A stretch of DNA of 62,685 bases, counting the filler, from Jimgerdemannia flammicorona (Eukaryota): assembly GCA_003990765.1 (NCBI GenBank). It is 3 parts of 3 records of this genome, joined end to end, with 100 filler letters (N's around TTAATTAATTAA, not from the genome) between each part and the next. Parts side by side here need not be neighbours in the genome. Positions count along the whole stretch, not along the records: positions 41,869 to 62,685 come from RBNJ01001583.1; 2 more parts are not named here. One strand, given 5' to 3'. The notes beneath the pieces were generated by a model. The model was not told the origin of the DNA and made no database searches. It saw only the letters and a list, made by a program, of their open reading frames with translations. Within the stretch, counting starts at the first letter, position 1. Each line of letters starts with the position of its first letter. Shown one piece after another: positions 1-62,685 of the stretch. A program made the translations under genes and the position numbers.

Positions 1-68
1 TTTTTTATAGTCCCTTGGACTCTGTCTTTATTACCAGTCTATGAATAAGTATACAATAACACCCCCCT

Positions 69-3000
69 CTACCCTATCCCCATCACGGGACCCCTCCACA
101 CCTCTTCACGTATAAAGACCACCCTCTCACCAACAACTCCAACTCTCCCACCACTCTGACTACAGATTTTCACCACCAAGCAGCACCTCCAACCCCCCTG
201 TAGCCCCCAACCAAGCCACCAGCCTGTCAAGGTATCCTCCATAAGGCACTGCCACTGTAATAACTGGCTCCCCAAGCCCTGTCACCTCCCCTCCTCAAAT
301 ACAAATAGTCAGTGACTGGCCAGCCCAACCCAAATAGCCAATGCCCAGCCTAGAGTAATCCACTCCTCCCCTACCCCTCCTATCAATCGATCCCTCAAAT
401 CCTTCCACCTCCCCCATACATCATCACCCCTATGCCTTACCCCCAAGCAGTCCCCAATGGCCCGCCAAAAGTCACCCAATATCTCACACTCCCCAAGCCA
501 ATGTTCTGGCATCTGTATAAATCCCCCTTCCTGCCCTACATTATGGCACTCCTCACAGTCAAAGCAGCCCCCTACAATAAGGTGTCTGGAGCAGAAGTTA
601 AGCATCACATTCCTCCTCAGCACATGCCACCAGACCACCCAGTACTTCGGCGGCATCCAATTTTTCACCATGGCACTCCAGGTCCAAACCCCCTGCCAGT
701 CCTACTCCTCACCAATTCCAACTCCTTGCCAATCACTTGGCCACAGATCTTGGCCTGGTCCCCTTTGGCATTCGATTTCATCACCAATGTTGAACTCCAG
801 TAAAGGTATGCCTCTCAGAAGAATGCCATCCCATCTCTACATCACCGGGCCCCAAGCCCTCTCCCCCTCATCCCCTTGCCAGCGAATACCAATGTGGTGT
901 ACCCCCTCAGCTATCCCCCCACCAGAAGCCTTTATATCGTAGTTGCCCAGTATTCTGAAGCCCAACTAATGAAAGAAGATCACCAGTCAAGCCTCTCGGT
1001 GATGTCCACCTCTCCCATACCTTCTGCAGCAGGGGAACCCAGCCCCCTCCATGCAACTCCACCACCCTCCTAAGCCACCATACCCTCAAACAGTGTAGCC
1101 TTTTGGGGAAGTCCACCAGTCTAAGACCACCTCTTGCCACTGGTAGGGACAGTGTCTCCCAATCAATCTGACTCCATCTGCCAGCCCAAATCCATCCCTT
1201 GGCCACCTTCACTAATCGCTTCACCACCCAGGCTGGAAGTCCAGATGATAAGCCAAATACCACAGTTTCGGCAGCCAGTATACATTCAAAATCGAGACCC
1301 TTCCTGCCAGAGAGAAGTGTCTTCCCCCCCAACCCCGCAGGTCCTCCTCCCAAATTCCAATCCTCTGCTCCCACCACAGCCTAGGCAGAACAGACCCATA
1401 AACTGACAAATATATACCCAAGTACCACACTGCCTCTCCAGTGGGGACAATTGTTCCAATAACCTCTCCGCCCACCAGTCCATTGCCCAGTACTATCATT
1501 TCACACTTATGCCAATTCAGCTTCGCCCCAGAGTTCTCCTCATACCCCTCCACTGTCTTCCTGAGCTCCTCGACATCTGCAGTTACTCCCAAACCAACCA
1601 CCATGTCATCTGCAAAGGCTCCAACTTTCCAGCCAATTCTATAGATAGAAAGCCCCACAATCCTCCGCCGAATTCAGTCCATTAGAGGCTCCAAGGAAAG
1701 TGCATACAGAATGGGAGACAGTGGGTCCCCCTGGGGCACTCCCCTACCTAGAGGGAATGCTACCCCTCTATGCCCATTACACATGAGTGCAGCCCTACTC
1801 CTTTCCAGTAGGCTGACCATCGCCACCCAAAATGGGACCAGAACCCCAATCCTATCCAATACTTTCGCCAGCCAGACTCACCGCACCCGGTCATAAGCCT
1901 TCTCCTGGTCCAAGAAGACAAGATGCCCATCTAGTCCACAGGCTCGAGCACCTTCAATAACTCCATATACCCAGGCTGTGCCATCTCGAATAAGCCAACC
2001 CCCTATGAAGCCCCTCTGCTCAACACCCACAATTTGCTGGGCCACCTTCTGCAGCCTTGCGACCACCACCTTAGTCACCAACTTTCTGTCCATATCTAGT
2101 AATATTATCGGCCACCAGTTCTTCCAATCCTCTTACCTTCTCTTGTTCTTATAAAGCAGTGTCACCAACCCAAGATCCTGCTCCCCCACCCATCTCTCTG
2201 ACTGCAAAATGGAGTCACATAGTGCCGTCAACTCTCCCAATATGCCCGGGACTCCAACCATTCTCTTCCAGAAGTCCCAGGGGAGGCCATCCTCCCCAGG
2301 TGCTGTACCTGAGGCTGTCACGACAAGAACCTGGTGGATCTCGTCCTCCTTAACAGGTATCCCCAGATCATCTAATCCCTCAGCTCGTGGGGGGTGCCAA
2401 TCTTCTAATGTTTGGTCAATGGCTGTAGCATCTGCCCCACCCTCCTCCTCACTTCACAATCTACTCCATCATGCCTTTAGTGTTCCAAGGATATCCTGTA
2501 CACCATATACTAGTCTACCATCTGAGTCAAGTACCCCTTCCCACCACTGCTGTACCCTCCTCACTCGAAGCATTCTTGTAAGAAACTTAGAAGGCCTCTC
2601 CCCTTCCTCCAGCCCCTGCCAACGAAGCCGTGCCACCAGGCCTTGCACCCTTGACTCTTCCTCTTCCCACAGCACCTGTTGTAGTTCCCCAACCTCCATC
2701 TTCACCCTTGTTATTCTCCAATCCTCTTCTCTCTCCACTACTGCCAGACTCGCCCACTCCTCCTGAAGCCTAGCCAATCTAGTAGAAGCCCAATACACTC
2801 TCTGCCTTCGCTGCCTCCCAGCCACTCTGCCAGCCTTGCTCCAATATATCCTGGCCATCTCTTTCATCCTCCTCCACTGAACCCCAATTGTGGCCCCTTC
2901 CTGCCACCAATTCGCCACCTTCATCTAAATGTCTTTTGCCCACTCCTTCCACCAGGACTCATCATCCAACAAGGAGAAATTCAGGCGCCAATGTCCAGGC

Positions 3001-3730
3001 CCATCACCACTTCCCCCAAAACACCCCTGTCCTAAAAGGCCCCAGTGATCAGACCACGGACACCATTCTACCTCTAGCACCTTCCAAACATCATGGCCCC
3101 AACAGTCGGCCATCAGAATCTAGTCAATCCTTGTCCCCAGACCTCCAGCCCAATGTGTATATACCCTCCTATCCCCCCAGTACTCCCTACCAGCATCCAC
3201 TAGTGCTCCTAGCCTTTTGACTTCCTCCCACATCGCCAGCCCCCCACTCCTGCTCTCAGCACCTTGTCCTCCATCAGTTCTATCCATCCGTACATCCCGA
3301 ACCATATTGTAATCTCCTCCAAGTATATCCAACCCAGCTTCAGCAAGGATCCCACTCTCCAGGAGCCCTTTCACCCAATCCACACACTCCCCCCACACAG
3401 CAGGGCAATAACAGGAGCCAACTGTAACTGGCTCCCAACCTGCATGAATCCACTCACCCCAGACCAGTCTCTCCCCCCAGCTCCTCACATTCTGTATCTC
3501 CCCTCTGCCTTTCCGAACCAGAATCCCGACCTTGCTGTTCCAAATCGCCATGCCACCCCATTCCTTAGTCCATTCCATCCTATCAGAATCATCCTTGCAT
3601 CTGACATCCTGTAAGAGGAAGAGATCGGCCTCCAATCCCTTCAACCAAATAAAAATGTTCCTGCATCTAACTGCACCCCTTAGCTCATTCACGTTCAAAG
3701 AAAAAATGTTGGTTGTACTGTTCATAATGA
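69..3730 (-). pseudogene. LINE ORF2 endonuclease-reverse transcriptase, disrupted
   Basis: Fragments 3120-3752 (EN), 1878-2093/1674-1859/1221-1658 (RT motifs), 309-671 (Zn knuckle). Confidence 0.92.
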
Positions 3731-3755
3731 AGTATGGTTTGTTTGTAATCAATTC

Positions 3756-5790
3756 CTACTGCTCCATGCCCATCTCCTCCTGTGCCATGTCCAGATTACA
3801 TTCAGCCATCACCTCCTCCTCTTCAGCCCTCTGAGCCTCCAGTCCAGCCAACAGCTCATTCATCTCCTCATCAGCCTTCTCCTCAAACTCCTCTCTGTAC
3901 TTAATGCAAGCCTCCTGCCAAAGCTGCAACCCATGATGCCTGTTCCAACAGTACTCAGCCTTCTCTCCAGTGACAACCACCAACTCTGCCTCCCTCTCCT
4001 TGTCCACCTCATACCCTTCCTCCTCCAGATACACTGCAAGAATTTCTGCCTTCAGTGCCATCACCACTTCTTCCCCCTGCAAAATCCTCACCCAGTACTC
4101 GTCACCCATCCCATGCAAGTCTACCTCCCCCAGCTCTTCTGCCACCAGGTTGTTCATCATCCGGCACATCCACAGTAGGTTCCCCACCTCCTTCCCACCA
4201 GGGGTCGCCGGCCTCCCTCCATCCAGCATCATGGTGTCAGCTCCAGTACTTGCATCCTCATCCCACACCTCTGGGACATCCACCAGTTCCTTCTCCCCAG
4301 CCGCCACTACCTGGTCCCTATCCATTACCTCCGGAATGCTGAATTTCACCTGCTGGGTCCCCAGCATCGTCACGTCCTCCCCAGATTTGTTCCTGGAAGC
4401 CGGGCCATGCCTGATGAGAGGGGAAGGGGTGGGGGAGTTCTCCCAGACTTCCTTCCAAACCTCCAAGGTGCCATCTACATTTGGTCACTAATTGTCACCT
4501 CTTTTACCTTCCCTGTCTTTGCCCCATCATTCCCACTCCTCTCACCAGCCCAGATACTCGCTCCGGCCCCTTCTGCACTGGTCGTTATGCTCGCACCCTT
4601 CTGTGGTCCACTCCCCAGTTTAGCCAGAAAATCCTTCTGCCTCTTCTGCCCCTGAGCCCTTTTCCACTGCACCTTGTCTACACAAATCCTCTTTCCATCC
4701 ACTACCTCCAGGTGCATCGACTCCTCGAAAGTCTTCCAGGCCTTGGCATGCCGTTCCATAGCCCCATCCAGCTCCTCCAGCGCTTCCAACAAATCCTCCT
4801 CCTCTTCTTCACTTCCTTTCACCTGCATCACCTTGCACAGGAATGCACCCCACACCATTGCTGAAGGCCAGTCCCTCATCTTCCCAGTAGCCTCCTTTCC
4901 AGCCAGCCGAATCCTCACATCCATGTCCCTAGTCCTGAGTGTGGTCCCTTTCCAGACCCTGAATCTGATATCCACCACCTCACCATACTCTGCCATGACA
5001 TCCTCTACTCTCTTCCTCATCTCCATCGCCATCACTGTGGGGACCCCTTTCACCAGCAGTTGGACCACCCTCAGATCCCATTTCAAACACCTCGCCATTG
5101 GAACACACACCTCCCCAACCACCAACCCAACCCTCAGTGCCTCCTCCAGCAGTTCAACCTTCTCAAAACCCACTTTCACCCCCTCCAGTCCCTTCAGGAA
5201 CTTCACCGAAGCTGCTCCAGCCACCTGCTTAGTGATAAGCCCCAATACCATTTTCGCCGTCACTGCTAAGCCCTGGAAACACAGTGTGACTGTGAACACC
5301 GAGATTGACTTCTTGAGTAATGGAGCCACCACCAGTCCCATTACACCATCGGCCAGGTCCCCAGGACTCGTGCCCTTCCCACCACTCGGCTTACCATCAG
5401 CAGTCCCATCTAGATTTTTTTCCAGATTGCCTGTCACACCCCCATCAGCAGTCCTCGCCCCAGCCGCTACCCCCCCAGCTCCACCCTTATGGCCCTCCAG
5501 AGAGGTACCCCCAAGAGGTTGCTGTCCAGTAGCCTTCACCAATACCTTCCCTCCTTGCAGCCAGCACTCCAGTCCAGCCCCTTGCTGACCCCCCTTCACC
5601 TTCTCCACAAAGCTCACCCTGCCAGACCCTTGACCTCCAGCTCTGCCCCCTCCTCCACCGTGGTCTCCCACCAGCAGGCCCCTCATACTTCCCCCCAAGC
5701 CGGGGCCTCTCCCCACTTGCTGCCATTCAAACGCTCCAGGGCCACCCTACCCTGTATGCACCTCCAGATGCTCATTGGTTGCCATAATAC
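3756..5790 (-). pseudogene. LINE ORF1 (Gly-rich N-terminus, RRM-like middle, acidic C-terminus), disrupted
   Basis: ORFs 4475-5716 and 3756-4466 are collinear with copy B ORF1 (47436-49423) and lie upstream of the endonuclease ORF. Confidence 0.8.
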
Positions 5791-6046
5791 TAGTAGCTTT
5801 TCTCTAGAAACTGTGTCAAAAGTGTTGCCTAAAGATTGTGTAACCTGAATGTTACTGGAGAAAGATGTTATTCTTATCTTATATACCATATGATCTTCTT
5901 GTACTCAAATCTGGTGACTTATAAGAAAAGGCTATCTTCTATACTGATGTCATCATTCTGGAGTCACTATTACAATAAATATCTCTCAGTATTTAAAGTA
6001 AATAATCCTCAAATTAAATAATTTAAAAATAATATAATAAGAAACT

Positions 6047-6674
6047 TATAATAGTTCTAATTTTTTTTAAGAGAAAGTAACTAAATTTGAAAAGTTTTAG
6101 TAGACCTAAAGTAGCTTGAAGAGATACTGATAAATTTAAATAGTTTTAAAGAATTTTTGAAAAAAAATAAACTAAGCTTTATTTGAGTAAAAGAAAGTGA
6201 ATATTTATATAAGATCTAAAAAAAAGATCTAGAAGAATCTTAGAAATAAAAAGAAGAGTCAAGAAAATAGTTTTTAGTAAAAATGACTAATAGAATTTTA
6301 CAATATTTTAAAAAGTTCTATAACTAGCTAAGATAAGATACTTAATACTGAGAAAAGATAAGAATATTTAATATTTTAGAATTTCTAAATATTTAGAAGA
6401 TACCGAAATATTGTAAAATATTTAAAAAAAACTAAAGAAAAGATATAAAAAATATTACAATTAAATATAACTAAAAATTATTATATCTATCTCTTTTTAA
6501 GAATTAATATCTTTGTTAAATTCTAAGATTATATAAGAATAGCTATACTTAATCAAAATTTCCCAAACTTATTCAGATATTATAATAAAAAGTCAACCAC
6601 ATATATAATAATAGCTAAATACTTAATAGTTAGAGATTTAAACTACTTAGAGAGAAATTGTTGTTATCTTAAGT
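6047..6674 (-). mobile_element. Highly AT-eroded 3' LTR plus adjacent 3' internal sequence of gypsy family 1
   Basis: 6047-6485 aligns with LTR 6680-7143 and 6486-6610 aligns with 7144-7270, with many C>T/G>A differences. Confidence 0.8.
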
Positions 6675-6679
6675 ATGCC

Positions 6680-7143
6680 TATAATGGTTCTAGTTTCTTT
6701 AAGAGGAAGTGGCTAAATCTGGAAGTTCTAGTTGGCCTAAAGTAGCTCAAAGAGATACTTAAAGATTTAAGTATTCTTGAAGGATTTCTGAGAGAAAATA
6801 TTCTGAGCTTTATTCAGATAAAAAATAAGGATATTTATACATGATCTGAAAGTAATATCTGGAAGAATCTTGGAAAGAAAGAGAAATACCAAGAAATAGA
6901 TTCTTGACAAAGCTGACTAATACTATTCTATAATGTTCTAAAAGGTTCCATAACTAGCTAAGACAAGATACTTGGCACCAAAGAAAGACAAGAATGTTCT
7001 AATAGTATCTGAGTACTGAGAGAAGGTTTTTAAGTAAGTAGAAGGTAGCAGAACATTGTAGAATGTTCAAGAAATGATAAGAAAAGACTAACTAAAAGAT
7101 GCAAAAATATACTAAGACTAAATATAATTGTGAAATTATTACA
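6680..7143 (-). repeat. 3' LTR, gypsy family 1 copy A (~464 bp)
   Basis: Direct repeat of 12372-12835, 13729-14192 and 20250-20596. TGT..ACA-type ends. Confidence 0.93.
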
Positions 7144-10100
7144 TCTCTCTCTCATTAAGAACCAATGTCCTTATTGAGTTTTTAGATAATATAAGACTAG
7201 ATATACTTAACCAAAATTTCTCAAACTTTTATCAGTGCATTGGTAGGGATTGGCTATCCTCATATAGAGCAGAGGGCCTATTATCAGACTAATCAACTGA
7301 GAGGGATTAAAATCCAGCTTATAACTTCATTTCAGTGGACTTCTTATTTATTAAATATTCTGCTGATTCCAGGGTCCCAAAGTAAACTTCTGATGCATAA
7401 GGCACTGATCATTATCATAGATCATTGACAATTCAAGAAAGTCACTACAGAGATTGAGTAATATATTTTGCCTCAAAGTCTTGAACTAGATCTTGAGAGT
7501 TCTTGAGGTTGATCAGTGGTTTTCAGGTAGCATCATATTCAGGATAACCCATCCACTTGACTAGATATTCAGGATAGTAGTAGTAGATTCATTTGTCAAG
7601 GATTTTCTCAGCTTTATACTAAATATGGTCTTCAATAATTACAGGGACAGATAGTTTAGAAATTTGACCAGAGTAGAGCAGTGACTGGTTCCAGGTCTTG
7701 AGGTATGATATATGAAAGACTGGATATACTCTCATGGTTTCAGGTAACTTGAGGTGGTAGGAGGGTACAGAGACTTGTTCAGTAATCTTGAAAGGTTCAA
7801 CATACTTGGGTTGGAACTTGTTTGAAGAGCAGTTGACTTGAGATTATATCTTGAGGTTCTCAGTAGGCAGTAGGACTTGATCTCCAATAGTATAAGTGAT
7901 ATTATAGTATTTCTTGTCAGTATACTTGACTTGATACTATTGAGTCTTCTAAAGATTTATAGTAGCAATCTTGAGTAGTTCATTTATTTTATCTATAAGG
8001 TTCTTAGTAGTAGGGACTTGTGTTTGACTACTTTTCTTAAAAGGAAATAGACTTACAGAGGTCTTGGAATCTTGACTATAGAGTAACCAAAAAGGAGAAA
8101 GACCAATAGATAATTAGACAGCATTGTTGTATACAAATTCTGTATAAGTCAATAGTGGTCTAAGTAATTAGTGAAGAGGATATTGGAATTTGAGAAAAAG
8201 TACAGTACAGTCAGACAGCACTCAATTATCTTACTCATAAGAAATATAATTTCTAAGCATTTGTTCTAGAGTTCTGTTTATATACTCAGTTTATCTATTA
8301 GTTTATAGGTGAAAGGTAATAGATATAGCCAATTGAGTTTCCAGAGTCTTGAAGAGAGTTTGCCAGAAGTGACTGGTGAACTTGGGGTCACAATTACTGA
8401 CAATTACTCATAATAGGCCATAGTGATGGAAGATAGACTTGAAAAAGATTCTTATAATCTTGAGTGTAGTAGCATTGATAGTAATTAATTCAGTAATTAT
8501 AGTCTTTATCAGATGGTCAATGAATACAGTGATAGCATTAGTACCAGATTGAGTTCATAATAGTTGAGTTACAAAATCTATAGTAACTTGCTTGAATTTC
8601 TTAATAAGAATTAGCAGTAGTTATAGCAAACTGACTGATACTTAGTTGGTAGACTTATTGTACTGGCATAGATCACAGCTGGCAATATAGTTCTTGATTT
8701 TCTTGATCATACTTGACCAATAGTAGTGGTATTGAATGTTCTTGATAGTCTTCTTGATTCCCAGATGACTGGTAAGAGGGAAGTCATAGTGTTCTTGCAA
8801 AATCTTATAGTATAGGTTTAAGTTTTCAGATAGGTAGACTTGATCTTGATGATAGATCAGATTGTTCTTGACAGTATATACATCCTTGAGCTCATTCAAG
8901 AAAACTCTATTAGTGACTATGGTTTCTTTGTAAACTTGTCTGATTTGGTCTAGAAATTCTGATACCAAGGTTACTTATATGATTGTGGCAAAGTTAGGGC
9001 ATCTTGATAAGGCATCTTGTACTACAAGTATCTTGTCAGACTTGTAGATAATTATTGAATTGAAGGTTTGAAGCTTGAGGCTCTACTTAGCTTATAGATA
9101 TAACAGAGTAGATTGGGTGTTAATATATTTAAGGGATTGAGAATTAGTGATGATATCAAACTCAACACCTTCTAGATAGTATCACCAGTAGTCTAGTATA
9201 TATATTATTGTCAGTAGTTCCTTCTCATAGGTGGCTAGCTTTTGTTCAGCTAGGGCTAACTTGTGGGACTCAAAAGTAATAGAATGATATTCTTTGCCAT
9301 TATCTTACTCCAATGGCAAAATTCAACACATCAGTAGTAACTATGAATTTTAGGCCTTGATCTGCATTATACAGGACTGGAGCATGGGTCAGACAGTTCT
9401 TGAGTTTTTGAAAAGCTTATTGACAGAAGAGATCTCAGGTGTAGAGTATATAGTGGTCTGAGTCTGAGGCCTTCCTTATAAGATTAGTCAGTGACTCAGC
9501 AATGCCAGAGATATTTCTAACAAAGCAGTGGTAGTAGCCAACTAGATCAAGGAAAGATTGAAGTTCTGTAAGATTCAACAGAATGGGCTATTCTTCAATT
9601 GCTTCTATCTTATATAGGTCTATTTGAATTTCTTGTGCAGAGATAATGTGGCCAAATTTGACTTGTTCCTTAAAAGAATTCACACTTCTTGAGCTTAGTA
9701 TAAAGCTTGTATTTTTGCAGAATCTCCAAGACTAATCAAATGTATTTGAGGTATTCTTCTTTAGTTATACTAAAGATCAGGATGTTATCAAGATATACTA
9801 ACAGGAAAATAAATAGTTGGTCCTTGAATATCTTGTTCATCAGAGTCTGGAATGTGGCAGGTACATTAGTGAGACCAAATGCTAAGACCAAGAATTTTCA
9901 GAGTCTAAAGGGAGTCATGAATGCAGTCTTGAGAATATCTTCTAGCTTAATTCAGATCTGGTGATATTCTGACATAAGGTCCAACTTGATGAAGTACTTA
10001 GTATTCTTGAGAGTATCTAAGATTTGATCAATCAAGGGTAGTAGATAGTGGTTCTTGACAGTGAGTTTGTTAAGTGCATTTTAGTCTATACATATTTACA

Positions 10101-10894
10101 GGATACCATCCTTCTTCTTGAAAAAAAAAAGACTGATGAGCCATAAGGAGATTTTCTTGGTTGGATGGCTCTTTATACAAGTAGTTCTTCTAGTTCCTTC
10201 TTGACTGCTTCAATTTCAAGTGGTGACATGTGGTACATGTGTTTCTTTGGTAGTACAGCTCTTAGAATTAGTTTAATTTTATGATCAACTTCTCATATAA
10301 GTAGTAGACCAGATAGCTTGTCTGGAAAGACATCCTTGAATTCTTCTAGCAGTAACTTGACACTTTCATTGACTAATAGTCTCTTGTCTTATTTCTTGGG
10401 ATAGACCATTACAATAAAGACATATATTGCCTTCTTGAGTGCTCTCTTATACTGTATAGCTGACAGTATTGCAATCTGGGTCTTGCTCATGGTCTTGTCT
10501 GTCTTGATAGTGATATTGCCTCTATCTTGAAGTAGAGTGACTTCATTCTTGTATCAATCAATGTCTGGATTGTATTTCATAAGCCAGGGTTTTTATAGGA
10601 TCAGGTCATGATCTCCTAGTGGTGTGATCTCAAAGTCTACTCATTTCTAATATTTCTGAATCTTGATGGGTAGTGGTGGCAATTGACTCAATGGGGTACA
10701 GAGTACCACTGTAGTGACTATATTATTGTTCTTAGGTACAGGCTTGGTAAGGATCTTGAGGCTTTCAATGAGATTCTGATTGATGAAGTTCTCTGCAGCT
10801 CTACTGTCTATGAGTACTTGAACTTCTTTTTCTTTGACTAGGCCTTTGAAAATGAGCATATCTTGAGCTCAATTTTCAGTAAGACTTGCTGCTT

Positions 10895-11305
10895 GATCAG
10901 TACTACCAAAACCTTTTTGATCTCATTTGGTTTTATGGAGTTCTTATACTTCTGTAATCTTGAGTTGACTGGCTTTTTCTAGGATCATTTGTGCAACTCA
11001 GTCTCCTTCCTTGGCTGCATAGTCTTGATTCTTCTGATTGATAAGCAGAACTTGAACTTATCTTCAAAAGTCTAAGTCAATGATATCAGCATCTATATCT
11101 AAATGATATTTGACACTGAGTCTTGATTGTAGTGCAATTATGACATAATACTCTTCAGAATATTGAACTGTAATTCCAGTAGGTACAAGAGTTCAGCCCT
11201 TGACTGGAATAGTGACTTGTTTGACAGAGTGTAGGTCAAGACCAATGGCTTCTTCTATTTGATATTGAGGGGCCTGGGTCTTTAGATAAAGCTTCTTGAT
11301 CTTGA
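10895..11305 (-). pseudogene. dut: Retroelement dUTPase domain (between Gag nucleocapsid and protease)
   Basis: AIGLDLHS (motif 1), QSRLSV (motif 2), DIIDLDF (motif 3), VAQMI (motif 4), KGFGSTD (motif 5). Confidence 0.88.
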
Positions 11306-12371
11306 GCTCAGATTGACAGGTGGTAGAGTTGACAGATATATCCTTGGACAATATGGTGACTGATCTTAAGGATTTGCTAGTCTTCTTAGAATATTTGGTT
11401 GCAATATATCCTATTTGGCAACAGAAAAAACAGGCTCCGGATTTCTTCAGGCAGTTCTTTTCTTCAGGGATGAGCTTGGTGTTCTTTTTATTCATGGTTT
11501 CTAAGTCTATTAGTACTAGGCCAACTGTCCTTGGTTGGTTTCTGTGGTGGTTCTTGAAGTAGTTCTTCTTATAGTATTCTGGTTCAAAGCAGTTACCAAA
11601 GGTAATGACATCAAACCTATCAGTAATTCTCATGGCTTCATCAAGGTTTTTGGGCTCTTCTAGCTCAACCTTGACTCATATGTTTCTCTTCAAACTACAG
11701 ATATATCAGTCTATCTTTTCATTCTCAGATATTGCTGATAGCTTAAGTAGGATTGATAAGAATTATACATTGTAGCTTTGCATAGACTTGAGTTGCTTGA
11801 TGTTTGCTAGCTTATCTCTAGCTAGCTTAGTAGTATTAGTAGGCTTGAACAGCTTGTAAAGGGCTCTCTTGAAAGCTTCCCAGTCTCTGATTCATATATA
11901 TGAGTATATGGATATAACTATGATATAATTGTACTACCAGATAGCTGTATTTTCTCAGAGAAGTGTGGTGGCAAATTGGACTTGCATGTCTTCTTCCATT
12001 CTTGTAAGCTCAAAGTATTAGTCCAACTGAAAGGTCTATATATCTATAGATAATCCTCCTCAACGACTATTTAAGATATCTGACTTAAGTAGCTTGAAAC
12101 TGACTATTACTATAGTAAAATATAATATACTTGCAGTTCTTGTTTTCTGCTGTTCTAGTTGACTTGAAGTTCTTGGATTTAGTGAACCATAGTATTGATC
12201 ATATTCTCTATACTGAGCTGTAGTCCTCTTGCTTCTTCTATAGCAGAGGGGTCTGACTGATAGATTGACTCTTTGTAGCTCATTTCAGGTTCATGTGACT
12301 AGTTGTGACTGGTTTCCAAATTTGTGTGATTTTTTAATAAGGCAAAGTGTAATGACACTGCTGCTATGAAG

Positions 12372-12835
12372 TATAATAGTTCTAGTTTCTTTAAGAGAAA
12401 GCAGCTAAAGCTAGAAGTTTTAGTTGGTCTAAAGTAGCTCAAAGAGATACTTAAAGGTTTAAGTATTCTTAAAGGATTTCTGGGAGAAAATATTTTAAGC
12501 TTTATTCAGGCAAAGAACAAGGATATTTATATATGATCTGAAAGAAAGATCCAGAAGAATCTTAGAAAGAAAGAGAAATGCCAAGAAATAGGTTCTTGGC
12601 AAAGTTAACTGATATTATTCTACAATGTTCTGAAAGGTTCCATGACTAGCTAAGATAAGATACTTGGTACTAAGGAATGATAAAAATGTTCTAGTAGTGT
12701 CTGGGTACTAAGAGAAGGTTTCTAAGCAAGTAAAAAGTGGTAGAACATAGTAGAATATTTAAGAAATAATAAGAAAAGACTAACTAAAAGACACAAAAAT
12801 ATACTAAGACTAAATATGACTGTGAAATTGTTACA
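12372..12835 (-). repeat. 5' LTR, gypsy family 1 copy A
   Basis: Direct repeat of 6680-7143, flanked by TSD ATGCC. Confidence 0.93.
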
Positions 12836-12896
12836 ATGCCTATTAGTAATATATAACTATATTTATAATAAAAGCACATTAAGCTAGTATATAGAG

Positions 12897-13095
12897 TATG
12901 AGAGGATTACTTTATTAGAGTACTGTATATAGTTCTGAAAGATTTTTCTAGATGTTCTGGATATTCTGGAAGACTATTTTCTTAAGATCATGATCAATTT
13001 CATATAAAGTATATTCTCTATACTTATTGATTTCTCAACCAAAGTCCTGTTTTAGACTTATTCTGGATGTTTAGAAGATTTTATATTTCAGGAAG
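12897..13095 (-). repeat. Eroded fragment of the U5 end of the family-3 long LTR
   Basis: Aligns with the reverse complement of ~54760-54964 (e.g. gttctggatattctggaagac.attttctta.g.tca.gatcaatttc and tctcaaccaaagtcct). Confidence 0.75.
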
Positions 13096-14868
13096 TTTAT
13101 CTCTTAGGCTATAATATAGATAAATATATCTATAAAAAAAAAACATCTTCTAATTTTATCAATAATAGATATATTTATTTTAAATTATTAAATAATAATA
13201 AGAAGACATACCAGCTTAAAAACTATAAATATTTAATAAGTTTTTTTATTTTATTTTTATTTTTATTTTTATTTTTAATATTTAAGCTACAATTTACCAT
13301 AAGCTGCATTATATGACATCTTAGTTGTAATGTTATTCAAAGATTATGATTGGTTACTCATTCTAACATATATATCTCAGAGAAAGGTTTAGAATTCTTA
13401 TTATACTAGCTCTTTATAAGTTAAGTATCTACTATACTATAACTTAATACTTATTGGCTGATAATTTAAGATAAATCTCTCACTTTTATATTAAATAATA
13501 AATAACTATCATTATTTAAAATATCTAAAAAAGATAAATATGAGATTATTGGTATGTATTTTATATAATAAATTAATTATTATCTTTACTAATAATTTTA
13601 AATAATATACTACTATAAGAAATCTAAATATTATATAACAAATAATACTTATATTCTAAAGTCTCTAAGATTAAGTAAGAGTTATATTTATATATAGCTA
13701 TAAACTATATTAAAAATAACAATATTATTATAAAAGTTCTAGTTTCTTTAAGAGGAAGTAGCTAAATCTGAAAGTTCTAGTTGGCCTAAAGTAGCTTGAA
13801 GAGATACTTAAAGGTTCAAGTGTTCTTGAAGGATTTCTGGGAGAAAATATTTAGAGCTTTATTTAGGCAGAGAATAAGGATATTTATATATGATCTGAAA
13901 GAAAGATCTAGAAGAATCTTGAAAAGAAAGAGAAATGCTAAGAATTAGATTCTCAGCAAAGCCGACCAATACTATTCTACAATGTTCCAAAAGGTTCCAT
14001 AACTAGCTAAGACAAGATACTTAGTATCAAGGAAAGACAAGAATGTTCTAGTAGTATCTGGGTACTGAGAGAAGGTTTCTAAGCAAGTAGAAGATAATGG
14101 AACATAGTAGAATATTTAAGAAATGACAAGAAAAGACTAACTAAAAGATACAAAAATATACTAAGATTAGATATGACTGTGAAATTGTTACATCCCTCTC
14201 TCCTTAAGAACTAACATCCTCATTAAGTTTTTAGATAATACAAGACTAGATACATATACTTAACCAAAATTTCTCAAACTTATATTAGTATATTGGTAGA
14301 GATTGGCCATCCTTATATAGGGCAGAGGGCCTATTATCAGACTAATCAACTGAGAGAGATTCAAACCCAGCTAGTAGCTTTATTTTAGTAGACTTCTTAT
14401 TTATTAAATATTCTGCTGATTTCGGGGTCCCAAAGTAAACTTCTGATGCATAAGGCATTGGTCATTGCTGTAGATCATCAATAATCCAAAGAAGTCACTA
14501 CAGAGATTGGACAATACATTTTGTCTCAAAGTCTTGAACTAGATATTGAGAGTTCTTGAGATTGACCAGTAGTTCCTAGGTAGCATCATATTCAGATAAC
14601 CCATCCACTTGACTAGATATTTAGGATGGCAGTAGCAAATTCATTTGTTAAGAATTTTCTCAGCATTGTACTCAATATGATCTTCAATAATCATAGGGAC
14701 AGAAGGCTTAGGAATTTATAATACATAAAAGACTGGGTATACTCTCATGGTTTCAGGTAGCTTGAGGCAGTAGAAGGATACAGAAACTTATTCAGTGATC
14801 TTGAAAGGTCCAATATACTTGGGTTAGAACTTGTTTGAAGGGCAGTTGACTTGAGATTGTATCTTGAG

Positions 14869-14881
14869 CAGTCCAAGAGAC

Positions 14882-14918
<37 letters not shown>
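14869..14918 (+). mobile_element. Ultra-short 5'-truncated LINE insertion (16 nt + A34) with 16-bp TSD
   Basis: TSD GAGATTGTATCTTGAG at 14853-14868 and 14919-14934. Insert CAGTCCAAGAGACTAT matches the 3' end of LINE copy A (GAGTCCAAGGGACTAT-An). Absent from gypsy copy A. Confidence 0.9.
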
Positions 14919-14921
<3 letters not shown>

Positions 14922-17894
14922 ATTGTATCTTGAGGTTCTCAGTAGACAGTAGGACTTGATCTCCAACAGTATAAGTGACATCACAGCATTTCTTATCAGT
15001 ATACTTAGCTTGATGTTGTTGTATCTTCTGAAGATTTATGGTAGCAATCTTGAGTAATTTATCTATTTTGTCTGTAAGGTTCTTGGTAGTTGGAACTTAT
15101 ATTTGACTGGTTTTCTTGAAAGGAAATAGACTTGCAGGGGTCTCAGGATCTTAACAGTAGAGTAATCAGAAAGGAGAAAAACCAGTAGATGTTTGGACAG
15201 CATTGTTATATATAAACTCTATATAAGTCAGATAGTGGTCCCAATCATCTTACTCATAAGAAATATAGTTTCTAAGCATTTGTTCTAGAGTTCTGTTCAT
15301 GTACTCAGTTTGTCCATCAGTTTGTGGGTAAAAGGCAGTAGATATAGCCAATTGGGTTCCCAGAGTCTTGAAGAGAGTTTACCAGAAGTAACTGATAAAC
15401 TTTGGGTCATGATTACTGACAATTACTCATGATAGGCCATAGTGATGAAAGATAGACTTAAAGAAGATTCTTGTAATCTCAAGTATAGTAGTATTGGTAA
15501 TGATTGGTTCAGTAATCATAGTCTTAGTCAGGCAGTCAATAAATATGATGTTAGCATTAGCACCAGATTGAGTTCATGGTAGTTGAGTTATAAAGTCCAT
15601 GGTGACTTACTTGAACTTCTTAGTAGGAATTGGTAGTGATTGTAGCAAACCAGCAGGTGCTTGGTTGGTAGACTTATTGTACTGACATAGATCACAGCTA
15701 GCAATATAGTTCTTAATTTTCTTGACTATGTTTGGCCAATAGTAGTAGTATTGGATATTCTTGATAGTCTTTTCAATTCTCAAGTAACCAGCAAGAGGGG
15801 AGTCATAGTGTTCTTATAAAATCTTATAGTGTAGGTTTATGTTTTCAGATAGGTAGACTTGTTCTTGATAATAGATCAGACAGTATATATATCCTTGAGC
15901 TTGTTTGAGAAAACTCTAGTAGTAACTATGTCTTCTTTGTAAGCTTGCCTGATTTGGTCTAAGAATTCTGATACCAAGGTGACTTGCATAATTATGGTGA
16001 GGTCTGAGTATCTTAATAAGATATCTGGTACTACAAGTATCTTGCCAGGCTTGTAGATGATCATTAGATTGAAGGTTTGAAGCTTGAGGCTCCACTTGGC
16101 TTATAGATATGACAGAGTAGGTTGGATGTTGATATACTTGAGGGATTGATGATCAGTAATAACATCAAACTCAATATTTTCTAGATAGCATTACCAGTGG
16201 TCTAGTACATATATTATTGCTAGTAGTTCCTTCTCATAAGTAGCTAGCTTTTGTTCAGCTAGGGCCAACTTGCAGAACTTAAAAGTAATAGGATGGTGTT
16301 CTTTGCCATCATCTTATAACAGGACTACTCCAATGGCAAAATTTGACACATTAGTGGTGACTGTGAATTTTAGGCCTTGATCTGCATTATGCAGGACTAG
16401 AATATGGGTTAGGCAGTTCTTGAGTTCTTGAAAGGCTTGTTGACAGAAGAGATCCCAGGTGTAAGATATATAGTGGTCTGTATATAGGGCCTTCTTCATA
16501 AGATTGGTCAGTGGCTCAGCAATGTCAGAGAAGTTACTAACAAAGTGGTGATAATAGCCAGCTAGACCAAGAAAGAATCAGAGTTTGTGAGATTCAACAG
16601 AATGGACCATTCTTCAATTACTTCTATCTTGTTTAGGTCTACTTGAATTTCTTGTACAGAGACAATGTAGCCAAAATATTCACATTTCTTGAGCTTAGTA
16701 TAAAACTTATATTTTTGCAGGATCTCCAGAACTATTTGAATATATTCAAGGTGTTCTTCTTTAGTTATACTAAAGATCAGAATGTCATCAAGATATACTA
16801 ATAGAAAAATAAATAGTTAGTTCTTAAATATCTTATTCATCAGAGTCTGGAATGTAGTGGGTACATTGGTGAGACTAAATGCTAAGACCAGGAATTCATA
16901 GAGTTCAAAGGGGGTCATGAATGCAGTCTTGGGAATGTCTTCTGGCTTGATTCAGATCTGGTGGTATCCTGATATGAGGTCTAACTTGGTGAAATACTTA
17001 GCATTCTTGAGAACATCAAAGATTTGATCAATCAAGAGTAGTAGATAGCAGTTCTTGATAGTGATATTGTTGAGTATATAATAGTCTATGAATATTCACA
17101 GAGTACCATCCTTCTTCTTGACAAATAAGACTGGTGAGCCATAAGGAGATTTGCTTGGCTGAATGGCTCCTCATATAAGTAGTTTTTCTAGTTTCTTCTT
17201 GACTGCTTCAATTTTGAGTAGCAACATGCAGTACATGTATTTCTTGGATAGTATAGCTCCTGGGGTTAGTTCAATTTCATGATCAACTTCTTGTATAGGT
17301 GGTAGACCAGATAGCTTGTCTGGAAAGACATCCTTGAATTCTTCTAGCAGTAGCTTGATACTTTCATTGACTGATAGTCTCCTGTCTTATTTCTTGAAGT
17401 GGATCATTACAATAAAGACATGTATTGTCTTCTTGAGTACTTTCTTGTACTGTATAGCTAACAGTATTGCAATCTGGATCTTGCTCATAGTCTTGTCTAT
17501 CTTGATCATAATATTGGCTCTATCTTGAAGTAGAGTGACTTCATTCTTGCACCAATTAATGTCTGGATTGTGTTTCATAAGCCAGAGTTTTCCTAAGATC
17601 AGGTTATGATCTCTTAGTAGTACAATCTTGAAGTATACTCATTCTCAATATTTCTGAATCTTGATGGACAGTTTGGCAGCAATTGACTTGATGGGGTGTA
17701 GAGTACTGTCTGCAGTGACATACTATTATTCTTGGGTGTAGGCTTGGTGAGGATCTTGAGACTTTTGATAAGATTCTGATTGATGAAGTTCCCTGCAACT
17801 CCACTGTCTATGAGTACTTAAACTTCTTTTTCTTTGACTAGATCTTTCAAAATGAGCATAGCTTGAGCTCAATTTTCACTAAGACTTACTGCTT

Positions 17895-18300
17895 GATCAG
17901 TGCTGCCAAAATCCTTTTGATCTTATTTGGTTTCAGGACTTCTGTAATCTTGAGTTAACTGGCTTTTCTAGAATCATTTGTGTGACTTGGTCTCCTTCTT
18001 TAACTGTGTAGTCTTGATTCTTCTGGTTGACAAGCAAGACTTGAACTTGTCCTTAAAAATCTAGGTCAATGACACCAGTGCTTATATCTAAATTATGTTT
18101 GATACTAAGTCCTGATTATGGTGCAATTCTGGCATAATGTCCTTCAGGACATTGAACTGCAATTCCAGTAGGCACCAGAGAGTGGCCCTTGGCTGGAATA
18201 GTGACTTGTTTGACTGAGTGTAGATCAAGACCAATAGCTCCTTCTGTTTGATATTGAGAGATCTGGGCCTTTGGATGAAGCTTCTTAACTTTGAGCTTGA
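17895..18300 (-). pseudogene. dut: Retroelement dUTPase domain, family 1 copy B
   Basis: KKLHPKAQ..GAIGLDLHS..LVPTGIAVQCPEGHYARIAP*SGLS..GVIDLDF..VTQMI..DFGSTD. Confidence 0.92.
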
Positions 18301-18670
18301 GTTGACTAGTAGTGGAGTTGACAGATGTATCCTTGGACAACACAGTGACTGGTCTTGAGGGTTTGCTAGTTTTCTTAGGATATTTAGTTGTAATGTATCC
18401 TATTTGATAATAGAAGAAACAGACTCCAGATTTCTTCAGACAGTCCTTTTCTTCAGAGGTAAGCTTGGTGTTCTTTTTATTTATAGTGTCTAAGTCTATT
18501 GATACTGGGCCAACTATCCTTGGTTGGTTTCTGTAGCAGTTCTCAAAGTGTTTCTTCTTATAGTATTGTGGTTCAAAGCAGTTGCTAAAGGTGATGACAT
18601 TAAATCTATCAGTGATTCTCATGGCTTCATTAAGGTTCTTAGGCTCTTCTAGCTTAACCTTGATATGTGT

Positions 18671-18671
<1 letters not shown>

Positions 18672-18707
<36 letters not shown>

Positions 18708-19548
18708 CTCAATGTCTACAGATTTTTATTAGAAGAACCCTAGACTATATAGGCCAAAACCCTCCCCCACCACCCACTAAGCACTGTCTCCTCATGAACC
18801 TAGGCTAACTATTATCTAGCAGCTTGACCATACTGGGTACAGCAGGGCCTATATTGACCCATATCTCATTCTGTGCATCATACTCTTTCTATGACCAGAG
18901 GGAACTCAGCCATATGCTAACAACAAAAAGTACATACCCAAAACCCCAACATATATACAAGGCCATGTCTGAGCTAAATAGAGACTAGTCCCTGTCACCT
19001 CAAAGAGAATGACAGATAAAGAAAAAACTCTCATCAAAGTACATTACAGTAGGTAGGACCTGGTTCTCCTAGATGAGATGAGTAGAGGACTTATATGTGA
19101 GGTGAGAGGAGACCCCAATATCCCATTACTCAAGCTTGCAGGCCTTAATCATATTACCATATCAGCTCCTAGTTCTAGTTAAGTATAGCCAAGATATCTG
19201 AAATGGGTAGCCTCAGGCCCCCTGACCCCTACCAATAACTGGGGCCCAACTCACCAAGTCACCAAAAGAAGCTGAGAGTATCACCTACTATCTAACCACT
19301 CTGTATCAATCAAAAGGCCTTACTAAAGCAGCACTCACCCCAGCCCTGATGACTGCTCCCAGCCTAGCACTCTACTGGTTCATCATTATCACCCTTCTTT
19401 CTATCTATAATAGCCATCTCTTCTCCCACTGCCCTGCAATAGATATAACAAACCAACCTGAGGTAGAGGGGGTAATAATTGTGGAAAGTGGACTCTGAAG
19501 GTTGCTTACCAAACCATTATAACCAGTAAGATAGCAGAGAAAGAGACA
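18672..19548 (-). mobile_element. 5'-truncated LINE fragment (second LINE family) with poly(A), inserted in gypsy gag
   Basis: Poly-T 18672-18703. Imperfect TSD ATATGTGTGTTTT / ATATATGTATTTT. Absent from gypsy copy A. Trp-rich ORF2 C-terminal remnant with a PTCNV..FFLICH Zn-knuckle relic. Confidence 0.75.
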
Positions 19549-20596
19549 ATATATGTATTTTCCTTCAGATCTCAGATATAGTGATATATCTTTTTATCCT
19601 TAGATATTGCTGGTAGCTTAAGTAAGATTGATAGGAATTGTGTATTATAGCTTTGTACAGACTTAAGTTGCTTGATGTTCACTAGCTTGTCCCTGGCTAG
19701 CTTGGTGGAATTAGCAGGCTTGAACTGCTTGTGAAGAGCTCTCTTAAAAGCTTCTCAATCTCTAATTCATATATATAAGTATACAGATATAACCATGATA
19801 TAATTGAGCCACCAGATGGCTGCATTTCCTCAGAGAAGTGTGGTGGCAAATTGGACTTATATATCATCTTCCATTCTTATGAGCTTGAAGTATTGGTCCA
19901 ACTAGAAGGTCCATGTATCTGTAGATAGTCCTCCTCAATGGCTGTTGAAGGTATCTGGCTTAAGTGACTTGAAACTAACTGGTACTATTGCAGAATATAA
20001 TATATCTACAGTTTGTGTTTTCTGCTGTTCTAGTTGTGCTTGAAGTTTTTGAATTTAGTGGGCTATGGCATTGATCATGTCCTCTATATTGAGTTGCTGT
20101 CCTCCTGCTTCTTCTGTAGCAGAGGGATCTGGCTGGTAGACTGACTCTTCACAACTCATTTTGGATTCATGTGACTAGTTGTGACTAGTTTCTGAATTTG
20201 TGTGAGGTTTCTTAATAAGGTAAGGTATAATGACACTACTGCTACCAAGTGTAATAGTTCTAGTTTCTTTAAGAGGAAGTAGCTAAATATGGAAGTTCTA
20301 GTTAGTCTAAAGTAGCTTGAAGAGATATTTAATGATTTAAGTATTCTTTAAGGATTTCAGAGAGAAAATATTCTGAGCTTTATTTAGAGATATTTATACA
20401 TAATCTGAAAGAAAGATCCAGAAGGATCTTGAAAAGAAAGAGAAATACCAAGAATTAGGTTCTTGGCAAAGCTGACTAATACTATTCTATAATGTTCCAA
20501 AAGGTTCCATGACTAGCTAAGACAATATACTTGGTGCCAAGGAAAGATAAGAATATTCTAATGGTGTCTGGGTACTAAGAGAAGGTTTCTAAGTAA

Positions 20597-20839
20597 TGTG
20601 ACGGTACAGCCAGATTTGGAAGAAGGAAATAGGGAATAGACACTTGATCGCACCCATTCCCAAAGTAGTATAGCATCATAGTTAGCAGTCCTCGATTTCG
20701 ACATTGTCTAAATTCTTAGACATTGTCTAAATTTTAGACATTATCCAAATCGAATACCCCGATTTAGTATAGCATTTAGACATTGTCCAAATGTTTCGAC
20801 AAAGTCCAAATGACTCATTTATTACTTAGCCACCCTCTC
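20597..20839. mobile_element. Start of a different, CpG-retaining LTR inserted in the family-1 5' LTR (cut by the gap)
   Basis: Abrupt switch at TGTGACGG. Contains repeated GACATTGTCYAAAT units (~20700-20812). Confidence 0.6.
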
Positions 20840-20939
20840 NNNNNNNNNNNNNNNNNNNNNNNNNNNNNNNNNNNNNNNNNNNNTTAATTAATTAANNNNN
20901 NNNNNNNNNNNNNNNNNNNNNNNNNNNNNNNNNNNNNNN
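20840..20939. other. Assembly gap with TTAATTAATTAA linker
   Basis: 100-nt N run with an embedded all-frame stop linker. Confidence 0.99.
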
Positions 20940-21946
20940 AAAAAAAAAAAAAAACGATAAAGAAACCCGAGAAAGCGCCGGCTATCGTGCAGGGAGAAGT
21001 GGTTGGTTCTGGGAACGGGACGAAGTCGTGTTTTGGGGGTTTCCGGCAAATAGAGCGACTGTCGCTCACCAATTGCGGGTGGTGTTGCGCGGGGCGGGAA
21101 ACTCCGCGAGCCTGGAACCCGCTCTTGACCCTCTGCGATCGTTTTGAATCATCCCTTGCCTTTCTTGCCTGTTGCCGTGCGCATCTCGAATGTGAGGTGA
21201 TCGTAATATGGAGAAATAAATGTCGGGTGAGCTCCGGAGGGAGGTTGGGCCTCCCGAGAGTCTCATCTCGAACGTAAGCTGCCCCCCCCTGATGACAAAG
21301 CCAATTTCCGGTTGCAATAAATTCGTGATTCCAAGCCTGTCTGGATATGTCGATTCCTTACAACTTAAGGATATTTGTAAATGGCAATATGCCGGTGATC
21401 GCCTGCCAGATGTCCCACACATGTTTTCATCTATTTACATCCGTTGGCACCCTCTTTCTAGAGACTCATTCTATTATGTGATCTCTTTCCGTAGTAACAG
21501 CTCCTGTCGTTCCGAAATGCAATAAAATAAAATTAATACGAAAAAAATATATAGAAATAAATCGCAAACCAGAAAACCGTGATTACCATATATTCGGTGC
21601 CACATTTCGCTAACCGTGCCTTTAGAAACCCACATGTATGTATACACCACGGGACAATTATCCGTACTGAATAGGCAATTCCAACCGTCGCCTACATTGG
21701 GAAGAAAAAAAAAAAAAAAACCGTCCACTCTATTCCGCATGACAATGCGAAAGTTGAGCAAACAAAAGATGGGCGTTCAACATTTCCATACAACGAGTAT
21801 ACACATCATTGTTGCTCTCCGACAAACGGATACGCACGAACACATGAGAATGTGTATAGCTTGTTGACGCAAAAGCCAGTTGTAATGTTGGTTGGATGTA
21901 CGATGATGATTGTGTATTGTATTGAGACAGTGAGGTCATACGCGCG

Positions 21947-22126
21947 CGCTGTCAAAAAAGCCAGATGCGCCATGATGGCGGGTGACGTTAATGATGGAGG
22001 GTGACGCTATCGATCGGGGTGACGCGTGACCATGACCCGCCATGCAGAATGCCGTCATAGCCCTGACGCTGTCAAATTTCGAGCAGATGCATCATAGTTC
22101 TCTCCCTTCGGCTCCCCGCGTATAAA
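21947..22126 (+). promoter_or_regulatory. Putative Pol II promoter: clustered TGACG (CRE-like) motifs plus TATAAA
   Basis: GGGTGACG x3 plus CCTGACG, a duplicated CGCTGTCAAA..CAGATGC module, and TATAAA at 22121-22126. Confidence 0.45.
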
Positions 22127-22187
22127 GGGAGCTCGGTAACAACACCCCCCAACTGCGACCGTAACCTTCCCTCCCTAGCAGCATCAG

Positions 22188-22390
22188 CAGCATAGCCTTC
22201 CGAGTCAACGTCCGTACCCCCCGCTGTCATCGCTGACCGACAGTCCGCACCGAGTGGTAGCCGCTACGACGCGGTTAGTGGGTGCAAATCCCACCTGGGC
22301 AGAATACTACGCGAATGATTAGGGGGGTGGCGCGGGCGAGGCGACCGGCGACGTTGAAGGGCAGAGAAAGTGGTTGTGATTTCATGCTAT
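22188..22390 (+). ncRNA. Candidate structured non-coding RNA with a tRNA-elbow-like module
   Basis: Nested stems AGCAT/ATGCT, TCAACGTC/GACGTTGA, CCCCCC/GGGGGG, TCAT.CGC/GCG.ATGA. Apex has CCGAGTGGT, hairpin TAGCCGC/GCGGTTA and T-loop hairpin GTGGG-TGCAAAT-CCCAC. No credible CDS. Confidence 0.35.
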
Positions 22391-24512
22391 ATGTTTATGG
22401 GAATCCCTCCACAACGTCTTTCGGTGACTTGAAGGACGTGATTTCCACCGTTTCGATCCGCATCTCAACGCACCACCGTCCTCGTCGTCGCCACGTTGAT
22501 TCCGGACGAACCCCGCTTCCCCCCCTCCCCCCTCCCCCCTCCCCCTCCCAACCTCTCTCAAACCCCCAAACCCACGACCATGACGCCCGCCCTGCCATTC
22601 ACCGCAATGGCATCACTCCACCATTCCACAACATACTTTTCATACTCACTCTCACGATTTGCAACGGCATCGCACTGCTATTCCCAACATTGCCATCTAC
22701 CCCTCACGCTCCATTCGTTCTTCGAGTGGTCGAGTGTAGTGACTCTTGAACCGCGCCGGTGACGTCACGCGAAAAACCGGATTGAAGAAAGCCACATCAT
22801 GATCATCGGTTTATCATTGATTTCTTGGCTTCTGTAAGGTATTTCAATTCACGGCATAGAAATATCTTTCCGAAAAAAAATGTTTGAAATCTTCTCCATG
22901 ATGGTACCAAGACGAGGCAATATATGCATAAAATAGCAATGTTTAGGTACTCGAAAGCTTTAGATTGGTCAGAGACATTACCCTCGTCTTTTCTCGATCC
23001 CACACCCTTTCTTCCAACCCAAGTTCCGTACACATAGAGATACTCTTTGTCCTAAATGCAGGTAAACTCCATCTGCATTGCTTTTTTGTGATTGGAATGA
23101 TGATAGTATGTAAATACTGTATTGAAAAGGGCCACTATCAAGAATAAACATACAACCCTACAACACTTTTCGATATTTGAGCTAGTAAGCAGTGCAGGTT
23201 TTTTATTTTATTTTTACCCTTAACAGATATTACAATGAAACTTTGGTTTCCATACATCATCTATCAAGATCTGATAATTGATTGAACGGTTAAGCTTCAG
23301 ATACGTAAGATCGTCGAGCTTTCACACGAGGAATAACACGACTACGTGGCGCAGATTGCCAACGGTGCACAGGAGCTGTTTGGGACGGCGTTGGGTTTAG
23401 GTTGGACCAAGGATATTGTTAATAAAGCGAGTGGGGGACGATTACGCGACGGATGCCGAATTTGTAGGCTTCTGATGGAAATGTGACGCAAGTAATCAAA
23501 TTGCCATGATTGCACAAAACCTATTTGTCCCCCAGAATTTTGTAATTTGTTGTTGTCATCCATAATGTCTGTTTTGTGGTCTGGCCCAGTTTTTTGTTTT
23601 TCGCACCCACCCTTATGCCCAGCTGCGGTAATCTCCGACAGACGCAATTTACCGAAACAAAAATAAAAGTAGGCTATACTTTTTGTTTGTTAGCAACGGA
23701 TCACTTTTTACATTTGTCCCAGGGTCTTTTCATATGATTTTTCCAAAAAGCCACGCGATCCACGAGCATTTTGCCTTGTGATGGAATCACCAGGCGCGCG
23801 CGCGACAAGACGGAATGAGGGTCGTATTGTTCACGCCAAACTAACTTCATGCGACTTCAGATATTATTTGACACGCCAACGCAAGAGGCACATGCAACTG
23901 TAAAATGCTACAACAATCAATTTTGCGCTCCAACCACCAAAGCTCTTGGTCACCCACCCACCACCTTCTTTCCGAGAGTCCGAGAGTTATGCTATGCCAA
24001 TCGGCCCAGGCACATTCCACGGCCCCAGCGCCGGCTGCTCCCACGACGCATCCAAAATATGCAACACATGCACACCACCACCACCTCGACGGAGGGTTCC
24101 TGCAACCATGCACACGGTTGAGAAATTCGGAAATTCGGGAAACGATCCCGTCGCCGATAGCCGGATTGCCGTAGGGTGGGGTAGGTGTAGGTCATGCCAC
24201 AGTCCGAACCTTGTGTGGCGAGCAATGAATGAATCAGGATACGAAGAACTCTGGAGGGTTCGGTCGACGACAGGATTTCGAATTTCGTGGAATGTGCTAG
24301 TCATCCGTCGTTCAACCAAACCTATTTTTGTCGCGGGGGGGGGGTGAACCTCGAGATCAGACAATGCAATGCTTCCTCCCAACCCGCAAGTGACATCTGT
24401 GCGGGCTAGTCCAAGTTCCAGAACATCCAAACAAAAAGGAACGCGGATACCCCGAAACCGCAGTTTTGTCAAGGACGCGCGTCAAATGGAAACGCTGGAC
24501 GCTGCGCTAAAA

Positions 24513-24796
24513 TACTTCGCCATCTCAGACCAAAAATTGATATGCTACTTAAGGGGATCTCAGGTCGATGCTGAGTGCGAACTGAGATGCACCTGGAGAG
24601 GCACACTAGGGGAATTTTCAAGATCTCATATACATGGGATGTCAACCACTTGTTCATAGGAATTTATAGAAATAACAGACTGCTTGGATATGCTCCATTG
24701 ACCACTTGAGTATCACTCACTTAGGATGGCATGTTCCGCGTGTACTTAGGTCCAGCCTAAGCAGCATTTCAATTTTTGACCAGAGACGACGAAGTA
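24513..24796. repeat. Imperfect ~45-bp inverted repeat (MITE-like relic)
   Basis: TACTTCGCCATCTCAGACCAAAAATTGATATGCTACTTA (24513-) versus the reverse complement of ~24757-24796, TACTTCGTCGTCTCTGGTCAAAAATTGAAATGCTGCTTA. Confidence 0.65.
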
Positions 24797-25035
24797 GAGC
24801 TCAATCGACGTTGGCAACCTACTTCACTCCGTGTCCGATTTTTCTGGTGCTTGTTAGCAGTTTCTCAATCCATGGCGTTGGCCTTCACGCGATGAGCGCG
24901 CAAGTGTGTAGGTCGAAGTAGAAGTCGGGATTTATTTTTATTTTTATTTTTTTTATTTTATTTTAGGAGAGGGAGGGGAGGGGGGGTCCAAGATGACGAG
25001 ATCTCGATAGGAAGGCCCGTTTTTTACATAAATTA

Positions 25036-25160
25036 CCCCTTAGATCGTAAATATAACATGCAAGTTTGCATGTTATTTTTTTTTATTTTTATTTTTATTA
25101 TTTATAAATTCAAATTTTTTTATAATTAACTTTATGTATTATTCACTACGATCTAAGGGA
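25036..25160. mobile_element. Small AT-rich MITE with 13-bp perfect TIRs, TA-flanked
   Basis: CCCTTAGATCGTA (25037-25049) and TACGATCTAAGGG (25147-25159). TA lies one base outside each TIR. Internal palindrome ATAACATGCAA-G-TTTGCATGTTAT. Confidence 0.65.
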
Positions 25161-25625
25161 TATATATGATGATGGCCGCATTGGGGCGCCGAAAACAACC
25201 CCAGCAGATAAAGTGTCAATGTCACCACGCTTTCAAACGCGGTGCGCTAACGTTGTATTTGTTTGCACATGAACAAAAACGCGCGGAAAGTCATGAAGAC
25301 ACGATGACTCGGATGCGGTTACATGAATGAAAATTATGGTGCAGCACCAGGAGAAGCGAGAAACCCTGTAGATGACAATGACTCTATCCCGCCCAGGTAT
25401 GTATGTAAGGTATATCTATCGCAGCTCCACCACGCCGGCAACCCTGTTTTGGACCGGTCGGCCTGAGGGCAAATGAATGCTCCCCAACCACCCTGTTTGA
25501 CCAAATAATGTACACTACCCCGCATGACCACAAATAATGTACATTCTACGTAGTGTCAGTTTTTGATTTACCTACAAAGGAATAGAGAAATATAGATAGA
25601 TATAAAAGAAACCCAGACCCCCTTT

Positions 25626-27274
25626 TTACTTTGGGTCGTCGATGTCAATATTGTACAGCGCCTTCCTCGAGACGACGATGCGGTGGTTCGCAAAAGCTTT
25701 CAGAACATGGTTCCACTCGTGGACGACGGTAGTGAGGCGGCGGTCGTACTCCTCGGTGGATATATTTAGCGTGAGAAGGATGTAGTTCCTGAGGCTCTGG
25801 AGGCCCTGGTGGAAGTCGTTGGAGAAGGCGCGGCCGATGACCTCATTCCAGAGCGAGCCAATGGGGATCGAGAAGACATTGTGCGCCACGTCCGAGAAGC
25901 CCGCGGTCGCCACCATCCGGTGGTTGTGCCGGGCGAGGCGGATGTCATATCCATTCTTCCCGATCGCGCCGACGACTGTAGAATGTGAGAGTGGGAGGAG
26001 GTGATGATGAGGACGCAGTGATGGTGGGCCAAAATGGATAGCTATTCTCGTTCTCTCGTGCCGCTAAAGGATTATTCTTATATGCATACCATCCGACATG
26101 AATTTAGTGACTTCGGGCCCGCCATGGAATGCTCCGTCCGTATCCTATAGGCAAAGGAAATATATACAACTAAAATCAGTATTTCATACAAGGAATCATA
26201 GTCCCGTTCCAAACGGGGCAGTCACACACACACACACCCAAGAGAAATGAAAGGGTTCCCTCACCATCCACTCTAGGTATCCTCCTGGTTTCATCACGCG
26301 TTTGAGCTCGATCAGAAAGGCGGGCCAATTCTCCGCCTTCACCGCTAGGCCCATGTGCCGGATGAACACATAGTCGAAGGTGGAGTCCTCGAATGGAAGC
26401 GGCTCGGTGATTGTGCAGGTTGTGAAGTTGCAGTTGTTGGGGACGTCATCTTTGTTGAACTTGTATTGGGGGACGTCGATGCCGTCAACGATGCAGTTGG
26501 GATACAAGCCAGCAATGTCCTGGAGGGTTTCGGGGGCGGTAGAGTGAGATGGTAATAATACGTACAGGTGGGAGAAAATTCAGGAAATTCCAATCAAGAC
26601 ACTTACCATCGCCCATGCTCCCGCGGATGCTCTGGAAAATTAATAAAAGGCTGGACGCGTAAGCAACAGATCACAGCACAAAAGGATAAGAGCGACGTTC
26701 ATGTCATCATCTGAATTATGTACCCACTCGATATTGAGAATCCTTGCGCCCTGTTTCAACATCTCTTCCACCGGTGCATTGAAATATCTATTGAAGTAGC
26801 GGCAAGAAAAAAAAAAAAATTTCGTCAATTAATTCGAATCGTTCAATTGGTTCGAAATTGTATCCCCGAACAGCCGATTCAAATCAAGGGATCAAGGGAT
26901 CAAAGGTAGTATCAGCAATTATGTTGTGGCATCATCGCCACAAAGCCCGCATCTGTTCTCCCCCCAAACCTTTCTCCAAGCCGAAAGGCTCGTCTATGAC
27001 GACATACCTTCCCAAGGCGTACTGGAAGATGACGTGCTGTGTCTTCCGTCGCTCGATTTCCTTCCATGAGTTGCCGAGGATGTAAGGTAAGCTAGCCTTC
27101 TTGTTATCCATCCACCCGAGACCCCTTTCATCATTGTCAGGGGAGGTATAGCCATCGGATTCAGCTGAGAGGGTGGGTAAGGAACGAATGAATTACGAGT
27201 CGGTGATAGTTCCCTCGTTGGTTCTCGCGGGGAAGTGGCTGAAGACGGCATTAAGGATGCATAGACGTACTCAT
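25626..27274 (-). CDS. Class I SAM-dependent methyltransferase-like protein (LaeA/TAM-like), 7 exons
   Basis: Spliced product MTESDGYTSP..YILGNSWKEIERRKTQHVIFQYALGR|YFNAPVEEMLKQGARILNIE|ASAGAWAM|DIAGLYPNCIVDGID..LPFEDSTFDYVFIRHM..WPAFLIELKRVMKPGGYLEWM|DTD..|..AGFSDV..IPIG..DPK*. GT-AG introns. Confidence 0.88.
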
Positions 27275-28489
27275 TATTGCAAACGGGGTGGGAGGGTGGG
27301 GTAGTGGGGTAGTGGAGAGGTGGAGAAGCGTAGAGGGTGGTTGTTGCTGTTAAGAGCAGCATGGGAAGAGTGTTCATTTATGGAAGGGGAATTTAAATTA
27401 GCGGCTCGATCGGGTAACCCCCGCGCGGCCATTCTGCGCCAATCGAACCGACCGACCCCGCGTCATTGCATTTAACCCTGCACCCTACACAACCCTTCTC
27501 TGTCAAAACGAACCTTGTATGTGTACCTTATCCTATCAACTCACCTCACTGGTTCCTGCCCTTCTCTGAACGTTATGGAACCTACTTCTACTACGGCAAT
27601 ACTTCTTTCTTTGGTCACTGCTTACTGTATCGTATTACTTGAGCCACTTCCGTGCGGTCCTTCAAATTGTTCGCGGCATTCGTCCAAACGCGCCAAAAGA
27701 CCCCTTTAAGGCACTTACCGAGAGGTTTCCGGCACCTAACCCACATTCAGAGATTCAGATCTCACGCGCCCCCTATGTTACCCGATCACCTCACCCTACC
27801 CTCGCGGCGAGCCAAGCCACAACGCATGCGCGGCTACCGCGTTGGGCTCCATTCCAGAACCTTCGGTGGCACAAACGAAGGTCTGTATTGTTTTTAGGAC
27901 TGCTCTGTGCATCGCCCTAACCCCCTGCGTTGGGTGCCAAGCCGATTTTTGACGATTGATCGAATACAGAATATCTCGGCATTAACAAACAAACAAAAAG
28001 ATGTCATAATCTAGAGATCGCAAAGTGTATAGATTCATAGATTTAGATTCAACAAAATTGTATATAGATTCGACTTGCAACCTGTATGTTCGTTCAACTC
28101 GATAGTATGGTGACGTTTGCATAGAGGAGAGCAAATTTGAGCGTCAGATCCTTTGCCATCGCTTACCTTGAAAAGGAAACGAGTGTGGCCCAAGTGCCAA
28201 GTGCACAGCCCCCGGTTCCGGCCTTCTGGGTCCTTTCTTCGGCTTTTTTGCCCCAATGAAACAGCACTACCCGTTTATCCGATAAGATAAAGCGATCAGA
28301 TTCTTTAAGTACTGAAGTGGATGATCATTATTGCCAAAATTATCATACGACATCCGGCCATATTCCAAATCGTCAATGTCATCTTGAACCATTGCTTGTT
28401 CTCTTTATTATCTTGGTATATTATTGTTGAAACTAGCGTCCTCAACAATAATTTGAATTCATCAGAACCCATTTTTATTTGATTCATAT

Positions 28490-29230
28490 CAGATAATTTT
28501 TTTTTATTTTTATAATTTTATCTAATTTATTGATCTTAGTATCATTCAGAAGTTGTGATAGAGAACTTTTAAATGATATTATAATAACTAAAATTAAATA
28601 ATATAACAGTTTAAAGTTTAATTTAAATAAATTTAATATATAGAAGTATACATATTGCTAAGAGCTTTAAAAATATAATTAATATTAATGCTAAAGATAA
28701 TAATAGTTATTAAAGTAGATTGGATATTTTAATTTTTAATTTAATTTAAATTAATTAATTAATTAAAAAAAAAAAACTAGTATTTTTAAATAAATTAAAT
28801 TAAATTTAATAAGTTAAAAATTATTAAATTTAAATATATCTTTATTGAATAAATATAGAATATAATATAAATAAAGTTAATTTATAAAAGTAAATAATAA
28901 AATATTTGAAATTAAGAATTTATAATATATTAAGTATTAAAGATTTAATATATTTAAAAATAAAAATAAAAAAAAGAGAGAGATTATAAACTATATCTTT
29001 GGTTTAATACTAAAATAATAATAAATTAATAAATTAACTTAAAACTATTTAGATAATTAATAATAAAATATTTATTATAAATATTAAAATAAAAGAGATA
29101 TATGATATAATTACTTTAAAAGTACTGTCTCATATAAATATACTACTAACAGAACTAATTTAAATTTATCAACTCTTATTTTTCTAATATATATATATAT
29201 ATTTTTCCTCTTCTAATAATCTTTACTAAT
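28490..29230. repeat. Extremely AT-rich island, probably an eroded transposon relic
   Basis: Near absence of C/G and CpG with sharp boundaries inside a GC-balanced gene region. Confidence 0.5.
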
Positions 29231-29336
29231 TTTGCATGTGAAAAAGGTTATATCAGCTATCAATAATAGCAGTACGAATGATAGATAGCTTATGTATGTA
29301 TAGACACGGTTAGACAAAACATGCAAAAATGTAATG

Positions 29337-29408
29337 TGGGGAGTGAGCGGCTCGAACGCCCAGCCTTTCGCTCTGGAGGCGAACGCGCTACCATTGCGCC
29401 AACCCCCC
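29337..29408 (-). tRNA. trnW: tRNA-Trp (anticodon CCA), intronless
   Basis: GGGGGGT acceptor/ACTCCCC-A, D stem GCGC/GCGC, anticodon arm TTCGC-CTCCAGA-GCGAA, T arm GGGCG-TTCGAGC-CGCTC. T5 terminator at 29325-29329. Confidence 0.96.
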
Positions 29409-30688
29409 ATTCCGATTTTCTATTTGTCAAATAAACTAGTATATAAGAAGCTATTGACAGTCACGGTCACGATAAATAAATAGCGTACCACAGACGGCCT
29501 ATACAACCTGTGAGCTTGTGCCTCCGCGCACGCATCCAATGAGATTCAGAATGATTTGACAGTGAGATATTATGATCTATGTTGGATGGCCATTCATTTA
29601 CGAGTAAGTCAACGTTTGTATAAAAAAAAAAAACTCAATGTCCAAATATGCTGAGATGTTCGCTTCTGCTTAGGTCTCGGCACTTCTCATTATCTTCATC
29701 AATCGATATAAAATCTTCTCAAACACTAGCGTGAGAATCATTGTTTACGTGAGCGACAGAGATAGGTGCGGCTAATCAGAACCTTAGGACCTCATAGGAT
29801 GTAGAAGGTATAGGACACGAACCCATTGTGGGAGTTCTATTTTTGCAAGATTTCCCCTCCAAAGTTTGCGGACCATCCCACCTTGAGATATATATATATA
29901 TATATACCCAAATTTACCGCTTCCCATTGACAGCCGTACAACCTCCGCGAAAGATAGGCTTGCCTCTCTTTATTTGCGAGCGCGTCGCACGGTCCCAAGA
30001 TAATAGTCAGATGAGCGGAAGATCGCGATCGCCTTGGGACCCGAAATGGGAGGGAAAAGCATGTGAGCCGAATGGGCTAGATATACTGAGGAAGGAGAAT
30101 GTATAAACCAATAGGGGTAAGCATGAGTTTTCCCCAAAAGTGTGCATCTGATTCTCTCAGAATGGGTAAATGAAAAGACTCAGCATTCGGGCGACAGTAG
30201 CACGTCCAGATTCTCGTTTCACGTGTGATCAAAGAGCAGCGGTACATTTAAATAGCAATGGCTCTCGCATGGGAATGCAGGGCCTGTACAGAAGACTGAA
30301 GATTAGCGGTAGTTGTATCCAAATAAGCTATTCGCTGTCCAAGTCACCCTTTTCCACATTTCGTCAGGATTCCATCATCCAACATGTATGCGGTAAGTCT
30401 TCGGTGTGACACGTTTTTGAGTCATCCATCTCCCAACCCCCGCCAAATAATTATAACCCACACCATATTCCGACCAACACCACCACATTCCACCTCTAGC
30501 CCATCGACATCCCCATCCCAAGGGACCCCGTCCAGCACGAACCCCTCTCGCCTACGAGCCTTCCCCCGAAATTACCAGCAAGGAGTCCACGGAGAATTTC
30601 GCATACAGCTGGCCTCACCTTCAAGAGGGGGCACGGTCGTTTTTACATCGCCGAGACTAGCGAGACCAGCTACCTTGAAAAACTCGAC

Positions 30689-30749
30689 ATGAGTCAGGTA
30701 TGTTATACAATAGTCTTATATGCAAGCCACGCCGACACCCCCCCCCCCC

Positions 30750-30780
<31 letters not shown>

Positions 30781-33700
30781 GGTATCCTCTGCACACGATG
30801 ACCTGCATGCAAAGTGGTAAAAGGGGTCCACAAGGTATACGGATAGGGACTAGACTTTTGGTTCACCAGACGCTGAGCTATGCACCGCCTTATTGTCCAG
30901 ATCGTCTCCACAAAGTTTTCACCAACATGTTCACTAGTGCTGTGCACAGTATTTAATCATATCCACAACGTGAGGACATATCTGACGGTTTTCCTTTCTT
31001 TCTATCGCGATCCTTCCTCCACTTCATTAGTACACGCCACCACGCAAGTCCAACGACGAAAACCGCCCGTTCGGCGGCGTGAAGCTTACCGCGGCTAACA
31101 CCAGGAATTTTTGGAACAGCAGCGGCGCCAACGCCACAGGCTCTTCCACCAGGGACAACACCGGTGACAAACCCCACGACGTCATTAACACCGTCAAGGA
31201 GTCACTCCGCTCGCTGCGAACCATGGACCCCTTATCCCGCGACCGCGACGATCGAGACCGTAGGGGCATAGAGGACCGGGCACGCGATTTCTTCGACCGG
31301 GACCGCAAGGGAAGTAATGACCGCACGCGCGGCCTAGCCGACGACCGGATCCGCAAGGGCAGTGACGACCGCGCCCGCGTTCTGGGCGACGCCCGAATCC
31401 GCAAGGGCAGCGACACCAGCGCACGGGACCGCGACGACCGGAGCCGCAAGGGCAGCGATGGTAGTGTGCGGGACCGCGACGACCAGAGTCGCAAGGGCAG
31501 CGAGGACCGTTCGCGATCTCCAGCCTTTACGAACCCTGGTTCCCCCCCGATGCCGTCTCGTTCACCGCTCCGGAACAACTCGCGTGACACCAACTCACCC
31601 ACGTCGCAAATGAATCCATCTACGAACCAAAACACATACATCGAACCCGTGACGGGCATCATAGGGGCTTCGAGCGTCTCGCCCGTCTCCTCGGGCCATC
31701 CGTCCCTAGACCTGTCGTTCCCTCTTCCGGACCGCAAACGTACGTCGTTCGAGAACCCGCGCAACTACACTCCCAACGACCCCTCTCCGCTCCGCGAGCC
31801 CTTCTCTCCGGCCACGCCCAAATCCAACAACTCGACAGGTAACCGCACAGGATACTTCGACCAGGCACCTTCCACCCCGAAATCCACCGTCTCGGACGAG
31901 ACCCGCTCCCGCTCGACCGCTACCGCTCCGACAACACGCCCGTCATCCAACATCCTCGCCAATGAGCTGATTGGCACCATGCCACAGCTACCCGCAAGAT
32001 CTGGGTCCCCGGCCCCTAGCAGCCCGCTACAGTCGCCCATCACGCCACACACCACTGGTGGCGGCGTCAGCGGGTGGGGTGGAGGAGCGGGGGAAGGAGG
32101 GGCGGCAGCGGAGAGATCGCGTGTGAGTGAGGATATAAACGGAATGATGGCGATGCTGGTGAATGGGGTGCAAGAGGATCCAGCTGCGGTGTTGGCCCCG
32201 GTGATGCAGAGGATGAGCGGAGGGTACGTGGGCATGATGGATTCGATGGATGAACTGTTTTTGCAGCTGTTGATTTCGCAGGCGGTAATTGATGCCAAGG
32301 AGTTTGAGGTGTTGACGTTGGAGGAGGTGGAAGATTTAAAGAAGGTTGGTTCTATTTTTTTTGATTTGTGTGAGAGTGAGACGGAAAAGAAGGTTGAGGG
32401 GAGAGGACGGAGATAAAATAGGTGGAAAGCTGCATAAACACGGAGATGGAAAATAGGCTAAGTAACGCGGAGCTTTTACGCGCACAAGTACTGACAATAC
32501 ATTTGATCATCTCAATAATTACAAACAGGACCACATTAACCTGACCACTCGTGTCGCCAACCTCACCACCCGCCTCTCCCTGGAATCCAAGATCCGCGAA
32601 GCCGCCCACTCTCTTACCCGGCTCCACGCCACCAACAAGAAGCTCGCCAAGCAAGCCAACGAACAGCTCGCGACCGCGAACCGCAAGGTAGACCAAGTGG
32701 CCACAGAGCTCTGGAAACTGACGCAGCGTGGTTCGGAGGTTCAGAAGCGACTCCTGCAGCACATGGCTGGCGCTCTCGCTCTTGGTGTCCGCAAACTCGA
32801 GGAAGAGAAGGGACGCTGGACGGCGATGAGCCCCCGGCAGCTGTCGTTGCATCCGGCGGACAGCGACGCTGCGGCGTCGATGAAGACGTCGGACCAAGAG
32901 GAGATCATCGCACAACTGGAGTCGCAGCTGAGCGCGATGCAGCAGACGGTACACGAACAGCAGTCCGGGATGGCGTCGCGTGACCGGGAGATCGAGGCGC
33001 TGCGGACACAGCTCAAGAGCCACACGATGGATGACACGACCGAGGCGCAGCTGGAGGAGAAGGAGCGCGAGATTTTAGAGCTCCGGTCTGAGCTGGAGCA
33101 AGTCAGCACCCGACTCGACTTTGTCGTCAGGAAGCAGCAGAATAATGGTGCGACGTCCGACGAAGGAGAAGATAAGGGGTTGTCTAGCAGCGAGGCGGAG
33201 AGGAATGCGACGTCGACGAACCCAAGTAGTCATAATACCGCGACGATGGCGCAGTTGTCTGGGACCTTGTCGGCGCTCGAGGAGCAATTATCTGAGTATC
33301 AGGCAAAGATTCACAAGTTGGAACATGAACTGGAGACGACGCAGGAGGCGTCGAAGAGGGAGAAGGAGAGACGCGGGTCGGAACCGGATAGTCAGAATAT
33401 CCGAAATGTATTGCAGAACTCGTTAAGGGACGCGCTGTTGGAAAAGGAGAGAATGAGGGTGCAGGTCGAGCAGGAGAGGAGGAGGAACGAGGATTTGGAA
33501 AGGAAGGCGGCGGAGCTGGAGGAGGAGTTGAGACAGGCGGCGGAGTTGAGGGCGCTAGATGGGAAACAGGGAGAAGCCGAGGAAGCGAAGAAGTTGCAGG
33601 ATGAGATTGATAGGCTAGAGAGAGCTAAAAGGGAGAGCGCCGAACAACTGGAGAAGAGGCTGAGGGAGGCGGTGCAGGATGTGGATCAGCTGAACGCGCA

Positions 33701-35120
33701 GTACGAGGATGTCGTTGGTATTCTAAGGAAGGTGTTTGGCGAGCTGCCGGATGTCGCCGCGGACGCCAGAAACAAGGACATTGTCAGTACTCGGGACGAG
33801 AGCTCGCGTAAGGAGGGACGTCGGTTTAGCATGGACGCGTTCGTCGGCCGGGTGCAGTTCTTGTCGACAGAGAACCAACGGCTCGTGGACAAGATCTTGG
33901 AGATGCAGGGTCGACTGGAGAATATGCGTATGCGCGAGGAAGAGCTGGAATCAGCGTCCAAGACGAGCCAGAAGGAGCTCGAGACCGCATGGGCCAACCT
34001 TGAGTCCGTCAAAGCCACGCTTTTCGAACTGGAGCTGAAGGGCAAGACGTCGTCATCGGAGCTGATGGCGTCGACGGACCGCGAGCAGGTGCTTCAGACC
34101 GATCTCGAGCGCGCGCGGGACGAGCTCTCGGCTCTGAAGCAGGAAAAGTTCAAGTGGGAGCAGACCATGAAGCGGCAGTCTGTGTTGCAGGTGGTGCAGG
34201 ACGGTGGCGCGAGTCTCAAGTCCGCGCTGGAGCAGCAGCTGGCGGCGCAGGAGCAAGATTACCAGGCGCAGCTCAAAGAGCGTGACGTGTTGCTAGGCAA
34301 GTTGCAGAAGGATGCGGAGAGCTACAAAACGGAGAACGCCAAGCTTGGTGCGATGTGCAAGGAACTGGAGGACATGGTGCGGGAGAAGATACGCAGCCTG
34401 GATGGGCGCGACGCGGTGATCAGCCGGCTGGAGGACGATATCGCGAAGCTGCAGGCCCAAGTGAGCGAGGCGGAGATGTCTATGACGACGGCGCTACAGA
34501 ACGCGAGCCGGAATGGAAGTGCGGCATCAGGGAAGGAGTTGGCGAGCGTGCGCGGGGAGTTAGCGCAGGCGAAGGCTGAGCTCGAGCAGCTGCTTGAGGA
34601 GCGGGACTCTTTCGAGGGCGAGCTGCGGCACGCACAGGAGGCCGTCCAGACGATGCACGCAAACCTGCAGAGCGCTCAGGCACAGTTCACGGAGCGGGAG
34701 ACGGCGCTGGAGAAGCAGAGCGTGACGCTGCAGAACGAGTTCGACGGGATCCTGAAAGAGTTTGATCGGCTGACGCGTAATTTTGTCGATTTCGAGAGCG
34801 AGCGGCAGAGATACGAGGGGCAGATTGACACGCTGCATAAGCGGTGCCAGGCGTTGGAAACGGAGCTGGCGGACGAGCGTATTAAACATATGGGCACGAG
34901 CAACCCCGAGGAAGTGGCGTCGACGGCGACGTTGAGGAAGGAGTTTAGGAAGCTGATGAGCGAGTTGAGGACCGAGCAGCAGAAGGTACTGAATAGGGAG
35001 GTGGAAGAGAAGAAGAAGATGGAGTTGTTGGTCAGGGATATGAAGAGGGAGAGAGAGATGGTCAGGTGGGAAAAGGTCAACAAGGGTGTACAGACTGGTT
35101 TCGTGGCTGTGGGTGTGTAA
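30689..35120 (+). CDS. Uds1 (up-regulated during septation) domain coiled-coil protein, ~1304 aa. Exons 30689-30697, 31031-32344, 32529-35120
   Basis: In-frame GT-AG joins. LLISQAVIDAKEFEVLTLEEVEDLKK|DHINLTTRV..LESKIREAAHSL..ELWKL..RLLQHMAGALALG matches the Uds1 domain pattern. Long coiled-coil C-terminus. Confidence 0.88.
31230..31515 (+). repeat. Coding repeat with five DxxxRKGS(D/N/E) units
   Basis: CGCAAGGG(C/A)AG recurs at ~50-nt spacing. Confidence 0.8.
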
Positions 35121-35807
35121 GCAAATGGGCAGGTGTGGAGCGGATTTCGATGGATTGTTATTTTAGTATGTTGGTGCTTGTCTTTTCGCTTTTCCAAGGT
35201 GCCTCTATTGTTTCTCTCTCTCTTTTCTAGTCACATCCATCTTGCATTTCCATTAGAATAGATGTGCTTTTTTTTAGTTACCGATTGTAGTATTTGCTTT
35301 CAAGGTCTTATCGTTCGTTTCCTTTGGTCTCATTACCACATTGCGGTGTCCTGTATTTTGCTCTTTCGTCATTCGCTTATGTACATAATATTCTAGAGCA
35401 AAAAAAAAAATGAGCAAGATTACGAATGGCATGGTTACCTATTGTCGTAGTCGGGATCAATCATGTGATGAGTAAGTGAGAAATCAGGCAGTCAGCTCAT
35501 CATGTAATGAATTGGGTTGCCTTGTATAAGTCACGTGCAAGGAGCGTGCATAGTTGTAATGGAAATGTCGTTAAACCAAAAGGGTAGGGGGAAAAAAAAT
35601 TGGCCAAACCAGGGTGTTGCTATATGTCTGGTTCTTTAGGTAGGATCAATGAAATGAACACCCTTATCTCGGAATTTCCTTCACCGGGCATAAGAGACCA
35701 CCGCATCACTGGTAAAAAAAAAAAGATTGCATGCATGTCCGTACCCGGCTTGACATCCTGACCCAGCGATTCTCCACCTTACTTATCGTGTTCAACATTT
35801 ACTACAG

Positions 35808-36890
35808 CTCGCAAGCTTCCTCTGCCTTCATCTCGGTTTTGGCAAACATTGCTTATACCCTCCTGCTGCTGCGCTTGAACCGCCATGTAATGACGAACAA
35901 CGCTTGAAGAAGAAGGTTTTTCGATGGAGAGATATGCTCTACTTCCCTCCCAACTTTTGGCTCATTATGCTTTTGACCATCTTAACTTGGATGTTACGTT
36001 ATCGATTCAACGCAGATTTGAATAGCTTTTTGACCATCAACACGTTCGTATCAAACTTTTTTTTTTTTTTTTTTTTGAAGTTTTATTTCATCATGGACTT
36101 ATTCTCACCGTTACGTTTGTCTGGATCCTATTATTTCCATAGCGACCTTGTTGAAATCAGGTTCGGAACGACCACTCTTATCGCCGCTTACAGTAGCAGC
36201 GTATCGCAAGCGGTTCCTATTGTCGTAGCACCCTTCTTGGGTCTCTTTTTCCATCGGATCGGAAAGCGCTTGACAATATGTGAGCCTTTATCCCACTCTT
36301 TGCGATATAACAATGAACACCAGTATCACGTTGTTCACTATTTTACCGAATGGACACAGTGACCGCCTCCGCCGCGCTTCTCCTGATCTGTATGATCCTT
36401 CTTGGCTTCACCTGCGTCCACCCCATCGTAGCCATGAGCATCTTCAATGTCGCGCTAACCTTTGGCCCTCTCCTCAATCCCGCTGGTAAACCCGATCGAC
36501 TATGTCGGCACGGGTCTGGGCCTGTAAAGGCCGCGAGCAATATTGGCACGACGATTCTGGACATTACTGTTGGAGTTATCCAAGACCGCACCCCAAGGGG
36601 CACGTATATACGACCAGGTGATGATCTTCCTGGTGGCCATTTCCGGGGTGGCCGTGCTGATCGCCGCGGTTATCTGGGTTGTCAATCGGTGGGTGTATGG
36701 CGGGATTCTTGAGATGAACACCGAGTAGAGGAAGCCAATCATGGAGGCGAAGACGTTGTTGGAGAGACAGGATCGGGAAATAGGGAGTGGAGCGCGTGGA
36801 ATTTCCTGTATTGGGGCTTTTGGTGGCCTCGCTCGTGTCGGCCTGGGTATTGTATTTCGTGTTTGCAGTGTCGGGCAAATACAATGTTTA
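35808..36890 (+). pseudogene. MFS transporter (MFSD1-like), C-terminal half only, disrupted
   Basis: KKVFRWRDMLYFPPNFWLI.., AAYSSSVSQAVPIVVAPFLGLFFHRIGKR, NIGTTILDITVGVIQD, SAWVLYFVFAV. Frameshifts, in-frame stop at 36726, no N-terminal half upstream. Confidence 0.7.
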
Positions 36891-37385
36891 ATGTAATCTG
36901 CACGAGATATCCGATTGTGCTCTATATATATGTGGTAAATTACCTAGACACCAGCTCTTTGTGGATCAATTAGGATTATCCAAATAAATATGAATCGAGT
37001 GCAAAGTCAATTTCGAACATGTCCATCGTTTATTTGGAAATTTTTCGGCGGCAGCCTAACCTACGCCGGCGGGCTATGATGTTATGCTCGTGCACGCCGT
37101 CATTACGCAATAGAGTTTGAGACCAAGTAGCAACAATGATTACAGACATACGCCGAAATAAACGCCGTCCATCATCCGTCACTCGCGCATGTCATTCCTC
37201 CAAAAAATTATACCACCCTCACAGCTGCAGTTGCCCCTTTCTCTTCACTTTTTCACTCCGTGATGCCCCTCCTCGGCCCCATAAGCGTCCAATAAATCAC
37301 TGTCTCCTCAATTCACCCCCTCGCCTCCTTCACCCCTAGACCCCTAGACCTTTTAGAAAAAAAACCAAACCAAAAAAAAAAAAAA

Positions 37386-37886
37386 ATGGTCGCTTCCAGC
37401 ATTATTACATCCAGCCCGACAACCACAAAAGCCGCACGCACACCCGACCCTCGCCGCTCCTCCAGCGGGCCGGGCCTGGTCGCCACTGCAGCGCCAACGC
37501 AAATCAATGGCCCAAACTCGATCGCAATCCCGTCCTCCCCACCACACAGCGACGGCCTTCGCAACGGGGGTGGCCTTGCGATTGGGATCGTGCTGGGAGT
37601 CCTTTTCTTCCTATGCCTGTGCATGGCCTCTGGGTGGTGGGCGGTGATGAGGAAAGGGTTCGGCCGGCGCGCCGACGAGGATGCCGCGGGCGGCGTCGAG
37701 AGCCAGGAGAAGGAGCAAGAAACCGTGGAGCCCAGCCGTCCGTCCTTCTTCGACGGACAGCGGAGCGACTCGTGGTGGTCGATTACTGGCGAGAAGAGGC
37801 TCAGTCGCGTGCAGGTGGTCATCGATCGGATCGACGCGATAGTGTGTGAGAAGGAGTCGGTCGGACGGATGTGTGGCACCCAGTGA
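37386..37886 (+). CDS. Small single-pass membrane protein (166 aa, Ser/Thr/Pro-rich N-terminus)
   Basis: ATG after a poly-A leader. TM segment GGLAIGIVLGVLFFLCLCMASGWWAVM followed by RKGFGRR. Confidence 0.6.
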   Translation: MVASSIITSSPTTTKAARTPDPRRSSSGPGLVATAAPTQINGPNSIAIPSSPPHSDGLRNGGGLAIGIVLGVLFFLCLCMASGWWAVMRKGFGRRADEDAAGGVESQEKEQETVEPSRPSFFDGQRSDSWWSITGEKRLSRVQVVIDRIDAIVCEKESVGRMCGTQ

Positions 37887-38284
37887 GAAAAAGAGGGGGT
37901 GGGGGAGGGTAGGGGGAGGCGCATTGAGTTCTTTGTAAATGTCGCATGCTGGCGCATGCTGGAGGAAATGGGACGGCACTACAAGGAAGGCTTTGTAGAA
38001 TAGCGAAAACCGAACAATTTCTGATTACACTCATCCGGGAAATTATATGTTACTATAGGGCAATGCGATCTTTGCTAGACATGTATTATATAGCTCACCA
38101 TCACTCACAATTGGGACAACTTGCCGATTTTATCTTGCCTTCGAACTCACGAATAAGATACCAATCAAGTTGCATTTGTAAACTCATTGGGCAATGTTCG
38201 TCAAACTATGGCGATTGGGCGACAGCGACACTCAGGGTTTACCATAATCGCAAAGTCCATTTTCGCTGGCTGCCTCAATGATCT

Positions 38285-38337
38285 GTGGCTAATGGTCCCT
38301 TTTTTTTTTTTTTTTTCTTCTACGTGGCTAATGGTCC
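38285..38337 (-). mobile_element. Minimal retro-insertion: poly(T)17 + 7 nt flanked by a 14-bp direct repeat
   Basis: GTGGCTAATGGTCC at 38285-38298 and 38324-38337. Confidence 0.55.
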
Positions 38338-38851
38338 TTTTTTGGCTATTGATGGTCAATGTAAATACACGTCTTGCCTCGCATATTGCTCTTTATTCTT
38401 TTTGTCCTGCTTTACGTCGCTCCTTTATTCCTTACCTTGCGTTTCCCCTTATCATTTTGTAAGGCTTTGCATTGCTCCTTTTCATCTTGCCTCGCATTAT
38501 CCCGTTTCATCTTGCAATTTTTCTTTTCGTCCGAGATACTATAAAGAATCCTCTCCCCAACGACTCTTTTTTCGGACCATCAAGTATATTTCGTCTCCGC
38601 CACAGCGGCGTCCCATCCATCTCTACAATGTCCACCCGAGCCGCCTCCCCAAGACCTATGCCATAAGAATCTGAACAATGGGCATTCATCTAGTCTACGA
38701 AAAGGACGTGATTGTCTCTGGCGATAACCAAACAGGAGGCCTCAACGTCTGCTCCCTAAACCCTGGCCTCCACTGTGGAGTCAAGATAGAGAAATAGCGT
38801 CCGGAGGATCGTTCTCCGGGCTTTTCCGGACGGAGGGACAGTGTTGGCTGG

Positions 38852-39001
38852 CCAGGGTGGCTCGGCCTTAAAATTTATGGATTGGCTAGTTAACCAAGTG
38901 GCCAGGCCTTATTTGGCTGTTTTGATTTCCAAATTAAATATATAAAAGGTTCGTAAATGCCACTTGACCAGTTGGCTGTAAATTTAAGGCCAGCCATCTG
39001 G
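38852..39001. mobile_element. MITE-like element with long imperfect TIRs
   Basis: CCAGGGTGGCTCGGCCTTAAAATTTA..CAAGTGGC versus the reverse complement of GCCACTTG..TAAATTTAAGGCCAGCCATCTGG. Confidence 0.6.
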
Positions 39002-39583
39002 GATCCCTAGTAATGGCCAATCCTGTCAGAACAATCCGAAATATCACGTGACCAAACCCAACATATAACGAAGTTTATTAAAGTACCTTATGACCTATCT
39101 GGATTGGTACCTTTTTTTAAAAAATTTCATCTCATATGTTGAAAACAGACCCAAATATGTATGACGAACATGGTGTAATAATGTATAAGCAAAGAATGAA
39201 AAAAAGTGGAACGGAACGAAAAAAAGATGAACACATAAGTGACAATCCAAAACAATTAAATATGTATAGGGAACATAAAACCAACAGTAAGGTCCGTCCC
39301 CTAAAGCAACCGAAATCGCGCTGCGATTCTCAGGAGAGAAAGGGGAGAAAAAAGAGCAAACACAATACAAAATTCCTAACATGATGTCTACGGCTTTACG
39401 TAAAAATGAAATAATGATAACGAGAGAAAGAAATGAGACCATTGTTCTACCAGCTCATAGCTCGCGTAATGCATGAAAAAGATAACTATAATTCAAATCC
39501 AAGCAACCCTTACATAACACCCCAAGACACTCCTCGAACATCCACCCATCAAATCTCCTATTTCTTGACCCACATTCCCCACC

Positions 39584-41716
39584 CTAACGCGGGGGCGGGT
39601 ACTGCTGCGGGAACCCTCCATACACTGGCTGCTGCGGGGGTGGATAAGCACCGAAGCTCGGATCCTGGAACCCGAACCCGCCATTAGGGGCCGGAGGTGG
39701 AGATCCCTGGTTAAATTGGGGTTCTGGGAACGGGGTAGCAAACCCGCTTCCGATGGGCTGCTGATGGCCAAAAGGGTCGAAGACCTGTGCGAGGCCGCCA
39801 CTGCCGTTGTTGTTTGGTGGCGGGGGCGGGGGGGAGCTATAGAGCGGTGCGCCGCCTTGCGGTGGTTGGATGGGGGGAACGAATCCGCCAGGTTGCTGTT
39901 GCTGGGGGGGCGGGTAGGCGAAGCCGTAGTTTACGGGCGGGGAAGGGTTGTTTGGGTTGTAGGCGGAGGCGAGCAAGGGGGCCGGATGGACCGATTGGGG
40001 GACGGGATTAGGGCTGGGGAGGGGGGGGTAAGCGCCTCCGAAGGCGGCAGAGACGGCGGAGGAAGGTGCAGGAGGGTAACCGCCAGAAATGGTGGAGGAA
40101 GGTGCAGGAGGATAACCGCCAGAGATGTGGGAGCTTTGGTCTAGGAGGGCGCCGCCGATGGTATGAGGCGGGTAGCCACCTTGTTGGGGCGATGGGGAAG
40201 AGGAAAGTTGTGGACGGTAGGGCTGTGCGTTGTGCGGGGGTGGATATACTTGGGGTTGCAGTGGGGGGGACATAATGGGAGTATGGGCGGGGTGGCCAGA
40301 TGGTGGGTAGGGGTTCGGGGCAGGTGGGTAGGGGTTCTGGGCAGGTGGGTAGGGGTTCTGGGCAGGTGGGTAACCTTGCGGTGTGGCAGGAGGATAACCT
40401 CCCGGGGCAGCGGTTGGGTAACCTCCCGAAGCAGGAGGTGGATAGCCACCTTGGGGAGTGGGTGGATAACCACCTGGGGGAGCAGGCGGATAGCCAGCGC
40501 TATGGTGCGAGTGAGACGAAGCCAGGCTGCTACCACTTGATTGCCGTGAAGGCGGACGGAGCGCTTGTTGGGAGGAGGGGGCTGGACTGGGCTGGGGTCT
40601 GTTGTTAGGATATGCCTGTGGCGGTTGGGAGTTCTTGCGGATCTGCTGTTGCGCATTCTGATTCCCAGGGGCTTGCCCAGGTCCAGGGCCACCCTAGTAG
40701 GGAGAAGAAAGTTGTGAAGGTTTGTCGATAAGTATAGAATTCAGCCTACAGTTAAATCTCGCACAATATCATCTCTATTAATGTTCTTCTCCCCTCCCTC
40801 CCTACTATGGTTTCCAGCCTGCCTTGTTCCTATACCCACAAACAAAACATTAAATATTTTCAGTGATAAAATAACGTAGAAAGCTCACCGCAGCATAGAA
40901 AGTCAGTTCTAGATAGATCTCGCCGGCAGGCTTGCCCTTGTACAGAAGCTGAAACCAATCTGAATATACGCGTGAAAAAATGAAGCAGTAAATTTTTTAC
41001 CCATTGCACGTCATAGTATTGATATAGCACCACCTTTCTACTATTAAGTCCTCTTTCCTTTCTCCAAGGTCGATTTCGCTACCTTTTTGTCAAATCACAA
41101 GGTCAGCCTCCAACACTCCCCTGCCCTCAGCAACCCAGAGAAGACCACTCACCATCCTGCTCCCCGTCTTTAAGCACGGTCGTCAGATCAATTTCGGCCT
41201 CGCCGATCAAGTCCTCCTTCTTCTGATCCTCGGTGAATACCTGAGTGAGCATCGTTTTCTTTTTCTCAGCCACGTGCAGGTTGACCTGAAAGTCCCAAAT
41301 CGGATGCTGTCCACCGCGGTAATCTGTTTTGGTCTTCTGTGTCGAGTCACCGATGCGGAAGACGCAGAAGGGGTCCTGCTTGCCGATGATCTGGTGTGGG
41401 TGAGAGATAGTCAATGAGGTGATGGTGGCATTAGATGAGCAAGAATGGGACAATTCGGCATGCGCGAGACTTGGGGTATTGTACTCACCTCACGGTTGGG
41501 AAGATTCCTCTATTGCGAACGCGGTGAGAAAGGACGCAGAACGGTCATGCGGGTGATGGGAGTGAGTTATTGCATCCTCAAAAATGTACACTCTGACAAA
41601 CTGGTTGGAGATATATATATTTCTCGAGGTAAAGCTTTCTACCAACAAACAGTAGGAGACGGTTGGCTTACCCCCTTGAGAGCAATAACGACCAGTTCGC
41701 CGACGATCTTGGACAT
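39584..41716 (-). CDS. C2-domain, proline-rich cytokinesis protein (Fic1/Inn1-like). Exons 41672-41716, 41489-41509, 41153-41390, 40889-40959, 39584-40693
   Basis: MSKIVGELVVIALKG|RNLPNRE|IIGKQDPFCVFRIGDSTQKTKTDYRGGQHPIWD..|DWFQLLYKGKPAGEIYLELTFY, then GGYPP/YPPAQNP repeats. Canonical splice sites. Confidence 0.88.
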
Positions 41717-41768
41717 CAGTGGGGGGGGGTGTTAGGAGAAAGAGAGAGAGTGTATTGGGGTGTTGGGG

Positions 41769-41868
41769 NNNNNNNNNNNNNNNNNNNNNNNNNNNNNNNN
41801 NNNNNNNNNNNNTTAATTAATTAANNNNNNNNNNNNNNNNNNNNNNNNNNNNNNNNNNNNNNNNNNNN
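41769..41868. other. Assembly gap with TTAATTAATTAA linker
   Basis: 100-nt N run with linker. Confidence 0.99.
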
Positions 41869-44800
41869 GATTCTTCTGAATCAGACACACTGGGTGGATT
41901 ACTCAGATAACTTGGATGTCACAGATATCACAGATTCTTTCTGAATCAGTAGCTCTCTAAGAATGACTGGTTTCTTGAATAATAACTTAGATTCTCTTCT
42001 CTTAACAAAGTTATATCAAAGACTGGCTTCATTTGTATCAATAATAAACTGTGAAGTTGTGGCAACAAACTGGTTTAGTGATAAGGTTCCTTAAGGTGGG
42101 CTCTTTGGGAATGCAGATAACTGAGAAATAGTGGCTTATTCCTTAAGCAGCAGATTACTCAAATGGCAGTGAAGTTCTTCTTGAACTTTGGTGACAAATC
42201 TTCAGACTTATCTAGCAAGTATACTAATCAATCTTTATATCGGAAAGTGGACCAGAGTGGAGAAAAGGGACCAATGCTCAATCTTTAGAGACTTCTTTTG
42301 TTTACTTCAACTTTTTGGACTAAGGTTTATTCACTATTATCTCTGGGGTATTTTATATAGTTGTGGTTACTATCTGGTTACAATGTTGCTAACTATAGAT
42401 TACTATCTAGAGTAAGTATTCATGGGCAGTACAGTATACTAACTTGATATAGAATACCAACTTGGTACAGTATATCCACTTGATACAGATAAATATACTG
42501 TTTCTGGTAACTCTGGCTAATTATCAGGTTGGTACAGTAAAGCAGTCTTAGTTGCTTAGTGTACTAGATATGGTATATGGCTAATTTATGAATTTTGTAG
42601 TACAATACTGTTGCTCATCACATCAGTTCCTACTAAAGGATGGTCTGCCCTCAGACAATCCTTTAGTCATCATTTCAATGTGCATAAGTATCTTCAGCAT
42701 CAATACCTGAACTGGTATCTTTATTTATATTAGAGTTAATCTATTCAACAGCTTCTTCTTCCTCTGGGAACAGGATTTTGATATGGTTGATAATGCTTCA
42801 GTAGGTGGTTAGATTAGTGTTTTGTATATCATTCAGAGAGAATTGGGCCTATATCAGTACTGGAATATTTCATTTGTAGATTGTGTACAATCTGTCTGCA
42901 GTAGTGGTGTTATTCTAGATTTCCCACAGGATCTCGGATAAGCAAATTGACTCAGGTAAGTCCTTTCTTGATGGTCTGGTTCATTCTTTCTATCATATCA
43001 TTGGTCTGGGGGTAGTATGATGTAGTTTGTTTAAGGTGGATCTTGTGAATTTGAGCATAACTTATAATTATGTTATTGATAAATTCTATGCCTCAGTCAG
43101 AGATAAGTTCTTCTGGAGATCTATATCTGAGTGTGAGTATATGGAGAAGGCTTACAATGGTCAAGGCATCCGCAATTTCCATTGGGAAAGCCTCAGGCCA
43201 CTTGGTTAGTTATTCTACAAATATAAGAATATACTTATTTCTTTTGTAGGAGTCTAATTATGTCTACTTCCTATCTCTGAAAGATGTTTTCTGGTGGTAT
43301 AATTGATTGTAATGGTGCTTGATGGTTCTTTCTTCCTTGGTACTTCTGGCATCTATTACATTTCTTAAGTATGTCCTGGACTTGTGTTCTAAGATTGGAT
43401 CAATGTTGGTATATTGTTTACAGCTTTTCTTTTATATTCACCTATCCTTGATGGGCTTTCTGATGTTCTTTTCAGATAAGATCTTCTTGATCCTTAATGG
43501 TCTGAGGAGCTTCCTTTAGGGTGTAGTTTCTTAGTATACCCTTCTTCTAGTTCATTGAAATTGGTAAAAAAAGTATATATATCAATATTGTTGTGAGGTT
43601 TCTCTGCTTTATGGATGATGATGATTTTGTAATCCTGGAGGATAAAGATCCAGCAGGCTGGGATTCCAGTAGATTTCTTGCAGTTGAATAGCCATTTGAG
43701 GGCTGTATGGTCAGTTATCAGAGTAAATCTTTTTTCAATAAGATAATACTTGAACAAGATGACTGCTCATATAACTGTAAGGCATTCCAGTTTGGTGCTA
43801 CTATTATTTATCTACTGCTAATTGGTAGCTTAGTTTGTATAAGCTATCACATAGTATTGTTGCTCAGGTCCTACTTGGGCTAGAACTACTCTCAGGCCAT
43901 CTTTGGAGGTATCTGTATATAAGATGAATGACTTCTATAGATTGGAGCAGACAAGGATTGGTACTGTAGCATGCTGTGCTTGAGTTTCTTGAAGGCTAGT
44001 TCTTGTAATTCTGTCCATTTATAAGCTACTCCTTTCTTGAGAAAGATTTGAATTTAGGAAGCAATTTGAGCAAAGTCCTTGATAAACCTTCTGTAGTAAG
44101 ATATGAGTATCAGGAATGATAGGGTTTCCTTTGTGGTCTTGGGAATAGGCCAATTGTTGATCTTTTTGGGTTTCTTTGGGTCTGCATGGATTCCTTCTTT
44201 TGAAACTATGAATTCAAGAAATCCAAGTTTCTGTTTCCCAAAGTAGCATTTCTTATTATTGAGTCTCAAGTAGTTCTTACAGGTGAGCTTGAAGTATTCT
44301 TCTAGATAGTATAGGTATTTCTCAAAATTTATTGAGTAGATGTTTGAGTCATCTATATATACAATTAGGCAGTGGTGGATCAGGGGGATATAGACTGAAT
44401 TCATCATTCTCTAGAAGGTGGGGGGTATATTGCAAAGTCCAAAGGGTATTCAGAGGTATTCAAATAGTTTTCCTAGAGCAAAAAAGGCTGTTTTTTGAAT
44501 GTCTTTAAGATCCATGAGGATCTCATAGAATTCTGCAAAAAGATCTATACTGCTGAAGTATCTGGTATCTTGTAACTAATCTAAAAGATCATCAATTCTG
44601 GGCTAAGGATAGGCATTCTTTTTGATGACTGAATTGAGTTTCCTGTAGTCTATATAGAGTCTCCATCCTCCTTTCTTTAGTACAATAAGTATAGGGCTGG
44701 TCCAAGAGCTGATTGGGTTGGATGACTCCATTGTCTAAGAGTTCTTGAATGTGTTCCATTTTGAATGTCTTTAGGTGATGGGGTATTTAATAGGATTTCT

Positions 44801-47352
44801 GCCAGATGGGTGTTGCATTTTTTATATTTATGCTGTAGTGATATAATGGATTGTATGGTAGGTTACCATAGTCTGTGGTGAAGATATCTTGATATTTGTT
44901 GAGGAATTCCACTAGTTGGTGCCATTGCTGGGGTATCAATTCTTCTCAAATATTAGTGGAAGGCTTCATTGTCTCCTGGGTTACAGAGGGGCCTTTTCTT
45001 TCTTCTAGGACCTTTTTCCATTATCCAATAAGTTTAGTTCATAAACTTCTCTATAAGTTCAGTAGAGAAAAGGCACCAGAGGTCCTATGATGGTTCTTTT
45101 TGGCAATATGATGGTTTCCCAACTATAGTTGGTTGCTCAGGAGTATACTGAATTCATCTTGTCAGGAAATGTGTGTCCTTCAATGTCCAGATTCAGGATA
45201 TCTTCATTAGGTTCGAAGAAGAGGTTTCTGGGGTTGGGTGGTGCAAATATTTCGAAAGTAGTTTGCTCTCCAGGCTCCAGAATAAGATTTTTGTACAGTT
45301 TGACTGGTTGGTAGTATACTTGCTGGGGGACATTCCTCTTGAGATGATTGACCTGAAGGAGATGTACTTCCTTCTTATCTGAGCTTCCAAATCCTTTGGC
45401 TTGTCTTGTTCCTTCAGTCAGTTTGGAGACTTCTTGAAATTGAGAAGTCTTGACTCTCATGAAGACTGCTTGAGCAATCTTCTGTCCTCTAATGATTCAA
45501 TACTATTCTGTACTACTGTTGTGCAAGATGATTTTGATTTTACTAGTATATCTTGGGTCAATGGTTCCTCCTTCTATGGTTATTCCTTATCTGGCAAGTC
45601 TAGACCTTGAGGTCAGTGTATATAAGTTTCTTAGTTCTGATCATCAGTATTCTTCCAGGCTTGATAGGTTCATCATCCAAACTGTAAAGGTCATACTCTA
45701 CATCTTCTTAGTGAGCTTTGGTCCAGAGTTTGGCCTTGGGATATAGCAGAGCATACTGGGCAACATCTTTGCTAAGTTCAGGCTATCCTTAGGCTGAAGC
45801 TCTACTGGCAGAAAGTCTCCAAGCTGGTGTAGCCTTCTGGCTCCAGTAGAAGGGTCTCAGATGTAATTGATTCCTCTATTTTCTGTAGGGTTTAGGGCTT
45901 CCATGAAGTTGGTGGCATCTTCTATCCATCCTTGGTGGGTTGTATGTCTGATGAGAGCTAGGATGTCTTCTCCTAAATCATAGATCTTGAGGGTTCTTTA
46001 TCCTGGCTTCTTGGTTTGGCTTTTTTGGATCTGGCCTCTGTTATCTCCTCTCTTCAAGATGTGTATCATAATATTATGACTGAGGTGAATCTCCTGAAGT
46101 CTGCACTCTCAGCAGTCTGGGTGTCTTCTATGGTTGCAATATCCCATTGCTCAGAAATGCTATTTCCTGTTGTTGATTTCTTGCTGCTTTGGAAATCAGT
46201 ATCCACCTTGGTCATAGACTGGGGAAAGAGTAGACAGGAGGTATACTTCTGTTTGGGTGAAGAGACCTTATCCTCTAAATCGACTTTGCAACTTGGTGGT
46301 AACTTCTTGAAAGGTGGTCAACTGTGCAACTATAGTTGGGGTTCTAATCTTCAGAGTGTCTGTCTTCCTTATTGGTCCAGTAGGTGACACTGATAACAGT
46401 AGTCTTGGGGAGAGTGGAAGACCATTTGATGTGGACATCTTCCTAACCAAAAGGCTCTTTCCTGATATGTTTCTTGTTTGAGAATAAAGGAGATTGTACT
46501 GGGTCCTTCTTCAATATTCCAGGGGTCATTATTTTCAGGTTGTGTCTCATTAGGATCATCTCAGGGAATAAGTTAGGGAACTTCTTCTTCTTTAGGTACT
46601 TCTTGTTCAAGAACCTCCTGTTCAGGGGCTTCTTCTTCCTTGGATGATTCTTGACTCCAAATTGGTTGTACTTCTGCAGCTTCAGCTGCAAGTGTCTCTG
46701 GAACATGTCTGCATTTCTTCTTCTTTCTTCTGCACTCAGGTCAGGCTGTGCCAAGCGAATTTCTTGTCCCAATGATCTTGGAGGAGTGCTCAGAGCACTG
46801 TGTCTCTTAAGGCAGATGGAGCATCCTTTGATTTCTCCTGCAATGGCTCCAATGGTGATTGGGATAGTATTATTAGCTTATATATTTTCTTCTGGCCTAT
46901 TATCTACTAGATTGATCTGGTGATTGAGTCTGAGATTATTTCCATCTTCAGAATCTTCATCCTTTCTATGGTAGATTCTTCACTGCTGGCATATTCCTCC
47001 TAGATGGTGACCTTCTTTTTCTTCTTTGAATACTCATAGCTAGTTATCTTAACTTTGTACTTCTTGCCTTGGTAGTTAAACTTGAGTACTTTTTGATCAA
47101 TATCAATAACTGCATTCATTTCCTTCATCTAGTTGGTATTAAGAATCATATCAAAGGTAATAGCTTCAGTAATAATAGCTTTTGAGATGGAGAACTGTGA
47201 GAAATGGTGATGTTTCATACTTCTCCAAGGGGTTGAGTTCAGGCTCCATCTGCTACTATGATGCTGAGATTGGATGGTCCATCAATGGGCCATTGGAGGA
47301 TATCCAGGAATCATTTTGCAATAATACAGACAGCTGAGAGATCTAGATCCAG
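41869..47352 (-). mobile_element. Decayed Ty3/gypsy family 2: PR-(long insert)-dUTPase-RT-RH-IN, probable 3' LTR at ~41869-42620, cut at the protease by a LINE
   Basis: PR remnant 47000-47350 (SAVCIIAK..IIVADG..QPLGEV), dUTPase 45377-45760, RT (LIVYIDDS, 44054-44407), RH (FILYTDTSKDG, FTLITDHTAL), IN core remnants ~42850-43500. Confidence 0.85.
45377..45760 (-). pseudogene. dut: Retroelement dUTPase domain located between protease and RT
   Basis: AKLWTKAH*EDVEYDLYS, SRSRLAR, GGTIDPRYTSKIKIILHN, KIAQAVF, TRQAKGFGSSD. Confidence 0.9.
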
Positions 47353-50300
47353 ACACCTTTCTCTGGTACCATTCAGGTTACACAACCTTTAGAAGGCACT
47401 TATAACATTGTTTTTGGAGAAAAGAGACTAACAACATGGTGACCAACAGGCAATCTGAGGTACATACTGGACAGGGTGGCCCAAGCACTTTCAAATGGCA
47501 GCAGGTGGAGAGGGGCCCAGGTCTGGGGGGGGGCATGAGGGGGCTGCTGGTGAGAGGATGCAGAAGAGGTGGTGGTATTGGTGGCAGACAAGGGTCTGGG
47601 AGAGTGAGCTTTGTGGAGACGGTGAAGGGGAGGCAGCAGGTATCAGGACTGGAGGGCTGGCTGAGGAGGGGCAAGGAGACCAAGAAGCTGGTAGTGTGTG
47701 GGAGAGTAGCACCTGGGGGGAGTGTGACTGCTGATGGCAATGGGACTGCTAATCTGGAAAAAAATCCAGATATGACAGCTGTTGGCAAGACTGAGCAGCT
47801 GAGGCTTGGAAGACAAGAGGATTTGGCAGATGGCATGATGGGTCTGGTGGTGGCCCTGTTACTCAAAAAATCGATCTCAGCATTTGTGGTTATACTGTGC
47901 TTCCAGGGCTTAGTGATGATGGCAAAAATGGTACTGGGGCTTATTGCTAAGCAGGTGGCTGGAGTCACATCAGTGAAGGTTTTGAAGGGACTGGAGGGTG
48001 TAGAGGTGGGTTTTGAGGAGGCTGAGCTGCTGGAGGAGGCACTGAAGATTGGGTTGGTAGTTAGGGAGGTGTGTGTTCCAATGGCGAGGTGTCTGAAATG
48101 TGATCCAAGGGTGGTCCAACTGCTGGTAAAAGGAGTGCCCACAGTGACAGTGATGGAGATGAGAAAGAGAGTTGAGGATGTTATGGCAGAGTATTGAGAG
48201 GTAGTGGATATCGGATTCAGGGTCTGGGAAGAGACCTCACTCAGGACTGGGGATGTGGATGTGAGGATTTGGCTGGCTGGGAAAGAAGCTACTGGGAAGG
48301 CAAGAGACTGGCCTTCAGTAATGGTCTGGAGAGTGATCTTGTGCAAGGTAATGAGGGTGAAAGGAAATGAAGAGGAGGAAGAGGATTTATTGGAAGTGCT
48401 GGAAGAATTGGATGGTACTGTGGAGCAGTGAGCAAAGGCTTAGAAGGCTTTCATGGAGTCGACACACCTGAAGATGGTGGATGGAAAGAGGATTTGAGTG
48501 GACAAGGTATAGTGGGAAAGGGCTCAGGGGCATAAGAGACAGAAGGATCTGCTGACTAAACTGGAGAGCAGACCACAGAAGGATGTGAGCAAGATGATGA
48601 GTGTGGAAGGGGCCAAAGCAAGTATCTGGGCTGGTGAGAGGAGTGGGAATGCCAGGGAGGAGACAGGGAAGGTGAAGGAGGTGAAGATTATTGACACATA
48701 TGCTGATAGCACCTAGGAGGTTTGAGATGAGGTCTGGGAGAATTCCCCCACTCCTTCTCCTCTTATCAGGTAAGGCCCAGATTCCAGAAACAAGATGGTG
48801 GAGGACATGACAATGCTGGGGACCCATCGGGTGACATTCAGCATTCCAGAGGTGATGAACAGGGGATATGTAGTGGTGGCCAGGGAGGAGGAACTGGTGG
48901 ATGTCCTGGAGGTGTGGAATGAGGCTGCGAGTGTTGGAGCTGACACCACAATGCTGGATGGAGGGAGGCCAGTGACCCCTGGAGGGAGGGAGGTGGGGAA
49001 CCTACTTTGGATATGCAGGATGATGAATAATCTGGTGGCAGAAGAGTTGGGGGAGGTGGACTTGCGAGTGATAGGTGATGAGCACTGGGTACAGATATTG
49101 CAGGGGGATAGAGTGATGATGGCACTGAAGGTGGAAATTCTTGTAGTGTATCTGGAGGAGGAAGGGTATGAGGTGGACAAAGAGCAGGATGCAGAGATGG
49201 TAGTTGTTGCTGGGGAGAGGGCTGAGTACTGTTGGAATAAGTATCATGGATTGCAGCTTTAGCAGGAGGCTTGTATTGAGTACTGGGAGGAGTTTCAGGA
49301 GAAGGCAGATGGGGAGATGAATGAGCTGTTGACTGGATTGGAGACTCAGAGGGCTGAAGAGGAGGAGGTGATGGCAGAACATAATCTGGACACAGCACAG
49401 GAGGAGATGAGCATGGAGCAGTAGAGATCGACTGATAACAAATTGTATTTCATTATGAACAGTACAACCAACATTTTTTCTTTGAATGTGAATGGGCTAT
49501 GGGGTGCTGTTAGACATAGGAACATTTTTATTTGGCTGAAGGGATTGGAGGCTGATCTCTTCCTCTTGCAGGATGCCAGGTGTGAGGATGACTCTGATAG
49601 GATGAAATGGACAAAGGAATGGAGTGGTATGGCAATTTGGAATGGCAAGGTCAGAATTCTGTTTCGGAAAGGCAGAGGGGAGATAAGAGTTGTGAGGAGC
49701 TGGGGGGAGAGACTGGTCTGGGGTGAATGGATTCGTACAGGCTGGGAGCCAGTTATAGTTGGCTCCTGTTACTGCTCTGCCATAAGGAGGGAGCATATAG
49801 ATTGGGCAAAGGGTCTCCAGGAGAGTGGGATCCTTGCAGAGGCTGGGGTGAATATGTTTGGGGGAGATTTCAATATGGTTTGGGATATACAGATGGATAG
49901 AACTGATAGAGGACAGGGTGCTGAGAGCAGGAGTGGTGGGCTGGTGATGTAGGAGGAAGTCAAAAGACTAGGAGTACTGGTAGATACTGGTAGAGAGTAC
50001 TGGGGGGATAGGAGGGTATATACGCATTGGGCTGGAGGCCTGGGGACAAGGATCAACTGGATTCTGATGGCCAACTGTTGGGGCCAAGATGTTTGGAAGT
50101 CACTGGAGATGGAATGGTGTTCATGGTCAGATCACTGGGGCCTTTTGGGACAGGGGTGCTTTGGGGGAAGTGGGGATGGGCCTGGACATTGGCACCTTAA
50201 TTCCTCCTTGTTAGATGATGAGTCCTGATGGGAGGAGTGGGCTAGAGACATTCAGCTGAGGGTGGAGAACTGGTGGCAGGAAGGTGCCTCGATTGGGGTT

Positions 50301-52902
50301 CGGTGGATGAGGATGAAAGAGATGGCCAGGATGTACTGAAGCAAGGCTGGCAAGGAGGCAGGGAAGCAGCAAAGGCAGAGAGTGCATTGGGCTTCTACTA
50401 AATTGGCTAGGCTTCTGGAGGAGTGGACAAGACTGGCGATGGTGGAGGGAGAAGAAGATTGGAGAGTAATGAGGGTGAAGATGGAGGTTGGGGAACTACA
50501 ATAGGTGCTGCGGGAAGAGGAAGAGGTAAGGGTGCAAAGCTTGGTGGCATGGCTTCATTGGCAGGGGCTGGAGGAAGGGGAGAGGCCTTCTAAGTTTCTC
50601 ATGAGGACCCTTAGGGTGAGAAGGATACAGCAATGTTAGGAAGGGGTACTCGACTTGGATGGTATACTAGTGCATGGTGTACCAGATATTCTTGAATTAC
50701 TGAAGGAGTGATAGAGTGGATTGTGGAGTGAGGAGGAGGGTGGGGCAGATGCTACTGCCATTGACTGAACATTGGAGAATTGGTACCCACCATAAGTTGA
50801 GAGACTAGGTGATCTGGTGATGCCTGTAAAGGAGGATGAGATCCACCAGGTTCTTGCCATGACAGCCTCAGGTATAGTACCTGAAGAGGATGGCCTACCC
50901 TGGGACTTCTGGAAGTGAATGGTTGGAGTCTCAGGTGTGATGGGAGAGTTGATGGCATTGGGTGACTCTATATTGCAGACAGAGAGATGGGTGGGGGAGC
51001 AGGATCTTGGGCTGGTGATGCTGCTTTATAAGAACAAAGGAAGGTGAGAGAATTGGAAGAACTGGTGGCTGATAATGTTGCTAGATATGGACAGAAAGTT
51101 GATGACAAAAGGTGGTGGTCACAAGGCTACAGAAGGTAGCCCAGCAAGTTATAGGTGTTGAGCAGAGGGGATTTGTGGGTGGTTGGCTCATTAGAGATGG
51201 CACAGCCTGGGTACATGGAGTTATTGAAGGGGCTAGAGCCTGTGGACTGGATGGGCATCTAGTCTTCTTGGACCAGGAGAAGGTTTATGACTGAGTGTGA
51301 CAAGTCTGGCTGGTGAAAGTATTGGATAGAATGGGGGTTCTGATCCAATTTCGGTCAGCAATGGTCAGCCTACTGAAAGGAAGTGGGGCTGTCCTCATGT
51401 GTAATGGGCATAGAGGGATAGCATTCCCTCTGAGTAGAGGGGTGCCCCAGGGGGACCCACTGTCCCCCATCTTGTATGCTCTTTCCCTGGAACTCCTAAT
51501 GGACAGAATTAGGTGGAGGATAGTGGGACTTGCTATCTATGGCATAGGGTGGAAAGTTGGGGCCTTTGCAGATGACATGGTGGTTGGTTTGGGATCGATT
51601 GCTGATATCAAGGAGCTCAAGAAGACAGTGGAGTGGTATGAGAAGTCCCCTGGGACGAAGCTAAATTGGTATAAGTGTGAAACAATGGTGCTAGGCAATG
51701 GCCTAATGGGAGGAGAAGTTATAGAAACAATTGTCCCCACCAGTGAAGCAGTGCAGTACTTGGGCATCTATTTGTCAATCTATGGATCAGTTCTGCCCAA
51801 GCTTTGGTGGGAGCAGCAAATAGGAATTTGGGAGGAGGACCTGCAGGGTTGGGTGAGAAGACACTTTTCTCTGGTGGGATGGGTCTTGATTTTGAATGTA
51901 TATTGGCTGCCGAAGCTGTGGTATTTGGCTTATCATCTGGACTTCCCAGCCTGGGTGATGAAGAGATTGGTAAAGGTGGCCAAGGGATGGATTTGGGCTG
52001 GCAGACAGAGCCAGATTGGTTGGGAGACCTTGTCCCTACTGGTGGTGAGAGGTGGTCTTGGGCTAGTGGACTTTCCCAAATGACTATACTGCTTGAGAGC
52101 ATGGTGGCTTAAGAGGGTGGTGGAGTTGCGAGGAGGGAGTTGGGTTCCCCTGCTGCAGAAGGTCTGAGAGAGGTAGTCATCACTGAGAGGCTCAACTGGG
52201 GATCTTCTCTCATTGGTTGGACTTCAGAATACTACACAATTGTGATATAAAGGTTTCTGATAGGGGATAGTGGAGGGGACACACTACATTGGTATTCGCT
52301 GACAGGAGAATGAGAGAGAGGAGACTTGGGACCTAGTGATGTGGAGATGGGATGGCATACTGCTGGGCAGCATGCCTTTACTTGAGTTCAACATTGGTGA
52401 TGGAATAGAATGCCAAAGGGGACCAGGCTAGGATCTGTGGCCTAGCAGTTGACAAGGAGTTGGAATTGGAGAAGAGTGGGACAGGCATAGTGTTTGGATC
52501 TGAAGTGCCATAGTGTGAAAATGGATGCCACTGAAGTACTGGGTGGTCTGGTGGTGCATACTGAGGAGGAATATAATGCTCAACTTCTACTCAGGGCACC
52601 TTATCAAAGGGGGTTGCTTCGACTGTGAGGAGTGCCATAATGTAGAGCAGGAAGGGGGCTTTGTACAGACACCAGAACATTGGCTAGGAGGGTGTGAGGT
52701 GTTGGGAGACTTTTGTCGGGTCATTGGGGACTACTTGGGAGTAAGGTATAGGAGAGATGAAGTACAGGGGAGGTGGGAGGACTTGAGGGATTGATTGGTA
52801 GGAGGGGTAGGAAAGGAGTGGATTATCTTAGGTTGGACATTGGCTATTCGGGTTGGGCTGGCCAGTCACTGGCTATTTGTTTTTGAGGATGAGAGGCAAT
52901 AG
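47353..52902 (+). mobile_element. L1/Tx1-like LINE copy B (same family as 1-5868), 3' end cut by a gypsy insertion
   Basis: ORF1 47436-49423. ORF2 from ~49455 with EN, RT (GVPQGDPLSP, AFADD) and Zn knuckle. Collinear with copy A. Confidence 0.95.
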
Positions 52903-54964
52903 TGTAAGCGCACAACCTCCAAGCCACTGAAATTACATGTCACCCTCTGAACAGCCACTGAAATTACACGCGACCTCTGAACAAATCTGGAACTCACCTG
53001 CTTGATCACGAAGCTGAGTCAAACTGAAGTCACAGCGCACAAAGGTGAGTCAATATGAAGTCATGGAACACAAGATCTACACAAATGGAATCTTACCAAT
53101 CAGGACCAAATACATATATACCAAGCACCGAGACACATCAAATCAGAAAACCAAAACAAACAACAACTACAACTTTCAAACACACAAACATGACCACTGA
53201 GATCTACAACCGTATCTGTGCTGACATTTGGAATGCCATTGTCAACCGAGCCACACCCCCTCTACCCCTCATGAATATCCATAGCCTGGCACCCCTCTAC
53301 TTCATGGAAGCCCGATGGAACACCCTGAACATGCTTAGCGAGGCCCACCGAATCGGACAAATCTCAAGCTACTACCAGATTGGCCACCTCCTGGAAGACA
53401 TGGTCGAACACCACCATGATACAGATATTACTCAGATGTCTCAACACTGGAAGCTCATCACTCGCAAATACCGAGAACTCTTCTACGAGTATAGTACTAT
53501 TATTTCCTGCCTCTGAGTCACTACTAGCGAAATGGTTGCTACCCTGTCCTATGGCCAAATCGATGACATGATACAAGGACTCAACCACATGTACCTCGAG
53601 TACGTCGAAACCACAGACAGAACCTTTCCGCACCCTGATGACCATATCCTGCAAATGCCTCAAGTTGGATACACCATGAAGGATGTCTATAATATAATCC
53701 ACTTTGATGAAGATGAAGCAGAAGACAATGATCCCTCTGATGCCGACATGACCTCTAGCCAAGGATCTCTGCCAACCCTGATCACTCTGCCAACCTTGCC
53801 GATGAACTTACAACAGTTCATAATGGCATATGAGACTTATTGGGACAATGACCACTGGCACGAATACCAACCTGCATTCACCCCCAATTACTTCAATTAC
53901 AATGAAGAGACTGGAGAACACAACCTGTACCTTCAGACAACCCTTGAAATCGAACCAACCACTCTACCACCCGAGTACGAGTGACATGAACCACAGCCGC
54001 CAGCATACTATAACCCCATAACTTATAGTGCCATAATCTATAGAAGGTACGCAGACAGTGAATCTGATGAAAGTGAAGACAATATACCCATCCTTCGCCC
54101 ACCAACACCTTATCCAGTGTACGAGACAGATGATGCTATCCTATGGGACGGAGATGAAGTCCCAATGTATTATTATCTCAGCCAACAAGGAGAAGTAATC
54201 TGCAAACCACTCTTCCTAGATGACTACTTCATCAGAGATGATGCAATCGATGGTGATGTCATCGAAGACTTCCCAGACAGCGCCTAAACCCATAAATAGC
54301 CTAGCAGTTATAGTATAGTTAGATTAGCTTTGTATGACATAACTGTGAACTGACTCAGCAGTCAGACGATCTCTTGACATGGCAGATCACACTTGTACTA
54401 CGTGACTGCATTCTGACTCAGCAAGGTACTTAGTGCTACATCCATATCTAGCATAGTCCAGATAGCCCCTCACTAGTATAAATACCCCCTCCCCCAGACC
54501 TCAGAATCTCAGACTTGAACAATCCGAACTCAACTCCTGAATACTTCCCCACAATACCCCTTTACATAAATACTCCTGGCATAGCAATATCATGAATAGC
54601 AAATAAACCTATTTCATAACTCATAAACCACTCTTAAGTAAATCTGCTCCCTGTTAGGTCCTACTCCTAACCCCATCACGAAATTTCCTAATTGGGTATT
54701 GTCTGCAGCGATATACCAATTCAACTAAGCTGGTCTTAGTTTCTTGAATATCCTGAAATACGGAAAATCCTGAACATCCAGAACTAGTCCAAAAAGGACT
54801 TTGGTTGAGACGTCAACCCAATCTTGAAATCAATAAGCATAGAGGATGTACTCCATACGAAATTGATCTTGACCATAAGAAAATGGTCTTCCAGAATATC
54901 CAGAACTTCCAGAAAACCCTTCCAGAACTATGTAACAGTTACCCTAAAAAGTAACCCTCTTACA
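52903..54964 (+). repeat. 5' LTR of gypsy family 3 (2062 bp)
   Basis: Direct repeat of 61487-62650. TATAAATA at 54477, AATAAA at 54602, terminal TGTAAG/CTTACA. Confidence 0.93.
53190..54287 (+). CDS. LTR(U3)-encoded protein of unknown function, ~365 aa (410 aa from the ATG at 53055), two CGA>TGA stops in this copy
   Basis: Single frame 53055-54287. Its only internal stops (53514, 53982) are CGA in the 3' LTR. Acidic, Tyr/Pro-rich C-terminus. Confidence 0.8.
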
Positions 54965-54999
54965 ACTTGGTAGCAGCAGTTTATAATCCAATTCCACTT

Positions 55000-57900
55000 C
55001 AAGATGCTTCCTCACCCTGCTACAAAACCTTCTGTAAATTCCTACAAGTTGGTATAAAGCCCAACCTCTGAACTGGAATTAATCTGAACCATCTGACAAT
55101 CTGGAGAGAATTGAACCTGACATATAAGGACAATTTGACCTCCACACCTGCAACAAGTGGGATAAACTTCATTCAAAGAAAGAAGTACTCAAGTTAAACC
55201 AGCAAATAGGCGAAACCCTATTCACCGAACTCCTTGCACTACACCCAGCAAGTCAAGATGAAGAAGGTCTTATTGAAGCCTTCTTTACTCTTCTCAACAA
55301 GAGTTTTGTCAGCTCCACAAATCCAAGCGACCTAGGACAACCAGCAGCAGTCTTTCTAGCCTTAGTTCCTCACGAAGCCCAAGCCTCTGTAGCCAAGTGG
55401 CTCAACTCTATGGACTATCACTGTACCAGGACCAAGACCGCCTTATACTACCAATTCCAGAACAGCAAGGCATGCCATATCCTCAAAGAAGAAGTAAGAG
55501 AAACCCTTCATCAACTACCTGACCCCAAACCTGAAGCAGGCCCTGCTACAGCCCCACCTGAATCTGAAACCAATACCGAACCTGAACTTGACTTTGAATT
55601 AAGTCCATCTGAAATCAGATATACAACTGATTCTGTCTACTTTGACGCCAAGCAAACCCAATTACATGGGGACCAAACCAAAGAAGAGGAGGAGTATCTT
55701 ATTGAATTCGATCCTGGATACACCACTGAAGGAGACACACATCCATCAGGACAGAATACACCTACACAACAACAAACAGCTATCTATCAAGCCCTCACTC
55801 CAGACCCACAACTACTACTCCAGCAGCTTACACAGACCCAAAGAACCCCATCACACTCTGCACCAGTACCTCAAGTAGTACCAGTAACACCACTATCAGC
55901 AGTCCAACTACCTCCAGCAATCAACATGACGAACCAACAGATTCTAGACCTCACAGCCCAAGTAGCTATAATGGTAGCAACCATTACTGCCTTAGCTGAA
56001 CAGACCAGACCTACCAAAAATCTGAGCCTACCTACCTTCAATGGTACTGCACAAGAAGTCCAACTTCATTAGTGTAGTTGACACCAACTTCGAAGCCAAT
56101 CAATGGACTAATGAGTGAGTTGCTGACCATGTTCTGACAAACAATCAAGACCACACTCTGGAACAACTCTTTGCTACCACTACAGCCTATGTCCACCAAG
56201 GTGTTACATTCTTCCGAGGACCTGCCGAAGAATTGTGGTGAACCCTTCCTGAAAAACCCCTCACATGGGATACCTGACCTGCAGTAGTTGCTCAGAATGC
56301 AGCAAACAATGCCCCAGGATATAGAGCCCATCCTGCAGCCCCTGGACTCAAACAACTCATGATTGCTCAATATCGCAGCAAAACCATGATTGCTGAATCT
56401 CGAGTAAAACTCTGCAACCTCAAATTTGATGTACATGGCAAAGAAGAATTTGAAACCTTCTGTACAAAACTCGAGTCACTCCTGAACACTGTTGGCCTAG
56501 GATATATCACCAATGATGAAGCACAAAATAGTACAAGAGCAGACCACTTATTCAATGCTCTGCCTGAATAGCTTACTAGAAAAATCCAAGAACAAGGCCG
56601 CCCAGTTGGTTGTGAATCACCAACAATGGTGCCTAGCAAGAATCAAGACGATGGTCAAGTGAATCCTAACAGCTGGACCAATTCTGCCTCAAAGGCAATT
56701 CAACAACAAGGAAAAGACTTGGACCAAGAAAGAAGAACCCAAGCATGAAGCATCTCGAGCTCCCTCCACATCCACCTCTTGGACACCTAGAAATCATGAA
56801 CCCACCCAGCCAAGTACCTTCAAGAAACTTACTGAAGGTGAAAGAAATGAACTTCGAAGAAGCGGAGCATGCTTCTATTGCCGAAAGACAGGACACATGG
56901 CCAGTGCCTGCCCCAACTGAAAACCCTGAACAGCAACAAGAGCAACTGTTACCACTCTGCACCACCTCAACAATTTGACCACCAGAACACTAGACTTTGT
57001 CAAGTTAAGACAAACTGCTAAGGCCCCAACCAAAGGAAATCAAAAAGCAGCTGGATATGACCTGTATACAGCCAAAGAAGCTACAGTCTCCAACTGAGAA
57101 GTCAAACAAGTCTACACAGGAATCAGTATCCAAATCCCTGAAGGACATATTGGAAGAATATGCTGTCGCCACAGCCTAGCACTGAAAGGACTCTCAGTAG
57201 AAGGGGGAGTCATCGACGAAGATTATACTAGTGAAATCATTGTCCTCATTCGAAACCACAGTTGGACACCCTTCAAGATCCCTATTGGCTTCTGCATCAC
57301 CCAGATCCTATTCGAAAAAATCGAGTCAACCCTGACAGTCAAGGAAGTCCCTGAACTACTGCCCACCATCTGAGGATCTAAAGGATATGGCTCATCAAAC
57401 AAAGCCCCAGCCCAACCTACCATAAGCAAAGAAGAACAATTTTATAAGAAGATCGAAGATGGATATATACCAAGTGGCCGATGCCCTCATGATATTGGAA
57501 TGTACTCTTTCTGAATGATTGATGATTGCTTCTCTTGTGTCAACGAACTGGCTCAAAGAAGAACCAACAGAAGAAAGACTCCTACAACTGAAATCACCAG
57601 CATTGGATCAGACAAACTGCTCACCCTTAAGGCTTTTGTCAACTGAGCACCTGTCAAGATTATGATAGACAGTGGTGTCTCAGGCAACTTCATTAATGAA
57701 GAGACAGCCAACAGACTCAAGGTCTTCACCTCCCCAGTATAGCAAACTCAAGCAGTTGCTACAGCTGATGGAACCTTGCATGTTATTAGCAAAGAAGTCC
57801 GCAATCTACTCTTCCAAATTGGTGACTACCGAGTACATGTTACCCTCCAAATCGTACCACTTCCTGACAATGAAATCATCCTTGGGACTCCATGGTTAAA

Positions 57901-60900
57901 ACGAGAAAACCCCATGATCGATTGGGTAAACCATTCTCTGACCATTAAGAAAGGACACCACAACTTCAAACTATAAGACGAATAGGACTCACTCAACTCT
58001 AGTGACCCTGGACCAAAGATCACCCACATCAACAAGCTACAACTCAAGAAATTGGCCAAGAAATGCCCTCTCTTTGCCATCTCCATCCAACTATCCAAAG
58101 GAGAACCCAAGAACTCTGAAGAAGATTTTTCCAAAGTTGACAATCATGTCAGACTACTACTCCAGAAATTCCGAGACATATTCCCAAAGAAGCTCCCAAA
58201 AGGCCTACCTCCCAAACAAGCAGTAGACCATGCAATCAAGACTATCCCAGATGCCAAACCAGCCTTCAAGTCAATCTACCACATGTCTCCAAGAGAAATT
58301 GATGCACTCAAGAAGGAAATCGACGAACTCCTAGAACAAGGATTCATCAGACCCAGTGTATCACCCTATGGTGCACCAGTCCTCTTTGTTGTCAAGAAAG
58401 GAGGAGACCTACGAATGTGCTTTGACTACCGCAATCTCAATGAACAGACCGTCAAGAACTGTTGCCCACTACTAAGGATCAATGAAATATTCGATAGACT
58501 TACCAACCTACAATTCATGAGCTCCTTTGACCTGTGAAATGGTTACTGGCAAATTGCCATGAAAGAAGAAGACATCTACAAGACAGCCTTCCGAACTCGC
58601 TATGGACACTTCGAGTTCCTGGTTATGCCCTTTGGCTTAACTAATGCTCCAGCAACCTTCCAGACACTGATGAATACCATTCTGCATCCATACCTAGACA
58701 AATTCATTGTTGTCTACATTGACAACATCCTAGTCTTCAGTAAAACCTTGGAGGAACATCTTGAACACCTTGAACTAGTACTACTGAAACTCCAAGAAAA
58801 CTGACTCTTTGTAAAACTCAGCAAGTGCGAATTTCTCCTGAAAGAAATTCAATTCCTTGGACACATTGTCACTCCAAATGGAATCAAAGTAGACCCCAGC
58901 AAAATCTCTGCAATCAAAGATTGGCTCAGACTGAAGAAGCTGAAAGACCTCCAGTCATTCCTGGGATTAGCAAACTATTACAGGCAATTTGTTGCTAACT
59001 TTGCTAAAATCGCTACTGCCCTCACTCAAATGACCAAGCACTGCAAGAAACAAGAACAACCCTGGACCATGAAACAAGAGAAAGACTTTAACAATCTTAT
59101 AAATTGGGGACCCAAGCAAGATACTGCCTTTCAAGCACTGAAGGATACCTTGATAACCACTCCAGTACTTCAAGCAGCAAACCCTACCCTACCATATAAA
59201 GTCACTACTGATGCCTCTGATCTAGCTCTTAGAGCAGTGCTCATGCAAGAAGGACACCCTGTGGCCTATTACTCCAATAAGTTCAATGATGCCGAAATCA
59301 ACTATACAACTCATGAGAAGGAAATACTAGCCATCATAGACACTCTGATCAAATGGCGACCATATCTAGAAGGAGTACACTTCACTGTATTAATTGACCA
59401 CAAGTCATTAGTCAACATCAAGACCCAGGCTACCCTTTCTCAAAAGCAAGCCAGATGGATGAAAGTCCTCACCAACTTTGACTACGAAATCCAGTACTGC
59501 CCTGGCAAGGAAAATATTGTTGCCGATGCAATCTCCAGACCACCTATTGAAGAGGTTATCCAAACTCTCACCTTGGTTACAAACTCCATCATGGAACAAA
59601 TTATCACAGCATGTGCTGATGATAAGGAAGCTCAAGCACTGCAAGAAATCCTGAATAGTGACAATGCCGACAAGCATAGACAGTATCATCAATACCAACT
59701 GAAGGACAATGCTATCTACTACAAAGACAGACTCTATGTCCCAAACAACTGAGACCTCCGAAGGACTATCCTATTTGAATGTCATGATGCCCCTATAGCT
59801 GGATATTTAGGATTTGACAAATGCTATGAAGTTATTTCCCAGAACTTCTATTGGCCCTGTATGGCAGATCAACTCAAAACCTACATTACTTCCTGTGATG
59901 CCTGCCAATGAAACAAGTCCTCAATACTAGCAAAACCCAGCTTACCTCACCCTATCCCAGTACTATCTGCAAATTGGGAACAAATCTCTATAGACTTTAT
60001 TGTACAACTACCCCGAACCAAGAATGGGAAAGATGCAATTGTTGTCTTTATGGACTACCTCAGCAAACAAGCCCACTTTGTGCCTACTACCACTACTGCA
60101 ACGGCACCAGACATAGCCACACTCTTGTTTGACAACATCTTCCACTATCATAGTCTTCCTAAGATCATTGTTAATGACTGAGACCCGAAATTCACCAGCC
60201 ATTTTTGGAAAGCCCTCCATACACACCTGGGAACAAAACTTGCACTATCCACAGCCTTTCACCCAGAAACTGATGGCCAAACTGAAAGAATGAACTGAAC
60301 TCTGGAATAAATACTAAGGAACTATGTTTTCTATAGACAAGATGACTGGCATGAATACCTCACCACAGTTGAGTTTGCCTACAACAATAGCAAGCAAGCC
60401 TCTCTTGGAATGACCCCATTCTTTGCCAATACTGGACAAAATCCAAACACCCATTTGACACTTATCCGAACTAATGAAGAACCCTCCACAGTCGAAGCTA
60501 TTGAAGAATTCTTACTCCGAATGCACAATTTAAGCCAGATTGCCATCGAGAATTTATCGCGAGCTCAAGAACAACAATCACAGTATGTTAACCAACACTG
60601 CTGAGAAAAAACTTTTGATATTGGAGAAAAAGTCCTACTAGACATTAGAGGATACCGAGTTGACAACCTCAAGCACAGACCATCTACAAAGCTGAGCAGC
60701 AAGTTCATTGGACCATTTGAAGTCATCGCACAAGTCTCTCCAACCTCCTACAAACTGGCACTACTAGACACCATTAAGATTCACCCAGTCTTTAATGTTC
60801 AATGTCTCAAGCGATACAATGAGAATGATGATGAGCTATTTCCAAACCGGACCCCCAAACCACCTGCACCTGTCATCATTAATGACCAAGAAGAGTATGA

Positions 60901-61057
60901 AGTTGAATAAATCCTCAACAAATGTCGCAATAAGAGCCATCCTGAGTACCTTGTCAAATGGAAGGGTTACCTGATTCATGATGCAACCTGGGAACCCAAG
61001 ACCAATCTCCAGAATGCTACCAACCTAGTTCAGGAATATGATTCCTTGAACAACTAG
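55000..61057 (+). pseudogene. gag-dut-pro-pol polyprotein of gypsy family 3 (nucleocapsid to chromodomain in one frame), decayed
   Basis: Zn knuckle, dUTPase (AAGYDLY, RHSLA, GGVIDEDYTSEI, ITQ, GSKGYGSS at 56990-57400), PR, RT, RH, IN and chromodomain share a frame interrupted mostly by TGA. Confidence 0.92.
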
Positions 61058-61486
61058 AACCAAATATTCCACACCTATCCATACATACTATATATTATTC
61101 TCCTGAACATTATAATTATTACAAACAAAATCAAGAACTCAGCAAAACAAAGACAAGAATACTGACCCCCTGGAAAAAATAGCAAAACTGAAAGCAAGCC
61201 TATTCTCCCTATACAACTGGTGGGAAACAAGGCATAGATATTTAAGAAGATTCCTTAGAGGAAATTCCCAGTAGTGAATGACATCAGAATCACTTCCGGC
61301 ACATGGTATTGAACACATGACCCTTTAACATATGAATCCAATGTGTTAGGCAACTGTACTATGAGAATGCCACTTTCTGAGAAAAAATAGACCTTACTAG
61401 ACTTTTGACCTCTCAATTGGTGTAACAACACTAGAACAAAATTAGAAGGCCCCGACGAGTACGTTGAAAGCTAAGAAGGGGAGAGT

Positions 61487-62648
61487 TGTAAGTGCACAAC
61501 CTCCAAGCCACCAAAATTACACGTCACCCTCTGAACAAGCCACTGAAATCACATGCGACCTCCGAACAAATCTGGAAATCACCTGCTTGATCATGAAGCT
61601 GAGTCAAACCGAAGTCACAGTATACAAAGCTGAGTCAATATGAAGTCATGGAACACAAGATTTACAAAAATGGAATCTTACCAATCAGGACCAAATTCAT
61701 ATATACTGAGCACCGAGATGCATCGAATCAGAGAACCAAAACAAACAACAACCACAACTTCCAAACACACAAATATGACCACCAAGATCTATACCCATAT
61801 CCGTGCTGACATTTGGAATGCCATTGTCAACCAAGCTATACCCCCTCTGCCCCTCATGAATATCCATAGCCTAGCACCCCTCTACTTCGTGGAAGCCTGA
61901 TGGAATACTCTGAACATGCTTAGCGAGGCCCACCAAATCAGACAAATCTCAAGCTACTATCAGATCGGCCACCTCTTGGAAGACATGGTTGAACACCACC
62001 ATGATACAGACCCTACCCAGATGTCTCAACACCAGAAGCTCATTGCCCACAAACATCGAGAACTCTTCTATGAGTACAGTACCATTATTCCCCACCTCCG
62101 AGTTACTACCAGCGAAATGATTACTACCCTGTCCTATGGTCAAATCGATGACATGATACAAGAACTCAACCAGAAGTACCTTGAGTATGTCAAAACCACA
62201 GACCGAACCTTCTCCCATCCTAATGACCACATTCTACAAATGCCCCAAGTTGGATATGTCATGAAGGACATCTATAATATAATCCACTTCGATGAAGACG
62301 AAGTAGAAGACAATGATCCCTCTGACACTGACATGACCTCTAGCCAAGGATCTCTGCCAACCCTGATCATACCGCCAACCTTGCTGCTGAACTTACAACA
62401 GTTCATAACTGCATACAAGACTTATTGGGACAATGACCACTGGTATGAATACCAACCTGCATTTACCCCTGATTACTTCAACTACAATGAAGAAACTGGA
62501 GAACACAACCTGTACCTTCAGACAATACTCAAGATCGAACCAACCACTCCACCACCTGAGTATGAGCGACATGAACCACAGCCACCAGCTTATTATAACC
62601 CTGCGACTCATAGTGCTGTAACCTACAGAAGGTATGCAGACAGTGAAA

Positions 62649-62650
<2 letters not shown>
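61487..62650 (+). repeat. 3' LTR of gypsy family 3 (partial), ending at a poly-T tract
   Basis: Aligns with 52903-~54065. Poly-T 62651-62685 replaces the remainder. Confidence 0.93.

Positions 62651-62685
<35 letters not shown>

Follow-up and report, generated by a model that had tools for sequence, protein, structure and literature searches.

The window analysed, a stretch of 62,685 nt from Jimgerdemannia flammicorona, contained near its end one copy of an LTR retrotransposon, both LTRs of which carried a long sense reading frame. The features, all on the plus strand, were as follows.

52903..54964, +, 5' LTR of 2062 bp, with ends TGTAAG...CTTACA (TG...CA)
53010..53065, +, duplicated module of about 31 bp, with TGAGTCA at 53015 and 53046 and TGAAGTCA at 53025 and 53056, in both LTRs
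53055..53189, +, in-frame upstream extension of 45 codons, open in both LTRs, probably an untranslated leader
53190..54287, +, LTR-borne ORF of 365 codons plus TAA, broken in the window's 5' copy by TGA at 53514-53516 and 53982-53984
54477..54482, +, sole TATAAA of the LTR, presumed genomic-RNA promoter in the U3/R boundary region, by consensus match only
54602..54607, +, sole AATAAA of the LTR, presumed poly(A) signal in R, by consensus match only
54968..54979, +, primer-binding-site-like TGGTAGCAGCAG, 3 nt past the 5' LTR
55128..56790, +, gag region by three-frame translation, interrupted by stops and, near 56072, by a frame shift
56768..61054, +, pol, 1429 codons with 18 in-frame stops
N-terminal part of pol, +, CCHC finger and dUTPase, the latter at 57017-57397 between the finger and the protease
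57608-57958, +, protease (RVP_2, 4e-8)
58394-58870, +, RT (RVT_1, 2.6e-32)
59105-59479, +, RNase H (RT_RNaseH, 7e-31)
59750-60817, +, integrase (Integrase_H2C2, 7e-18; rve, 3e-4), with SH3_Tf2-1 (4e-16) also matched in pol
60896-61042, +, chromodomain (PF00385 Chromo, E 1.8e-15), residues 1377-1425 of 1429, after SH3_Tf2-1
61473..61485, +, polypurine tract AAGAAGGGGAGAG, just before the 3' LTR start at 61487
61487..62654, +, 3' LTR, ended early by a poly-T run (62655-62685) close to the window end
61775..62653, +, second ORF copy, codons 1-293, with TGA at 61898-61900

When the window was searched with the 5' LTR by blastn, the 3' copy was found at 88.2% identity over 1160 bp. Pfam domains along pol, scanned as one frame with stops read as X, followed the order protease - RT - RNase H - integrase, as Ty3/gypsy requires, and a dUTPase domain (PF00692, E 2e-27) was present in gag-pol, while Pfam scans of the gag region (55128..56790) gave no family. 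By its LTR ends, primer-binding-site-like sequence, polypurine tract, domain order and chromodomain, the element is a Ty3/gypsy chromovirus (Metaviridae) carrying a dUTPase, in agreement with the sequence-only reading made earlier of this DNA. The copy in the window is dead: both of its LTRs have CGA>TGA changes, and pol has 18 stops. Fungal chromoviruses with a dUTPase, as described in excerpts of one paper, include the PosPlaTy3 families of Postia placenta and elements of Phanerochaete and Tuber, and in PosPlaTy3-3 the dUTPase precedes the protease, at the N-terminal end of pol (PMC2864245). The present element resembled the PosPlaTy3 type, by layout and not by tree, in having CCHC, dUTPase before protease, RT, RNase H, integrase and chromodomain; unlike the dUTPase-bearing elements as described there, it had a putatively coding LTR, which those excerpts do not mention. 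An Rfam scan of 52700-55500 returned no match. The neighbouring Uds1/DUF7801 gene marks the host of the element as fungal, Dikarya-like in type.

The LTR frame was open from 53049 to the TAA at 54285-54287, with in-frame ATGs at 53055, 53085 and 53190. The TGA codons at 53514 and 53982 of the 5' LTR corresponded to CGA in the 3' LTR (62099 and 62567), and the TGA at 61898 of the 3' LTR to CGA in the 5' LTR (53313); all three internal stops across both copies were CGA>TGA changes. The frame had been noticed before, with coordinates at most one base off, together with this alternation of TGA and CGA, which held at each site. Over 53190-54287, the LTR frame had 3 stops including the terminator (2 internal), as compared with 14 and 34 in the other sense frames and 6, 22 and 24 in the antisense frames. 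Its codon-position composition was like that of the element's pol: position 1 was rich in A and G, position 2 rich in A and poor in G, and position 3 rich in C and poor in G. Because the 3' LTR is cut at 62655, the last 73 codons (54066-54284), which were open in the 5' copy, are known from that copy and the metagenomic relative P0002 only. No full-length intact natural copy of the ORF was present among the two copies of the window and two fragmentary relatives, and tblastn detected no paralogue in gag, in the internal region or in the window outside the LTRs.

The gene had been delimited earlier as 53055..54287. Its frame and end stood, but its start is most likely at 53190: differences between the LTRs over the upstream extension (4 synonymous and 8 non-synonymous, codon positions 3/5/4) were without coding pattern, and the relative P0003 begins at the Met of 53190, a start that the peptide given in the sequence-only reading also implies. 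A TATATA at 53115 was located between the duplicated module and this ATG, and both the module motifs, which are presumably bZIP/AP-1-like sites, and the TATATA were kept in the two LTRs. Position 53045 was C in all contigs of four public runs (G in the window copy), giving a second GCTGAGTCA.

The ORF is wholly inside the LTR and upstream of its only TATAAA, which follows the stop codon, as had been stated for the TATA at 54477. Since the sole TATAAA and the sole AATAAA are both downstream of the ORF, these consensus signals would place it in U3. The frame could be real and yet lie outside U3 if transcription began at the TGAGTCA module and TATATA 53115, so that it formed a 5'-leader cistron in a very long R or U5. 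The bZIP-like motifs and the TATATA just upstream of ATG 53190, kept in both LTRs, would suit such an arrangement, but the only TATAAA and AATAAA sit 190 and 315 bp past the stop, 125 bp apart, which is the usual U3/R layout, and an R of about 1.5 kb would be needed, a length that is to our knowledge far outside anything known for LTR elements. In run X10, the RNA label of which is guessed, depth rose from below 20 to 577-6244 just past 54486 and formed a spike over 54486-54955, with thin cover of the ORF; this rise also speaks against a leader cistron, as a hint on transcript layout only that is unreadable as expression. We regard a 5'-leader cistron as quite unlikely, and the ORF is treated below as a putative U3 gene.

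The predicted product had a pI of 4.2, with 63 D+E versus 15 K+R, 8.3% Y and 7.7% P; in the C-terminal 222 residues there were 47 D+E, 7 K+R and 9% Y. Low-confidence AF2 models gave a helical N-terminal part and an acidic Tyr/Pro-rich tail, the same division that had been drawn by eye, with a mean pLDDT of 32 for the whole ORF and 59 for the N-terminal 128 residues. The former value makes the whole-ORF model too poor for a fold search, and with the model of the N-terminal 128 residues the fold search that had been suggested earlier, run with Foldseek against PDB, yielded no match at E<=0.001, only generic helical repeats. The sequence-only reading had recognised no domain, and likewise a Pfam scan of the product gave no family at E<=1; a PDB sequence search gave a best E of 0.61, and ESM Atlas queried with P0002 gave no usable match, the P0002 model there having a pLDDT of 0.39. 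Maximum mean hydropathy in 19-residue Kyte-Doolittle windows was 0.57-1.14 across four sequences, that is, without a hydrophobic anchor. The product is thus modelled as probably an orphan acidic soluble protein with a helical domain of about 140 residues and a long, probably disordered tail in which Asp/Glu, Tyr and Pro abound. The idea of PPxY "late-domain" motifs was dropped, as there were 2 in each window copy and 0 in P0002.

Relatives were sought by near, shorter, profile and exhaustive representative protein searches, covering 5.8 billion clusters, 1.84 billion representatives and about 15 billion proteins in all. Two true relatives were found, both metagenomic fragments (P0002 and P0003, on contigs of 998 and 1180 bp), and no wider relative of the product was detected past these two among the roughly 15 billion proteins. 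P0003 (128 aa) was 88% identical over residues 1-128 and had Arg where the window copy has the TGA at 53514. P0002 (247 aa) was 64% identical over residues 115-365, open, and had the same end residue; its two indels, of 2 residues apiece, keep the frame. P0002 entered the database through a gene caller that had called it as open, and its openness is therefore in part a matter of ascertainment, a bias of which the BLOSUM test given below is free. A match to P0004, a bacterial repeat protein (E 7e-6, 9 stretches), was spurious. Searches of metagenome contigs with a protein-alignment pattern (74 pattern matches) and with a conserved 21-mer of the U5 end (0 matches) gave no relative, nor did a search of viral contigs with P0002.

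Selection on the frame was assessed in two comparisons. Between the window protein (P0001) and P0002 there were 89 mismatches with a mean BLOSUM62 score of +0.24, 45 of the 89 being positive, whereas neutral codon-mutation simulations to the same identity (n=500) had a mean of -0.49 +/- 0.16 and a maximum of -0.01, and only 7 of the 500 were without any stop. The LTR pair showed 112 differences over the ORF in 876 gap-free nt, at codon positions 32/21/60. Synonymous differences numbered 58-60 versus 38.4-38.9 +/- 4.8 expected with base and CpG context matched (reached by 0 of 2000 permutations), and 57-59 versus 39.5-40.9 +/- 4.2-4.5 expected with trinucleotide context matched (0 of 3000). The in-frame omega of the pair was 0.17 by NG86 and 0.23 by LWL85, compared with 0.81-1.19 in the other two sense frames; the sequence-only reading had named a dN/dS of about 1 as the value that would speak against a gene, and the synonymous excess was obtained with CpG context matched. 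The LTR-pair test presumes that part of the inter-LTR divergence is older than the death of the window copy, which would be possible only in a recombinant element, after gene conversion or in a chimeric assembly. Third-position C/T sites differed at 37-51% between the LTRs, as against 22-29% in the upstream non-coding LTR, so that either the upstream stretch is itself constrained or a mutational effect beyond trinucleotide context is involved. Taken on sequence comparison, these tests favour a gene that selection has maintained in the family over a chance frame or a nested fragment, and suggest that the family kept the gene under purifying selection although the window copy is dead.

Contigs of all four public runs matched the LTR at 80-99% likeness, in 3804, 447, 422 and 451 pieces, respectively. 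At 53514, the depth reading C was 109.2 of 158.4, 20.8 of 20.8, 18.7 of 22.5 and 13.2 of 18.9 in the four runs; this site was among the 40 of 508 variants listed, which do not include 53982. Of 12 indels listed out of 14 in run contigs, those inside the ORF were a compensating -1/+1 pair in one contig and the other 10 lay outside, and none of the five joints fell inside the ORF. In contigs of run X3, the polypurine tract of the element precedes the LTR start (loose end at 52903, 6 reads). At the 20 best-supported ORF sites where the contig majority differed from the window copy, 14 changes were non-synonymous and 6 synonymous (codon positions 9/5/6), and the majority base was present in the 3' LTR at 15 of the 18 such sites that it covers. 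These private changes of the window copy look like the pattern expected for decay after death.

They would also suit a frame that never served the element, a captured coding piece or an accidental opening now decaying, to which one may also count the breakage of both window copies and a product with low-confidence models and no known domain, fold or wider relative. Such a relic or chance frame is nevertheless very unlikely, given that the other five frames carry 6-34 stops, that P0002, at 64% identity, is open with in-frame indels only and the same end residue, that its replacements are more conservative than in 500 of 500 neutral simulations, that the inter-LTR synonymous excess was reached by none of the 2000 and 3000 permutations, and that CGA stands at 53514 in most contigs. 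Highly improbable is a captured host orphan gene without a role in transposition, with signs of selection left from its time in the host or from host benefit: retroelements do take up extra ORFs, as in excerpts on bdelloid rotifer elements (PMC5408684), and the product is without a retroelement-like domain, but among the roughly 15 billion proteins there was no host homologue, only the two LTR-like fragments, the synonymous excess was measured between two LTR copies, i.e. after capture, the codon-position composition equals that of pol, and the window has no paralogue outside the LTRs.

We consider it probable that the frame represents a true accessory gene, peculiar to this family of Ty3/gypsy chromovirus in fungi and located entirely inside the LTR. 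Given its predicted U3 position, the gene would be repeated in both LTRs of the integrated element and would come last on the genomic RNA, 3' of pol. It would most likely be expressed from its own promoter in the first 250 bp or so of the LTR, the candidate parts of which are the duplicated TGAGTCA/TGAAGTCA module and TATATA 53115, with 53190 as the first ATG after them and the AATAAA of the LTR as the poly(A) signal of its message; a subgenomic RNA could be an alternative route. The product might be a trans-acting regulator or adaptor working through protein-protein contacts, and its acidic, aromatic-rich composition, which resembles activation domains, would fit a regulator. By this analogy, a transcriptional activator of the element's own LTR is possible but doubtful; the sequence-only reading had put forward a transactivator or an anti-silencing protein as candidate roles, and no domain or fold match pointed to either. 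An extended form of the proposal seems unlikely, in which the LTR would be both a terminal repeat and a self-contained gene, with its own promoter, ORF and AATAAA and an acidic regulator that serves the family in trans. The regulator could then come from any LTR, even a solo one, and might feed back positively, in the manner of Tat/Tax, on the downstream LTR promoter or block host silencing.

The usual description of LTR retrotransposons other than retroviruses is one of gag-pol machines with purely regulatory LTRs, and a gene inside an LTR is an arrangement best known from retroviruses. MMTV sag is a superantigen ORF in the LTR U3, which has a few hundred codons, occupies most of the long U3, ends upstream of the TATA and is thereby carried by both LTRs; its product is a type II membrane glycoprotein. 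The fungal LTR frame is likewise a sense ORF of a few hundred codons, upstream of a TATA and present in both LTRs, and by its consensus signals it would take up most of a putative long U3. It differs from sag in that its product matched no Pfam family at E<=1 and no PDB sequence below E 0.6, and was acidic (pI 4.2) with no 19-residue hydrophobic stretch above 1.14 (Kyte-Doolittle), as well as in its setting, a fungal host and a Ty3/gypsy chromovirus without env. Lentiviral nef is a 3' accessory gene that starts upstream of the 3' LTR and overlaps U3. As in nef, a putative accessory gene, 3'-terminal on the genomic RNA, would draw its coding sequence from U3; unlike nef, the fungal ORF has both start and stop within the LTR, the frame opening at 53049, 146 nt inside. 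The interval from the chromodomain to the 3' LTR has stops in all three frames, which leaves no nef-like upstream start, and the searches gave no sequence or fold match for the product.

Additional ORFs of Ty3/gypsy elements, such as the env-like ORF of the Athila type and ORF3 of bdelloid elements, are known from the internal region. In the passages available, ORF3 of bdelloid rotifer elements is an extra ORF beside gag and pol (PMC5408684), and an "add. ORF" of fungal chromoviruses, of unknown function, appears in the legend to Fig. 3 of Novikova et al. 2010 (PMC2864245). The present ORF is similarly an extra ORF beside gag and pol, as are the env-like ORF, ORF3 and the fungal "add. ORF", but unlike the internal ones (env-like, ORF3, Ogre ORF1) both of its copies are inside LTRs. 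As a literature term, "LTR ORF" led to MMTV papers among the excerpts returned, and in those of PMC12037069 it denotes gag-pol ORFs. The excerpts obtained in the literature search held no report of an ORF inside a retrotransposon LTR, fungal ones included, the place of the "add. ORF" being outside the parts seen of PMC2864245. The earlier statement that no such gene was known in fungal chromoviruses can accordingly be kept for LTR-borne ORFs, as far as these excerpts go, but not for additional ORFs in general, the "add. ORF" being an example (PMC2864245).

If the accessory gene is real, coding within U3, a habit of the "complex retrovirus", would have an independent origin in fungi, any solo LTR would have to be counted as a potential gene, and repeat-masking prior to annotation would hide real orphan proteins. 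Should the LTR also prove to be self-contained, no regulatory accessory gene would have been described before it in a fungal retrotransposon, and its element would be a case outside animals of a "complex" genome in the retrovirus style. The ORF also offers a specific candidate for a fungal regulator encoded by a retroelement.

As to abundance, the LTR family was plentiful in soil metagenome runs, versus the two protein fragments among about 15 billion predicted proteins.

One LTR retrotransposon on the plus strand occupied the last 10 kb of the window, with the following features:

52903-54964, plus strand, 5' LTR of 2062 bp with TGTAAG...CTTACA ends
3 nt beyond the 5' LTR end, plus strand, sequence TGGTAGCAGCAG
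immediately before 61487, plus strand, polypurine tract AAGAAGGGGAGAG
from 61487, cut at 62655, plus strand, 3' LTR, with a poly-T run just short of the window end

A Pfam scan of the internal part, in which stops were read as X, gave the pol domain order CCHC finger, dUTPase (2e-27), aspartic protease, RVT_1 (2.6e-32), RNase H, integrase (H2C2, rve, SH3_Tf2-1) and Chromo (1.8e-15). Judged by this order, the element is a chromovirus with a dUTPase at the N-terminus of pol, in agreement with the sequence-only reading. This copy is dead, with 18 in-frame stops in the 1429 codons of pol and a frame-shifted gag region. The LTRs shared 88.2% identity over 1160 bp. Their differences (52903–54065 versus 61487–62650) comprised 87 C/T and 36 G/A on the plus strand, 123 of 139 being transitions and 39 of 139 lying in CpG context, and TGA accounted for 13 of the 18 pol stops (56768–61054); thus, the spectrum of LTR and pol suggests strand-biased decay of the cytosine-deamination type. 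The 3' LTR is cut by a run of at least 31 T residues (62655–62685), which might be a contig end or the poly(A) tail of an insertion on the minus strand. Just upstream of the 5' LTR, a reverse transcriptase fragment of non-LTR type was found (51301–52083, plus strand; RVT_1, E 5.7e-14); the chromovirus is located in or beside another retroelement.

In the 5' LTR, a sense frame was open from 53049 to the TAA at 54285–54287, save for TGA at 53514 and 53982; the 3' LTR had CGA at the two matching sites and was itself broken by TGA at 61898, a codon read as CGA in the 5' LTR. The long frame with reciprocal TGA/CGA reported earlier from the sequence was therefore confirmed. Within 53190–54287 (365 codons plus TAA, hereafter the ORF), this frame had 3 stops, terminator counted, versus 14 and 34 in the other sense frames and 6, 22 and 24 in the antisense frames, and its base composition by codon position was like that of pol. 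Within the window, the 5' copy is the only source for the final 73 codons, owing to truncation of the 3' LTR. No full-length intact copy was seen among the window copies and relatives. The ORF lay wholly within the LTR, 5' of its sole TATAAA (54477), as had been noted, and of its sole AATAAA (54602). Several partly independent tests, described below, make it probable that the family carries this frame as a real gene, a reading that is well supported, not proven.

The ORF copies of the two LTRs aligned without gaps over 876 nt, with 112 differences (codon positions 32/21/60). When the observed changes were redistributed over sites with equal base and CpG context, 58–60 synonymous changes were observed versus 38.4–38.9 ± 4.8 expected (0 of 2000 permutations reached the observed number); with trinucleotide context matched, the values were 57–59 versus 39.5–40.9 (0 of 3000). 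The same tests gave no synonymous excess in the other two sense frames. Omega, earlier proposed as a test of the frame, was below 1 in frame (NG86 0.17, LWL85 0.23; out of frame 0.81–1.19), but these estimators inflate dS where transitions dominate, as in this LTR pair. The permutations were therefore preferred, and by these omega would be roughly 0.5. Ahead of 53190, the in-frame stretch of 45 codons showed no coding pattern, albeit in small numbers (4 synonymous and 8 non-synonymous changes, positions 3/5/4).

LTRs of one insertion begin identical and should then drift neutrally. The synonymous excess would mean that part of the divergence arose under selection on the gene, and these LTRs would then not be a simple sister pair; they could stem from inter-element recombination, gene conversion or chimeric assembly, and the 3' LTR end with its target-site duplication, where this origin would show, is missing. 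Third-position C/T sites differed at 37–51% versus 22–29% in the non-coding LTR start, so that either the latter is also under constraint, as enhancer/att sequences plausibly would be, or a mutational effect beyond the context controls exists.

Relatives of the product were sought by word searches (near, shorter and profile) of about 5.8 billion protein clusters and by exhaustive phmmer against 1.84 billion representatives, which yielded two true relatives, both metagenomic and on contigs of just 998 and 1180 bp; a bacterial repeat protein also matched, was judged spurious and was set aside. P0003 (128 aa, 88% identical) begins at the Met of 53190 and has Arg across the 53514 stop. P0002 (247 aa) is 64% identical and open; it spans the C-terminal two thirds, ends at the same residue as the window's ORF and differs by two in-frame indels of 2 residues each. 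The 89 mismatches between P0002 and the window copy had a mean BLOSUM62 score of +0.24, versus −0.49 ± 0.16 (maximum −0.01) in 500 neutral simulations to equal identity, 7 of which remained stop-free. Because gene callers list open frames only, the openness of P0002 partly reflects ascertainment; its conservative replacement pattern is free of this effect. The stretches best kept between the window copies and P0002 were aromatic and acidic, e.g., YQPAFTP-YFNYNE-TGEHNLYLQT and PLF-D-YFIRDD, while the two PPxY motifs of the window's copies were not kept.

Words of the LTR were present in 20 listed runs from 13 studies, mostly soil metagenomes and none recorded as RNA. Four runs aligned at 80% likeness or more gave 3804, 447, 422 and 451 contig pieces, and in all four most of the depth at 53514 read C (109.2/158.4, 20.8/20.8, 18.7/22.5 and 13.2/18.9); 53982 was not among the 40 of 508 variant rows listed. 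Among the 12 of 14 indel rows listed, the ORF was touched only by a −1 and a +1 that compensate each other in one contig; the remaining rows fell at 52952, 54521–54532, 54790 and 55078–55083. None of the five contig joints in the four runs lay inside the ORF, and one 58-nt skip (53125–53184) was located just ahead of its ATG. In run X3, contigs reaching the LTR start had the element's own polypurine tract upstream. At 20 ORF sites among those 40 rows, the contig majority differed from the window copy (14 non-synonymous, 6 synonymous; positions 9/5/6), and at 15 of the 18 sites open to comparison the 3' LTR carried the majority base. The private changes of the 5' LTR are thus neutral in pattern, as expected for decay. 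This fits a history in two phases, with the family first under selection and the copy then decaying where it stands.

The product from 53190 (363 residues without the two stops) had a pI of 4.2, 63 D+E versus 15 K+R, 8.3% Y and 7.7% P. AF2 placed helices over residues 3–141 and little beyond (mean pLDDT 32), and modelled the N-terminal 128 residues alone as six helices (pLDDT 59, pTM 0.48). The helical N-terminal part and acidic Tyr/Pro-rich tail described previously were thus recovered, but a Foldseek search of the N-terminal model against PDB gave no match at E ≤ 0.001, the weaker hits being generic helical repeats. Searches of Pfam, PDB sequences and the ESM Atlas returned no match, consistent with the earlier failure to recognise a domain. 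As no 19-residue window exceeded a Kyte-Doolittle value of 1.14, the product is not a membrane protein.

Judging by the consensus signals, the ORF would lie in U3; the genomic RNA would then carry it at the 3' end and lack it at the 5' end. The ORF would most probably be driven by a promoter of its own in the LTR start: the first 160 bp contain a duplicated module of about 31 bp with TGAGTCA and TGAAGTCA, presumably bZIP sites, the second GCTGAGTCA being restored in all aligned contigs; TATATA occurs at 53115, module and TATATA are both kept in the 3' LTR, and the next ATG is that of 53190. Such a message would terminate at the LTR's AATAAA. Alternatively, by analogy with retroviruses, the ORF might be expressed from a subgenomic, possibly spliced, RNA, but no convincing splice signals for it were seen in the sequence. 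The modelled helical domain with an acidic, aromatic-rich, probably disordered tail fits a protein-binding role; that the product is an activation-domain-like regulator is a first, doubtful guess from composition only.

Also at the LTR start, a tandem duplication of about 31 bp spans 52921–52983 (GCCACTGAAATTACA...CTCTGAACA), and some contigs of runs X3 and X5 lacked one unit or had it replaced (36-nt skip 52935–52972; loose end 52953). In run X10, for which the RNA label is a guess, depth was 416–6244 over 54486–54955, exactly from the TATA box to the LTR end, 0–163 over the ORF and below 18 beyond the LTR, with contigs continuing from 54964 into unrelated sequence; the rise could come from a separate repeat of high copy number or from read-out transcription driven by the LTR.

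Among retroviral genes, MMTV sag is a sense ORF filling U3, the layout proposed for this LTR, whereas the likeness to lentiviral nef is weaker, since nef begins outside the LTR and the present ORF is wholly inside. The product belongs to neither family by sequence, having no Pfam family, and also lacks the membrane anchor of Sag. The element would be an LTR retrotransposon whose probable accessory gene sits in U3, an arrangement shared with some retroviruses, and whose extra product is an orphan protein. Extra ORFs occur in Ty3/gypsy elements, and Novikova et al. 2010 (PMC2864245) list a fungal chromovirus 'add. ORF' of unknown function and describe dUTPase at varying places in pol. The earlier statement that no such gene is known in fungal chromoviruses needs softening in view of this 'add. 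ORF'. No ORF inside a retrotransposon LTR was found in the literature searched, including Benachenhou 2013 (PMC3601003) and Muszewska 2011 (PMC3248453).

Elsewhere in the window, two tandem copies of a different gypsy family (6000–20700, minus strand; period about 7 kb) had a pol 35–49% identical to that of the chromovirus and also matched its dUTPase region. LTR-like repeated blocks lay at about:

6631-7047
12323-12739
13680-14096
20201-20606

Between these elements sat an isolated 193-bp fragment (12901–13093, minus strand) that matched the U5 end of the studied LTR, its last 210 bp, at 78% identity; no ORF sequence adjoined it. Another gypsy pol fragment (43623–45616, minus strand) was 31–38% identical to the RT and RNase H region of the chromovirus. 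A host gene of the fungal Uds1/DUF7801 family (31031–35120, plus strand) extended over two frames (31031–32416 and 32466–35120), probably split by an intron or a frame change; the second frame carried Uds1 and DUF7801, with Ascomycota and Basidiomycota supplying its nearest Atlas clusters, which marks the host as a fungus. The fillers at 20840–20939 and 41769–41868 each consisted of a pair of 44-base N runs with 12 bases between, not like assembly gaps.
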